Below, piece by piece: positions 1 through 64,000 of a DNA stretch of 64,000 nucleotides; within the stretch, counting starts at the first letter, position 1, and the number at the start of each line of letters is the position of its first letter. The notes under the pieces were generated by a model. It did not search any database and was not told the origin of the DNA. It worked only from the letters and a program-made list of their open reading frames with translations. The stretch comes from Rhizophagus irregularis (Eukaryota). The translations under genes and the position numbers were made by a program. Location of the stretch: contig NC_089435.1 in the NCBI RefSeq assembly GCF_026210795.1, forward strand, positions 1,364,001 through 1,428,000, in the 5' to 3' direction.

Positions 1-700
1 TTGTTCCACCACTTGACGGTAATATTTTTTAAACAACGATCTTGTAATCAGCTTGGTGCTGGTAGAAAACATTTCACGTTAAGATGGAGTTCCATTTATG
101 ATTCAACAAAAGATGATGTATTTTATTAAGAAATATTCACAAATATATTCGTAAAAATACTTTTATTGCTCTCGAGGTTGACTTGATCATTTTATAGCCC
201 GTTATAATCTTTCTATTTGTCAAAAAACAAAAATTGGACACATATAGATCTTTCTTTAAAAACAGAATTGTTGAAAAAAAGGTTTAAAATGCTAAAAACT
301 ATTTAGGTTGGTACTATTGGATGATTAAAATAGATTTATTTGTGTTTTAACAATTGCATCACCCGTTAAACCATTAAATTTTTGTCTTAATAAATATTTC
401 AAGAATAGAATGCGTTAAGAATGGCAGGATAGGATGGCTAGTAAAGAATATTCTTTTACAAAAGGTGGTAAATGGATTTTAGAAGTTTCTATAGAAATAG
501 TTTGCAATAGTTTTAGAAATGATCATCAATTAACATATGTCGAGCAAGCATCCCATTGGGTACGTTTCTTATGAAGAATTTGGGACAAATAAAATTATTT
601 TGCACAATAAAATAAATTCACTATGAACAATTATTAAGGAACTATTCTTTTCATCCAATCAAAAAAGCAAAGTTTTTATGATTCTACTTTTGAATTAATC

Positions 701-1035
701 AAGTTCAGGAATGCAAGTTCGATTTTTTTAATTAAAAAAAATTTTTTTTTTTTAACGGAAAAATGTCAGGTTTGACGTTTTTAATTAAAAAAAAGAATTT
801 TTTGATTTTTTTTCTAATAAAACAACATCGAGTTCGACGTCTTTTTCATTAAAAAATGTTTATTTTTTTATTCTTTTAGTGAAAAAACGTCATTAATTAA
901 AAAACATTTTATTTTATTTTTCATTTTTTTTAATTGAAAGACGCCGAGTTTGACATTTTTTAATCAAAAAAAAAAAACTATTTTTTATTTGTTTTTTAAT
1001 GAAAAAACGTCAGGTTCGACGTTTTTAATGAAAGG
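701..1035. repeat. Degenerate ~60-nt tandem array with palindromic core GAAAAAACGTCRGGTTCGACGTTTTT, probably the interior of a truncated DNA transposon (ACCC/GGGT-rich segment follows at 1035-1168)
   Basis: 5-6 copies at ~710, 758, 820, 881 (deleted), 936 and 1001, separated by A/T tracts. Confidence 0.55.
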
Positions 1036-1443
1036 GTCAATGGGTCAAATGGGTTAGATTAAAATTCACCCAACCCGTTATCAGATCAGTAAGTTTATTG
1101 GCCCAACACGAAATATTCAGGTCAACCAAACAGGTCACCCAAGTTGACCCGTCCCATTCGGGAACAGCTTCAATAAATAAATTTTATAATAATACTTTAG
1201 ATATTATAATTTAGTTACAAGAAATAACGATTATAATATCATTCTAAGGTAATAATATTAGTAATTTTGAAATATGATGGATTTGGATATTATACTTAAA
1301 TTTACTTAACAAATTGAAAAATGGTAATGTTCAATTCTTTTTTACTTTATTGTAAAAACTGTATGTAAAGTACACAATATAAATATTTTTTATATAATAA
1401 CTGATAAATAATTCAATAAATAAAAAATAAATAACAGAATTAT

Positions 1444-4400
1444 TTAATCAATAGGTTTGAAATCATCATCAATCTCCTGAAACACTTCTTGACTAAAAAT
1501 TTTAGAGCTTGTAGAACTTGTAGAATATGCTTGTTGTATAATAGAAGTATTTACTTTTTCTTGAGTTAAATTTGCTTCTTTTTGTGTTAAATTTGCTTCT
1601 GCTTGTGTTAAAGCTTTGTCTGCTTTAACAAATTCAAGCATATCATTTTTTAATTTCTTATCAATATTAGGTACTTCAAAGATACGATTTCCATCCCTAT
1701 TAAATATATAATAATCATTAATACATCCAATCCATTCAGATATAATATCTTCGAGCATTGTTATATCAGGTCTACTGGAAGGATCTGAATCCCAACATTT
1801 TTTCATTAAATCTATATAACATTGTGGAGTATTTTCATCAATTTTAGGACGATCCCCTTGACAAATTTTCGAGATAAGTTCATGATCATATGCTTCACCA
1901 TTAAATGGAGGAATACCTGATGTAAATTCCCACATTATCATTGAGAAACTATAAATATCACTTGCTGGTGTATATGGTTCGTATCTTAATATTTCAGGCG
2001 CCATAAAAGGTGCAACTCCCCAAGCTTCATTAACTTTATTGTCAGAATTTTGTAAATCACTATTTATAGGTTTGCATAATCCTAAATCAATTATAAATAT
2101 CTCATTGTAATCTTCTGACATTAAAATATTACCGTCATGAAAATCACCATGAGTTAAATTTGATTCATGGATTACTTTAAGTCCTAATATAATTTTTTTC
2201 AATAATTGTAATTTGTCTTGCCACTTAAATTTAATTATATCAGATAAACATTTTCTAAAACTTCCTTTTTTTGCATAACTCATTACTATAATATAATCTG
2301 AATTATTTGGATCTTTGGTAATTCCAAAGAATTGAACAAATTTTGAAAATGATTTTTTCTGACATTCATAATGATACTTCCACTATACAATTAATAATAT
2401 AAAAAAAATTATTAAAATATTGCAAAGGAAAATAGAATTTGCCATTAAATATAAATACTATACCTCATTCAGAAAATTACTATTTAAATTTGATGAATTA
2501 TTAAGCATTTTAAGAATAACCTCATGATTTGTTTGTCTATTCCACTGCTGTTTATCAAAATTCCAACTAAAGACAGGCCCATCTGACCAGATAGCTTTAT
2601 GAATTTCACTAAATCCTCCTTTATCATAATAATTAATGCTTGACAATTTATTATAAGGTATCCACTCCAAAAATTCATAACTGCTTTTAGCACTAAGTTG
2701 TGCTTCTTGAATAAATTTATCAATAAATTCATTTTTACTGGTCCACTTTGAAAAATCTTGTTGAAATCGTTTAGCATTACATTGTTGGCACCACTGGTAA
2801 TCAATACGTTGTTCACATTCATTGCATAATTCAACTTCATTTTTAAAATTTACTTTGTTACTTTCAGTTGCTTTTTGATGCCAATAAAAGGCTTTTTCTA
2901 AATTTTTTTCTATTGCTATTCCATTTTCATAATATATAGCTAATTTGAACATTGCAACTTCATGACCATTTTCTGCTGCTTTTTGATACCATTGAAAGGC
3001 TTTTTCTGGATTCTTTTCTGTTCCTACTCCATATTCATAATGTATGGCTAAATTAAACATTGCTTGTTTATTACCTTTTTCTGCTACTTTTTGACACCAA
3101 TAAAAGCCTTTTTCTGAATTATTTTCAGTTTCTACTTCATTTTCATGATAAAAGGCGGCTAAATTAAACATTGCTAATTCATTGTCACTTTCTGCCGCTT
3201 TTTGATACCAATGAAAGGCTTTTTCCAAATCCTTTTCTGTTCCTTCTCCATCTTCATAACACATGGCTAAATTATGCATTGAATCAGTTAAACCATTTTC
3301 TGCTGCTTTTTGATACCAATAAAAGCCTTTTTCTAAATCCTTTTCTATTCCTACTCCTTTTCTATAACATATGGCTAAATCATTCATTGCTTTTGTATTA
3401 CCATTTTCTGCTGCTTTTTGATACCAATAAAAGGCTTTTTCTAAATTCTTTTCTGTTCCTTCTCCATTTCTATATTTATTGGCTAAATAATGCATTGCTT
3501 CTTCATTATCAGTTTCTGCTGCTTTGTGACATAAATCAAAGGCCTTTTTTAAATCCTTTTTTGTTCCTTCTCCCTTTTCATAACATGTGGCTAAATTAAA
3601 CATTGCCTGTTTATGGCCTTTTTTTGCTGCTATTTGACACCAATAAAAGGATTTTTCTAAATCCCTTTCTATTCCTAATCCATTTTCATGATAATAGGTG
3701 GCTAAATTAAACATTGCATCCATATTACCATCTTCTTTTTCTGCTGATTTTTGATACCAATGAAAGGCTTCTTTTAAATTCTTTTCTATTCCTTTTCCAT
3801 TTTCATAACATATGGCTAAATTAAACATTGCATTCGCATTATTACCTTTTTCTGCTGCTTTTTGATACCAATGAAAAGCTTTTTCTAAACTCTTGTCTAT
3901 TCCTATTCCATTTTCATAGCATATGGCTAAATTAAACATTGCTTCTTCATTACCTTTTTCTGCTGCATTTTGAATCCAATTAAAGGATTTTTCTAAATCC
4001 CTTTCTGTTTCTACTCCATAATTATGATAATAGTCAACTAAATTAAGCATTGCTAATTCATTACCATTTTCAGCTGATTTTTGATACCAATAGAAGGCTT
4101 TTTCTAAATTCTTTTCTGTTCCATTTCCATTTTTATATGAATTGGCTAAATTAAACATTGCGTTTGCATGTCCATTTTCTGATGCTTTTTGATACCAATA
4201 AAAGGCCTTTTCTAAATTCTTTTCTGTTCCTTCTCCATTTTCGTAACATATGGCTAAACTATACATTGCTTCCTTAACACTATTTTCTGCTGCTTTTTGA
4301 TACCAATAAAAGGCTTCTTTTAAATTCTTTTGTGTTCCTTCTCCTTTTATATAACATGTGGCTAAATAATACATTGCTTCTTTAATATCATTTTCTGCTG

Positions 4401-5290
4401 CTTCTTGATACCACTCAAAGGCCTTTTTTAAATTCTTTCTTGTCCCTTCTCCATTTCCATAACATAAGGCTATGTAATACTTTGCTTCTTTAATACCTTT
4501 TTTTTCTGCTTTTTGATACCAAGTAAAGGATTCTTCTAAATTTCTATCTGTCCCTGCTCCATTTCTATAACACATGGCTAAATAAAACATTGCTTCTCTT
4601 ACACCATTATTTGCTGCTTTTTGACACCAATAAAAGGTTTTTTCTAAATTCCTTTCTATTCCAACTCCATTTCTATAACACATGGCTAAATAAAACATTG
4701 CTTCTTTTACATCATTTTCTGCTGCTTTTTGATACCAATAAAAGGTTTTTTCTAAATCCCTTTCTATTCCAACTCCATTTAAATAACACGTGGCTAAACT
4801 AAACATTGCTTCTTTAACACCATTTTCTGCTGCTTTTTGATACCAATAAAAAGCTTTTTTAAAATTCAATTCTGTTCCTTTTCCACCTCCATAGCATATA
4901 GCTAAAATAAACATTGCTTCTTTATCGCCATTTTCTGCTGCTTTTTGATACCAATAAAAGGCTTTTTCTAAATTCTTTTCTGTTCCTTCTCCATTTCTAT
5001 ATGTATTGGCTAAATAAAACATTGCTTCTTTATCATCATTTTCTGCTGCTTTTTGATACCAATAAAAGGCTTTTTCCAAATTATTTTCTGTTTTATCTCC
5101 ATTTCTATAACATATGGCTAAATTAAGCATTGCTTTAATATCACCATTTTTTGCTAATTTTTCAAAAGAATTAATACATTCTTTGCAATATAATTCTTCA
5201 GTAAAAGTTTTATTGCAATACACAATTTATGATGTTTACTGTATCAGTATCTTTATCTGAAATATTTAATTCACTAATTTTGGCTTCCAT
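1444..5290 (-). CDS. Sel1-repeat (~21 x 36 aa) plus tyrosine-kinase-like protein kinase; exons 5290..2464 and 2382..1444; frameshift near 5221
   Basis: Repeats of the form EKAFYWYQKAAENG..AMFNLA..Y..G.G; GT-AG intron 2463..2383 joins NEV/WKYHY as in the paralog at 20979; kinase motifs VILK, HGDFHDGN, DLG, APE. ATG at 5290 (MEAKISELNISDKDTDT) matches the paralog start but is out of frame with the long ORF. Confidence 0.9.
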
Positions 5291-7225
5291 TTGATTATTT
5301 ATTTTACTTGAAAAAAAAAAATTATTATTTTTTTTTTCAGACAAATTTTTTTTCAAACAAAATTTCTCTTAATATTTAATGAATAAAGTTATTAAAAGAG
5401 AATAATTTAACCAAAAGTAGACATGGGACTACGAAATAAAAAAAATAAAATGGTGAATATAAAAAAGTTTTTTAAAAGAAAAAGTACGGTGTACCGTTTG
5501 GATGAAAAGTGCCAAAATTTCGAAAAATTGATTTTTCGAATTTTTGAATTTTAAAATCTCCTTATAAGGAGATTCTCCTTATAAGGAAAATCTCCTTTTA
5601 TGGAAATGTAACGTTACACAAATGTCCAAATAAGGAAGTTTGTATTACCAAATTTCCTTTTTTGGACGTTTTGTGTAACGTAGATCTATCCTATAAAAGG
5701 AAAATTTCCTTATAAGGCGATTTTAAAAGTTCAAAATTTCAAAATTTCGAAATTTCAAAAAAAAATTACCATAAAAGGAAATTTTTTTTAAGATTTTTGA
5801 AATTTTGAAATTTCGAAATTTTGAATTTGAAAATCGCCTTTTAAGGAAATTTTCCTTTTATGTAAGGGATCTACGTCGCACAATATTTAATTTATAGTGC
5901 CAGCCAGAATTATAATCTCCTTATACAGAAATTTTGTTTAAAAATATTTTTTTAACAAATCTGGTGGCTAAACTATTTACCCGAATTCCGAAATCATGTG
6001 TTAATATTTATTTTTACCAAAAATTGGAGTAATCCTGGCCGGATTTAAGAAAAATATTAATGTAACGTTACACAAATTTCCAAAAAAGGAAATTTTGCTT
6101 CTCGCAAAAAATTGGAAATTTGGTTTCACAAATACTCCAAAAAAGGAAATTTACATGGCGATCACTTAATTCCGGCCAGCATTATAAATTTTTTATATTC
6201 TTTATTAATTAAAAAAATTTAATTTTTTTTAATAAACTTTTAATTTTTTTTTTAATGATCTATATATACTTTATTAATATTAAGTTCATATACCATATAA
6301 ACAAATTATCATAAGCTATATCCATCCAATAGAATGCAATCATCAAAATAATAAACTTTTAATAAACTTTAACTTTTTAATTTTTTTTAATAATAATAAT
6401 AATTATTATTATTATTAGCATTATATTAATTTTTTAATTATGCAAAATAATTATCAATTTTACCAATGGCTGGTATCTTCTAATATTTGTATTTGAATAA
6501 TACATATTTTTAATGAAGAAAAAGCAATATATGATAAAATTTATATTAATAAAATTTTTAATAATTTTTATTTTTTTTTTGTTTTTTTATCAAATTTTCA
6601 ATTATACAAAATAAATATTTATATTTAAGTGATGTATTAAATATGTTTTTAATGAAAAGAAAACAATATATAATGAATTTATTTAATATTCTTTTTAATA
6701 AATTTTTTTATAATTTTTATATTTTTATTTTTTAATTTTTCTTAAAAAACTTTTTAACTTTTAACTTTTCTTAATTTTTTTGTTTTCTTTTATCAAATTA
6801 TTTTCAATTATACAAAATAATTATCAATTTTACTAATGGCTAGCATTTTCCAATATCTGTATTTAAGCGATATATTAATGTTTTTAATGAAAAGAAAGCA
6901 ATATATGATAAAACTTATATAATATTCTTTTTAATAAATTTTTAATAATTTTTATGTTTTTTTTTAATAAACTTTTTTTATAAACTTTTTAATTTTTCTT
7001 AATAAACATTTTAATTTTTTTTAATAAGCTTTTTAATTTTTTTTAATTTTTTTTGTTAATTTTTTTATCAAATTTTCAATTATACAAAATAATTATTACT
7101 GATTTTATTAATAACTCAATATTTGTATTTAAGTGATATATTAAACATATTTTTAATGAAAAGAAAACAATATATAATAAACTTATTTAATATTCTTTTT
7201 AATAAAATTTTTTATAATTTTTATA

Positions 7226-8989
7226 GGAATATGTTTTTTTTTCACCTGCAATATGTCACATCTTCCTTTTTTTTATTTTATTTATTTATTTATTTTATTA
7301 CTAAAAGAGTGGCAAAACCCAGGCTATTACAAATAGAAGGAGAAAGAATTCGAAAAAACTTAAGACTAATATATGTGTATAGACCTTTATTTGTCATCCC
7401 CTACGGGACCTCACTCTTCGATCTGTACTATTTGATAAAGTAGGACTACGCTAATAAATCAAATGGGAACCATAAAAAAAACCATCTGAGAGACTAGCGG
7501 CTATCTAAAAAAAGAAAGTTAAAGGCAATCAAAATATAAAAATTAAGATCCGTATTTTCCTTTCAACCAAGGTTGCCACCTGTGAATACTGTAAGAGGTG
7601 GAATGTTTCACACTATTTTAAGTTGTGTTATACATATGATAACGAAAAAAGAACCGAAAATGTAGATTAAACTACTAGATAAATGTAAAAACTCCAAATA
7701 AAAGAGTACTAATATATATATATAATTAATTAAACTGTCTTAGAACTTGAAGGTCCTGGTACCAGGGAGTCATCGGTAGTATCTGGTGAAGGACGTAGTC
7801 TTTGCATGTTATAATCCTGAAATGAGAAATAATGATTCTCATTATTAATATTATCACGTTTGTTGGGCCGATATTCGACCTCTGCTGTATCATCTGATAC
7901 ATCAATATATTGAACGAGAAATTGAAGAAGGTTTTCGTTGTTGTATTCTTATTGTTGATTTTTTGTTCATATGATTTGATAAACGTGATTCTATCTAATA
8001 ATTTTTGGCGTATCATATTAAAATATTTTTTTTTGAATACGGCGTGGAAAAACTCGTTGGGCAGAAAAAAAATGCTGAAGCTGTTTGCTAATTTGAAATT
8101 TGGCGCTTGGTAGTGTACTTGTGGAATGATACTGAATAGGGGTAGTTGACATGAGATAGTCATTTGTGTGTATCCTTAAGTGAATTTGATTGGTGTCTAA
8201 ATTATGATCAACAATCTCAAAAAAGAAACTTTTTGAACGTCTGAATTCGTAAATCTTGTTGTAACCGGCTTTGTGTATTCTGGTCACGTGAAATTTTGTG
8301 AAAGAAATGAGAAAAGAATTATTTTCGCACGAAGGCGGTGAAAGGCATAAAGGAGTGTGGACATGTATAGTCGAGAATAAAGTATCCTGTAGTTGTATAT
8401 TTGTATCTAAAACATTATTTTCAGCAGGTCCGTCTTCAGCAATATTACTTCTGATATCGGAAATAGCGTCCAACTGTCTATAAGATTTCAGAGACTCGTA
8501 TGATACCGAGGAAAATCTATCTCAATAAAGTTTGAAGAAGTCATATCCCTAATATATGGGCATTAATAAGAACAAAAACCTTGTACTGTGACCGAAGCGC
8601 CCTACAGGGCCTCTTATCCCTTTGGGTGTTTCAAATAGAAACGAAAAAAAACCTTGCGCTAAATTACTGCGGAAAACTAACAAAATTAAAAAAGGGGGAA
8701 AGAGTTTTTTTTTTTTCATCTTCCTTTTTTTTGGTAATTTTTATATATTAATTATGTTGATCATTTTGATCACATGACTTTGTTAAGATTTTCCATTTTT
8801 TTAAAAAATCCTGGTGTGAAACCTTATGCACTTATTATGTACTATAAGAAACCTTATACTATATGTATTTTTGACCGCTCTGCAAGTTTTCTTAATATAT
8901 CAAAAGAGATTTAGATTGTCATTTTGACTTTTATATGTAATATATTATAGGAATGCGACATAACACAGGTATGATAAAAAATAAAACCC
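7226..8989. mobile_element. MULE-like MITE (~300 bp net) interrupted by a retroposon
   Basis: Interrupts a repeat unit; imperfect ~40-bp TIRs (GGAATATGTTTTTTTTTCACCTGCAATATGTCACAT vs reverse complement GGGTTTTATTTTTTATCATACCTGTGTTATGTCGCAT); 9-bp TSD ATTTTTATA/ATTTTTATT. Confidence 0.55.
7275..8716 (-). mobile_element. Internally deleted, frameshifted copy of the RT-less protein-coding retroposon family (see 14332..16836)
   Basis: 16-bp TSD CATCTTCCTTTTTTTT (7259-7274, 8717-8732); (AAAT)n/A tail at 7275-7300; 5' end AAAAACTCTTTCCCC shared with copy 1; ORF pieces 8018..8473 and 7726..8163 align to the 653-aa ORF (KFHVTR..AG.NKIYE.RRSKSFFFE; IQKKYFN.IR.KLLDR); a C-terminal piece SDDTAEVEYRPNKR matches SDDAKQLEIRPHKR. 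Confidence 0.88.
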
Positions 8990-9341
8990 ATTTTTATTTT
9001 TTTATTTTTTTATTTTTTAATTTTTCTTAAAAAACTTTTTTTTCTTTTAACTTTTCTTAATAAACTTTTTAATTTTTTTTGTTTTTTTTTGTCAAATTAT
9101 TTTCAATTATACAAAATGATTATCAATTTTACTAATGACTAGCATTTTCCAATATTTGTATTTAAACGATATATTAATATTTTTAATAGTAAGAAAGCAA
9201 TATATGATAAAACTTATATAATATTCTTTTTAAATAATTTTTATATTTTTTTTAATAAATTACAATAAACTTTTTTTATAAACTTTTTAATTTTTCTTAA
9301 TGAACATTTTAATTTTTTTTTTTTTATCAAATTTTCAATTA

Positions 9342-9497
9342 CAATCAACCCTTGTTATAACGAACCCTAGATTCCAGACCTCAACTTCACTATATAGTTA
9401 TAGTAAAGATTTTAAGAAATTTAATTGGTTAATTCATTATAACAAGGGGAAATTTATTATAGTTGTCTGAAAAATTCACTATATCAAGAGTTGACTG
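9342..9497. mobile_element. pogo/Tigger-like MITE (156 bp)
   Basis: TA|CAATCAACCCTTGTTATAACGAA ... TTCACTATATCAAGAGTTGACTG|TA; removal restores the host repeat CAATTATACAAA; TIR resembles the pogo at 52445. Confidence 0.8.
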
Positions 9498-12179
9498 TAT
9501 ACAAAATAATTATCAATTTTACTAATAGCTAGCATTTCCAATATCTGTATTTAAGCGATATATTAATGTTTTTAATGAAAAGAAAGCAATATATAATAAA
9601 ACTTATATAATATTTTTTTTAAATAATTTTTATATTTTTTTTAATAAATTATAATAAACTTTTTTTATAAACTTTTTAATTTTTCTTAATAAACATTTTA
9701 ATTTTTTTTTAATAAGCTTTTTAATTTTTTTAATAAACATTTTAATTTTTTTTTTTTTAACAAATTTTTAATTATACAAAATAATTATTAATTTTACTAA
9801 TGGCTTAATATTTGTATTTAAGTAATATATTAAATATGTTTTTAATAAAAAGAAAACAATATATACAATATATAATGAACTTATTTAATATTCTTTTTAA
9901 TAAATTTTTTTATAATTATTATATTTTATTTTTTAATTTTTCTTAAAAAACTTTTTAACTTTTTTCTTAATAAACTTTTTAATTTTTTTTTTTTTGTCAA
10001 ATTATTTTCAATTATACAAAATGATTTTCAATTTTACTAATGGCTAGCATTTTCCAATATCTGTATTTAAGCGATATATTAATATTTTTAATAAAGAAAA
10101 AGCAATATATGATAAAACTTATATAATATTCTTTTTAATAAATTTTTTAATAAATATTCTTTTTAATTAATATTCTTTTCTTTTTAATAAATTGTTTTAA
10201 TAAATATTCTTTTTTTTATAAATTAAAATTAATATAAATTTGAAAATCATAAAATAAGCATATCTTAATCTGTTTTATAAGTTTACTTAAAGAAAAAAAA
10301 TAGTTTTTAAATACTATTTTTAACTTTATATTTAAACGAAGATTTTGCTAATTATATCCAAAAATAGAAAAACAAGAAAATGGCATTTAAAACCTTATTT
10401 TGTATTTTAAGTAAACTTATAGAGCAGATTAAAATAGTACATTTAATATATTGTATATGTTTAAAAGATTGTATTATTTTATATATATGGTGAAAATTTT
10501 ATTTAGAAAAAAATTTTTTTTTGAAATTATATAATTTACTTCTACTTTAGACATTTTTCAAAAAGGAAAGTGTAATGCATTATATATGTAATGAATAAAT
10601 TTACTTATAATAAAATAATATAAAAAGGATATTAAAGGCAAATATTGGAGAGACTTATTGGAAAAAATATAAAAAATTTATTAAAAAAAAATTTTATTAA
10701 TTTGCATTTTAGGTAAAATTATCTAAAATAAAATTTAGCAGTTTAAACAATTGTTAAAATTTAGCCTACAACATTACCACTAGCTAATAATAAATAATAA
10801 CAGATTAATTATTGAAAATAAAAAATAGAAAGTATAATGTCTGTAATAAATAGCTTTTTTAGTATTATTACAAAATTTTTCTTATATAATCATAGCAAAA
10901 ATTTATCACCTTATATAATAAATACTTTAAATACTCTTCACATTTCCATTTTTATAAGTATTCTAAAAACAGAATTTTTTCAGTAATTAAAATCTATTTA
11001 TTATGATCTTATTTATCATATGGTTCATAATGTTAGCCAAAAAATCATGAAAAAAAAATTTTGTAGTAATACTACTAATAAATTAAATAAAAATTAAAGA
11101 ATATAAAAGAATATTAAAAAGAATATTAAAAAAATTATCACACTATAATTAAGCTATAATGCTGGCCGGAATTAAGTGATCGCCATATAAATTTCCTTTT
11201 TTGGAGTATTTGTGAAACCAATTTTCCAATTTTTGCGAGAAGTAAAATTTCCTTTTTTGGAAATTTGTGTAACGTTACATTAATAATTTTCTTAAATCCG
11301 CCCAGGATTATTCCAATTTTTGGTAGAAATTAAATATTTCCTTTTTTGAAAAATTGATCACAAGTAATTGTAAAATTAATAAAATCAATTATAATTCCGG
11401 CCAGAATTACAATCACATGATTTCGGAATCCGGGTAAATAGTTTAGCCACCAGATTTGTTAAAAAAATATTTTTAAACAAAATTTCCGTATAAGGAGATT
11501 ATAATTCTGGCTGGCACTATAAATTAAATATTGTGCAACGTAGATCCCTTACATAAAAGGAAAATTTCCTTAAAAGGCGATTTTCAAATTCAAAATTTCG
11601 AAATTTCAAAATTTCAAAAATCTTAAAAAAATTCCCTTTTATGGTAATTTTTTTTTGAAATTTCGAAATTTTGAAATTTTGAACTTTTAAAATCGCCTTA
11701 TAAGGAAATTTTCCTTTTATAGGATAGATCTACGTTACACAAAACGTCCAAAAAAGGAAATTTGGTAACACTAACTTCCTTATTTGGATATTTGTGTAAC
11801 GTTACATTGCCATAAAAGGAGATTTTCCTTATAAGGAGAATCTCCTTATAAGGAGATTTTGAAAATTCAAAAATCGAAAAATCAATTTTTCGAAATTTTG
11901 GCACTTTTCGTTCAAACGGTACACCGTAAAAAAAGCTCCGAGAAAAAATCAAATACGTTTTTTTTTTAAAAAAAAAAGGAGATAGCGGGTAGTTAAAAAA
12001 AATAAAACAATATATTTTTTAAAAAAGGGTAATGGGTGAGAAATAATAAGTTTAAAGAAAAATTTTTTTTTTTTAAGAATAAAAAAAAATTTTAAAGAAG
12101 TAAAAAGGGAAGGAGATGTGAGTGAATTTAATATTCACGGATGTCTATCGGGAAGATCAGGAATCGTTCGTCCATTCGA

Positions 12180-12243
12180 ATCATGAGACAATCATGAGAC
12201 AATGTCATGAGACTAAATCATGAGACAATCGTGAGACAATCAT
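12180..12243. repeat. Short tandem motif TCATGAGAC(AA) x5
   Basis: Directly visible. Confidence 0.7.
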
Positions 12244-12535
12244 ATACGCATAATCATATGATAGTAGTGAAATTATGTCTCACAGGTTCATTATTTGTCT
12301 AATAAGGATTTGGTTATTTGGTTTGATTATAGCTGATTTTTAGTTTACATACTCGGTTTAAATCAAAATTTATTTTTGAAAAAAGATTATTTTTTCATTA
12401 TTTTTATTAGTTATTGTGGTGAAAAAATTATTTCTTAAGATGGGATAATGCAATTATTTTTCTATGGTTAGTTTTAATAAAAAATATTGACACCATGATA
12501 ATAAATTTCTTTTATTGCCCGAAATGGCATTCAAT

Positions 12536-13789
12536 TAGTGTTTCGATTCGGGCAGAAACCGTCATCCGGATAAATTAAAAAAAATATCCGGTTTCTATCC
12601 GGATTATCCGACTCGGATAAAAATCTGGATATATCCGGGTAGAAACCGAAATCCGGATAAAATTATTTAAATTTTTTTTATTGTAGATCATTTTTAATAA
12701 ATAAAATTCGCGGCATTCATTTAATTTAATGTGGCATTTAATTAATTAAATTCGTGGCATTTATTTAATTAAATATATGGCATTTAATTAACTACTAAAT
12801 TCATGGCATTTATTAAATTTATGACAATTAAATTTCGTGGGATTGATATAAAAATTTATTTATAGCATTTATTTTTTTATTTATAAATTTAAGTACAGTT
12901 AGTTAATGTAGTCCTAAGCCCTAACCAAAATAAATAAATACTGTAATCATTTTCTTGGATTTTTTTGTAATTTCACTTGAAACATATTTTTGAATAGTGG
13001 AAAATAATTCATAAAATTATGGAAACAGTAACGTTCAAGATTATATTACTCTAAGTGAAAATGAAGAGTCCAGTGATGAAGTTACAGAAATTGCTCTAAT
13101 ACTAAAAAGAGGATGACCTAAAAAATTATCTAGGACACTTGGAAAATAAAGGATGATAAGTGCTAGTAAAATAAGTTAACTGTACTTGAATTAACAAGTC
13201 AAATATCAAATAATCCAAATCCCTTTAAACTAACTACTACAATGACTAAACCACAAACAAAAGTGAGTTGGGTATGGGAATATTTTGTTAGAAAACAAAG
13301 TGAAAATGGAGAAATACGTGCATATTGTCAGTTTATATCAGATAATGGAGAAAATGTACAAAAAGTTATAAATATGATGGATCTGTTGTTAAGCATGGAA
13401 TAACACCACCCACAGAACACATTATATCTGAAAACAAATCAATAATAAATGCCGCGAATTTAATATATTAAATTCAAATTATGTGACAAATCTTGTGACA
13501 TAACTTAAAATTTTTCCTTGTGGTTAACGAATAATTAAAACAATAAAAAAAAATATTTAAAGTAATCAAATTAAATCATATATAATATTTTAACTCATCT
13601 GAAAATATATGAAATGTTATGATTTAAATTTTTTTAAAATTTTTTTTTATTTTTTATCCGGATTCTGGGTCAATCCGACCATTTTTTATCCGGATATTTA
13701 TCCGGGTAAAAACCGTAATTATCCGGATACCTAAAAAAAAAAATTATCCGGGTTTATCCGGTTGAACCCGGCAACGGATCGAAACACTA
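12536..13789 (+). mobile_element. Non-autonomous hAT element with a BED zinc-finger remnant
   Basis: TIR TAGTGTTTCGAT(T/C)CG; perfect 8-bp TSD CATTCAAT; subterminal ATCCGG repeats; remnant KVSWVWEYF...AYCQF...KYDGS at ~13240-13390. Confidence 0.9.
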
Positions 13790-14331
13790 CATTCAATGGC
13801 CGTCCGGACACGTGATCAATGATCTGCATATACACTGTATTACGACTATTACGTAGACTTCAACCATTGTAACACCTAAGCCCATGATAAATCATGTTTG
13901 CCACCTTAGGTATTAACAAAATTACTCTTTATTAATAATATAAATAAATACAATAATATTCTTGGTTTAATAATATCACATGATAAATAGAATAATTATA
14001 TTAAAATATATTTTCTTCCATTCGTAACTCTAGAATTGTAACTTATATTTTTGGGAAGTTATATCATTACCCCTATTTATAGTTGTTTATGTTTCACCAA
14101 ATTCATAATTTAAGTCATGGACTTTTAACTTTGACATTTCCATGAGATTATCTTTATAAATTTTGAGATCCATGAATTTTTAATCCTTAATTATTTCCAT
14201 CTATAATGATCATCATTACCCCCTTAATTATGATTCATAATAAATAGTACCCTAACGTTATGATCTACGAATTGGTCACCTGATATTTCAAATCACTTGA
14301 TTTTAATGATCTACTAGTTTATTGTCATTGC

Positions 14332-16836
14332 GGACAAAAACTCTTTCCCCTTTCCATTTTTTCACATAGAAATCCGCAGTTAAATACTGTTTTTTTTACT
14401 TACCCTTTTTTACGTTTGTTAACGCTCGAGAAGAAAGAGGACCACTGGGTGGCCTCTTATGGAAAGGTTCTTCTCCTTATTACCCGACCTTTGAAAGCAG
14501 TTTTTATGATAAAATATTTTTTTTATCTCACACCCATATACATATTGAAAAATATGGCTTCTTTTTTTCCTAAACATATTTCCTTGGGAAAATTTTCTTT
14601 CGATGTCTCATTCCACAAATTTCACGTGACTAGACCCAAACGGGCTGGATGTAACAAGATTTATGAAATCAGGAGATCAAAAAGTTTCTTTTTTGAGCTA
14701 GTCAATCCCTCAACAAACACCAATGATATTCATCTTAAAATACACACAAATGATTATCACATGAAATCGACCCCTATTAGCTACTCTTCCACCTGTAGCT
14801 TTCCTAATCTGAAATACCAGATTAGTAAGATGTTACAACATTTTTTTTCCCATCAAAAAGTCATCCCCCGATCTATTCAAAAGAAATATTTTAATCTTAT
14901 TCGTTCCAAATTACTTGATAGATATTTTCTTATCAAATCACGTGCTGACACAGTCACACAAAGAAATTCCCGCACAAAAACTTTCTTTAATTTTTCTTAT
15001 AAACGTTATCGTTTTTACTTTGGTATTTTCACACCATGTAACTTCTCCATTACTCACAATTTTGGAAGTGAACACACACAGTTGTGTAGTGTCCCCTCTC
15101 CCTTCATTATGTCTCATAATAGACGAGCCTGCGTTTCTCATCATAAAAATTTAGACATTTTTCATAATGTCAAGAAACACACCCCGTTATTGACCCATAA
15201 TGACACTATTAACCACAAAGAAGCTCACGCATTGCGCACTTATTTCAATTGGAAACATGGCACGAAAAAACACGTTTACTCAAATCGCTTAGGCATTTCG
15301 TACGATGTCTCGTACTTAGCGAACATATATAACCATTTCAACACGCAGAAAAAACACCTTATGTACCGTAAACGGTTAGATAATTTCCGTTCACACCATT
15401 CCGACAATAGTAAAAGGAGTAACAAACAAAAATCCCGCTTTCAGCGGGCATGTAGATCGGTTTTCTACAATCGTGGTAATAACAAAAAGTCACAGAGACG
15501 TGTGGATAGTCTTGAAGAAAAACTTCAGCGTGCTAGACAACACCGTTTTCTATTTTTACCTTCACAGCATATTAACAAACCTATACAACATGTGAATTAC
15601 CATAACCCGTTCCGCCGACCCGCTCCACGTTATCCAAGGGACGATTCAATTAGTACGACAAGTACTAGCTCGCCTGCCACCAATTCACAACCCGTTCCCG
15701 TCGAAGATGAGAACATTTGGCACGACAAGCTGGGTATTTGGATTCCTAACAGTCTCCTTCCTTACGTAACTGACGAACCTGTTTATATTTCTAAAAGACA
15801 GGCCAAACTCAAAGGTCAACATTTTACGCCAGGCTGTGCGTATTGGTTAGATGGTATTAAAAAGCGTAAAGAAGCTCATGAATTAGCTTTACGTCAACAA
15901 AAAGATCAAGAAGCACATGATAATGCTCGCCTCACTCTTGAAAAAGAACTTTCCGCCAGAGCTCAACTCTGGGGTACCTCTATCAACCGTATAGAATATC
16001 GTGAAGATATGACGAAAGACCTCACCAGTTTCCAGGATCATTATCACAAGAAAATCACGCCTCTGATTGAGCGTCGTGCTGTTCTAGAGAACAGGCTTAA
16101 ACAGGGAAAAAACATTTTCAAAACTAACAAACAATTACTCCAGTTAGAACAGGAGCTTGGTCGTTTTAATATCGACTATTTCTCAGTCATGAACATTGAT
16201 GACTACCATTATCGTTATAAAGGACACACATCCGATGATGCGAAACAACTTGAAATCAGACCACATAAACGTCCTCCTGTCTCGACTATAATTGCAGACA
16301 GGCACACCACCCACAACAAGAAATTGAGACTAGATATTCTCTCTTCAGCAGACTTTAAAGTCTCCGCCTCACTTTAACAATTTTTAGATCACCTATCAGC
16401 TTATCTTTTATTTTTAGTGGCACGCTGATAGTCATAGTTTACGTTATACCTAGCCACTTTTTTTTATTTTTTTTGACTAGTATTTTATTACATCTTTTTT
16501 TTTGGGTAACCCCACGTACACCTTTTTAACAACGTACAACAATAAGAATAGTGTGAACCATTCCACCTCTTACAGTATTAACAGGTGGCGGTCTTTTCGA
16601 CCGAAAGAAAAATATGGGTCTATGTTTAGATTGCCTTTTCTTTGGTCCATTGGGATGTGATGTCATGTTAGGGACTCCTCCGGGTTCGTTAAAGGTACCA
16701 GAGTGGCGCTGTCCTCGGGCGGTTTGATTATAGCTTAGTATTAGATAGCGTTCGACTTTTGTTTTATCTTTTGTTCTTGTCTATCTTTCTGTAATCTTGT
16801 TCACGTGGTTTTTAAAAATAAAAATAAAAATAAAAA
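14332..16836 (+). mobile_element. Non-LTR-type retroposon lacking reverse transcriptase, with a single ORF, (AAAAT)n tail and 11-bp TSD
   Basis: TSD ATTGTCATTGC at 14321-14331 and 16837-16847; tail AAAAATAAAAATAAAAATAAAAA; cleanly interrupts a solo LTR; visibly more GC-rich than the flanks. Confidence 0.9.
14554..16377 (+). CDS. Intronless, basic (K/R/H-rich) ~607-aa protein of unknown function with a C-terminal coiled-coil-like region; sole ORF of the retroposon (ORF open from 14416)
   Basis: Uninterrupted 653-codon ORF; likely start MASFF at 14554; homologous degenerate copy at 7726-8473; no RT, endonuclease or CCHC motif seen. Confidence 0.8.
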   Translation: MASFFPKHISLGKFSFDVSFHKFHVTRPKRAGCNKIYEIRRSKSFFFELVNPSTNTNDIHLKIHTNDYHMKSTPISYSSTCSFPNLKYQISKMLQHFFSHQKVIPRSIQKKYFNLIRSKLLDRYFLIKSRADTVTQRNSRTKTFFNFSYKRYRFYFGIFTPCNFSITHNFGSEHTQLCSVPSPFIMSHNRRACVSHHKNLDIFHNVKKHTPLLTHNDTINHKEAHALRTYFNWKHGTKKHVYSNRLGISYDVSYLANIYNHFNTQKKHLMYRKRLDNFRSHHSDNSKRSNKQKSRFQRACRSVFYNRGNNKKSQRRVDSLEEKLQRARQHRFLFLPSQHINKPIQHVNYHNPFRRPAPRYPRDDSISTTSTSSPATNSQPVPVEDENIWHDKLGIWIPNSLLPYVTDEPVYISKRQAKLKGQHFTPGCAYWLDGIKKRKEAHELALRQQKDQEAHDNARLTLEKELSARAQLWGTSINRIEYREDMTKDLTSFQDHYHKKITPLIERRAVLENRLKQGKNIFKTNKQLLQLEQELGRFNIDYFSVMNIDDYHYRYKGHTSDDAKQLEIRPHKRPPVSTIIADRHTTHNKKLRLDILSSADFKVSASL

Positions 16837-17399
16837 ATTGTCATTGCAAACCAATTATCCTCATGGCTAGTAGTTTAACGTCTTTTCGGACCAATATTTA
16901 TCCTTAAGTCATATGATTGTTAGTTTAACGTCATCCTGGACCAATTAAAAATACAATTTTAAACTAGAAATTTATATACTAAGATTAAATATAATACTGC
17001 GCCCCACAATTATTAAATTTACTAGATAAGCTACGGCATTACACCATGCAATGTTCGTCCGTCCAGAACGTGATCTATATTAAGCACAAAATTTTCTTGC
17101 AGTACCAGCTTAAGGTATAGTTAGGAAAATATTTTGGGTAAGGATAGGAAGGCGATTTAGGAAAGAATGATTTATAATTCTGGAAACTTTGTAAGATATC
17201 CAAGTAAAAATTTTTACTTTAAAATGTTTACAAAACTCTCAGAATCCTATTGAATCCCTAATAAATGAGGTACGATATTTATAAGTATATGTTTTGATTT
17301 TTTTTTTTTTATCATAATTCATTAATTTCTTGAAATTAGAGAAATAATATTTAAATTAACAATTTTGAATCAATTACATATTCCATCAATATTTCTATA

Positions 17400-17785
17400 T
17401 CTAGGAAGAAAAAATATAACTACTTGGTTCAATATTAGAATACAATATTGCAGAATACTTTCTATTATTTTAAAATCATCGTCTGACCAAGTTGTAGGAT
17501 CCAAAAGAAGTATAGGATTTTTATAATTCCCCATTTTTAATATGTGTTCCCAAATTTCAATTTCTTACTTTCATTTGTAAATCATATCTTTTAATAAGTG
17601 AAACCAAAGATTTTTCAGGAAGTGAAATAAAATCAAATGATTTAAATATATTTTCGGGTGATTTAGCCATTAAATCTGTACAAATTAAATAATCTTGTAA
17701 ATGATCAACTAATTCTTGAAGAAATAGTTCATTAGCGGCGACCATGTTCATTTAATGAAAATATCCATCACAAATATACCTACAT
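17400..17785 (-). pseudogene. BTB/BACK-domain gene remnant
   Basis: VAANELFLQELVDHLQDYLI..CTDLMAKSPENIFKSFDFISLPEKSLVSLIKRYDLQMK, continuing frameshifted as EIWEHILKWG; internal deletions relative to the BTB genes at 38888 and 48462. Confidence 0.75.
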
Positions 17786-20772
17786 TTTTTTTTTATAATT
17801 AGCAACACATTTTATTAATCATGAAACACGAAAAGGTACATAATTTTTTTAAAATACATAGAGACATTGGTTAATTATATTAACGATAACCCTATAACTA
17901 ACCTATCTTAACCACTATAAATAAACACGCTCTAATTTACTCTATGCACCAGACTACGCCATCAATTATTTAATTATCTATACTAATTTATACCCAAGGA
18001 CGGAATCTTCCTAAAAGACCAAATCCAGGCTCCATGGACTAGAGCACCCGCAGGTGGGTGATACGCGACAAGAACAACCCTCGTTTCACACGTCTCAACG
18101 TTTCGTGATGGCTAAATAAAATTCCGTTTGTTGATCGTTACGCCCACTGTCCGCTGATCAACCGATGTTGCAACCGCTCTCCAAAATAATTGGTTCTTCG
18201 GAAAAAAATTTATTTCCTTTTATTCTCCGTCTGCCACCGCCCGTTTCACACCAAGACAAAAAGAGATTATAGAGGGATTTTTTTATATCATTGATGAACC
18301 ACTCCATTTTTTTTTTTAAAAAAAAAGATAAAACTGACGCCTTTATTTATTTATGGCAAACGTGACCAACAGCCTATTTTATGTAACGTATTAACAATTA
18401 TAGTTCATGCTTCACAATAATAAGGGTTATGAATTTGATTATTGTCTTCCGCACCATATATGTTAAGTGCGGATAATAGAGTGAACAGTTGATAACTGTG
18501 TAACTCTACAATAATAATGATATTATAATCAAAAATTTCTAAATTACCATTTTAAAGAATTTCAAAGTGTTTCTTATATAAAGTTCACTCAACCCTCGAA
18601 TCTAAAACTTATCAAATTCATCATTATCATAATAAACTTGTTTAGTTTTTTCCAAAATTACCAAATTTCAATCGAATGTAAAAATTTTTCACATCATCTT
18701 TGTCTTTGCGAATGAATTTAATAAACAATAAAAAGGAAGATAAGGTACATAATTAAATTACAAAATTTTTATTCGAATAAATAAAGAAGAAAATAAATAA
18801 ATTTTAAAAATATCATTATAAAACATTTTTAACGAAATGATGAATTATTGTAAAGGTTCATGTATTTACAAAATGTGAAACAAAATTTCCAATTAAAAGA
18901 TAAATATAGGTTTTGGACAGTATCCGTTTTTTTAACTAATAACATATTTATGATATTCACCAATACGGATACTATTTAATTTCAAATAATCTAATTATTC
19001 CGATAATCCAGTAGAATAATTTAATCAATTTGCTCAATTATCATTACGACAAGAAAAGGATTTAAGATTTAAAAGCATTGATTATTTCATGAAATAAAGT
19101 TTATTTGATATTTATAATCAAATAGAATAAAAAGTGAAATAAAATTTGTATTATTATTAATAAATAATCTTAATAATTCATTTTTAATCATAGATATGAA
19201 TTTCGTCTAAAAGTTGTAGATTTAAATGTCTCCATAATTAAATGAAAGCGTCTGATAAATTTCATTATCAAAATATCTCTAGATTCTTTAGAAAATGCGA
19301 AAGTACTACACTAAATATTATATTTTGTGCCTTTCAGTTAAAATAACTAGTCTAAGTAGTTTCCATGATCATTTAAGTGTAAATAACTTGTTTTAGGCAT
19401 CATAATTACGAAAATCAGGATGATGTCAAATTGTCAAATCAATTATTTAATTTAACTCTACATATGACTAGTGTATTTTAATTCAGTCAATAATGATTGA
19501 AAGTATTGTATTGTGATTTGTGACTAACTATTATTAAATGATCTTTATTTTTACGTTATCTAAAACAGGAACTGGCTCATGATTCACCTGATTCATGTGA
19601 TACACCCTGCAAAGTCAACTTACATCATTTGTTTACATTTATTTAAAAAAACTTTTTTTTCACATTTCTTTCTTTATTTTTTTTCTCACGTTTATTTTAA
19701 TATTTCTTTTCTCAGTTAATTTTTTTATTCTTTCCAACGTGAAAGTATATTGGTTTCTTACTTAGAAAAAGCGTAACTATTGTCTGATATATTGTTCCAA
19801 AGTTTTGAGTCCTCATTCATCGATTGTAAATATTTTATGAAAGAAAAATATTTTATTGATTTGATTTAAAATCATGTGATCGATTTTTTTTTTTTGATCA
19901 ATCTTAAAAATTTTTTTTTAAGTCAGAAGCTTCTAAACCATTAAAATAAAATAAAAATTATTACTCATAAAAAATAAAAATTTTTAGTAAGATCCGCACC
20001 CTTCAAATCAACAAGCATGTGAATTGTGATGTCCGGACTCCGGATAATGAAAACAAATCTATAATGAGTTACTGAAAAGTATGTTTTAACTAAAATTAGA
20101 AATCTCGTCGATTAATATATGTATCTTGATACAACAGATTAATAAAGAAATGCAAAAAAAAAAAAATTTCATCGATTATTATTTTCTAAATATTTTTTTT
20201 TCCGATGCTTTGATCTGCATTATTGATTAATGTTGGACAAGAAATAATGAAACATGCTTAAAATCAAAATTTGAATTACAGTGATGGCGCATGGACTGGT
20301 ATAAGCAATTAGAATTTGTTTGTTCTGAACTTGAAGTTAATAATAATTTTCTTTTAACATTTATTTTTAAAAAGTTTTTATATATTTATCCTTTATTAAA
20401 TTTTAAAGTATATGATGTCCACGAATTTTTTTTTTTTAATGCTATATGTGTATAACATGATTTTAATTTATAATAATTTATTTATTATTATACGTAACGT
20501 CAAATTTCCAAGAATACTATTGAATCATCACATAATAACCAGAAATAAAAGCGAAATAATCCATTTAAAAATAATGGTTTTTGTACACTTATCAAGTTTT
20601 ATTTGTGAAAATATTAAATTTATACTCATTATCCAAATTTAATTTAATAAAATTGTTTCTTATAATATTAAGACTTTCAAAGACTTTTAAAAAAATTAAA
20701 CTTGTTCATTATTTTTACATTAAATATTTTTTTAAAAGTGATTACTTATTTTATTGGTATAGTTTATTTTAA

Positions 20773-20815
20773 CTCAACGCAGATCAGAGCGCCGGAAAAA
20801 ATATGGCCCGAAAAA
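20773..20815 (+). promoter_or_regulatory. Conserved upstream block of Sel1-kinase genes (second copy at 51854..51896)
   Basis: CTCAACGCAGATCAG.GC...GAAAAA..TATGG.CCGAAAAA about 200 bp upstream of both ATGs (20979, 52055). Confidence 0.5.
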
Positions 20816-20978
20816 TTTTTTTAGTGTAACATCTGCTTTAGGTTAAAATATTCCTTTTTAGTAAGTAGTTACCCATTCAATGGCATACTGAATAAAAGAA
20901 AAGCTTTTAGTCTAAAAAAAAGTTTAAAAAAAAATTTAAAAATTTTTTTCGGTAAAAATAAATTTCTAAAATAACTAA

Positions 20979-23900
20979 ATGGAAACTAATTTGAGCAATT
21001 TAAATATCTCAAACAAAGATACTGATACAATAAACAACGAAAATTGTTTATATTGTAATAAACCTTTTATTGAAGAATTATGGTGTAAAGAATGTATTAG
21101 TTCTTTGGAAAAATTAGCCGAAAATGGTGATAAAGTAGCAATGTTTAATTTAGCTAATAAATATAGAGATGGGGAAGGAGCAAAAAAGAATTTAGAAAAA
21201 GCATTTTGTTTATATCAAAATGCAGCAGAAAAAAATCATATTGAAGCAATGTTTAATCTAGCCAAAAGGTATTACAATGGAGAAGGAACAGAAAAGAATT
21301 TAGAAAAAGCCTTCTATTGGTATCAAAAAGCAGCAGAAAATGGTTATGAAAAAGCAATGCATAATTTAGCCATATGTTATGTAAATGGAGAAGGAACAGA
21401 AAAGAATTTAGAAAAAGCCTTTTATTGGTATCAAAAAGCAGCAGAAAATGGTTTAACTAATTCAATGCATAATTTAGCCTTATGTTATGTGAATGGAGTA
21501 GGAACAGAAAAGAATTTAGAAAAAGCCTTTTATTGGTATCAAAAAGCAGAAGAAAATGGTTTCACTAATGCAATGTATAGTTTAGCTATATGTTATTACA
21601 ATGGAGAAGGAACAGAAAAGAATTTAGAAAAAGCCTTTTATTGGTATCAAAAAGCAGCAGAAAATGGTTTCACTAATTCAATGCATAATTTAGCCTTATG
21701 TTATGTAAATGGAGAAGGAACAGAAAAGAATTTAGAAAAAGCCTTTTATTGGTATCAAAAAGCAGCAGAAAATGGAGATGAAAAAGCTATGTTTGGTTTA
21801 GCCATATGTTATAGAAATGGAGAAGGAACAGATAAGAATTTAGAAAAAGCCTTTTATTGGTACCAAAAAGCAGCAGAAAATAGAGATGAAAAAGCTATGT
21901 TTGATTTAGCCATATGCTATAAAAATGGAGAAAGAACAGAAAAGAATTTAGAAAAAGCCTTTTATTGGTACCAAAATGCAGCAGAAAAAAATCATATTGA
22001 AGCAATGCATAATTTAGCCCTTTGTTATTACAATGGAGAAGGAACAGAAAAGAATTTAGAAAAAGCCTTTTATTGGTATCAAAAAGCAGCAGAAAATGGT
22101 GTTAAAGAGGCAATGCATAATTTAGCCTTACGTTATGAAAATGGAGAAGGAACAGAAAAAAAATTAGAAAAAGCCTTTTATTGGTATCAAAAAGCAGCAG
22201 AAAATGGTTTCACTAAAGCAATGCATAATTTAGCCATATGTTATTACAATGGAGAAGGAACAGAAAAGAATTTAGAAAAAGCCTTTTATTGGTATCAAAA
22301 AGCAGCAGAAAATGGTTCCACTAATGCAATGCATGATTTAGCTGTATGTTATTACAATGAAGAAGGAACAGAAAAGAATTTAGAAAAAGCCTTTTATTGG
22401 TATCAAAAAGCAGCAGAAAATGATTTAGCTGATTCAATGAATAATTTAGCTGTATGTTATTACAGTGGAAAAGGAACAGAACAAAATTTAGAAAAAGCAT
22501 TTTATTGGTATCAAAAAGCAGCAGAAAATGGTTTCACTAAAGCAATGCATAATTTAGCCATATGTTATTACAATGGAGAAGGAACAGAAAAGAATTTAGA
22601 AAAAGCCTTTTATTGGTATCAAAAATCAGCAGAAAATGGTTTCACTAATTCAATGTATAATTTAGCCTTTTGTTATTACAATGGATTAGGAATAGAAAAG
22701 AATTTAGAAAAAGCCTTTTATTGGCGTCAAAAAGCAACAGAAAGTAACAAAATAGATTTTAAAGAAGAAGTTGAATCATGCAATATATGCAAACAGCTAT
22801 ATACTAATTATCAGTGGTGTCAACAATGTAATGTCAAACAATTTCAACATGATTTTTCAAAGTGGACCAGTAAAAATGAATTTATTGATGAATTTATTCA
22901 AGAAGCACAACTAAATGCCAAAAATAGTTATGAAATTTTAGAATGGATACCTTATAATAAATTGACAAATATTAATTATCATGCTAAAGGAGGATTTAGT
23001 GAAATTCATAAAGCTATCTGGTTAGATGGTCCTATTTTTAGTTGGAATTTTGACAAACAACAATGGAATAGACAATTAGGTTATGAGGTTATTCTTAAAA
23101 CACTTAATAATTCATCAAGTTTAAATAGTAAATTTCTGGATGAGGTATATCTATTATTTATATTTATTAGCAAATTTTTTTTCTTTTACAAAAATTAATT
23201 TTGTTTTATTATTTATACAGTGGAAATATCATTATAATTGTCAGAAAAAATCATTTTCAAAATTTATTCAATTTTTTGGATGTACCCAAGATCCAAATAA
23301 TTTAAATTATATAATAGTAATGAGTTATGCAAAAAAAGGATGTTTAAGAAAATGTTTATTTGATATAATTAGATTTAAATGGCAAGAAAAGTTACAATTA
23401 TTGAGAAAAATTGTATTAGGGCTCAAAGTAATTCATGAATCAAATTTAACTCATGGTGATTTTCATGATGGTAATATTTTAATATCAGATAATTACAATG
23501 AGTTATTTATTATTGATTTAGGATTATGTAAACCTATAAATGATTTACAAGATTCTGACAATAAAATTAAAGAAATTTATGGAGTTTTACCTTATATGGC
23601 ACCTGAAACATTAAGACAAAAACCCTATACACCAGCAAGTGATATTTACAGTTTTTCAATGATAATGTGGGAATTTACATCAGGTATTCCTCCATTTAAT
23701 CATGTAGCACATGATCATCACCTTATTTTGAGTGTCTGTGAAGGGAAACGCCCTGAAATTGTTGAAAATACTCCAAAATGTTATATAGATTTAATGAAAA
23801 AATGTTGGGATTCAGATCCTTCCAATAGACCAACCATAACAATGCTTGAAGATATTATATCTGAGTGGATTAGATGTATTAATGAATATTATAGAATAAA

Positions 23901-24117
23901 CAGGGATGGAAATTATAAATTTGAAGTATCTAATATTGATAATAAATTAAAAGATGATATGTTTGAATTTATAAAAGCAAACAAAACTTTAGTAGAAGAG
24001 CAAGCAAGTGCTTCTATTATACAATCTCATACACAAGCATATTATACAAGCCGTAAACTTACTGAAATCTTAGTTCAAGAAAAGTCCGATTGTTTTGAAT
24101 GTATGGTTAAAATTTAA
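20979..24117 (+). CDS. Sel1-repeat (~15 x 36 aa) plus TKL protein kinase, ~1020 aa; exons 20979..23144 and 23221..24117
   Basis: 108-nt Sel1 repeats; GT-AG intron 23145..23220 in phase; VILK, HGDFHDGN, DLG, MAPE, SDIYSF motifs. Confidence 0.93.
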
Positions 24118-24498
24118 TAATTCTGTTATTTATTCTTTATTTGTTGTACTATTTGTCAGTCATTATATTTCAATTTTTACTATAAAATAAATATTTAAAT
24201 ACAGATATAATAATTATCAAAATAATCTTTATTATAATTTTTATTTGAAATTTGAAATTTATGTTTAATATTCATATCCATACTTTAAGATTAAGAACTT
24301 ACCAGTATAATTTATTGCCTTAAAAAAATATTATAATTATATTTCATAGACTATGGATTCTTAAAATATAATCATAAAGTTCATTTATTGAAGTTGTATC
24401 ATCAATACCATCTTTTAAAACAGCTTGGATTATTACTTATTTCTATTTCCTTTTTAATTAAGATTGATAAACTAAACTTATATTTGGCCAATCCCTAT

Positions 24499-25346
24499 TA
24501 GTGCTCCGCAAAATTCGGGTCTAACCCGGATAATTCAACCCGAGTGAATTTTAAATCGGGTCGGTACTAACAATTTTAATAACCCGTGACCCGCATGACC
24601 CGACCCGTCGGGTCGGGTTATTCATTTCCTTGACTCGGGTTTTGACCCGAATTAGACCCGAATGATCATTAAAATCACTGATCACATATTGATTACGCGT
24701 TAATATTGATTAATTTTATATAATTTTGTTAGATGAATGAGGTAGTATAGCGAAAATTGCTAGAGACACCTTGCAATTACAGATATGTGTATGAATTATT
24801 ATTATTAATTATTAATATTACATTAACTAATAAGTTGATTTTGATAATTAATAAAGCAACCAGCGTTCCAGTAGAAAGAGTATTTTCCGGTGGAACCGAT
24901 TTGATAGCTGCAAAAAGATGTAGTCTTAAAGCAGATACAATTAGAGCATGCATGTGTTTAGAGTCCTGGCAGACACAAAATATAGTCAAATTTCTGTTAA
25001 AGCAAGTGATACAATTTCGATTTTATAGTTCAAATATAAAGCAATAAATAAACAGGAATTGAAGATATCTTTAAATTCGTGCTTAGCTTTAGTTTAATAA
25101 TAAAAAGTTATATGATCATCTTTTAGATCAATTACCTTGCATTATTGAAAAAATTATGTTTGAAAAAATATTTTTGACATATTACTAAGCATACAGCAAT
25201 GAAAATTACTAAAATTTCGGGTTTAACCCGGGTTATTCGAATTAAATATACTCGGGTCGGGTTAAAATCGGATCATTTCTATTTTTGCCGGGTCGAGTCG
25301 GATATATTCTCCAAACCCGACTGAATCCGACCCGGTAGGAGCACTA
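24499..25346 (+). mobile_element. Non-autonomous hAT element retaining the C-terminal dimerisation domain
   Basis: TIR TAGTGCTCC/GGAGCACTA; 8-bp TSD ATCCCTAT; ACCCG subterminal repeats; ATSVPVERVFSGG...KRCSL..DTIRACMCLESW. Confidence 0.92.
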
Positions 25347-27071
25347 ATCCCTATAAAAACGAAATGTCTGATATTTGTATTTTTTATCTAACTTTGTCTA
25401 AATTTTATGTAAAAATTCATTACATTGTGCTTAATAACTATTTAGCTGTAATCGTATTGTATAATTTCCTTTTAATTTCTTGTCAATTTAAATCATCCTT
25501 GTTGTCATCATTTGTTTTATCATGAGAAATTTGAAGTCAAAGAATTATGAAATCTATTAAACAATTCGTATATTATTACCGACATATATTTTTCAATAAT
25601 AATGGTTTTATGTGACGAAAGCCTGAAAGGCCTTAATAAAAATATATTCTTTGTGAAATATTTGCATTGCCATCACTACTTTGTGCTCTGGCCATATATT
25701 AATGTTGCACTTTGATGTTGAGATGACACTGTTGGTTAATCTAGGAATATTAATTATTGAAACTGAATTTTAATGTCATGAGACTGTGAGCAATAATTTA
25801 ATGGTGCTACTTAATATTGTTATTTTGATCTGTCATACATTGTTTCAAATGTAATTTTGTATTTTTTATTTTTCAATACGTATAAACATACAGCATACTG
25901 TACACAGGATAAAAAAAGTTAAACCAGATGTACCGAAAAATTTTGTGAAAAAATTGCCACAGTTGCCCGCAGTATGAAGAGTTTTGGCTATATTCCTATA
26001 TTCATCATGGCGTGTTGGCGTCACAAAAAAATTAGGATGGATTTTATTAAGATTTTTTATTTTCTACACTTAGAAAAAATTCACAAGGGTTAAAACCCTA
26101 AATGTCGTAAAAGAAGGAGGTTGAATCCACCGCCATCCATCTATTATCTTACAAGAAAAAATTCATAAGAAACGTTCCATATGCATAAATTACAAGAACC
26201 ATCGTTGTTGCTATAACAAGGTCGATAAAAAAATTCTTAAGAATCATGATTCAACAATTTTCTTCCCTTTAACAAAAACGATTTATTTAGTTAGAAATTA
26301 TATTTTAGGGATTACGGGTTTAAATCATATGAATATTATGAAAGTATACTTAAATACAGTAAGAGTAAATTATTCGTAATCTTCGTACGTTAATATTTAA
26401 ATGATGATTGATGAACATGTCACAAATAAAAATGTTAAAACTGAATTATTCAAACGAATGATATAATAAGATTGAAACTTTGAAGATAAATCTTTAAAGT
26501 GCCCAAGAAAGTTTCTTGATTTGAAAAAGACGTTCAAATAAGAGAAAAAGAAAAGGTAAAGAGATTTAAAATGAATTAAAAGAAGTTTTTACAAAGCGCA
26601 CAAATCAAGATATTTTTAAAAATAAAAAAGTATATTGGAATTTGAATAGGTGATAATAGTAATATGTTTCATAGTCATAATAATTATTAACTGAAGTTCT
26701 GCGTAGTGCTAATAATATTACGTCATTATGATAGGTACTAGCCGGCTAATGCTGGCCGGGATTTTAATGGAATTACGTAAATACACGTGATTAGCCGTAA
26801 GTAGTACTTATATGTTAATACGTGCTAGTTTTGAGGTGAGTTACTTACTTTTTTTTACAGATTGTTATCTCGTTATCCCTTTCCTTTTCCCCTTTTTAGT
26901 TTTCTTTTTTTTACTTCCTTTTCTGTAGCGCCATAGCGATAATGTTCTAAGGTTCATTTTCATTATTTCGGGAGATGGATGTGGTGCAGCACGTGACGTT
27001 TTTTAATGTTTACAGTATAGTAACCGATCTAATGTAACCCGCTTCAATATTTTTTTGTATCTAATACTAGT

Positions 27072-27221
27072 TAACGAAGGGTGGGTCCGCCGGTTGGATT
27101 TTGTACATTTAGTTTTAGATCAATAGTGCATATGACTTTTTTTGTAAAATTTCAAAGTATCTTCGTATCTCACAAATGTATCTACCTTTCTAAAGTAAAA
27201 ATAAAAAATAAATAAAAATGA
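27072..27221 (+). mobile_element. 5'-truncated non-LTR-type insertion with A-rich tail; 3' end resembles the RT-less retroposon family
   Basis: 13-bp direct repeat ATCTAATACTAGT at 27059-27071 and 27222-27234; tail AAAAATAAAAAATAAATAAAAA; GGTT.GATT...TTAGT.TTAGAT...GACTTTTT(T)G similar to 16720-16762. Confidence 0.55.
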
Positions 27222-27626
27222 ATCTAATACTAGTAGGTCAAATTGTTTAAAATTAAAGAGAAATTTGGTTTATCACAGCATAATAAGTGCGCGACATGCA
27301 ATTAAACGGGTATATACTTAACCTGAATGCTATAACAACTGTCAGCTTTGATTATCTTCAACGCGTCTTGGTCTCTAACTACAGAAAATCAGTATAGCAG
27401 GTGAGATTCGAATTAAACTCAAGGCTTCTCCAGGTAAAATATAGTAAGGTTATTATTTCATTTATAAAATTTACTGATTATTTAAACTTGAAAGAATATT
27501 AAAGCAAAACTTTTTAAGAATTTCTTTTTATTTAAATTAAAAGATGATATTGAAAAATGTAAAAGTTTGATATTTATGACATGAATAATTGATATGCAAA
27601 ATTTCTAATAAAACTATTTTATAATT

Positions 27627-28553
27627 TTATAATTTTGTTTGAGTTTCCTGAACTTCTTGTTTATTCTGAACGTCCTGTGGTATTTCTTCTTGATTATTTT
27701 GAGTATCTTGAGTATCTTGAGGTATATCGGATATCAATTTTATCTTTGCAGCATAAATGCAGAACTGAAAAGTAAAAACATTCGAAATTAGGATTTATAT
27801 TAAAAATTTTTTTTATGAAAAACTCTTATTATACAAAAAATAATGATTTTATATTACCTCATCAAAGAGAATGTAACCTCCAAGGTTCGTATCAATTTCA
27901 TTGAACTTGGCTTTAAGTTCTTTATTTGATACCACATTTATTCCAATTAATTTATGACCTTTTTTGAATTCTCCAAAATCGATACGCCTGTCATTATCTA
28001 TATCAAGTTTTTTAAATATTTTGAATAGCTCATTGTAGTAATGAAGAAGATCGATGAGACGACCAAATTCTTTGAAATCAATGAAACCATCCTAAAGAAA
28101 TTTTTATAAGTATTAGTAGGATTCAACAAGTAAAATAAGAATAATAAAAGCTAATTTGAAGACAAACTTTGGAAGTATCGGCAGCTTTATAAGCTCGCAT
28201 GATGGCAGGCTTATCTTTTGCGAGGTGAGGATAGAGTTCAATAACAGCTTTATCAATTTCAGCGAGAGACAAGATACCATTACCGTTATAGTCAAAAACG
28301 TCAAAAATCTATCATAGTGGTTAATTATGAAGTTAATAACTTTAAATAACAAAATATTTATTCAAAAAGTTAAAAAAAAGTATACCTTCTTAATTTGAGC
28401 TTTGTCTAGATTATTGGTAGTAATAACTGCCTTCTTTTGAGTAGTTTTACTAGCCGCCTTCTTGTCCAATTTACTAGCAGTTTTGCTGACTACCTTCCTA
28501 TCCAATTTTCCGGTAGTTCTGATAGAAGCCTTCTTGTTTAATTTTTCAGCCAT
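27627..28553 (-). CDS. EF-hand calcium-binding protein, calflagin/flagellar calcium-binding protein-like, ~226 aa; exons 28553..28386, 28308..28168, 28091..27858, 27764..27627
   Basis: Manual splicing at GT-AG gives an open frame: FDVFDYNGNGILSLAEIDK..KPAIMRAYKAADTSK/DGFIDFKEF..LDIDNDRRIDFGEF..IDTNLGGYILFDE/FCIYAA; Lys-rich repetitive N-terminus. Missed by the ORF track. Confidence 0.88.
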
Positions 28554-31500
28554 TGGTATTATGTATTTTAGAATTTGTCTTATTTGTCTTGAAATAAATT
28601 TTATGATGATACTTGGGCGATATTTCCAGCCATTTTTATATAAAAAAAATGGGCAATATTCTTACATGCCAAAAATAGTACAAATTCTTAATTAAGGTAT
28701 AAAATATCAGGGTTTCACTAAAAATAACTTAAAACTTCTTTCAAAAAACTTAAAAATATTAAATAAATTAATTTCGTCGGTAGTGTTACATTATTAAAAT
28801 TAACTCTCTTTGTTAGATTAAAAATATCAATGGATCAGAATTTTAAAATTCAAAAGACAACGTTCAGTAGTAACTAAATCACTAGCCAAAATAAGCGAAC
28901 ACGATATAGTAATGAAATACAAAATTATAGAATGTTCTATTTTTTTACTTATAAAGAAGCCAAAACAAAGAAATATTTTTATGAATAATTAATTTATTTA
29001 TTTTTTTTTTTGTTTTACGTTCTTAACTTTATTTAAATAAGGAGTTAAATGACCGACATATTATTCATGTATCACTAACATGATGAGAATGAGAAAGTGT
29101 AACTATATAATTTTAATAACAAAGAAATTCTTTGTCGATTAAATATAATAATGGTCAAATAAATTTGATGTAAGACGAAATCAATTATGATGTAAACTGA
29201 CGATGACAATAACAATTTTTATGGGACACAAATCGGAAATAACCTTCCGAGTTACGTTACAGAAAATAATCATGTACAGTATTTGTTTTAAAAAATATTT
29301 AGATTATTAATATATCTTATATTTGTAAAATGTATCTTAATGAAGGAGTAACTTAATTATTTCATATAATAATTTAACTATATTAAATAACCTGCATTTA
29401 TTTTCACTTTGGTACAATTTAATTTGAACGTCAACGTTAAATTTAATATAATAAAATCGACTGTAACACAATATTGTATTCAAAATCATTGCTACAAGTA
29501 AAAAAAAAAGAGAGAAATTTCTATCAAGAACGATACAAAGTTTTTAAAACTAGCCAAAATAGTAAACCGGATACTAAAAAAAATTTTCTTGTTTTGAAAA
29601 TGGTAGTACGTAACTCGAACATATAAACTATTGGTAACGCCAAGATAATTGATACTAACCTAATAAGGATATTAATACAACCCATTTATGGTTAAATCTG
29701 TACTAATATGTTAATCACTTATTATTTATGGTAAGTTAATATTGCAATTTTTTACGATGAAAAAAAAAACAAAACCTGTTCGTTTGTGATAAGGAAATTA
29801 CCATAAAAGGCTCTCATATGATAATTAATATACATGTTCAATTGTTTCATTATGTTTCATCTTCCAAATCAATCGTTACAATTTACAAAGCAAAAAAGGA
29901 GATATCCTTAAAAAGTAAACAAAAAGATGGAACATAGTTTTACCGTTCATTTCTGAAAATTAATAATTAATGAAATTACGGATAAAAGAAAAAATTATAG
30001 AAGATGAACACAAATTAGAAATAATAATTTAACGGTAATGTCTTACAAAGTCTCACAATTTACAAGATTACTAGTTTAGTTACTAGTTTTTGAGCTGTAT
30101 ATTTCTTCGCATCCTCTAAAGTGTTCCAAATGTCCAGAAATGTATAGAAAATTGTTTGATAATTATTTTAAATAATTAGATACAAATTTGACCTTGGGTG
30201 GACGATGAATTATGTAAATATCGCAAAAAAAGAATAAAATTATATATTCATTAAAATTTTTATTTTGTGATAAAAACATAATATTAAACGAAAATTAATT
30301 TTATTTATCTGCCAAATATTCTCGTGATTTTAAAGCTTCGAAGGAGATATTGGCGTCATCAAAGTTTCCTGTGTCAGCAACAACAACTCGGAATAAGTTG
30401 TAGAAGCAATATGTCAAATACTCTGATCAATTCCTATATTCGATCATCAATAAACATACAGTATGTAAATTGCACATGACATTCAACGGAAACTGATGAC
30501 GTTATGTTAACGTTAAGTTAATGTTAACATTTTGTTCGTCACTTCGTCTTATATATTTAGTAGTGCTAAATTTAGCGCCACTCACCATATCAAAGATTTT
30601 TTATATATACATTTTGCCATAGAATTATGTTATATGACAATCACTTCTAAAATTAATTAATTTTGACCAAAAATTTGATCATTCTACCGTATTTCTTTTT
30701 TTTATTTATTTATTTATTTTGTAGGTTCTGGCTTCTTCTGAGAGACTTTTGGATGGTAAGTTAGTTGTTTGAGAGTAGAGTTTTAAAATTGATTAAGAAA
30801 CGTGCTAAAAGCTAACATTTCTTTTTTTTAAATTTTGCAGAGTTTAGTCTCTCTGGAGAGGACTTTCGGACGATAATTATCATAATAAAAATTGGTCTGT
30901 ATAAAAACATTAAAAAATTCAATTTAACATATACCAAGATTTAACCATTCTATTATTATCTATATAATATAATAAAAAAATTCATGTCGATCTTCTAACG
31001 TTTAGATTAGCCTGTATAAATAATTTTTGAATTGTGTACCGCATATCAGATGATTCCTTTTAAATAATATTTATTGGTAAAATGATTGACAAGTTCATGA
31101 TAAAATATCTGCGCCTGATCTATACTTAAAAGGTTAACAGTTAAGATAACTTGATCAGCAAATACTGATTACTAAAATATAATAATTTTTCGATCAACTA
31201 ATATTTATTTGATTTTTCTTATACCTTTTTTCATAATAATATAAAAAAAAGATTTGTAATAATGATAAATTACTGCAAATACGATGATTAATTTTTTTTG
31301 TTATAATAAATAATGTTTTTCGCGATATAGATTTTTTTGCAATAATTTTTTTTTGTAATTTTTATTTTTTTGCAACTAGAGTTTTGCTAATACTAATTAG
31401 TGATAGTATGTAACTTTTTTTAATAATAAGTTTCCTTTAAAAGAATTTTTTTTTCATAATAAATTAGTAACTGACGTTTACTAATAATAAATATTACAAA

Positions 31501-31668
31501 AGTTATACAATACAATAAATACGAAATTGTCTTTTTATCTTTCTTTAATTTAATTAAAAAAATAATGTATACTAAAATACATAAATACACACACATTTAA
31601 CATCTAAAGACATTTTTTTTCAAATAAATTATTTTCTTAAAAAAAAAAATAGATATATTATTATAACC

Positions 31669-32632
31669 ATACCTGCAAAATTATCTTTATTATGTTTAAT
31701 TAACTCAGTAAGCGAAAAGGACAGCTCAAATTATATTATAAGAGAAGCTATTGCAATCATAAGGAAAGAAGACAATACCTCTATGGACTTGAAATTAACT
31801 TCTTTTATTCCAAAAAGCTCTTCAGCTCCTAGATGGATTCCTCTATTTGAACCGGACAATATTTTAAGACTTACAGGAAAATTTATTCTTGAGGAAGAAC
31901 CTCTTCATGGGATTTTACAGGTACAATATTTTACATTTTTATATTTTAAGCTTCTATTTAATTATAATTAAACAATTGATTAAAAAATAGATAACAGCAA
32001 ATGCTGGTGATCTTATTGAAATTAGCAAAGATAATCTTCCAACGAGTTCAGTTTCAGTTTTTATTACAGGATTTGTTGTTGATCAAGTTCAAAATGATGA
32101 TAATATATTTAGAACTATAAAAATTATTACCTCTGAATTTGCTGGTAATAATACGAATAAGTTTTACATCAAATGCAGGTATTTAAAAACAGATGAAAGA
32201 ATTGAAAAAAAAGCTACTAAAATGAGAAAAAATTCAAGTGTAATGATAACTGGTGAGTTGACTCTGGTCAACTCCAAGTTTAAAATAGAAATTCAAGACT
32301 TAAACTTTCTATCAACAACAATTGGCAACATTGAATCTTCCTCAACAACAAGTAGTTCTGCCTCCTCTTTGTATTCTTGGCCTACAACTCCATCTTCAAG
32401 AATGTCTGCCCAGAAAATAGCAAACACCCTTACACCTCAAAATTCAATACCAGATAATCAACCCTTAAATATAGTTACTAATTACGAACTTATTAATGAT
32501 GAGAATTCTTCACATGATGACGATAATGATACTTCCCCAAGTACTCAAACACCACCAAATACTCGAACACCATCAAGTACTCGATCAAATACTCAAAAAA
32601 CACCTAGAGGAAGAAAAAGAACAAAAAAATAA
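31669..32632 (+). CDS. Helitron-borne protein with probable tandem OB folds (ssDNA-binding-like) and S/T-rich basic tail; exons 31669..31920 and 31991..32632; apparent start codon is ATA
   Basis: Intron 31921..31990 (GT-AG) fuses ORFs 31783 and 32222 in frame; SSB-like strands DNILRLTGKF and MRKNSSVMITGELTL; ends in PRGRKRTKK. Confidence 0.65.
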
Positions 32633-33742
32633 TGAAGTTTATATATATTAATTATTAACAAATTATAATTATTTAATTTAACTTCTTTAATTCATTTTTT
32701 TTTTCTTTAAATTTAAATTTATATTATATGAATACTTAGTGAGCACTTTTTAAAAAATTAGTTTTTTTTCTTTTTTTGTTTTAATAACCAATTATGAACA
32801 TTTTTTTTCTGATTTTTTTTAGTAAGATTTCAACTTTTTTGATTACTTTCTTTTTAATGGAATTTTGAGTTTTTTCCCCTTTTTAGTATTTTTTATCAGA
32901 ATTTTTTTGTACGAACTTTGATTTTTTTTTTAAATTGATTAATATACACGTTGATCCTTATAATTTTTTTATTGTGTACCCATAATTTATTTGTACCTGA
33001 TCTATACTTAAAAGTTAAGATCACTTGATTAGCAAATGTTGATTACTAACGTATAAAAAAAATTTTTCAGTTACTGGCATTTCGCTAATACTAATTAGTA
33101 TTAATATATTAATCCCCTCACTTTTTTTGATCGCTTAAACAAAAAAAAATTCTCTAAAATTATTATGATTTATGATTTTTTTTAGTAACAATAGATTTCC
33201 TATAATGTTATTTTGCGATATAGATTTTTTTTCATCAGTTTTTTTTTTGTGATTTTGAATTCCTGATAACTGATATTTTGTTAATAGCATGTAATTTTTT
33301 TTAATAATAATTTTTCGCTAACAATATTATTTTTCATAATAGATCAGCAATTGATGTTTTATTAATAATAGATAATTAATTTTTGATAATAATAATAAAT
33401 TCTTATAACAGATTTTTTTACTACAATGAAAATTGTATAATAGTATTTTTGTAATTTTTTTAATTAAATTTTTTTCCTTATATTGTTTATTAACATAATA
33501 GCAGATAATTTATTGTGAATATTTAATAATCATACTTTTTTGTGATTTTATAATATAATAAAAAAATACATGTCGATCTTCTAACGTTTAGATTAAGTCT
33601 GTATAAATAATCTTGAATTGTGTAGCATGATTCAGTGCCTGATTTAAACTTAAAAGTTAAGGCCATTTATTTGATCGGCAAACGTATAGATTTTTTTAAC
33701 TTAGCTAATTTTTGATCGGTTAAACAAAATTTTATTGCGAAG

Positions 33743-33904
33743 GCAAAAATATGAATCTTGACCCGTCACATGGATTAATCTTGACCCACTGCATGCACGT
33801 TGTCGATCACATATATTTTACAATACACCATGAATAGGATCGACAACGTGCATGCAGGTGGGTCAAGTTTCACGTACGTGACGGGTCAAGATTCATATAT
33901 TTGC
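33743..33904. mobile_element. MULE-type foldback MITE (162 bp) nested in the Helitron
   Basis: ~65-bp TIRs GCAAA.ATATGAATCTTGACCCGTCAC...TGCATGCACGTTGTCGATC; perfect 9-bp TSD ATTGCGAAG. Confidence 0.88.
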
Positions 33905-34239
33905 ATTGCGAAGATATTTTTTAAAAATTTTTTTTTGAAAACATATTTATTCAAAATAATCTTATTAAATGAAATTTTTTAAAATTTAAGTCCCACATTT
34001 TCGATTTTAAAGAAAAAAATCACTGTATTTATTTTTAATGAAGTGATACAATAAAAAAAACAATAACAATAAATAAAAAAGATAAGTAAATGACAATGAT
34101 CAAGGAGAAAGATGCTAATAAAAAAAATGAAATAACAATGGAGTAATGGAAAGTAATAGAAGAAGAAAGGGAGTAAAAAAGAGTAATGAGAAGTGATAGG
34201 AAACAAAAAGGAAAAATATGACATGATGGATGATGAAAA

Positions 34240-34565
34240 AGAGTGATGGAGACGAAAAGGAGTGATGGGAAGATGAAGAGGAGTGATGGGAGACGAAAAG
34301 GAGTGATGGGAAGATGAAGAGGGGTTATGGGAGACGAAAAGGAGTGATGGGAGACGAAGAGGAGTGATGGGAGACGAAGAGGAGTGATGGGAGACGAAAA
34401 GGAGTGATGGGAGACGAAAAGAAGTGATGGAAGACGAAAAGGAGTGATGGGAGACGAAGAGGAGTGATGGGAGACGAAGAGGAGTGATGGGAGACGAAAA
34501 GAAGTGATGGAAGACAAAGAGGAATGAATGATGAAAGATAAAAAGGAGTGATGAGAGACGAAAAG
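34240..34565. repeat. Purine-rich 20-nt minisatellite GGAGTGATGGGAGACGAA(A/G)A, ~15 copies, inside the Helitron
   Basis: Directly visible; explains the spurious minus-strand ORFs at 33979-34945. Confidence 0.92.
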
Positions 34566-35664
34566 AAGTAATGGAAATGAAAAGAAGTTATTGAGAGACA
34601 AAAAAAATGATGGGAATTAAATAGGAGAGAAAATAAAATAACGGAAAATGAAGATGTAATAGAAAATAATGGGAGACAAATAATGAGAAGTAGTATAAAG
34701 TAAAAATGATGAGAGACAAAAATAAAAAAGTGATCATGACGAAACAAAGTAAAAAATAAACCATAAAGTAAACAAAAAATGAAGTTAGTAAGAAATGAAA
34801 TATAAGATAAAAACGAAATAAAAAAAAATAAAAAAAATAAAAAAAATAAAAAAAATACCTTTATTAATTGTAGAACTGAAAGAACTAAAATATCTGAAAA
34901 AAAATAAAATAAATTAGTGAAAAACGAAATATGAAACAGAAACAAAATAAAAAATAAAAAAATGAGAAATGTAAAGTGAAAAACAACTGAACCTTACTGG
35001 AAGAACTAAAGGACCTAAAAATGATGAAATAGAATTAAATATGTAAATTATATAAATTATATAAATTTATTAGTCTATCTAACCTTACCATATTGTAAAT
35101 ATTTATTATCAAAATACTAAGAAGTTTTATCCCCGGCGCAGCGCGACGGGTTACACCTAGTTATCATTATAAAATAAAGTACTTAATCATTATATTGTGT
35201 AAAATAATGGAATGTTTGGGGATTTGTCAATTGTAATTTGTAAATTGGCAAGATACTATATATAGTAATTGAACGAAACTATTTTGTTACAGATTTTACA
35301 AAAAAAAAAAAAATTAAAATTATTTATTTAATTTATTTCATTACCTTTAATATTTTCAATTGCTTGTTTATTCATTTAAATAAAAGTAATGATTTCAGAT
35401 TCCTTTAAAGTAGAGAACATTGATATCAAAGGAATTAAATTACCATTTACAATACAAAGTACATCTTTTGTAAAAAAAATATCAAGTAGAGTTGAGCAAA
35501 TTGATGATAGTTTTAATAATTTTTAACTTCAGAAAATGAAAGAAAATGATCTTTTTTAATATTATTATGAATGGATTCATCAATATCCTAATTCCACTCA
35601 TCTAAATTTTTGATGACCGCGATGAAACGAGTCTTTATAATTCCATAAATAAACCGATAAACTA

Positions 35665-36770
35665 GATTATCTTTAGTTGCTGGTAGTGAACTTGGTCTCC
35701 AAGAATTAACCACTTATTTACAATCCTTTTTGATTGAAACTAAGGCAAATTGGATGGAAAAAAATTTTGATTTGATATATAAGACAAGTTTTGAGAACAA
35801 TTCTTTATTGGAACTTCAAGAATTTTGTAATAATTTAATAACCAAAGAGCCAAACAAGATATTTAAATCTCTAAATTTTTCCTTAATTTCAGAAAAACTT
35901 TTGGTTTCACTTATTCAAAGTGATAATCTTCAAATGAATGAAATTCAAGTATGGAAAGATGTGCTTAGATAGGGACTTGCTCAAAATCAAAAACTTCCTT
36001 CCGATCCTACGAATTTTTCAAAAGAAGATTTTAATGCTTTGAAAAATAGTTTACAACATTGCGTTCCACATATTAGATTCTATAATTTAACTTCTGAAGA
36101 ATTTGCAGATGAAGTGTTGCCTTATAAAAAAATTATATCAAAAGAATTATATGAAGATTTATTAAAATATTTCTTGAAACCCAGTATCCAATCAAGTAAA
36201 ACATCAAAACCTCGTATTACTACTGAAGAAATTAATATTGATTCCATTGATTTCAAAATTATTACAATTCAACATGCTGAATTAATCTCAAAATGGATCG
36301 ATAGAACTGAAATTACAGATGAGATAAAAAATACGTACAAATTCAAATTATTACTTCGTGGATCTCGTGATGGATTTACATATAAAAAATTTCATGAAAT
36401 TTGTGATAATCAATCTCGTACTGTAACAATTATTAAGGTGAAGGTCAGTAAGGAAATTCTTGGTGGATATAATCCAATTGAATGGAAGTCTGATGATTCT
36501 TATGGCACTACTAAGGACAGTTTTATATTCTCGTTTAAGAGATGTAATGATATTAAAAATTATATTTTAAGTCGTATAATAAATGAAAAAGTCGCTACAC
36601 TTAACTCCTTTGATCGTGGACCATCATTTGGTATCAGTGACCTTGTTTTAGATGGAGTTTTTGGTAAATGTGGTAATTTTGCTTACGAAAAACAAATCAG
36701 TGGAACTACTGATTTATTTTCTGATTTATTTTCTGTGGAAGAATATGAAGTATTTCAAATTACAAGATAA
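35665..36770 (+). pseudogene. 5'-truncated BACK-TLDc paralog with a premature stop (TAG at 35970)
   Basis: Aligns to 38888/48462 from LVAGSELGLQEL onward; TGG>TAG at VLR*GL; BTB exon absent. Confidence 0.88.
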
Positions 36771-38288
36771 ATCTCATTTACAGTTGTCGATTTTCGTTAT
36801 TTTAAGGCATTTTTATTTTATTTATTTATTTTTTTAACATAACTTAAGTAAACGATATCACATGGAACTTAGTTTATGTAATGTGGACTATTATATACGA
36901 TTTATCTGTTCTTCTAAATAAAACATTATCCATAAAATATTAATAAAAAGCCATAGACGATCTTTTTTAAACCATGGCATAATTTAAGATCTCTTTTTAT
37001 GATCAGTGATAACAAGAAAAACTACTAATTTTTCCCCAAGTTTTTATAAACACAAAATTTAAATACGTTATGACAGAGTACAATTTAATATTAAGCTTAT
37101 ACTAGGTCTATGAATCTTATCAGTATATACTATAGAACTTTTATTCTTAGCGCTTATAAATTAGTACGGATATAAAAATTTATTACATTTTTTGTATTTA
37201 TTCTTTTTTTATATTGAATTACGAACTTTTTGAAATAAAACTAATACCTGAGTACTATGTGTGATGATGTCATGATGGATGGTTGGGGTTCAGATACTAG
37301 CATTTGAGTAGAAATTATAAAATTTTTAAAGAAATCTAAATAACTTATCTTGTACTTATTACTTAGTATAAAAAGTCAATAATTTCAATCGAATCTGGAA
37401 TTTATCATGTACAAGTTGTTGATACAAAAATTGATTTTTGTAATCATTTTATTGATTACATTCTCAATAGTTAAATATTATTAACGTTTCACATTGTAAA
37501 AGAATCATTAATTGTTCCGATCCTAAATCTGATAAATCCATTGAAGTCGGATATCCATATCCGATTTTTAAGGCGGGTGAATCCAAAAAATAGTTTACAA
37601 CATTGTATTTCATTTTATAACTTTTGAATAATTCCCAGATATAACTTGTAAAAAAATTATCAAAAGTTTGGTGGTGCGAGACTTAATTTTTGTTCTATTT
37701 TTAATAAGAAACATTATTTAACGTTTCTTGTGTTTTTTTTTTTGTAGATTTCGGTTTATTATTTCCTTAATATTGTGCATGATTTCATCAAAATCCCTAA
37801 TTCCACTCGTTTAATTCAAAAAATTTTTTAACATCTGCTAGAACGCCAATATTGGTAATTTTTTTTTTAATATATAATCTACAAATTATGAATTAATCGA
37901 CAAAATATTTTTTTTTCTTTTAGAAAAAAAAAGGTTGTGATTATCAAACTTATTCTCAAAGTTCATAGGACGAAATAAATGATTGTAAAATCATAGAACA
38001 AATATTATGTAGGGTATGCGTATGATATTCTTGAGAAATAATTATATATTCGAATCTCAAATTAAGCTATATTTTTTTTACATCTCATTTAAGTTTATAT
38101 TCAGTATTTTGAATGGTAATACAGCATCATATACATCTATCAGCAATTAGACGTTAACACGCTAATAAAACATTTTGATAAGTTACCTTTGAAGAACTTT
38201 TGATCTATTCTCATGTCAAATTTTCTAGAATTCAACTTGCAAAATAGGAATTGAATAAATTAAATATTAAATAGTTATTGGATGAGGG

Positions 38289-38434
38289 AGGACCCCGAAA
38301 TATACATAAAAAGGTTAGGTTCAAGTTTGAATTCTAACCAAAATTAACATAATTCCGGCACTGAAAAAATGCGTACAGCTAATAGTAAATTTTTTGGCCA
38401 CCACCTTACCTCTGAATATATATTTCGGGGTCTT
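38289..38434. mobile_element. Small MITE with 8-bp TSD, inside a palindromic insertion upstream of BTB copy 2
   Basis: TIR A(G/A)GACCCCGAAATATA; TSD GATGAGGG at 38281-38288 and 38435-38442; 38270-38605 is absent from the paralogous upstream region at ~48200. Confidence 0.7.
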
Positions 38435-38887
38435 GATGAGGGAAAAGAGATATCGGTCTTCGGCTGATATCCTCTATCCAATAACTGAGGATTAGTTCGG
38501 TCATTAGGAATACTGCGGTGATCAATAGGAATTAATTCTACTAATAACGATTTCAATATTGGATGTTATAAAAATATCGGCCATTAAAATCCTAATCGAC
38601 TGAATAATAATATTTTTTATGGATGATAAAACTTTGGCAAAAAATATTTATTTGAAATTTTTTATCTTAATGGAAAGAATAAAATTATATTGAGATACTC
38701 GACATATTTTTGATAAAATTCAAAATCTGCAATGATGTTCAGATTATGATATTTCCTTGAGTAACACAAACTATCCTGTACGTTGTTTCAGATCAACAAG
38801 TTGCAGCAGCAATTATATAAGGCTAACAATTCAAAAAAATTGCTAATCCTTATCCTTTTCAATTTCTTTTTTGAATTTTATTAAATC

Positions 38888-40393
38888 ATGAATAATAATA
38901 ATTTTTTAACGAAATTATCACAAAATTTACTTGATATTTTAAATGATGAAGAATATTATGATGTTACTATTGAAGTTGGTGGAGACCCTTATATAAAAAT
39001 ATTTCGTGCTCACATGGTTATCTTACATTATCGTTCTAATTATTTAAGAAGAATTTTGTCAACCAATAAAAAGAAACATGATGGAACTTTGGTACATATA
39101 AAATTACCAAATATTTTACCTGAAATTTTTCAAATAATATTAAGGTAAGAATTAAGAAAAAATTGAATTTTAATTACAAAAATGATTCTATATAATAAAG
39201 TATTTTTTTTTATTTTTTTAAAAAAAATCTACACTTTTTATTTTAGATATATTTATGGTGGAAAAATTTCTTTAGAGGAATATGATATTTCGGATATTAT
39301 TAAAATCTTAGTTGCTGGAAGTGAACTTGGTCTCCAAGAATTAATCACTTATTTACAATCCTTTTTGGTTGAAAATAAGGCAAATTGGATGGAACAAAAT
39401 TTTGATTTGATATATAAAACAAGTTTTGAGAACGATTCTTTCTTGGAACTTCAAAAATTTTGTACTGATTTAACGTCGAAAGAACCAGTTAAGATATTTA
39501 AATCTCTAAATTTTTCTTCAATTTCGGAAAAACTTTTGGTTTCACTTATTCAAAGTGATAATCTTCAAATGGATGAAATTCAAATATGGGAAGATGTACT
39601 TAGATGGGGACTTGTTCAAAATCCAGAACTTCCTTCTGATCCTACAAACTTTTCAAAGGAAGATTTTAATGCTTTGAAAAATAGTTTACAACATTGCGTT
39701 CCACATATTAGATTCTATAATTTAACTTTTAAAGAATTTTCAGACAAAGTGTTACCCTATAAAAAAATTTTACCAAAAGAGTTATATAAAGATTTATTAA
39801 AATATTCTTTGGATCCCAATAACCAATCAATTAAAACATCAAAACCTCGTATTACTACTAAAGAAATTAATATTGATTCCAAAATCATTACAATTCAACA
39901 TTCCGAATTAATCTCAAAATGGATCGATAGATTAGAAAATTCGGATGAGATAAAAGATACTTACAACTTCAAATTGTTACTTCGTGGAACTCGTGATGGA
40001 TTTGCAACTAAAAAATTTCATGAAATCTGTGATAATCAATCTCGCACTGTTACAATAATTAAAGTGAAACATAGTGAAGAAATTCTTGGTGGATATAATC
40101 CAATTGAATGGAAATCTGATGGTTCTTATGCCACTACTAAAGATAGTTTTATATTCTCTTTTAAGAATAGGGACGACTTGCAAAATTATATTTTAAGTCG
40201 CGTGGAAAATGAAGGACATGCTACATATAATAATTATGGCTTTGGTCCATCATTTGGTATCGATCTTGTTCTTTATGGATACGGTGGTAAATGCTGTAAG
40301 GTGGCTTACGAAAAAAAAATTAGAGAATCTACTAGTAAACTTCCTGGTTTATTTTCTGTGGAAGAATATGAAATATTTCAAATTATAGAATAA
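38888..40393 (+). CDS. BTB/POZ-BACK-TLDc protein, 467 aa; exons 38888..39144 and 39247..40393
   Basis: YYDVTIEVG..FRAHMVIL..RS.YL (BTB); intron 39145..39246; TLDc motifs FKLLLRGTRDGF, ILGGYNP, GPSFG, VEEYEIFQI. Confidence 0.93.
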
Positions 40394-41888
40394 ATATATT
40401 AGCAGTTGTCGATTTTGGTTATTTTAAAGTATTTTATTTTATTTTTTATTTTTTTAAATGCACCTTAAGATCAGTAATATCACACGGAATCTAGTTTGTA
40501 TAACGGAAACTATTGTATATGATTCTAACTTTTAATAGACTTTTTATCTACTCATTTAAGTAAATATTATCTGTAAAAATTATCAATAAAAAGTCACGGA
40601 CGATCTTTGGAACCGTTGTTTAATTTAAGATCCCTTTTTATTATCAGTGATAGGAAGGTTATTAATTTTTTTCCAAGTTTATAAATACAAAATTTCAAAT
40701 ACACTATGGCGAAGTATAATTATAATGACTTGTAAAAAAAAAAATTCTTATGGAAAAAAAGTTGTAATGATTAAATTAATTTTTTAAGCTTATACTAGAC
40801 CTATGAATCTTATCAGTATATACTGTAGGACATTTATTGATATCCATTACCTTAGTGCTTATAAATTAGTACAGATATAAAAATTACTGCATTTTGTAAT
40901 TATTCTTCTCTTTATATTGAATTACAAACTTTTGAAATAAAACCATTATAATTAGTACCATTACTGCGTGTGACGATGGATTGTGAATAATATCCAGGTT
41001 CAGGGTATTATCCAGAAATAGAAACAATAACAATTTAAGGAAATCTAAAATAACTTATCCCGTGATTTTAAATATAATAAATGTAATAATTTCAATCGAA
41101 TCTGAAATTTATCATGTGCAAGTTACCGATAATTTTTAGACCATTTTATTGATTACGTTTCCAATGGCATTATACTTCGTAAAAGAAATATTAAGTGTTG
41201 TAACACCTGAGCCCATAGAGAATTATGTTTGCCACCTCAGGTATTAACAAAATGACTCTTTATTAATAATATAAATAAATACAATAATATGCTTGGTTTA
41301 ATAACATTAAATGCTAAAATAAATAATTCAAAACAAAATTCGTCCGATTTTCTCTCTTTTCCAAAAGTTGATCTTCACGCCCTTTTATGTTTGTTTTTGT
41401 GTAACTAAATTCGTAATTTCGATTCATGGATTTAAATTATTAAAGTATTTCCATTGTTTTAAAGTATTTCCATTATCTTAATTTTGTATCCATTTGATCA
41501 TCATAAACTCCTGAATTATGATTTATAATATTAACGTAGATATCAACAAATTAATCACTTGACACCTCAGATCACTTGATTTCATTCAATTTAGTATCTT
41601 TCGGATCTTCATTTATCCCTAAATCTCGTGACTAATAGTTTAAGGTCATCACGGACCAATTACCTTGATCCATGTGATTATTAGTTTAACGACTTCTCGG
41701 TCCAATTATCCTTGATTCTCATGACTAATAGTTTAACGACTTTTCGGTCCAATCAAAATAAAAATAAAAATAAGTTAAAATTTTATACACTAAGACTAAA
41801 TGTAATACTGCGCCTCACAATTAATAAATTTACTAGATATACTACGGCATTACAACTATCCCCCACATAAAAATTTAATGCCCTCATT

Positions 41889-41959
41889 AAATTTATTCTA
41901 AGAATCGAACTCGTGTCTCGAAGTGGTAGGTGCGAATTATACCACTAAATCAAGCATGC
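41889..41959 (-). pseudogene. Degenerate tRNA-Gly-like sequence inside the LTR element, just upstream of the PPT
   Basis: GCATGCT TG ATTTAGTGGTATAAT TCGCAC CTACCAC TTCGA GACACGAG TTCGATT CTTAG: A-box, ACC/GCC-like anticodon loop and B-box/T-loop present; 3' acceptor strand lost. Confidence 0.7.
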
Positions 41960-42135
41960 ATTGTCACTTGACTCAGCTGCGTTTTAAATATTCCTTTTTG
42001 CTGCGTCTACATCTGCGGTTTATCATGTGTTTGTTAAATCTACGGTTTTCCTGTACCGGATTTCACTTCGGTCTTTCTTAGGAAATTTTCATTAGTTTTT
42101 CCTATTTTCGAAAATTATTTTTATGTCATGTGATT

Positions 42136-45100
42136 TTATTTCACATGATTATAAATTATCTTTATTTTTCTAAGTCCATTGATATTATCCTGATAATCCT
42201 GACTATCATAATCATATTGGTCATATTGGTCATTATAATTATCATATTCCACTACATTGAATCCTCGATTATTGTTTTGGTGGTTTGGTGGTCTGTTATA
42301 GTTATTTGGTCTTCCATTATAGTTATTTGATCTTCTATTATAATTTTGATTATTTGGTCTTCCATAGTTTCTTTGACCATTATTTACCCTACATTCATTT
42401 GCATAATGTCCTGATTGTTTACAATTATAACATGCTCGAGGTGGTGGTCCTTGTCTATTATTATTGTTTGGTGGTCTCTTTTGCCCTCCAAGTTGATTTA
42501 CTAGTTTTACCTCTAATTTTTTAAACATGTCGGCAAGGTCATCCTCATAATTTTTCTCCAATGGTTTTTCAAATATATTCTTTGGCTTGTCATCTTGTAT
42601 ATCGATTCCTTTTCTTTGGGTACTAACTGATATACCACGTGTCTTTCTTATTAATTCATTAGTAGCTTCCTCCTCTCTTCTTGCTGTATTCACTGCATCA
42701 TTTAAATTTGCTGGGTTTTGTCTTCTGACTTGATATCCCAATGTTGGTGTTAATCCTTCGATATAATTATCCACTTGTAATTCATCGTCTAATGCATGGC
42801 CTCTGGTAGCTATCCTTAATATTTGTCTAAACCTTATCGTATATGCCTCAACATTTTCATTTACTCCTTGTGTTATTTTCCTTAATTCTAACATTTTCCT
42901 TTTTCTAACATCTTCCCTGGTAAATCTTTGTTTAATCCTATGTTTTAAATCATTATCATTATCGTTATCTTGCCAATTTACCAAATGACCATTGTTTGCT
43001 TCCTTCTTTTCATTATACCATTGTGCTGCTGCACCTTTTAAACAGGTAGCTGCCATTGCTGCTTGTCTAGCTCCATTTGCTCCTGCTGCTTTTCCTATAG
43101 CAGTAAATGCTGTTTCAAATTGTCTTACCCAATCGTTTACGTCTTCTTCTTCCTTTCCATAAAATTGTGGCATACTAATTATTCCTCCAGCTACATTTCC
43201 TGCATCCTCAATTGCGTTTGCTAATGGGTTGGCTGCGACTAATCCAGCCCAATTACCTCCTATATCATGTCCTGTTGCTGCTAGTAAAGCCGCTCTAAAA
43301 TCTTCCCTTACTTCAGCTCTTGTTGCTCCCATAATTATTGGTACTATTGGTGGGATTGGTGGTATCGGTGGTGTTAAAGGTGTTTCAAATAAATTTTCTA
43401 TATTATAATCAGATATTTCACTTTTATCCTCAGAATTTGATTCTGAACTTTCACTTGAGTCAAAACCAGGTCTATTTATAATGTTTTCTTCATAAGGTTC
43501 TTCAAAATTTTCATTGCTATTGGTATCATTTGGATTTAAAATTTCTCCATCTTTTCCAGATCCATCTGATTCTTTTTCAGATTCATTTCCACTACTTTTA
43601 CTATCCTCAATTCTAGCTTGTTGTTTTAGAAATTTATCCAATATCCGTTTTAAATTTTTCTCCAAATCATTTTTATTTCCTTGGAATATTTCAATAAATT
43701 CTTGATCCAATATTTCTCCATCAGTATATCCCATACTGATTAACCTTAATAACTCTCCATCAGTTATTTCTATTTTATTATCATCACATATTTGTTTTAA
43801 TCTTTTGACCCTGATATCAATTTCATTTTCGTCATTCTCACAATCCCTACACTTGGTTTTTCCTTCGTCAAATTTATTGTTCATCCATCTTATTCCACAT
43901 TCATTACAAAATGTGGTATTTTCATTTATCCATTCATATAATTTTATCCTTAATTCTTTGTCATTCGTATCCATTTCCTGGAAATATTTTTCCATAAATT
44001 CTGTTGTTAATATCATACTATTGCTTATCCTGAATTTTCTTATTCTCTCTATTTCTGACACATTTAATTCGTATCCTAGTTTTTCTAAGTCATCCTTTAA
44101 TTCTAATAATTCTTTTTGTTCACAATTTTTACATTGTCCAATGTCTGCTATCATATCAGGTAACTTTCTATTCTTACAATTTCCACATATTAATGTTTCT
44201 TTTGTTAACCATTCATTTATTTCATCTTTTAATTTTTCATCACTTAGTCTCATTAATTCGAAAAATGTACCTAAAAAGTCCTCTGTTAATATCAATTCTA
44301 TCCTTATCCTTAGGTCCCACATTCTTTGTATATCTTTGTCGGTGAACCTTCCACCCATTTCTTCAATTTTTCTTTTTAATGATTCCACTGTCCATTCGAC
44401 ATCATCCTCTATTTTTATTTCATAATGTATACTACCATCACTGTCCTCTAATTCATAACTTTCAGGACTATCACTTTCTGGGTCCTCAGGTTCCCTTGTA
44501 AATTGTTTGGTGTCAATAAATCTTTGTCTTACTTTCTGTATCAATCTCTTCCATGCATCCTTTCCTTCTTGAGTGAATGCCTCACATCTATTCTGGTGTT
44601 CTATCTGGAGTATTAATTCAACTACCTTTTCACTCCTCAACAGATCTTCTGTTTCTTCATATAATAAATCCCTGAATAACTTTATTGCTAACTTCTTAAC
44701 ATGTATTGCTTTCATTTCATTTTCCAATATCGTGTTATAACAATCCCAAAATTTTTGAAATCTATTTTCAACATCCCAATCTTCTAAAATGTATCCATGT
44801 TTCATTATTTCTGGACATCCTATCAATCGATCAAATACTTCATTTTCCAAGTTTCCTTCAATACAATCCCTTACAATTACTACAATTATTATTCTCAATC
44901 CTTTTTCCTTCATTTTTGGTTGTTGTCTGTACCTTATTGATTCAATTATTCTATCTACTATATTCCTACATTTTCCTTTATGTATTGTATCCTCCCTTTC
45001 TCTATTGTCCATACTTAATAAATTCAATAATTCTTTATGTGTTACATTATTGTACATTAGTATTGTATCCTCGAATTTAAATAAAGCATCCCAAAATTTC

Positions 45101-45237
45101 TTGAATGCTGCTGATACTTCTCTTTCTATTGGATTACATATTTCACATGCTAAACATTCCTCTGGTTCTATCACTCCTAGGTCATGTTCTTGTTTATGGT
45201 TTATATATTCAGCGTTCCAAACATGGTACCATTCCAT
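42136..45237 (-). CDS. 1033-aa Gag-like protein: ~630-aa acidic N-terminal extension, retrotransposon capsid and CCHC zinc knuckle
   Basis: MPQFYGKEEEDVNDWVRQFE, LKGAAAQWY, QGVNENVEAYTIRF (major-homology-like region), CYNCKQSGHYANEC; no protease, RT or integrase downstream. Confidence 0.9.
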   Translation of the reverse strand: MEWYHVWNAEYINHKQEHDLGVIEPEECLACEICNPIEREVSAAFKKFWDALFKFEDTILMYNNVTHKELLNLLSMDNREREDTIHKGKCRNIVDRIIESIRYRQQPKMKEKGLRIIIVVIVRDCIEGNLENEVFDRLIGCPEIMKHGYILEDWDVENRFQKFWDCYNTILENEMKAIHVKKLAIKLFRDLLYEETEDLLRSEKVVELILQIEHQNRCEAFTQEGKDAWKRLIQKVRQRFIDTKQFTREPEDPESDSPESYELEDSDGSIHYEIKIEDDVEWTVESLKRKIEEMGGRFTDKDIQRMWDLRIRIELILTEDFLGTFFELMRLSDEKLKDEINEWLTKETLICGNCKNRKLPDMIADIGQCKNCEQKELLELKDDLEKLGYELNVSEIERIRKFRISNSMILTTEFMEKYFQEMDTNDKELRIKLYEWINENTTFCNECGIRWMNNKFDEGKTKCRDCENDENEIDIRVKRLKQICDDNKIEITDGELLRLISMGYTDGEILDQEFIEIFQGNKNDLEKNLKRILDKFLKQQARIEDSKSSGNESEKESDGSGKDGEILNPNDTNSNENFEEPYEENIINRPGFDSSESSESNSEDKSEISDYNIENLFETPLTPPIPPIPPIVPIIMGATRAEVREDFRAALLAATGHDIGGNWAGLVAANPLANAIEDAGNVAGGIISMPQFYGKEEEDVNDWVRQFETAFTAIGKAAGANGARQAAMAATCLKGAAAQWYNEKKEANNGHLVNWQDNDNDNDLKHRIKQRFTREDVRKRKMLELRKITQGVNENVEAYTIRFRQILRIATRGHALDDELQVDNYIEGLTPTLGYQVRRQNPANLNDAVNTARREEEATNELIRKTRGISVSTQRKGIDIQDDKPKNIFEKPLEKNYEDDLADMFKKLEVKLVNQLGGQKRPPNNNNRQGPPPRACYNCKQSGHYANECRVNNGQRNYGRPNNQNYNRRSNNYNGRPNNYNRPPNHQNNNRGFNVVEYDNYNDQYDQYDYDSQDYQDNINGLRKIKIIYNHVK

Positions 45238-45757
45238 TTTAATAAAATTCTCTAAAAATTTTCACATCTTTTACTTTTTATCCTTCTTTTATATTTTATT
45301 TGACCTATACTGGGCTTGCCTTTACCTCATTTGTTCATTACTGAGTATGGTAGTTTACAGGTTTGTACAAATAAATTTATATTCCATAAAATTTTCCAAC
45401 CTAAGGTTGAAGTGTGAATCCATATTTGATTTGTCCGATTATTTGTTGTATTTCCAAGACTGATGTATCTTTCCTCGGTGTCAACAATTCATTTAATAAG
45501 TGGGAGATTCAAATCTCCCTCTTTCATATGCTCCTACTACGCCTCTAATTCTATCATATCCTAAAATTTACTGTGCTTTGATAATCTTTAATTAATAATC
45601 TCGACACCTGTATTGACATTTTATATAATTTTACTACGCTACAAAATCTCTTATCATTTATATCCTTATTAATTTTTAATAACTTTCCTTGAATATATTT
45701 GTCCAGCAAACATTATTTTAATTTTTGTTAACGTTAATCATGATTTTTCTTGGGTAC

Positions 45758-45906
45758 CCTCACACAGAATTGTTTTTGAAAGTTCACACAGAACTATTCT
45801 CAATTGATCACACAGAATACCTCAATTGAGTTCACACAGAAAAAGCTCACACAGAACTATTCTCAATTGATCACACAGAAAACCTCAATTGAGTTCACAC
45901 AGAATT
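45758..45906 (-). repeat. Seven TCACACAGAA motifs in the 5' UTR of the LTR element
   Basis: Directly visible, with CTCAATTGAG palindromic linkers. Confidence 0.8.
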
Positions 45907-46476
45907 ACCCTACCATCGTATTTATAGTGTCGGTTTTTGGGTACACTTTTTATCCTTAACTTAACCTCAATTATTTATAAAAATTATTTTTAATCCTTAA
46001 TTCATGGAACTTATTTACAATATTCTATTAAAACCCCTTCTAACTTGATTAGCCTCGCATTTCCCTTGATAATCAATTACTACCATACATATTTGGTTCA
46101 TATGTATGAAAATTATTATAATAATAATTTTTCATTGACTTATCAGCCGGTGGTCAAGTTAGATCAAAAATTTAATTTTTAACATTATCTCTTTATACAT
46201 TTATGGTCATACTCACCCAAATTAATACCTTTTACCTTGGTAACCATTATTTTCACGTATCCTTTAAAATATTTAACTTTATTTTATTAAAATTTAACGT
46301 TAATACACCTTAAATTCTTTTTTAACCAAGACTTAGAACTTTTAATTTTATAATTCCTTAACTTCGTCGATCCTTTATTTGTAACTTCTAATGATCACGT
46401 GGGGTGATCATTTTCTTTTCTCAGAGATCCTGTACTTATAACCTGTAGTGATCATGTGAGGATGATCACTTTTCCT

Positions 46477-46494
46477 TTCTCAGAGCATGCACCA
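46477..46494 (-). promoter_or_regulatory. Primer binding site, 18 nt, complementary to a tRNA 3' end ...TTCTCAGAGCATGCACCA
   Basis: TGGTGCATGCTCTGAGAA begins 2 nt after the 5' LTR. Confidence 0.88.
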
Positions 46495-48461
46495 CTTGTA
46501 ACACCTGAGCCCATAGAGAATTATGTTTGCCACCTCAGGTATTAACAAAATGACTCTTTATTAATAATATAAATAAATACAATAATATGCTTGGTTTAAT
46601 AACATTAAATGCTAAAATAAATAATTCAAAACAAAATTCGTCCGATTTTCTCTCTTTTCCAAAAGTTGATCTTCACGCCCTTTTATGTTTGTTTTTGTGT
46701 AACTAAATTCGTAATTTCGATTCATGGATTTAAATTATTAAAGTATTTCCATTGTTTTAAAGTATTTCCATTATCTTAATTTTGTATCCATTTGATCATC
46801 ATAAACTCCTGAATTATGATTTATAATATTAACGTAGATATCAACAAATTAATCACTTGACACCTCAGATCACTTGATTTCATTCAATTTAGTATCTTTC
46901 GGATCTTCATTTATCCCTAAATCTCGTGACTAATAGTTTAAGGTCATCACGGACCAATTACCTTGATCCATGTGATTATTAGTTTAACGACTTCTCGGTC
47001 CAATTATCCTTGATTCTCATGACTAATAGTTTAACGACTTTTCGGTCCAATCAAAATAAAAATAAAAATAAGTTAAAATTTTATACACTAAGACTAAATG
47101 TAATACTGCGCCTCACAATTAATAAATTTACTAGATATACTACGGCATTACAGTGTTCCGATCCCAAATCCGATAACGTATCCAATATTTTTAGGCGGAT
47201 AGGATCTGATGAACAGTTTACAACATTGTATTCCATTTATTAAATTCTATAATTTAATTTATAATTTAATTTTGAAAATTTTTCAAAGTGTTATCTTGTA
47301 AAAACTTTACCAAATGTATTATAAAAACCTATTAAAATATTTTTTGAATCTCGATAACAACGATTCAAATTAAATGCTCGTATGACTACTAAAAAATTAA
47401 TTTTAATACCGAAATCATCACATCTTAACAATGCTCAAAATGGATCAATAGATTAGGAATTACAGATGAGGCAGGAAATGAATACAATTCAAATTGTGAT
47501 TTTGTGGATCTCATACGTCTAAAAAATTTTATGAAATCTGTGATAGTTAATTAGAAGACTTTTTTTTATATTGGTATTTTATCTCATATCATTTAATTTC
47601 AATTTTATAACCAAATAATCTGGAGTAAATTCTGGATTAATTATGCCCAATAAATGATCATTGAGCTCCTCTTAATCTTTGGAATCATTAATTATTGACT
47701 AACAACTCAAAATTTCGACTCTGATTATTATATACAGGAAGTACAGTACATTTTTGAATAATTAATAAAAATTTGGTTTACCTGGGTAGTGTATATGCCA
47801 TATTATTTTCTTGTTTATACTGTGTATTTATTACGTTCTTTTATGTCCTCTTATCATTCATGCTAATGGTTTCGGATTATAAAATTCTTTTTTCTATTAA
47901 AGCAGTTATAATTCAATCAAATAATTTCGAGGTCATAGTTACTTGTTCATATACGAAATAAATGATTTGTAAAATCATTAGAACAAGACAAGTATCATGT
48001 AAAGTATACGTATGATATTTTTTTATTTTTTTTAAAAAAAAATCTTTCATTATTTTTCTCGAGAAATATGCTGTACGTCCGAGTCTCATTTACATCTCAA
48101 TTAGTAATTTTAAAGAACTTTTGTCAATTTTTGTCTATTCTCGTCAAATTTTCTAGAATTCAACTTGCAAAATAGGAATTGTATAAGGTCTTATAAATTA
48201 AATATTATTTACTATAGATGATAAAACTTTGACAAAAAATATTTATTTGAAATTTTTTATCTTAACGGAAAAGAATGATTATCGCTAATTTCAAGATCTG
48301 CAATGATGTCATTATTTTTCATATAAACACAAACTATCAAGCATCCGGTGCTACATGTACGTTGTTCCAGATCAACAAGCTGCAGCGGTAATTATAAATA
48401 AGGCTTAATCCTTTTCATTTTTTTTTCATTTTTTTTTTAAATTTATTAAATTTATTAAATC

Positions 48462-49966
48462 ATGGACGATAATAAATTTTTAACGAAATTATCACAAAAT
48501 TTACTTGATGTTTTAAATGATGAAGAATATTATGATGTTACTATTGAAGTTGGTAATGATCCTTACATAAAGATATTCCGTGCTCATATGGTTATCTTAC
48601 ACTATCGTTCTACTTATTTAAGAAGAATTTTATCAATCAATAAAAAGAAAAATGATGGAACTTTGGTACATATAAAATTACCAAATATTTTACCTGAAAT
48701 TTTTCAAATAATATTAAGGTAAGAATTAAGAAAATAATTAAATTTAAATTACCAAAATGATAATAAGATAAAATATTTTTTTTAAAAAAAATTTTAAAAA
48801 TTTACACTTTTTATTTTAGATATATTTATGGTGGAAAAATTTCTTTAGAGGAATATGATACTTCAGATATAATTAAGATTTTGGTTGCTGGAAGTGAACT
48901 TGGTCTCCAAGAATTAATCACTTATTTACAATCCTTTTTGATTGAAACTAAGGCAAATTGGATGGAATTTAATTTTAATTTGATATACAAAACAAGTTTT
49001 GAGAACGATTCTTTCTTAGAACTTCAAGAATTTTGTAATAATTTAATAACAAAAAAGCCAAACAAGATATTTAAATCTCTAAATTTTTCTTTGATTCCAG
49101 AAAAACTTTTGGTTTTACTTATTCAAAGTGATAATCTTCAAATGGACGAAATTCAAGTATGGGAAGAAGTGCTTAAATGGGGACTTGCTCAAAATCCAGA
49201 TCTTCCTTCTGATCCTACAGATTTTTCAAAAGAAGATTTTAATACTTTGAAAAATAGTTTACAACATTGCGTTCCACATATTAGATTCTATAATTTAACT
49301 TCTGAAGAATTTTCAGATGAAGTGTTACCTTATAAAAAAGTTTTACCAAAAGAATTATATAAAGATTTATTAAAATATTTTTTGGATCCCAATAACCAAT
49401 CAATTAAAACATCAAAACCTCGTATTACCACTAAAGAAATTAATATTGATTCCAAAATCATTACAATTCAACATTCCGAATTAATCTCAAAATGGATCGA
49501 TAGATTAGAAAATTCGGATGAGATAAAAGATACTTACAACTTCAAATTGTTACTTCGTGGAACTCGTGATGGATTTGCAACTAAAAAATTTCATGAAATC
49601 TGTGATAATCAACCTCGCACTGTGACAATAATTAAAGTGAAAGATAGTAAGGAAATTCTCGGTGGATATAATCCAATTAAATGGAAATCGGATAAATCTT
49701 CTGGCATTACTAAAGATAGTTTTATATTTTCTTTTAAGAATAGGGATAACTTTGAAAATTATATTTTAAGTCGCGTAGAAAATGAAAATTATGCTACATT
49801 TAATGATCATGATTTTGGTCCATCATTTGGTATCGATCTTATTCTTTATGGAAACAGTGGTAAATGTAGTAAACGGGCTTACGAGAGTCAGATCAGAGGA
49901 GCTAGTAGTATATTTTCTAGTTCATTTTTTGTGGAAGAATACGAAGTATTTCAAATTATAAAATAA
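48462..49966 (+). CDS. BTB/POZ-BACK-TLDc protein, 467 aa; exons 48462..48718 and 48820..49966
   Basis: Paralog of 38888 with the same exon lengths (257 + 1147 nt); intron 48719..48819. Confidence 0.93.
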
Positions 49967-52054
49967 ATATCATTTAAAGTTGTCAATTTTAGTTTTTTTA
50001 AAGTATTTATTTTATTTATTAAACGCAACTTAAAATTGGTAATATCATACGGAACTTTGTTTATGTTAGTACGGGGCTAATGTGTGTGAGCTTTTTTATC
50101 TATTTTTCTTAATAAACATTTTCCGCAAAATTATCAATAAAAAAGTCACGTATGGCCTTTAGGAAACTTTATAATTTAAGATCTCTTTACTTGACCAGCG
50201 ATAGTAAATAAAGTTACTAATTTTTTCCCAAGTTTTATAACACAAAGTTTTAAAGACGCTATGACAGAGTACAATTATAACATCTTGTAAAAAAAAAATT
50301 CTCATGAAATGGTTTCCAAAAATTGAAATGTTTAAATTGGTTTTTAAGTTCATACCAGGCCTATGATTCCGTAGGACTTTTACTGTTGTTCATCATTAAG
50401 TATGTCTTGACGCTTATAAATTAGTACAGATAGAAAAAATTTCAATTGTTTTTCTTCTATTTTATATTGAGTTATAAACTTTTTGAAGTAAAATCACTAA
50501 AATTATCGTCATTAATGCCTTTAGCATTCAGTTATCGACGTAAACTCGTTCTATTTCTACATTAGAATACGAAATATATTTGCACAGTGGTGCGTTATTT
50601 GTTTTTTTAAAAAAAGTTTATTCCTATTCTAGATATTCCATACAATACTTAATAAATGAACAAATTATAAATAAAATATGATATAATAAATAAAATATAG
50701 TCAAAGGTTATTAAAGTCATAGCTTTTTCATTAGGATCGTTTATGTTGAGAAAAAAATATTGTTTTATGAGCTAAATTTTGAAAGAAATTATATAAAGAA
50801 AATTACTGAACTCGTAGTATTACCCAAAAGCTTAAAAGAATATGATAGCTTAACAATATCTGAACTATATATAGTAAAAGCATAAAGGTGAAAAAGTAAA
50901 AATTGATTGATAGATGTTCAGAAAATTATAAAAAATTGTTGCTTTCATTGTATTTGTGGGTATAATTTTCGAATTTATAATAATTACTTATTATAATCAT
51001 CAAAGCCTTTCAACAGAGAAAATTGCTGTAGTATCTAATTATATTAATATAATAGATAATGATTTATACACCTAAATATTCAGTTTTCTATATTCATTGG
51101 CTTACCAATTTTATCGGAGAAAAATGCTGATAAAATTGCTTTGCTGATAAAATTGCTTCTTACAATCTTGAAATTTTTGCCAAAATTAATCTTTTTCTAT
51201 ATAAAAACTGATGATGTAAGAAAAAATAAACAAGTGACTATTTAATGGTTTACAACATGTAATAAAAAATTGCTTTAATAAAATGCTATACTCTGTATCT
51301 CAATGGCTATAAATAATAAGTAGCTGTAAATTTATTCATAAATAGGTAATAAAATACTTTATTAATGTTGTAGGTGGAAACGGAATCTATGTGGATTCCG
51401 AATCCACATATGTGGATACGGGATGGGATGCTGGCCAGAATTAAAGCATAGTGGATTTCGTAATGCTGGCCAAGATTATTTTAAATTCTAATATTATTAC
51501 CATTGTTTTATAAAATTATTAAAACACTAAAAGATTATTATACCTAACTTATAAATCTATAAATTAAAATGATATCAAATTTTTTTTTTTGTATGTTATA
51601 GAAATAGATATTTATTTAAAACTTAATTTTATCTTAATCACTAGTTGTTGAAAAATTTAGAATTTATATATAATTTACTAATGAATGATATTTTAAGATT
51701 ATAACAAAAAAGAATTATAAGCTAAAAATAATTTTTTTTTTATAAATATGTTAAACAGTAAGTATTTTATACGGCGTATGAAAATGCCTTTTATTTAAAT
51801 CACATGAATGACAAATTTTTTCATTACAATGTATTTTTAAAGGAATTGAATTTCTCAACGCAGATCAGCGCATCGAAAAAATTATGGTCCGAAAAATATA
51901 TATATTTTTTTTTGTTGTTTCTATTTTTTGGTTAAAGCTTTCTTTTCAGTAACTTTAATGAAATATTGAAATATTGGAAAAGTTTTCGTCTAAAAAATAT
52001 TTGTCTAGAAAAATAATAATTTTTTTGGTAAAATAAATTTCTAAAATAAAACAA

Positions 52055-52388
52055 ATGAAACCCAAATTTAGTAAATCTAATATTTCAGTTACTGATATAG
52101 TAAACACCAAAAATTGCTCATATTGCAATAAACCTTTTACTGAAAAATTATGGTGTAAAAAATGTATTAATTCTTTAGAAAAATCAGCAGAAAATGGTAA
52201 TAAAGTAGCAATATTTAATTTAGCTAAAAGGTTTACAATGGGGAAGGAACAGAAAAGAATTTAGAAAAAGCCTTTTATTGGTATCATAAAGCAGCAGAAA
52301 ATGGTGATATTTATGCAATGAATTATTTTGCCAATAGATATTATTATGGAGAAGGAACAGAAAAGAATTTAGAAAAAGCCTTTTATTG
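52055..52388 (+). pseudogene. Truncated, frameshifted 5' fragment of a third Sel1-kinase paralog
   Basis: MKPKFSKSNIS..NCSYCNKPFTEKLWCKKCINSLEK; two broken Sel1 repeats, then homology stops. Confidence 0.85.
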
Positions 52389-52764
52389 TCCCAGTAAATA
52401 GTCATCATTTGTAATTTATATTATATTCATTTGGAATATGTGTACAGTTCACCCTCGCTATAGTGAAGCTCATGGGCTGAAAACTAAAATTCACTATAGT
52501 AAGGGAATTCACTAATCACGTATAGTAAATAAAGATAAGATTTTCACTATATTAAAAATCCATTATTATCACGTGATGTATATTATAAAGTAATAATTAA
52601 AAGTCACGACGACTAAGCTTATTTTTATAAAAAACACATGCAATAAAATAAATTTTCTTTGTTTTTTTGTAAACCTGCGCATAAATACTTTTTATATTTA
52701 TGTCACTCAAAGATTATTACTTTATTAAGTATGATAAACGCAATACTGCAAATCTGTAATACAA

Positions 52765-54650
52765 TCATTTATAAAGACTATCCTGATCAATTTGGTATTC
52801 AATAAAACCTTCACACTCTTCATGATTATAAAAGTCCCCTTCGTTAAAATATAAAGTTTCAAAATTAATATTATCAACGTCCATAATATTATCTTTATCA
52901 CCTATTCTATTCATATTATTATTATCAACACCATCAACGCTATCATTAGTTTTAACAAATAGGTCTAAACTCATTTGCTTCTTTGAAAAAAAATTATTTC
53001 TGTAAACTTCCCTTCTAGCTTTTTTCATAGCTTTAAAAGCACCTTTATCAATAATATCTTGACTTTTATTTTGTTCTAAATAAATAAAAATTTTATCAAA
53101 CGCGGCCAAAACTTCAGAGCTAGATACTGAAGTAATTTCCCTATCACTTTCATCATCAGAAATGGAGTTATTTTCTTTAAGAATGGCAACTATCTGTTCT
53201 TCAGTTAGTGTCTCACCAGTAATTTCATTCTCCTGATCTAATTTAATATATTCTTCAGCGGTAAGGGGATGTATATATTCAAGTTTATCAATTAAATCTT
53301 GGATTTCTTTACGTTCATTCTCTTCACGTTCATTCTCTTCTATTTCATCTTGAGAATCTGTATCATCTAATGGCAAAATTCCTGCATCTCTCCAGCAGTT
53401 AAATATAGTTTGAGAAAGAACTTTATCCCAGGCTGATACCACATACTTAATAGCTTTTTTGATATCAATTGGTGACTTACTATTGCCTGTTTCTTGTTGA
53501 TAATCAAAGGCCTTGATACGATTTTTAAGGAGCAATTTTCGATAGTGTGCCTACAAATATATAAATATGGTAAGTTTAATTTCGTAATAATTAAAAAATT
53601 GCATTAAAATTTTTCAGAATTAATTACCTTAAAACTATTAATAATACCTTTATCACAAGGTTGCAGATGCGCGGTTGTGTTAGGAGGTAAAAACTTAATT
53701 TCTATATTAGTCAATTCTACACCTTCGTATAAAGCATGAACAGGAGCGTTATCTACAAGAAGAAGAATTTTTCTTCCTTTTAATCTCATTGTTGCATCAA
53801 ATTGACGAATCCAATCATTCCAAATGGAGACTTGCATCCAAGCTTTTATATTCCAGTAATATTCTACCGGTAAAGATGACTTGGGTAAGTTTTTCAAGGG
53901 ACGAGGGTTTTTGTATTTATGAATAAATACTGGTTTAAGCTTTTCTCTACCAGTTGCATTAGAACGAATAAGAATTGTCACACGATCTTTTGATTGCTTT
54001 CGTCCAGATATAGGTTTATCAGAAATCGTTCTTTTAGGTTCCATTTTCCAATACAAACCAGTTTCATCACAATTGAAAACATCATCAAGACTATATCCAC
54101 AAATCAAATCTTGAAGCTCTTTCCTAAATTCATCAAGTTTCTCAAGTGGTGCACTTGCAGCCTCTCCTTGCTTTAAATAACAAGAAAGATTGTGCCTTTT
54201 TTTAAATCCATTAATCCAACCATTACTTCCTTTAAAATTTTCAATCTTATATAAAGATGCAAACATCATAGCTTTTTCATGTAAAACTTGATCACTAATA
54301 TCAACACTATTTTCCAAAGCTTTTAATACCCATAACGTAAGTGCTTCTTCAATTTCTGGAAAAATCACCCTAACTTGTCTTTTACCTTTAGCTTCAGGTG
54401 CTTGGGGATCAATTTCAAGCCATTTTTGTGAATTTTTTAACGTACTACTAATACATCCTTCACTAACATCAAATAATTTCGCTAGTTCTTTATTTTTTAG
54501 AGAAGGTTCAGTAACTTTTTTAAGACATATTTCATGTTTTTGGGCAAGAGTCAAGGAGGCTCTTTTTGGCAAAGTTTTTTCTTGGGATATTATACCTTTG
54601 CCTATGGTTATTTGAGTACGCGAAGTTCTTTTATTTTGAGTTTTGGGCAT
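52765..54650 (-). CDS. pogo/CENP-B-like transposase, ~602 aa; exons 54650..53628 and 53550..52765
   Basis: CENP-B-like HTH (FKGSNGWINGFKKRH); DD32D triad NCDETG / VDNAPVH / LQPCDKG; intron 53627..53551 joins FK|AHYRKLL in frame. Confidence 0.93.
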
Positions 54651-54843
54651 AGTGTGTGAAGAAAATAATTAACTAGATCAGGATTACTTTTATTATAATC
54701 AAAATAAAATATGATACTTTTCCTTTTTAGTTTAAATCACGAAAAAATTCTAGCTTCTAAAGGCAAATTCGAATTCAAATAAATTATACGTGATAAAAAA
54801 AGGTAGATAGACAAACTGTACGGTACGATCAGCTGAACTGTAC

Positions 54844-54986
54844 CAGTGTTGGCAAATTTTGAGGTCATTTCACTTTTTTGAAATGACCTTAGGTCATTTT
54901 GTATATGATCACGTGATATATTCATAGTAAAATCATGACGTAATCAGGTCATTTAAAGGTCATTTCAAGGTCATTTGCCAACACTG
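54844..54986. mobile_element. hAT-type MITE (143 bp) inserted in the MULE left TIR
   Basis: TIR CAGTGTTGGCAAAT; perfect 8-bp TSD AACTGTAC; repeated AGGTCATTT. Confidence 0.9.
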
Positions 54987-55320
54987 AACTGTACGGTACG
55001 ATTAATTATAATAAAATCCATACAGTACAGTATAGCACTTATATATATATATATACATATAAGTCTTGTATTGTACCATACAGTTAAATTGTAACAAATT
55101 TCGTACAGTACAATTGTAAAAATAAATGATTATCACGTGATTCTTATATTAAATTCACAATTAAAAAAGTTCTTTATTAATAAAATTATAAATAAATAAA
55201 TAGTTATATTAACTGTTAACGTGCGCAAATATTTTTATTATTGTCATTGGAAAATTACTTTATTTTACTTCGAACATGCTGCACTCTCTATAAAAGTAAT
55301 TGAAAATCATGTTGAAAAAA

Positions 55321-58300
55321 TTATAAACCTAAGAGTTTGTTTCTTTTCTCAAGCAGTGCAATTTCCCTTTCAAGCTCATCATTTGCCTGCTTTCGAATAG
55401 CTAGTGTTTCTTGCGCCAAAGTATTAACTTTTCTTTGTTGATCAAAACATGGATCTCTGTTTGATTCAATAATTTCAATAGTATCATTTTCCTTATTATG
55501 AGAATTACTTTTTTGTTTTTTTACTGTACTCAAGGATGAAGTTTGTTTACATTTACGCTTTTTTGCTAAAATAATTAAAATACAAATTATTACGTTAAAT
55601 ATATTTTAAAAATAATTAAAATAATTAATTATACTTACCCGCTCTTTTCTCAGCTTGAATTGATCGTGCCAATTCAGATTTATCTCTATAAGATTCAGGA
55701 ATATTATATTTTTCATAGACATTTCCACTTTCCCACTGTCGTTTATCAAAGTTACATCCTCTAAAAAAAAGGAATTTTAATAAATATTTAATAAGTTTTA
55801 TATACAAACAAATAAAAAGTTTTACCTAACAATTCCGGCAAGAAGTGATAAATTACGTCCATCATGATTTACGTTTGCATGTGCACTTTCTCCCACATTG
55901 GTATTATTTGGTGTTTGATTCCAAATAATATGATCCATTTTGGTAAATGCAATTGATATACCCGATAGTACCCATGAAACACGTTTATCTTTTACCCAAG
56001 CTATAAAAAAAATACTTTAATATTTGTTTGAATTTTGACGAAAAGTTAAATTTAATGATTACCTTCTGCTCCTAATTCGCCACTAGATTGTATTTTATCT
56101 AATACTATTAACACTTCTTTTTGTGCATCTAAAGTTGGTACTAAATACATAGCACTTCGAATTTCACTTGATATCTGCTTATTTTTGTCAATATTTCTAA
56201 ATAAAAAAAAATAAAATATGATTATAAATTAGTAATTAATTCAATTAGATTATAAAAAATTATTAATGCATCTAATTACCGCTTATAATGAACTTGGCAA
56301 AGTTTATATATATGTTGTAAATGCTCAACTGGCGTTAAATTTGGATACTTTGAATTTAAATATCGACCTAAACCTAATTAAATATTAAATTTTATTAATA
56401 CCTATACTCAAATAATTCGAATTTATACTGTAGTTTAGCTTACCTAAAGCTTGCCCTTTGTGTTGATCTGCGATAATACATCCCAAACCCCTTCCATGAA
56501 TATGATAAAAATTAAATATTTCACCCGTATCTTTTTCTATGCAATTAAACAAGTCTTCAAATAGGTTTTGATATGCATCAGCCGTCTCAATATTTGTAAA
56601 TATTCGTGCAAAAGTTAAAGCTATATATATTTTTAAAGCAATTAAATTAAAATTATAAAAAATTAAATAAATTAAAGTAAATAAAATTTAACTCACTTTT
56701 TTGTATTCGTGATACATATGCTGATACTTCCCATTCATTTGTAACACCATGAATTCTTTTGAATGCCATATCAATTTCAAAATATGTCAATTCAGGAATT
56801 GCTTTAAGTTGTTGCTTTGTAGCACATACAACAATATATTGGCCACTATCAAGAAATCCTGTAAAATAAAATAAATTAAATATAAAAAATTAAATTACGA
56901 TTAAAAAAGTGATATAAACGTATTACGCGTAATACAATTTACTTACGAATTGATCGAATATATGGATCTTCACTTTTTTCATGTTTCATAAATTCATGTG
57001 TAACTCCCAAGATATTTTGTCCATATGGATATTGTGAACGCCGAGTTTTGCCAATATAATAATCAATTTTAGATTGATTATTCAATGATGGATGTAATTC
57101 ACTTAATTGTTTTCCATTTAAGTAGTTTTGAATCATTGTTCCTATTTATTTTATATTATTTTAATTAGCTTATATAAATAATTATGATTTATATTTGTGT
57201 AATTTAACTTACCAGTTAAAAACTTTCTTCTTGTTAAATCAAGAGTATGTTCATTATTGATTATATTTTGAAGTTGATTTTTGATATTATATGGGGTTTT
57301 ATAAGGTGGTGGAGGTGGATGATTATGTTTTCCCACCGATACAGTTGCAATAAATGGGCATTCCTTTAAATTTTCTGGAATTATATGGTAGAATGTAACC
57401 GGACATGCACTAGCCTTCTTACTCACAGATCCTTTAACAATTCGATTTTTGACTTTATGCAAAAATGCTAATGAAACAATAATTATTAATTATTTTAGAT
57501 AACAAAAAGAATACAGTTATTAATTAATTTACTTACGACATTCATCAGATCGTGCAATATTAGGTCGTACCATAAAACACTCATCTACCGTATTAACTTC
57601 ATCGTTCTGCAATTTAAATATTAAATTAATTTATTTATTTTAAAAATATATGTATAACACAGCAAAAAAATATTTATAAAAATAAATTTGAACTAAAATT
57701 TTTGTGCGAAAAAAATAAAATTACATAAAAAATCATTTTCTATCGAATTTAGAATTAAAATCCACTATGCTAATTGCCAAATTTAGTTAAAAACATTTTT
57801 GTATAAAATTACTTTTTAGTGAAACGGATCACCAGATTTTTACCTTAAAATCGATACCATAAAGATGATAGGAATATTCACTAAACATCGTTTCTAATAA
57901 TTCCAGATCAACATTATTTGGAATTGTTAAATATCGGTGTTTTTCTTTTGGTTTCCAATTAGTACATCCAATAAACTTTTTTTTGATGTTATTAAACCAG
58001 CCACCTGAAAATATTATAAATTTTAGATAATTAAATAATAATAATTATAATTTTAAAAGAACTTATTATATAATTTATACGTACTTGATTAAATTCACAT
58101 AATTTTGGTATACCGTTACATTTTACTCCATTTTGATCAATATATTCACAATGACATTCATATGCTTTAGCGAACACACTACAAAATAAATTAGTTATTT
58201 TATGAACTTTAATATATTATTATATAGTATTTATAAATTAAAATAAATATATGAATTACTAACCAAAGAGTTGTTTTCTCATGAAATTTTTCATTGGCGT

Positions 58301-58974
58301 CAAATATATTTTTGAAAAAGGATTTAGAAAAATCCACAGATGTATGACCAACATCTAATTCTTTGGACGCAAATTCACATACTTTAACACTAAGGCAATT
58401 ACGTTGTTCCTTGGATACTCTGATTCCAGGAAAAAAATCACAATTTTGTACTTTGCGAATTGTACCATTGCCTCCATATGAATATTGAATATTATTCATA
58501 GCAAACGCTTTTTGTGCTTCATTCTCATCCCAACCTGATACATTATAAATACTTGCGAAACCAGTTTCAGATGTATTAGGATATTCTTGAAATTCTAAAT
58601 AATAGTGAACCTCAGATGCCGTTAAATTTCTACCAAATTTAGCAGTATTTTGGGTAGGCCACTATTGAATATATAAAATATAGAAATAATAATTAATAAA
58701 TATAAAGTTTAATTTAAAAAATTATTTTGGTAATTTTAATGGTACTAAATACAAGGATAAATGCTAATTTTAGCATTAGAAACATATTTCTAAGGAATCT
58801 ATTCATGTAAAATATCTGTTATACAAAAAATAAATACTAAAATTGGTTTATTGCGGCACTTTCCGAAATTGACCACCTGCTGAAACAACTATTTTGACCT
58901 TTTCAGCATGTTTAGCCCAGGTTATATACCTCTTCGATAATTTCTTTATTGACTTCGGTAGAAATTTCTGCCAT
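55321..58974 (-). CDS. Multi-exon MULE-type DDE transposase (5' exons possibly damaged)
   Basis: Exon pieces: GKHNHPPPP; YFEIDMAFKRIHG; GLGCIIADQHKGQA; YKLCQVHYKR (CxxH); TNVGESAHA; many short GT-AG introns. Full exon structure not resolved. Confidence 0.78.
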
Positions 58975-59579
58975 TTTTGTTGTAAGATTTATATGTATAA
59001 AGTCTTTGTTGACTTTTAGACGTGTTTCTTTGACGTGTTTCTTTGGGAGAGTGAGAAAAAAAAAAAAAGTCTGATCATAGATCGTTTGGTTGTACAAGTG
59101 TTATACTGTACACTGTACTAAAATTTTATTGTTACATAAATGATCGTACAACCACAAATGTACAGTACAGTTCAGCTGATCGTACTGTACAGTTTATATG
59201 TATACTCATAAAAAATTCACTAATTAATTGTGTAACATTTGAAAAATTCGTTATAGCAAAAATCTTTACTATATCAAGGGTCATTTTATTAACACTGGTT
59301 CCAGTATTTAAATTCGAATTACGAGATACAGAAAATTTATTATAAAATTCACTATATCAAGAATTATTATTTATAAAAAAATCCGTACCTAGACTTTTCT
59401 TCATTATAGTAAGTTATTCACTATATAAAAATTCACTATAGCGAGGGTGAACTGTATATTGTTAATTTTATATACTAAATTTGAGCCACTTAATAAATTT
59501 AAAAAAATATTTTTTAATACTAATAGCCAATTTGCAATTATTTTAACTCCTTTTGTAGTATCTTTTTTGTGCAATTTAT

Positions 59580-60400
59580 CTTGAATACAGTTGGATTTTT
59601 TACTTCAGCATCTACGTTTATGAATATGTCCACTCAATTGTTTATACTGTAACAGGTACAACAAATAAATTTTGGCTTCTTTATTTCGTTAAAAGCAAGC
59701 TTTGGTATAATTTCTTAATGCATTATAATACACCATCCCGTTACAAGATATTTGAGTATTTCGTCTATATTAATCGACCAAAATGGCTACTACATCCTTC
59801 CCCTGACTAAAGAAAGTTACAAGTTTTTGCATCCTATACATCTTTGATGTTGGACTATTGCATTTGTAAATTCTTTATAAATATTTTTTTCTTTGGGATT
59901 GTAAATGCGAATCACAAACTCCTAATTTTAAATGATCATTAGATTCTTGTTAAACTGCATCTCGACTGATCTATTTGCCATATTCCAAATAAATTTCACA
60001 TTTTTCTAAGTTTGAAAGTTCCGCCACATCGTCTAATTGTATCATCAATAATTACACAAGGTGAAAGAAAGTGCATTGTATTATTTTGCTAGTAGATCCT
60101 TCATTTCATTGGTCTCTTTCTCCATATTGCTCATCATCAAAATTTTGCTCATTATTGTCTTGTTATAATTCTGCCTCAATACTACTATCATATTCGCCTA
60201 TACATGCTTTCATTTCAATATATCATCACCTTTATGAGCTAGCATCACGTTTAATGCATTATTAAACCTAATGGTAAATTATTCAAAATCACTATAAGTT
60301 ATATTCTTGAAGTGTCAAGATCTGACATTGTTAAAATCCAATTTTGGGCTTCTGATTGAATAGTTTGCAATTAAAACTCACGTCAGTGAAAGTAATACTT
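59580..60400 (-). pseudogene. Degenerate Cys/His-rich coding remnant, probably TE-derived
   Basis: Broken frames HQRCIGCKN, PKFICCTCY, GHIHKR with stops and frameshifts. Confidence 0.35.
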
Positions 60401-62412
60401 GTATTAGAATATTTCAATCGTTAGTTTTATGTTACTTATTTCGTAAAAAAGGTGTTACAATATGTAAATTAGGTGTTACCTTTGATCTGAAATTTTCTAA
60501 ATTTTGGCCGGCATTGTAATTTGCCCAGAGCTAAGAAAGTTTTGGCCAGAATTACAATTTAAAGATCGTTAACCAAATGAATTAATTTTGCCGATTTTGT
60601 ATTTTATTTACGCATTATACACTTTAAGACAATACTATATTAACATTTTACATTATGATATCATAGTACAAAAAATTTCACATCAATTTAGTGTGAGTGG
60701 TTGTTATTTTTTTGGTTTAAACCAAAAAAAAAATAAAAAAAAAGATTAAATCATTAGATAAAAAAAAATTATTTTCAGCATTGAACTAAGAATCAATAAT
60801 ATTTTTTATTGTTATTAAAAAAAAATCCCCAAAATTTTATTATATCTATTGTACTATAACAATTTATTGATATTAAAAAAAAATCCAAAAAATTTATAAT
60901 ATCGATCTATTGTCAAAAAATCTAACTAAAAAAAGATTATTAACGTAATAAGTCAATTGTCTATTACTTATTAGTATTAACTATTTAATGTTACCGGCGG
61001 AGAACTGAACTAAAAAAAAGTTTGCCGATTAAATCGTCATAACTATAAGAACATGGAATCAGGCGCAGACACATCCCGCATTCCATGTTCAGAATTCAGA
61101 TACACAATTCAAATTATTTATACAGAGCTTAAACTAAATATCACCAAATTTTTTTAGCATATTAACAGATAGATAGTAGAAGATAGATAGATAGATACTG
61201 ATCCATCAAATCAAAGAATGCAAAAAATCCAAATCAAAGAAAAACGACTCAAAAATAACAGAATACAGCATCAATAACAATAATAGTGATTTGCAAAATC
61301 ATACTTCTATTGTTGTTGAAATACAAACGGTGGGATCATCTTCACCCAGGAGTGTTGTGGGACGTCAATATTGTCTTGTGATGAGTATGAATCATATGAT
61401 TACACTTTGAACGAATTAAAGTTTGTTTATTAATTAATATAGTATGCCATAATAACTATGCATTTTATTTAATAAAGAAATATTAGGCAAATCTAATGAT
61501 ATTGAGAAACAATAAAAATAACCATCTGTATTAGAAATTAACGATGAAACTGCGATATCACAAAAACAGCAAGAAAATTCTCAATCAGTTTTACTAATTT
61601 GCCACATATATTTGAAACGTCACATAATCTTCTTGACATTTGTAGTTGGCTAGTCAAAAATCCATGAGTGCTAAATATAGCTAATGCTATGTATTGTGGC
61701 ATCGTTATGTTTACCATCGTAACCATATAATTTACAATCTGGTTTACCACAAGCGATTTCTACATCTTAAATGAACCATCAAAGGCATATAAAACCATTC
61801 AAGGTATATATTATGATGTTTTAATAACCATAGATCATATATAGGAAACACTTTTAAAATGGGATAAAGAAATAAAGTGTTTATTTTTACAGACTTGATG
61901 ATTTCATCCATGCTATCTTTAAAAATCTCATTTCACAGCAATCAATCCAAAACAAAATTGCGTTTTGGAGATTTCTGACATAATTTCAATGAAAGTATTT
62001 TACAGATTAAGAAAAGTGATATTTTCTTAAAAAATATAGGTAAGGCAAATCCACTGTTATTAATTAACAAAATATCATTGATTTTATTGATGAGCTGTTT
62101 AGCACCACAAATTACTAATATGTTAATTCAGTTGGTTCGAACTGCCTTTGTTCATCACTACAACCGAAGGTAAAGATATTGATGTAATAAAAGGTCTCGA
62201 TAATATAACCAAAGACTTATCTGTGTGGGAACAATATTGCTAATAATTCATTAATATAAATATCATTTTTATAATACATTAATAAAATTATGTATTAATT
62301 ATTCATTTAATATATTATTCTTTATTAAGCGACTTAAAAATTTAAGTTCAATGTAGTAAAAACTTGACATAAATATCGTTACAATGTGTCCAAATTGCCC
62401 TATTAAACTTAC

Positions 62413-63898
62413 TTAGATTTGTATAGTTAGAGGAAACAGTTCGTTAATGCAACTACCAAATTTTTCACATAATTCTATAAAAGTTTTCGCAATACTTATC
62501 GTTTTAATATATTTTATCAAAGGTTTCATTTGGGAAATTTCTAATATAAATTTTTTAATTCGTGTTATAATATCAAATAAATCTTGTAAATGTAAATAAT
62601 TTTTAATATTAAAAAAATCTTCTCTATCTTCACTATATTCTTTAAGACTTCGTATGGCTGATTCTGCAGCATGGACTTGTTTTTTTAATATGTCACAAAT
62701 TTGTTTTCTATGTCTAGAAGCTCCTGCTACTAATTCGATGATTTCATTAAAAATATTTCCAATTTCATTAATTAAAGAAATAAATTTTGGAACTGGGGCA
62801 TTGACAGCATTGACTAGTATAAAAATAATTAAATTATTAATAATAAAAATCGTTGTTATTAATCAATATAATTAATATTAAACTTACTTGGATTTGGATA
62901 ATTAGAAGGAATAGATAAATCATCATTATCATTATTTTTTGAATTACTTTTGACATCAATATGATTGTGCACATTATGTTGCGGAGATTGTGCATCCTCA
63001 ATTTTTAAATGAATTAAAATTTCATGTACTTCTTCATTATTTTTTGAATTACTTTTGACATCAATATGATTGTGTACATTATGTTGCGGAGATTGTGCAT
63101 CCTCAATTTTTAAATGAATTAAAATTTCATGTACTTCTTCAATATCGGGTCTTAATTTTGGATCGTCATCCCAACATATTTGATAAAGTCTTTGATACTT
63201 TAGAGGTGTACCTTCAATTGGATTTTCTCTATTACCATCTTTAATATGATCGGTAAGTAACTTTTGTGGATAGCCAGAAAAAGGACGATGGCCACTTGAT
63301 ATTTCCCATAATAAAATACCTAAACTATAGATATCGGACTTCTTATCTTTTTTATAGTTGATAATTTTAAAACATTGTGGTTCAATATATTCAACCACCC
63401 CATATCTATTACCCACTGAATCAGTTGTAACTTCCGCCAACTTTTTAGATAATCCAAAGTCAGCAATTATTAAGTTTCCATTATTTACCAATATATTTTT
63501 TGAGTGCTACAAAATAATGACAGTATTAATTTAAATTATCGAAACCAAAATCACGAATGAAATACTATTAAGTAAATACTCCTTTACCAAGTCTCTATGG
63601 ATTATTTCTTTGAAATGTAAAAATTTCAGACCATCGGTAATATCCAATGCCATTCGAATTTTATCATTCCATTTCAAGGAAGCAAAATTTTTGTTCAAAT
63701 AACCTTTTAAATTTCCTTCGTTAGCATATTCCAACACCAAAATATTATACTTGGGATCTATTAATTATAAATATAAATAAGTTAGATTAAACTGTATAAA
63801 TAAATTATTATTAAAAAATAATCTTAACATAAACCTTTTGTTATTCCCAGACAACGATTGATGTTTGGATGATTACCAACTTCGTAAAGGAGTTTCAA
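62413..63898 (-). CDS. 3' part of a TKL protein kinase with a C-terminal MLKL-like four-helix-bundle domain; exons 63898..63835, 63757..63588, 63506..62888, 62813..62413; the 5' end lies beyond the window
   Basis: HPNINRCLG, LEYANEGNL, HRDL|HSKN, IADFG, YIEPQ; last exon KFISLINEIGNIFNEIIELV..ICDILKKQVHAAESAIRSL..LQDLFDIITRIKKFILEISQ..IAKTFIELCEKF, missed by the ORF track. Confidence 0.85.
62930..63140 (-). repeat. Near-perfect 105-nt (35-aa) in-frame tandem duplication in the kinase linker
   Basis: EEVHEILIHLKIEDAQSPQHNVHNHIDVKSNSKNN x2. Confidence 0.9.
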
Positions 63899-64000
63899 CT
63901 AAAAAAAAATATGATAAAAAACAAAATTTTAAATTTTATTTTTATATACTGTACAACATAAAAATTATGGTAAAAAACAAAATTAATTTTATTTATATAT

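Follow-up and report, generated by a model that had tools for sequence, protein, structure and literature searches.

The window analysed here is a stretch of 64,000 nucleotides from Rhizophagus irregularis with a composition of 27% GC, in which Sel1-kinase, BTB-TLD and Gypsy sequences are present. It contains a solo Gypsy LTR interrupted by a full-length element (copy 1) and, on the opposite strand, a shorter element of the same family (copy 2). The parts of copy 1 and of its target, in order of position, are the following.

13864-13867 and 17044-17047: CCAT duplication around the host solo LTR
13868..17043, plus strand: solo Gypsy LTR into which copy 1 is inserted, with TG..CA ends
14321..14335, plus strand: left target-site duplication (TSD), 15 bp, first 11 exact; relatives of the LTR read through
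14336..16836, plus strand: copy 1, full-length element, 2501 bp
14336..14553, plus strand: 5' UTR, terminus common to copy 2
14554..16377, plus strand: ORF, 607 aa, DUF8211/PF26638 family, pI 10.1
14581..15603, plus strand: conserved core domain, aa 10-350, predicted alpha/beta fold
15037..15141, plus strand: predicted zinc site C162-C178-C193-H196
15838..16164, plus strand: long helices, aa 429-537 (short helices or a hairpin in AlphaFold2), followed by a basic disordered tail
16552..16607, plus strand: RNA motif, predicted pseudoknot and hairpin, also in copy 2 and in the distant relative L001
16814..16836, plus strand: A-rich tail, (AAAAAT)n
16837..16851, plus strand: right TSD, paired with 14321-14335

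The target site and the ends of copy 1

An earlier reading made from the sequence alone had described a 2.5-kb unit splitting a solo LTR. This was confirmed by the TG..CA ends of the LTR and the CCAT duplication around it, and the LTR was found to be related to an intact LTR pair at 41198-41854/46496-47152. The 11-bp direct repeat which that reading had taken for the TSD is real and exact (14321/16837); when 25-nt windows 1-3 kb apart were paired at random 1500 times, an exact 11-mer was met once. The repeat is, however, the core of a true TSD of 15 bp, in which 13 of 15 positions are identical, with two mismatches. Just downstream of the left repeat, four bases were assigned to the target because other copies of the LTR read through this site, so that the element starts at 14336. 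The A-rich tail is present (16814-16837), with the unit AAAAAT. The 5' junction is crossed with zero differences by a contig of run X1 (14085-14365); as X1 may be the source sample, this argues only against an assembly slip. A gene model in a public assembly, P0283, starts at the 5' terminus of copy 1 and is 90% identical to it. The 5' UTR likely holds an internal Pol II promoter.

Two familiar kinds of element were rejected for copy 1. An autonomous LINE would bring an ORF for reverse transcriptase (RT) or endonuclease, and none lies in the element. A SINE would be short and non-coding and would have a head from tRNA, 5S or 7SL; neither a tRNA nor any other Rfam head was found by Rfam search and tRNA scan, and the element carries a 607-aa ORF with a dN/dS of 0.087 (see below).

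The ORF and its protein

The element has one long ORF only, basic and of 607 aa, as the sequence-only reading had it. The start of the 607-aa frame was preferred because an upstream ATG at 14506 is lost in sequencing runs X4 and X5 (14508 G>A). The ORF was assigned to DUF8211/PF26638, a family filed as a domain of unknown function. The ORF has relatives among R. irregularis proteins, with identities of up to 97%, and DUF8211 is precomputed in 108 of 110 relatives; a Pfam scan of the ORF itself did not report the domain. The family is basic (median pI 9.7 in 52 long members), and more than 60 positions are conserved at 85% or more over 130 rows. No RT, endonuclease or gag-type knuckle domain was found in the ORF by Pfam, which agrees with the earlier claim as far as it goes. 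That claim had also excluded a zinc knuckle, and here a near-invariant CCCH motif, C-x15-C-x14-C-x2-H, does exist, though it is not a gag knuckle; its four residues are conserved in 94/96, 93/96, 121/122 and 123/123 rows, respectively. The only acidic residues conserved in the family are E48 and D67, which argues against an RT or a common nuclease site. An NLS-like pattern lies in the basic C-terminal tail and was found in 68 of 136 proteins of at least 400 aa.

AlphaFold2 modelled the whole protein with pLDDT 80 and the core, aa 10-350, with pLDDT 90.6 and pTM 0.73. In this confident core the structural check proposed earlier returned no fold match. Foldseek against PDB and BFVD gave nothing at E <= 0.001 for the full model or the core, and in VIA the best Z for the core was 3.3, while the helical part had only generic helical-bundle matches (Z <= 5.5). 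The modelled core is therefore a candidate new fold, absence of a match being no proof. Sequence searches of PDB and PHROGs gave no match to the ORF, hhalign detected no internal protein repeat, and the ESM Atlas had no usable match. Known LINE ORF1 proteins (RRM, gag knuckle, coiled-coil trimer) were not matched by Pfam, PDB sequence, Foldseek or VIA, and an unlisted ORF1p family is possible. DUF8286 clusters in the ESM Atlas were similar at 0.78, with 78-85 of 256 features in common, and are a lead only. From its charge, the CCCH motif and analogy, the DUF8211 protein may be RNA-binding.

Copy 2 and the search for further copies

The second element was read as follows.

8717..8732, minus strand: 5'-side TSD of copy 2, 16 bp
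7275..8716, minus strand: copy 2, deleted chimeric element with (TAAA)n/A tail, 1442 bp
7730..8544, minus strand: frameshifted ORF remnant, two subfamilies joined near 7912
7560..7612, minus strand: 3'-UTR RNA motif of copy 2
7259..7274, minus strand: 3'-side TSD of copy 2, 16 bp

The TSD and tail ascribed to copy 2 from sequence were both found. On the minus strand the 16-bp repeat (8732/7274) is exact, and an A-rich stretch lies at 7267-7296; an exact 16-mer was met in 0 of 1500 random window pairs drawn as above. The 5' terminus claimed to be common to both copies also held, and that of copy 2 was the best non-self match to that of copy 1, with a score of 46.5 against 36 for the next unrelated one, when 4264 windows were compared. 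Elsewhere the two copies can be aligned in the ORF (386 nt, 69%) and in the 3' UTR (about 100 nt, 76%). Copy 2 had been regarded as an independent, diverged copy, but it is an internally deleted chimera of two subfamilies. Over its first 800 nt it resembles one subfamily (87%) and over its last 60 codons another (93%); in the ORF the N-terminal part is followed by these foreign codons, the middle is lost and the frame is broken. Three further entries among the proteins, listed with five accessions of two named strains, carry this junction too, and one of these proteins may stem from the locus of copy 2 itself. A chimera with a broken ORF has thus multiplied, which suggests that the signals for copying sit in the ends and that proteins come in trans.

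The possible third fragment of the sequence-only reading was not recovered, as the family profile in six frames and nhmmer with both ends matched only the two copies in the window. A weak match at 61466-61528 (E 0.022) and a tail at 30696-30720 were considered and rejected, neither containing family sequence. Full elements with both ends were read at these two places only, and two further metagenome loci were 1.1 and 1.7 kb long. Besides these short metagenome loci, protein collections and six sequencing runs served for the study of the family as a whole.

Family size, distribution and absence of RT

A profile search gave 638 proteins related to DUF8211, and the best 150 of the 638 were all of 697 aa or shorter. 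RT or endonuclease Pfam domains were found in 0 of 110 relatives and in 0 of 122 further ones, i.e., in 0 of the 232 examined. An RT ORF beside most homologues, or an ORF that maps to an intron-containing host gene, had been named as the results that would overturn the earlier proposal; in the proteins, loci and runs covered neither was seen, and no RT ORF lies inside either TSD pair. Because gene models usually keep ORF1 apart from ORF2, missing RT fusions weigh little as evidence. Two weak searches, one for a fused RT among proteins of 1064-3035 aa and one with a translated piece of the 3' UTR against proteins of 474-2000 aa, gave nothing. In X18 (15256-16576) and X4 (16058-16440), single contigs run from the ORF past its stop codon and on into 3'-UTR sequence, and the gene models P0038, P0067 (from R. 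diaphanus) and P0207 contain translated 3'-UTR sequence of the family. For three subfamilies, not for all, this continuity from stop codon to 3' UTR is good evidence for elements that lack an RT.

The 153 core sequences fell into 112 clusters at 90% and 34 clusters at 55%. In a tree of 89 rows, five R. diaphanus rows stood in three places among the R. irregularis subfamilies, and the four rows from Glomus cerebriforme were placed outside these subfamilies; two rows (P0248, P0249) had been wrongly labelled R. irregularis, without bearing on where R. diaphanus falls. Several subfamilies are thus likely older than the species. The family is one of Glomeraceae, all named relatives coming from Rhizophagus and Glomus, and no relatives were found in viral contigs, BFVD or prokaryotic genomes.

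A predicted RNA structure in the 3' UTR

The RNA motif is predicted to consist of two crossing stems and a neighbouring hairpin, and over copy 1, copy 2 and L001 pairing was seen in 45 of 46 cells. Two-sided changes were seen in 8 of 16 pairs, which was reached in 0 of 500 shuffles; the three sequences that served for this covariation test are also those from which the structure was derived. The match in L001 was better than all of its 200 base shuffles. Folding z values were -2.3 for copy 1, +0.6 for copy 2 and -0.4 for L001, so that only copy 1 folds better than its shuffles. The short pattern had 33 chance matches, none of which forms both stems. A reading of the motif as an HDV-like ribozyme was considered by eye and dropped, since it is ruled out by the covarying stem and since copy 2 lacks the C which, by the HDV-like consensus, would be the candidate for catalysis. 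Rfam gave no match at the motif up to E 10, although divergent ribozyme members can be missed by such a search. L001 carries the motif some 50 nt ahead of the ORF's start codon and not 3' of the ORF, a placement which a pure role in 3' recognition does not explain.

Selection and mobility

Between copies 1 and 2 the dN/dS was 0.087 over 99 codons, with pS of 0.74 and thus near saturation, and against L001 it was 0.20. The comparison across copies, proposed in the earlier reading, thereby indicates purifying selection on the ORF between subfamilies. Among young copies, 20 of 31 ORF substitutions were non-synonymous and 11 of 31 synonymous, against 21% synonymous sites (40 of 57 differences listed). 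Many gene models of the family are split or partial.

The stretch or a part of it was present in 20 of 24 sequencing runs. In X2, X4 and X5, three of the four runs examined for it, a contig joins 13867 to 17053, which is the state before both the solo LTR and the element. The depth of this joint (260, 230 and 20, respectively) was about single-copy. Contigs of the element in the same runs had depths of 342-458, 751-800 and 111, or 1.3 to 5 times that of the joint, and carried 3-8 differences (~99% identical). X2 also has an identical piece of the solo LTR and may be mixed. Peaks of summed depth at the ORF start and the 3' UTR were not taken as copy numbers. The 90% cluster to which the closest protein belongs has 16 members, of which 15 were listed. 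Within it, an identical 422-aa model occurs under four accessions on four contigs of one assembly, and four locus tags from another assembly are placed on contigs with four distinct megabase lengths. Further subfamilies likewise have identical or near-identical proteins at several loci. Empty sites in runs which hold ~99% identical pieces elsewhere, together with an identical protein at four loci, point to recent movement. Pieces of the element were also found at depth 2-7 in X20, on record as RNA, and in X18, which is RNA by guess; as a signal of expression these are a weak hint.

Discussion

The central proposal of the sequence-only reading, a self-contained unit without RT that is mobilised in trans, is supported by the empty sites, the identical proteins at several loci, the stop codons running into the same 3' UTR and the purifying selection. 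We regard it as highly probable that the element is a non-autonomous retroposon of some kind. TSDs of variable length together with an A tail mark target-primed reverse transcription, for which RT and nick are needed in trans. The interpretation that we favour, and hold to be moderately probable, is a recently mobile Glomeraceae element of many subfamilies, which encodes the DUF8211 protein and no RT, is inserted by target-primed reverse transcription with RT and endonuclease of a LINE, recruits these through its 3' UTR and is packaged by its own RNA-binding protein. A Pol II transcript would start at the defined 5' end from the internal promoter and may be bound by the DUF8211 protein in an ORF1p-like packaging role. 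The structured 3' UTR would then pass the transcript to the RT and endonuclease of the partner LINE, and insertion would proceed with this borrowed machinery. The same protein could serve deleted copies in trans, and no RT-bearing parent would exist among the DUF8211 elements of today.

Several known systems resemble this arrangement in part. HAL1 (half-L1) of mammals is described in passages of PMC5753468 as a non-autonomous non-LTR element with one protein only. Copy 1 is similar in its single protein, lack of ORF2, and UTR and tail after the stop. HAL1 is, however, derived from L1 and encodes L1 ORF1p, whereas for DUF8211 neither sequence nor fold searches gave a match to an ORF1p. The likeness to HAL1, HeT-A and TRE5-A.2 is stated here for the way of working and not for descent from a LINE ORF1. 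TRE5-A.2 of Dictyostelium, as portrayed in parts of PMC5633606, is without ORF2, is mobilised in trans, has an ORF1p lacking homology to other ORF1p and needs its 3' module. It differs in having an autonomous parent, TRE5-A.1, with its sequence and in targeting tRNA genes, while here no parent was seen in the material covered and no tRNA gene was found in the 64-kb window. HeT-A of Drosophila is a long-lived ORF1-only retroposon with a nuclear localisation signal which needs the RT of another element (parts of PMC4700185). It adds only to chromosome ends, without endonuclease, whereas DUF8211 copies are dispersed and flanked by TSDs of 15-16 bp. HeT-A also has gag knuckles, and these are absent here. 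SINEs with structured 3' ends derived from LINEs share the lack of RT, the tail, the TSDs and the structured 3' region, but the DUF8211 element is 2.5 kb long, codes for a protein under purifying selection and has no tRNA or Rfam head.

The resemblance of the anatomy to HAL1, TRE5-A.2 and HeT-A also favours a true HAL1 analogue, in which DUF8211 would be the ORF1 of an extant autonomous LINE and the elements ORF2-deletion derivatives moved by that parent. LINE ORF1 proteins can be without homology to other ORF1s, as in TRE5-A, and an 866-nt contig in X18, which could be the 3' end of a parent or partner, matches no more than the final 149 nt of the 3' UTR (two differences) and has other sequence upstream of them. 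Against this stand the absence of RT and endonuclease domains from all 232 relatives and the 3'-UTR sequence that comes directly after the ORF in three or more subfamilies, of which one is from R. diaphanus. With R. diaphanus rows in three places of the tree, a loss of ORF2 would have to be old or repeated, and we consider such a parent unlikely. A further reading, possible though less likely than not, is that DUF8211 is a self-standing class which never had its own RT. Its activity across Glomeraceae would be maintained by a zinc-binding protein with a novel fold, together with a portable pseudoknot, 5' or 3' of the ORF, which would hijack an unrelated RT or self-cleave. The protein might instead be an enzyme of new fold, a nuclease or targeting factor making the nick, so that only RT is borrowed. 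Its conservation is unusually strong for an ORF1, and its compact, confident core has no structural match; nevertheless, with E48 and D67 as the only conserved acids, no nuclease match by sequence or fold, and a broken-ORF chimera that still multiplied (though supply in trans allows that), this is very unlikely.

Retrocopies of a host gene, and not a transposon, would also show TSDs, an A tail and an intronless ORF, which are marks of processed pseudogenes too, and in public annotation the models bear the names of ordinary hypothetical genes. Retrocopies would nevertheless be dead on arrival, while here a broken chimera was amplified again, selection is purifying between subfamilies, the 153 core sequences form 112 clusters at 90% with several young multi-locus bursts, and named relatives are restricted to Rhizophagus and Glomus; we rate this explanation as slightly more improbable still. 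The least probable is an integrated circular or permutable RNA replicon, retrozyme- or viroid-like, with the motif as its ribozyme. The motif does change sides of the ORF between copy 1 and L001, and P0207 reads as 3'-UTR sequence followed by the C-terminus of the ORF, in a tandem-like manner, but the defined common 5' end, the A tails and the lack of an Rfam ribozyme match or of any relative in viral contigs or BFVD speak against it.

The favoured DUF8211 retroposon family is real and apparently undescribed. DUF8211/PF26638 had no matches in the literature searched, nor was any link to a mobile element found, and no description of the family was present there; Repbase, Dfam and a published GitHub library were outside this search and may hold the family as an unclassified repeat. 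Beside this family search, parts of PMC11952901, PMC8647823, bioRxiv 10.1101/2022.10.19.511543 and PMC13465315 were consulted. Six member accessions were absent from seven of eight supplements of PMC8647823, which may use other identifiers. According to parts of PMC11075540, two-thirds of the repeats in arbuscular mycorrhizal fungi lack a classification, and elements without a transposition domain were dropped during curation. Under such a demand an element of the DUF8211 type would escape notice and be taken for a lineage-specific gene. Our data suggest that a large family of "orphan genes" of Glomeraceae fungi is transposon cargo, and this would allow a large orphan family of these mycorrhizal fungi to be identified as a mobile element. 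The family also supplies a candidate for a new protein fold and one for a new RNA motif, and its strain-polymorphic insertions may be usable as markers. With a conserved, active, protein-coding retroposon that lacks RT and is found across species, the question of why a parasite of a parasite keeps its protein would become testable.

Other elements and gene families in the window

Besides the DUF8211 (PF26638) retroposon family, the window carried the following features.

5485-11928: AT-rich unit with long inverted ends, with copy 2 of the family nested inside
30963-33624: short ORFs flanked by inverted repeats, one pair of 77 bp (93.5% identical) and one of about 400 bp (66%)
53604-54650: 348-aa ORF
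41198-47152: LTR element with 657-bp LTRs, 100% identical, and a GTGT duplication
1164-5421 and 20832-24397: a pair of Sel1-repeat protein kinase genes, mutually inverted and 79% identical

The unit surrounding copy 2 had inverted ends of 517 bp at 97.5% identity and an additional inner pair of 250 bp, and is likely a non-autonomous DNA transposon, MULE- or Foldback-like; no target site duplication of at least 7 bp was found at the ends tested. The repeats at 30963-33624 likely belong to a further DNA transposon, and the 348-aa ORF appears, by its motifs, to resemble a CENP-B-type DDE transposase of the pogo/Tigger kind. The sole long ORF listed for the LTR element was a gag-like protein of 1033 aa with a CCHC knuckle, and no pol ORF of at least 120 aa was found within it. 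The element may thus be young and non-autonomous, coding for gag only. The kinase pair was typical of families expanded in Rhizophagus irregularis.

Family members and their 3' UTR outside the window

In the gene-model protein P0207, 3'-UTR sequence was followed by the C-terminus of the ORF, an order reflecting either tandem copies or mis-assembly; the arrangement in P0067, from R. diaphanus, may be similar. The model P0106 joined DUF8211 to a BTB fragment, a fusion which likely arose from an insertion adjoining a host gene. In the short metagenome locus L002 (222-430), a tRNA gene had a candidate element 5' end approximately 125 nt upstream of it, the two arranged head to head; this single case brings TRE5 targeting to mind. 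In a second such locus, L001 (170-290), which carries a distant DUF8211 gene, the predicted RNA motif was placed approximately 50 nt 5' of that gene's start codon, and not in its 3' UTR. An 866-nt contig from the sequencing run X18 (record 8) matched only window positions 16649-16797 (149 nt, 2 differences), with different sequence upstream. This contig is a candidate for the 3' end of a partner LINE, a SINE or another subfamily.

Follow-up and report, generated by a model that had tools for sequence, protein, structure and literature searches.

A partial copy of the primer tRNA upstream of the polypurine tract of a Ty3/gypsy-type element in Rhizophagus irregularis

The LTR element and its family

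The window, i.e. the whole 64,000-nucleotide stretch of Rhizophagus irregularis DNA analyzed here, contains an LTR element of 5954 bp on its minus strand (47152-41199), which sits in a tandem array of plus-strand BACK/TLDc-domain genes (35600-40400 and 48400-50000; three copies with 86-92% identity). Its LTRs are identical 656-bp direct repeats with TG...CA ends (5' LTR, 46497-47152; 3' LTR, 41199-41854; both on the minus strand), and a 4-bp target duplication, ACAC, borders the element on both sides (41198-41195 and 47156-47153), as in Ty3/gypsy elements. The same is true of the placement of a primer-binding site (PBS) after the 5' LTR and of a polypurine tract (PPT) before the 3' LTR. The 5' LTR displays a TATA-like motif (46687), a single AATAAA (46562) and an 11-bp terminal (U5) hairpin, and each LTR includes three repeats of 46-47 bp (41610-41753 and 46908-47051). 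The Gag frame (42136-45237, minus strand; 1033 residues) matches the Retrotrans_gag and zf-CCHC families above the cut-off and Ty3_capsid below it, while its first ~560 residues (45237-43560, minus strand) are acidic, with several CxxC pairs, and match no Pfam family above the cut-off. Between the 5' LTR and this frame the leader carries two tandem duplications: a degenerate one of ~60 nt (46485-46360, minus strand), which repeats the distal PBS and a stem flanked by TGATCA and is a candidate packaging or dimerization signal, and an almost perfect 63-bp pair (45779-45904).

Searches with the Gag frame recovered 46 hits, the 13 best of which are Gag-Pol polyproteins from R. irregularis that are 97-99% identical to it over residues 640-960. 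The homologs P0003 and P0017 have the domain order gag, protease, reverse transcriptase (RT) and RNase H. The match of the Gag-Pol homologs to the window ends at 42184, and contigs of the family in all four runs that we counted (X2, X13, X14 and X9, from four studies; X1 was left out of the counts as it may be the source of the window) diverge from the window at 42183, all into one and the same 30-letter sequence. In X2 a single 483-nt contig extends from the LTR through the tRNA-like segment described below and across 42183 into the missing part. Judging from this 42184/42183 junction, the copy in the window is an internally deleted member of a larger family, the missing part being presumably pol. 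We file the element as Ty3/gypsy-type by domain content rather than by an RT tree. The identical LTRs, along with the 97-99% identity of the gag region among the 13 best hits, indicate that both the element and its family are young. No integrase family is listed for any of the 47 homologous proteins, and 13 of the 47 share one C-terminus, which comes shortly past RNase H. The Gag-Pol proteins P0001-P0017 and P0047 end right after RNase H despite the TG...CA ends and 4-bp duplication, and an integrase may sit in a separate frame or come from another element.

A related solo LTR, 78-88% identical to those of the element and with an ATGG duplication, is found elsewhere in the window (17043-13868, minus strand). 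It is split by an insertion of ~2.5 kb with a 697-residue open frame on the plus strand (14284-16377) that has no Pfam match. Both LTR types have the 11-bp hairpin at their 3' end (46544-46499 and 13915-13870, minus strand) with one compensatory change from G-C to A-U, and in a predicted fold the 3' arm of this hairpin can alternatively pair with the distal PBS.

One host tRNA-Gly at three places in the element

The PBS (46477-46494, minus strand), located 2 nt after the LTR, is that of a tRNA-Gly(GCC), with 17 of its 18 positions complementary. To identify the host tRNA we used a sequence pattern that is unique in the window and had no occurrence in 100 shuffles. It matched one metagenome locus (L001), an intact 71-nt tRNA-Gly(GCC) gene of the host, and the same search of metagenome contigs returned this tRNA only and no copy of the element. 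An earlier note on this DNA had derived the PBS and a tRNA-like segment close to the 3' LTR from one host tRNA, and had made the existence of such a tRNA its test; L001 matches both. The PBS, the tRNA-like segment, which starts at 41959, and the loss of its 3' acceptor strand are likewise borne out. Of the T arm that the note predicted for the primer, the match to the PBS stands, but the CTCAG that it took from a wobble position does not: the host T stem reads CTCGG in L001 and in the loose ends of host genes in all four runs (five contigs), so that the PBS has one G-U pair at its 13th base. These five contigs, from four studies, align with the element only over 41923-41959 (one of them to 41956) and then continue into an intact T arm and acceptor strand as in L001. 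We considered an unseen tRNA allele as the source of the A shared by the PBS and the copy at tRNA position 62 and dropped the idea, as no such allele was observed and one predicted fold has this PBS base paired with the LTR end as well; an isoacceptor whose 5' half differs may be an alternative source of this A.

The tRNA-like segment (41897-41959, minus strand) is a truncated copy of this tRNA, 63 nt long, which corresponds to nt 1-64 of the 71-nt gene and differs from L001 at 10 positions. L001 aligns with 41959-41901 at 86.7% identity over 60 nt (E 3e-15), its only strong match in the window; the sense match is confined to the internal region, and the LTRs have a 12-nt antisense match. The paired acceptor, anticodon and T stems of a functional tRNA gene are not retained: the anticodon is ACC, neither the anticodon stem nor the T stem is intact, and six of the final seven nucleotides of the 71-nt tRNA differ. 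Neither ARAGORN at default settings nor Rfam called a tRNA in the element, and lowering the ARAGORN thresholds gave 36 noise calls in the window.

Counted along the tRNA, the copy has one difference from L001 in nt 1-25 (1/25), seven in nt 26-47 (7/22), none in nt 48-60 (0/13) and two in nt 61-64 (2/4), i.e. 9/26 in nt 26-47 plus 61-64 versus 1/38 elsewhere (p=0.0008, for segments chosen post hoc). This clustering bears on one account of the copy, namely that it is a neutral relic: the primer tRNA would have been captured once, have become fixed in the ancestor of these families and now be decaying, with only the hairpin that follows it, the U-rich run and the PPT being of any importance. While the clustering argues against such a passive decay, the changes are mostly G>A and C>T, a bias that would suit the CG methylation of R. 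irregularis transposons (PMC8647823), and conservation of the promoter boxes relative to the rest, with the boxes fixed in advance, is not exceptional (p=0.14). Further, tRNA copies beside the PBS are known from a gypsy element of Culex, where the tRNA dimer at the PBS end was read as an insertion (PMC3286476).

The internal promoter boxes, which the earlier note thought had both survived, have fared differently. The B box and T loop (41902-41912, minus strand) are identical to those of the host tRNA, with no differences in 13 nt, whereas the A box has undergone G10>A, which takes it off the TRG start of an A box. These boxes could make the copy a DNA element that recruits TFIIIC or Pol III, acting as a silencing barrier by the 3' LTR or as the source of a ~90-nt transcript that ends at a run of five Ts (41873-41869), 25-30 nt past the copy. 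The retention of the B box and T loop in spite of the broken T stem speaks for such a role, as does the precedent of the Helenus elements, in which boxes are kept without a cloverleaf (PMC10886601); set against it are the altered A box, which the diverged family type described below seems to share, and the failure of that type, with only three Ts, and of a minority variant at 41869 to keep the T run. Moreover, T-rich runs ahead of the PPT are already known as a feature of plus-strand priming (10.1101/2022.12.06.519325), and a promoter so placed would not transcribe the element. On this mixed evidence the Pol III promoter or insulator suggested earlier is weakly supported and appears unlikely, and the p value given above for the boxes adds little to it. 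The T run itself is present where the note had seen it, ahead of the PPT, though the note had missed that it overlaps a hairpin.

The third place lies in the LTRs themselves. A site in the 5' LTR (46587-46605, minus strand), repeated identically in the 3' LTR (41289-41307, minus strand), is complementary to nt 3-21 of the host tRNA and would form with it a helix of 19 bp, 12 of them consecutive Watson-Crick pairs; either length was reached in one of 1000 dinucleotide shuffles and in none of 162 genomic tiles. Going by motifs only, namely its position between the TATA-like motif and the AATAAA, the site probably falls in R. In the related solo LTR a helix of 16 bp has been kept, but as the whole LTR end there is 87.5% identical, this supports the site only weakly. 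A segment outside the PBS that is complementary to the 5' part and D arm of the primer is a trait that the element shares with the Ty1 CYC and Ty3 split-PBS signals.

Along the element RNA, the embedded copy is predicted to pair with the LTR site more stably than any other stretch (-13.8 versus -10.8 kcal/mol for the next). The host tRNA is nevertheless predicted to pair with the site better than the copy does (-21.3 versus -14.6 kcal/mol), because the site matches the G10 of the tRNA and the copy has A10. When the two ends of the element were co-folded the pairing of LTR site and copy was not selected; with the A10 mismatch, and a local hairpin of the copy that is equally stable (-14.5 kcal/mol), the long-range pairing is not favored energetically. 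The contact between copy and PBS entertained in the earlier note is weak, with 8 bp and -11.7 kcal/mol including a short extra helix, compared to a predicted -36.1 kcal/mol for the primer on the PBS. In these predicted folds the stronger partners of the copy are the LTR site and its own 5' flank, neither of which featured in that note.

Hairpins beside the copy and variation across the family

The local hairpin (hairpin A) arises from pairing of the 5' flank (41965-41980, minus strand) with nt 4-19 of the copy, with 13 contiguous base pairs plus two more and a predicted energy of -14.5 kcal/mol. This hairpin, which was found after the fact, exceeds chance only modestly: 79 of 3000 flank shuffles (2.6%) and 36 of 4128 genomic 31-mers (0.9%) fold as well. 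All four known changes in its stem (41965, 41974, 41954 and G10>A) preserve the pairing (chance p=0.24). Directly after the copy lies hairpin B (41871-41894, minus strand), a perfect 10-bp stem with a 4-nt loop (z -2.85; 5 of 200 shuffles), of which the 3' arm overlaps the T run to give a U-box-like arrangement. Beyond it is a short PPT, GGGGGA, assigned by its position, with 4 nt separating it from the 3' LTR (41855-41864, minus strand). Three CGCAG motifs were noted upstream of the copy (42020-41975, minus strand), and similar ones are found in the loose ends of both diverged variants of the family.

Such structures raise the alternative that the sequence matters only locally, with hairpin A, as a refolded capture, and hairpin B positioning or protecting the PPT for plus-strand priming, or binding Gag, and the LTR site binding nothing but the real primer. 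The core pairs of hairpin A indeed have probabilities of 0.85-1.0 in the local fold, and A10 strengthens this hairpin while weakening the pairing with the LTR site, which itself matches the host G10. Yet hairpin A could equally be a snap-back by-product of the capture, and a purely local structure gives no reason why the tRNA strand, rather than any stem, should have stayed host-like. We therefore regard this alternative as improbable, the least probable of those weighed here.

The copy is not peculiar to the window. It is attached to the undeleted form of the element in the family contigs, and the copy, hairpin and PPT occur together in contigs of great depth (463 in X2, 373 in X13, 47 in X14 and 221 in X9, as against 7-34 for host tRNA contigs), depth being a hint of copy number only. 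Its presence throughout the family in contigs from four studies bears out the earlier expectation that other members carry the segment, and argues against a one-off insertion. The GCATGCT start noted earlier is exact in the window copy, whereas in all four runs the family variant of greatest depth carries C6>T (41954). Another family variant, at 41884, falls in the loop of hairpin B. Because the family is young, with 97-99% identity in gag, the occurrence of the segment in many of its members says little about selection, and youth also suits a neutral relic.

Two further subfamilies were recognized. The second differs by 17-20 letters plus 20-21 gap letters from 41960 to about 42110 and rejoins the main path on both sides of this 150-nt bubble; as it is possibly a recombinant we did not count its identity over the tRNA copy as evidence of selection. 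The third, present in three of the four runs, is the only truly diverged type, and is known through 30-letter loose ends. It has six differences in 66 nt over 41899-41964, and in run X2 its contig of 607 nt reaches 80% identity or more over no more than 88 nt. Conservation of precisely this stretch is a further point against a neutral relic, as is the inverted complement directly upstream of the copy, and we hold that account to be rather unlikely. Over nt 4-31 the diverged type has only two listed differences (26 and 28), both outside the arm that pairs, and no variant is listed at the G10>A position, so that it seems to share this change. From a 30-letter loose end read by eye, its hairpin B has an 8-bp stem and the loop AGGT, compared to the 10-bp stem and AGGG of the window, with one compensatory change from A-U to G-C, one pair lost and three Ts rather than five at the hairpin end.

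We also considered insertion of a tRNA-derived SINE as the source of the copy, and rejected it: in all four runs the loose ends are either host tRNA genes or element variants that share the 5' flank, bearing in mind that contigs drop rare variants. No relatives were recovered among viral contigs with three patterns and two protein queries, the three viral-contig matches (L002-L004) having no similarity to the element, and none were found in prokaryote genomes.

Possible roles of the copy and comparison with known systems

The sequence establishes that the copy matches the host tRNA and occurs throughout the family, that the LTRs have the 19-bp site, and that a hairpin can be drawn on either side of the copy. 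To account for these features we favor, tentatively and with slightly less than even confidence, a model in which the copy would be a captured mimic of the primer, placed at the 3' end of the genome and working there as an RNA signal during reverse transcription. The primer would bind twice: its 3' 18 nt would sit on the PBS, and nt 3-21, once freed, on the LTR site, which is probably part of R. For the LTR site the embedded copy would offer the best alternative partner, and its pairing there would bring the PPT end beside the 5' R/PBS end; such joining of the ends could serve initiation or minus-strand transfer, with hairpin A keeping the copy closed until the Gag nucleocapsid (Gag-NC) refolds it.

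Several observations were counted in favor of the primer-mimic model: (i) a single tRNA is represented at three places in a 6-kb element, as PBS, copy and LTR site, and the copy ranks first among the predicted partners of the LTR site along the element; (ii) nt 1-25 of the copy have stayed close to the host while the stems of the cloverleaf are broken; (iii) the two listed differences of the diverged type in nt 4-31 lie outside the pairing arm and the changes in hairpin A keep its pairing; (iv) variation in hairpin B consists of the loop and a compensatory change; and (v) the Ty1 CYC5/CYC3 and Ty3 end segments provide a precedent. The perfect B box is left unexplained by it.

As for its origin, the copy is probably the product of a template switch of the reverse transcriptase onto the tethered primer, of which the stretch left free by the PBS would have been copied. 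In four of the five host contigs the homology begins at tRNA +1, and it ends near the first of the 12 perfectly paired nucleotides of the PBS; this start and the loss of the PBS-bound end fit such a switch, so that the capture during reverse transcription envisaged earlier is plausible. It is weakened by the resemblance of L001 to 11 nt of the 5' flank of the copy as well. The modified bases of a mature tRNA hinder copying, and because of these and of the resemblance in the flank the source may alternatively have been a tRNA gene or precursor.

A more specific form of the model, which we consider possible though doubtful, is that a gypsy-type lineage has made an end-joining signal out of its own primer: the sense copy would compete with the primer for the anti-tRNA site in R, the antisense flank would serve as a latch, and the resulting three-way RNA switch would couple primer loading to circularization of the genome. 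If true, the element would preserve in legible form the way in which CYC-type signals come about. As the family is young and its source tRNA a single one, both origin and function are open to compensatory mutation. Were the copy neutral, a new split primer site and a relic of capture would still remain. In the genomes of arbuscular mycorrhizal fungi, copies of this sort can be mistaken for tRNA pseudogenes or Pol III sites.

Searches of the open full-text literature, including two papers on R. irregularis transposons, yielded no sense copy of a primer tRNA upstream of a PPT, although one might be described in Repbase or in the supplements on Helenus. One system with a likeness in content is Helenus, or TRIMp3 (Kojima 2024, PMC10886601), likewise an LTR retrotransposon with a decayed tRNA sequence that has box A and B regions and no cloverleaf. 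Helenus elements are non-coding TRIMs with lengths of 311-1263 bp in which each of the two LTRs contains the tRNA sequence, and their author reports that this sequence is not complementary to the PBS. The present element has a single copy, internal and of the primer tRNA itself, and the family is a coding one; membership in Helenus was thus rejected, the sense match being internal rather than in the LTRs and the element, at 5954 bp with a 1033-residue frame, being no short TRIM.

The 19-bp LTR site is first reported here, but extra contacts between a primer and the ends of its RNA are already known from HIV-1, Ty3 and Ty1. In the U3-R region of HIV-1 a tRNA-Lys3-like sequence is reported, as cited in a review, to promote minus-strand transfer (Piekna-Przybylska 2010). 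The likeness lies in a sequence resembling the element's own primer tRNA near the 3' end; in HIV-1 it is described as complementary to the primer and lies in the LTR, whereas here the copy is sense and internal, and a separate 19-nt LTR site is complementary. Ty3 has primer-binding segments at both ends of its RNA (PMC4974528), and both Ty1 and Ty3 are described as binding the primer at two sites (PMC4974528, PMC11381356). With the split primer site of Ty3 the present element shares additional segments that are complementary to the primer, separate from the PBS and located at the distant RNA end, which in Ty3 have been proposed to let the tRNA bridge the ends. The Ty3 segment at the 5' side is 8 nt long and the primer tRNAiMet, compared to the 18-nt PBS and tRNA-Gly here, and the passages on Ty3 in PMC4974528 and PMC11381356 mention no sense tRNA copy.

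Ty1 provides a further parallel. Although complementary to the D stem of the primer, its CYC5 has CYC3, a segment at the RNA's 3' end, as its pairing partner (PMC4974528, PMC7969010), and this pairing is needed to start reverse transcription, as proven by compensatory mutations (PMC4974528). In Ty1, and by prediction here, a primer-complementary site at the 5' end has an alternative partner at the 3' end. In the R. irregularis element, which is gypsy-type, the proposed 3' partner is a recognizable 63-nt copy of the primer upstream of the PPT, and the complementary site, being in the LTR, is present twice. The Ty1 and Ty3 contacts are short motifs of unclear origin, whereas here one identified host tRNA is the common reference for a near-whole copy, the 19-bp LTR site and the PBS.
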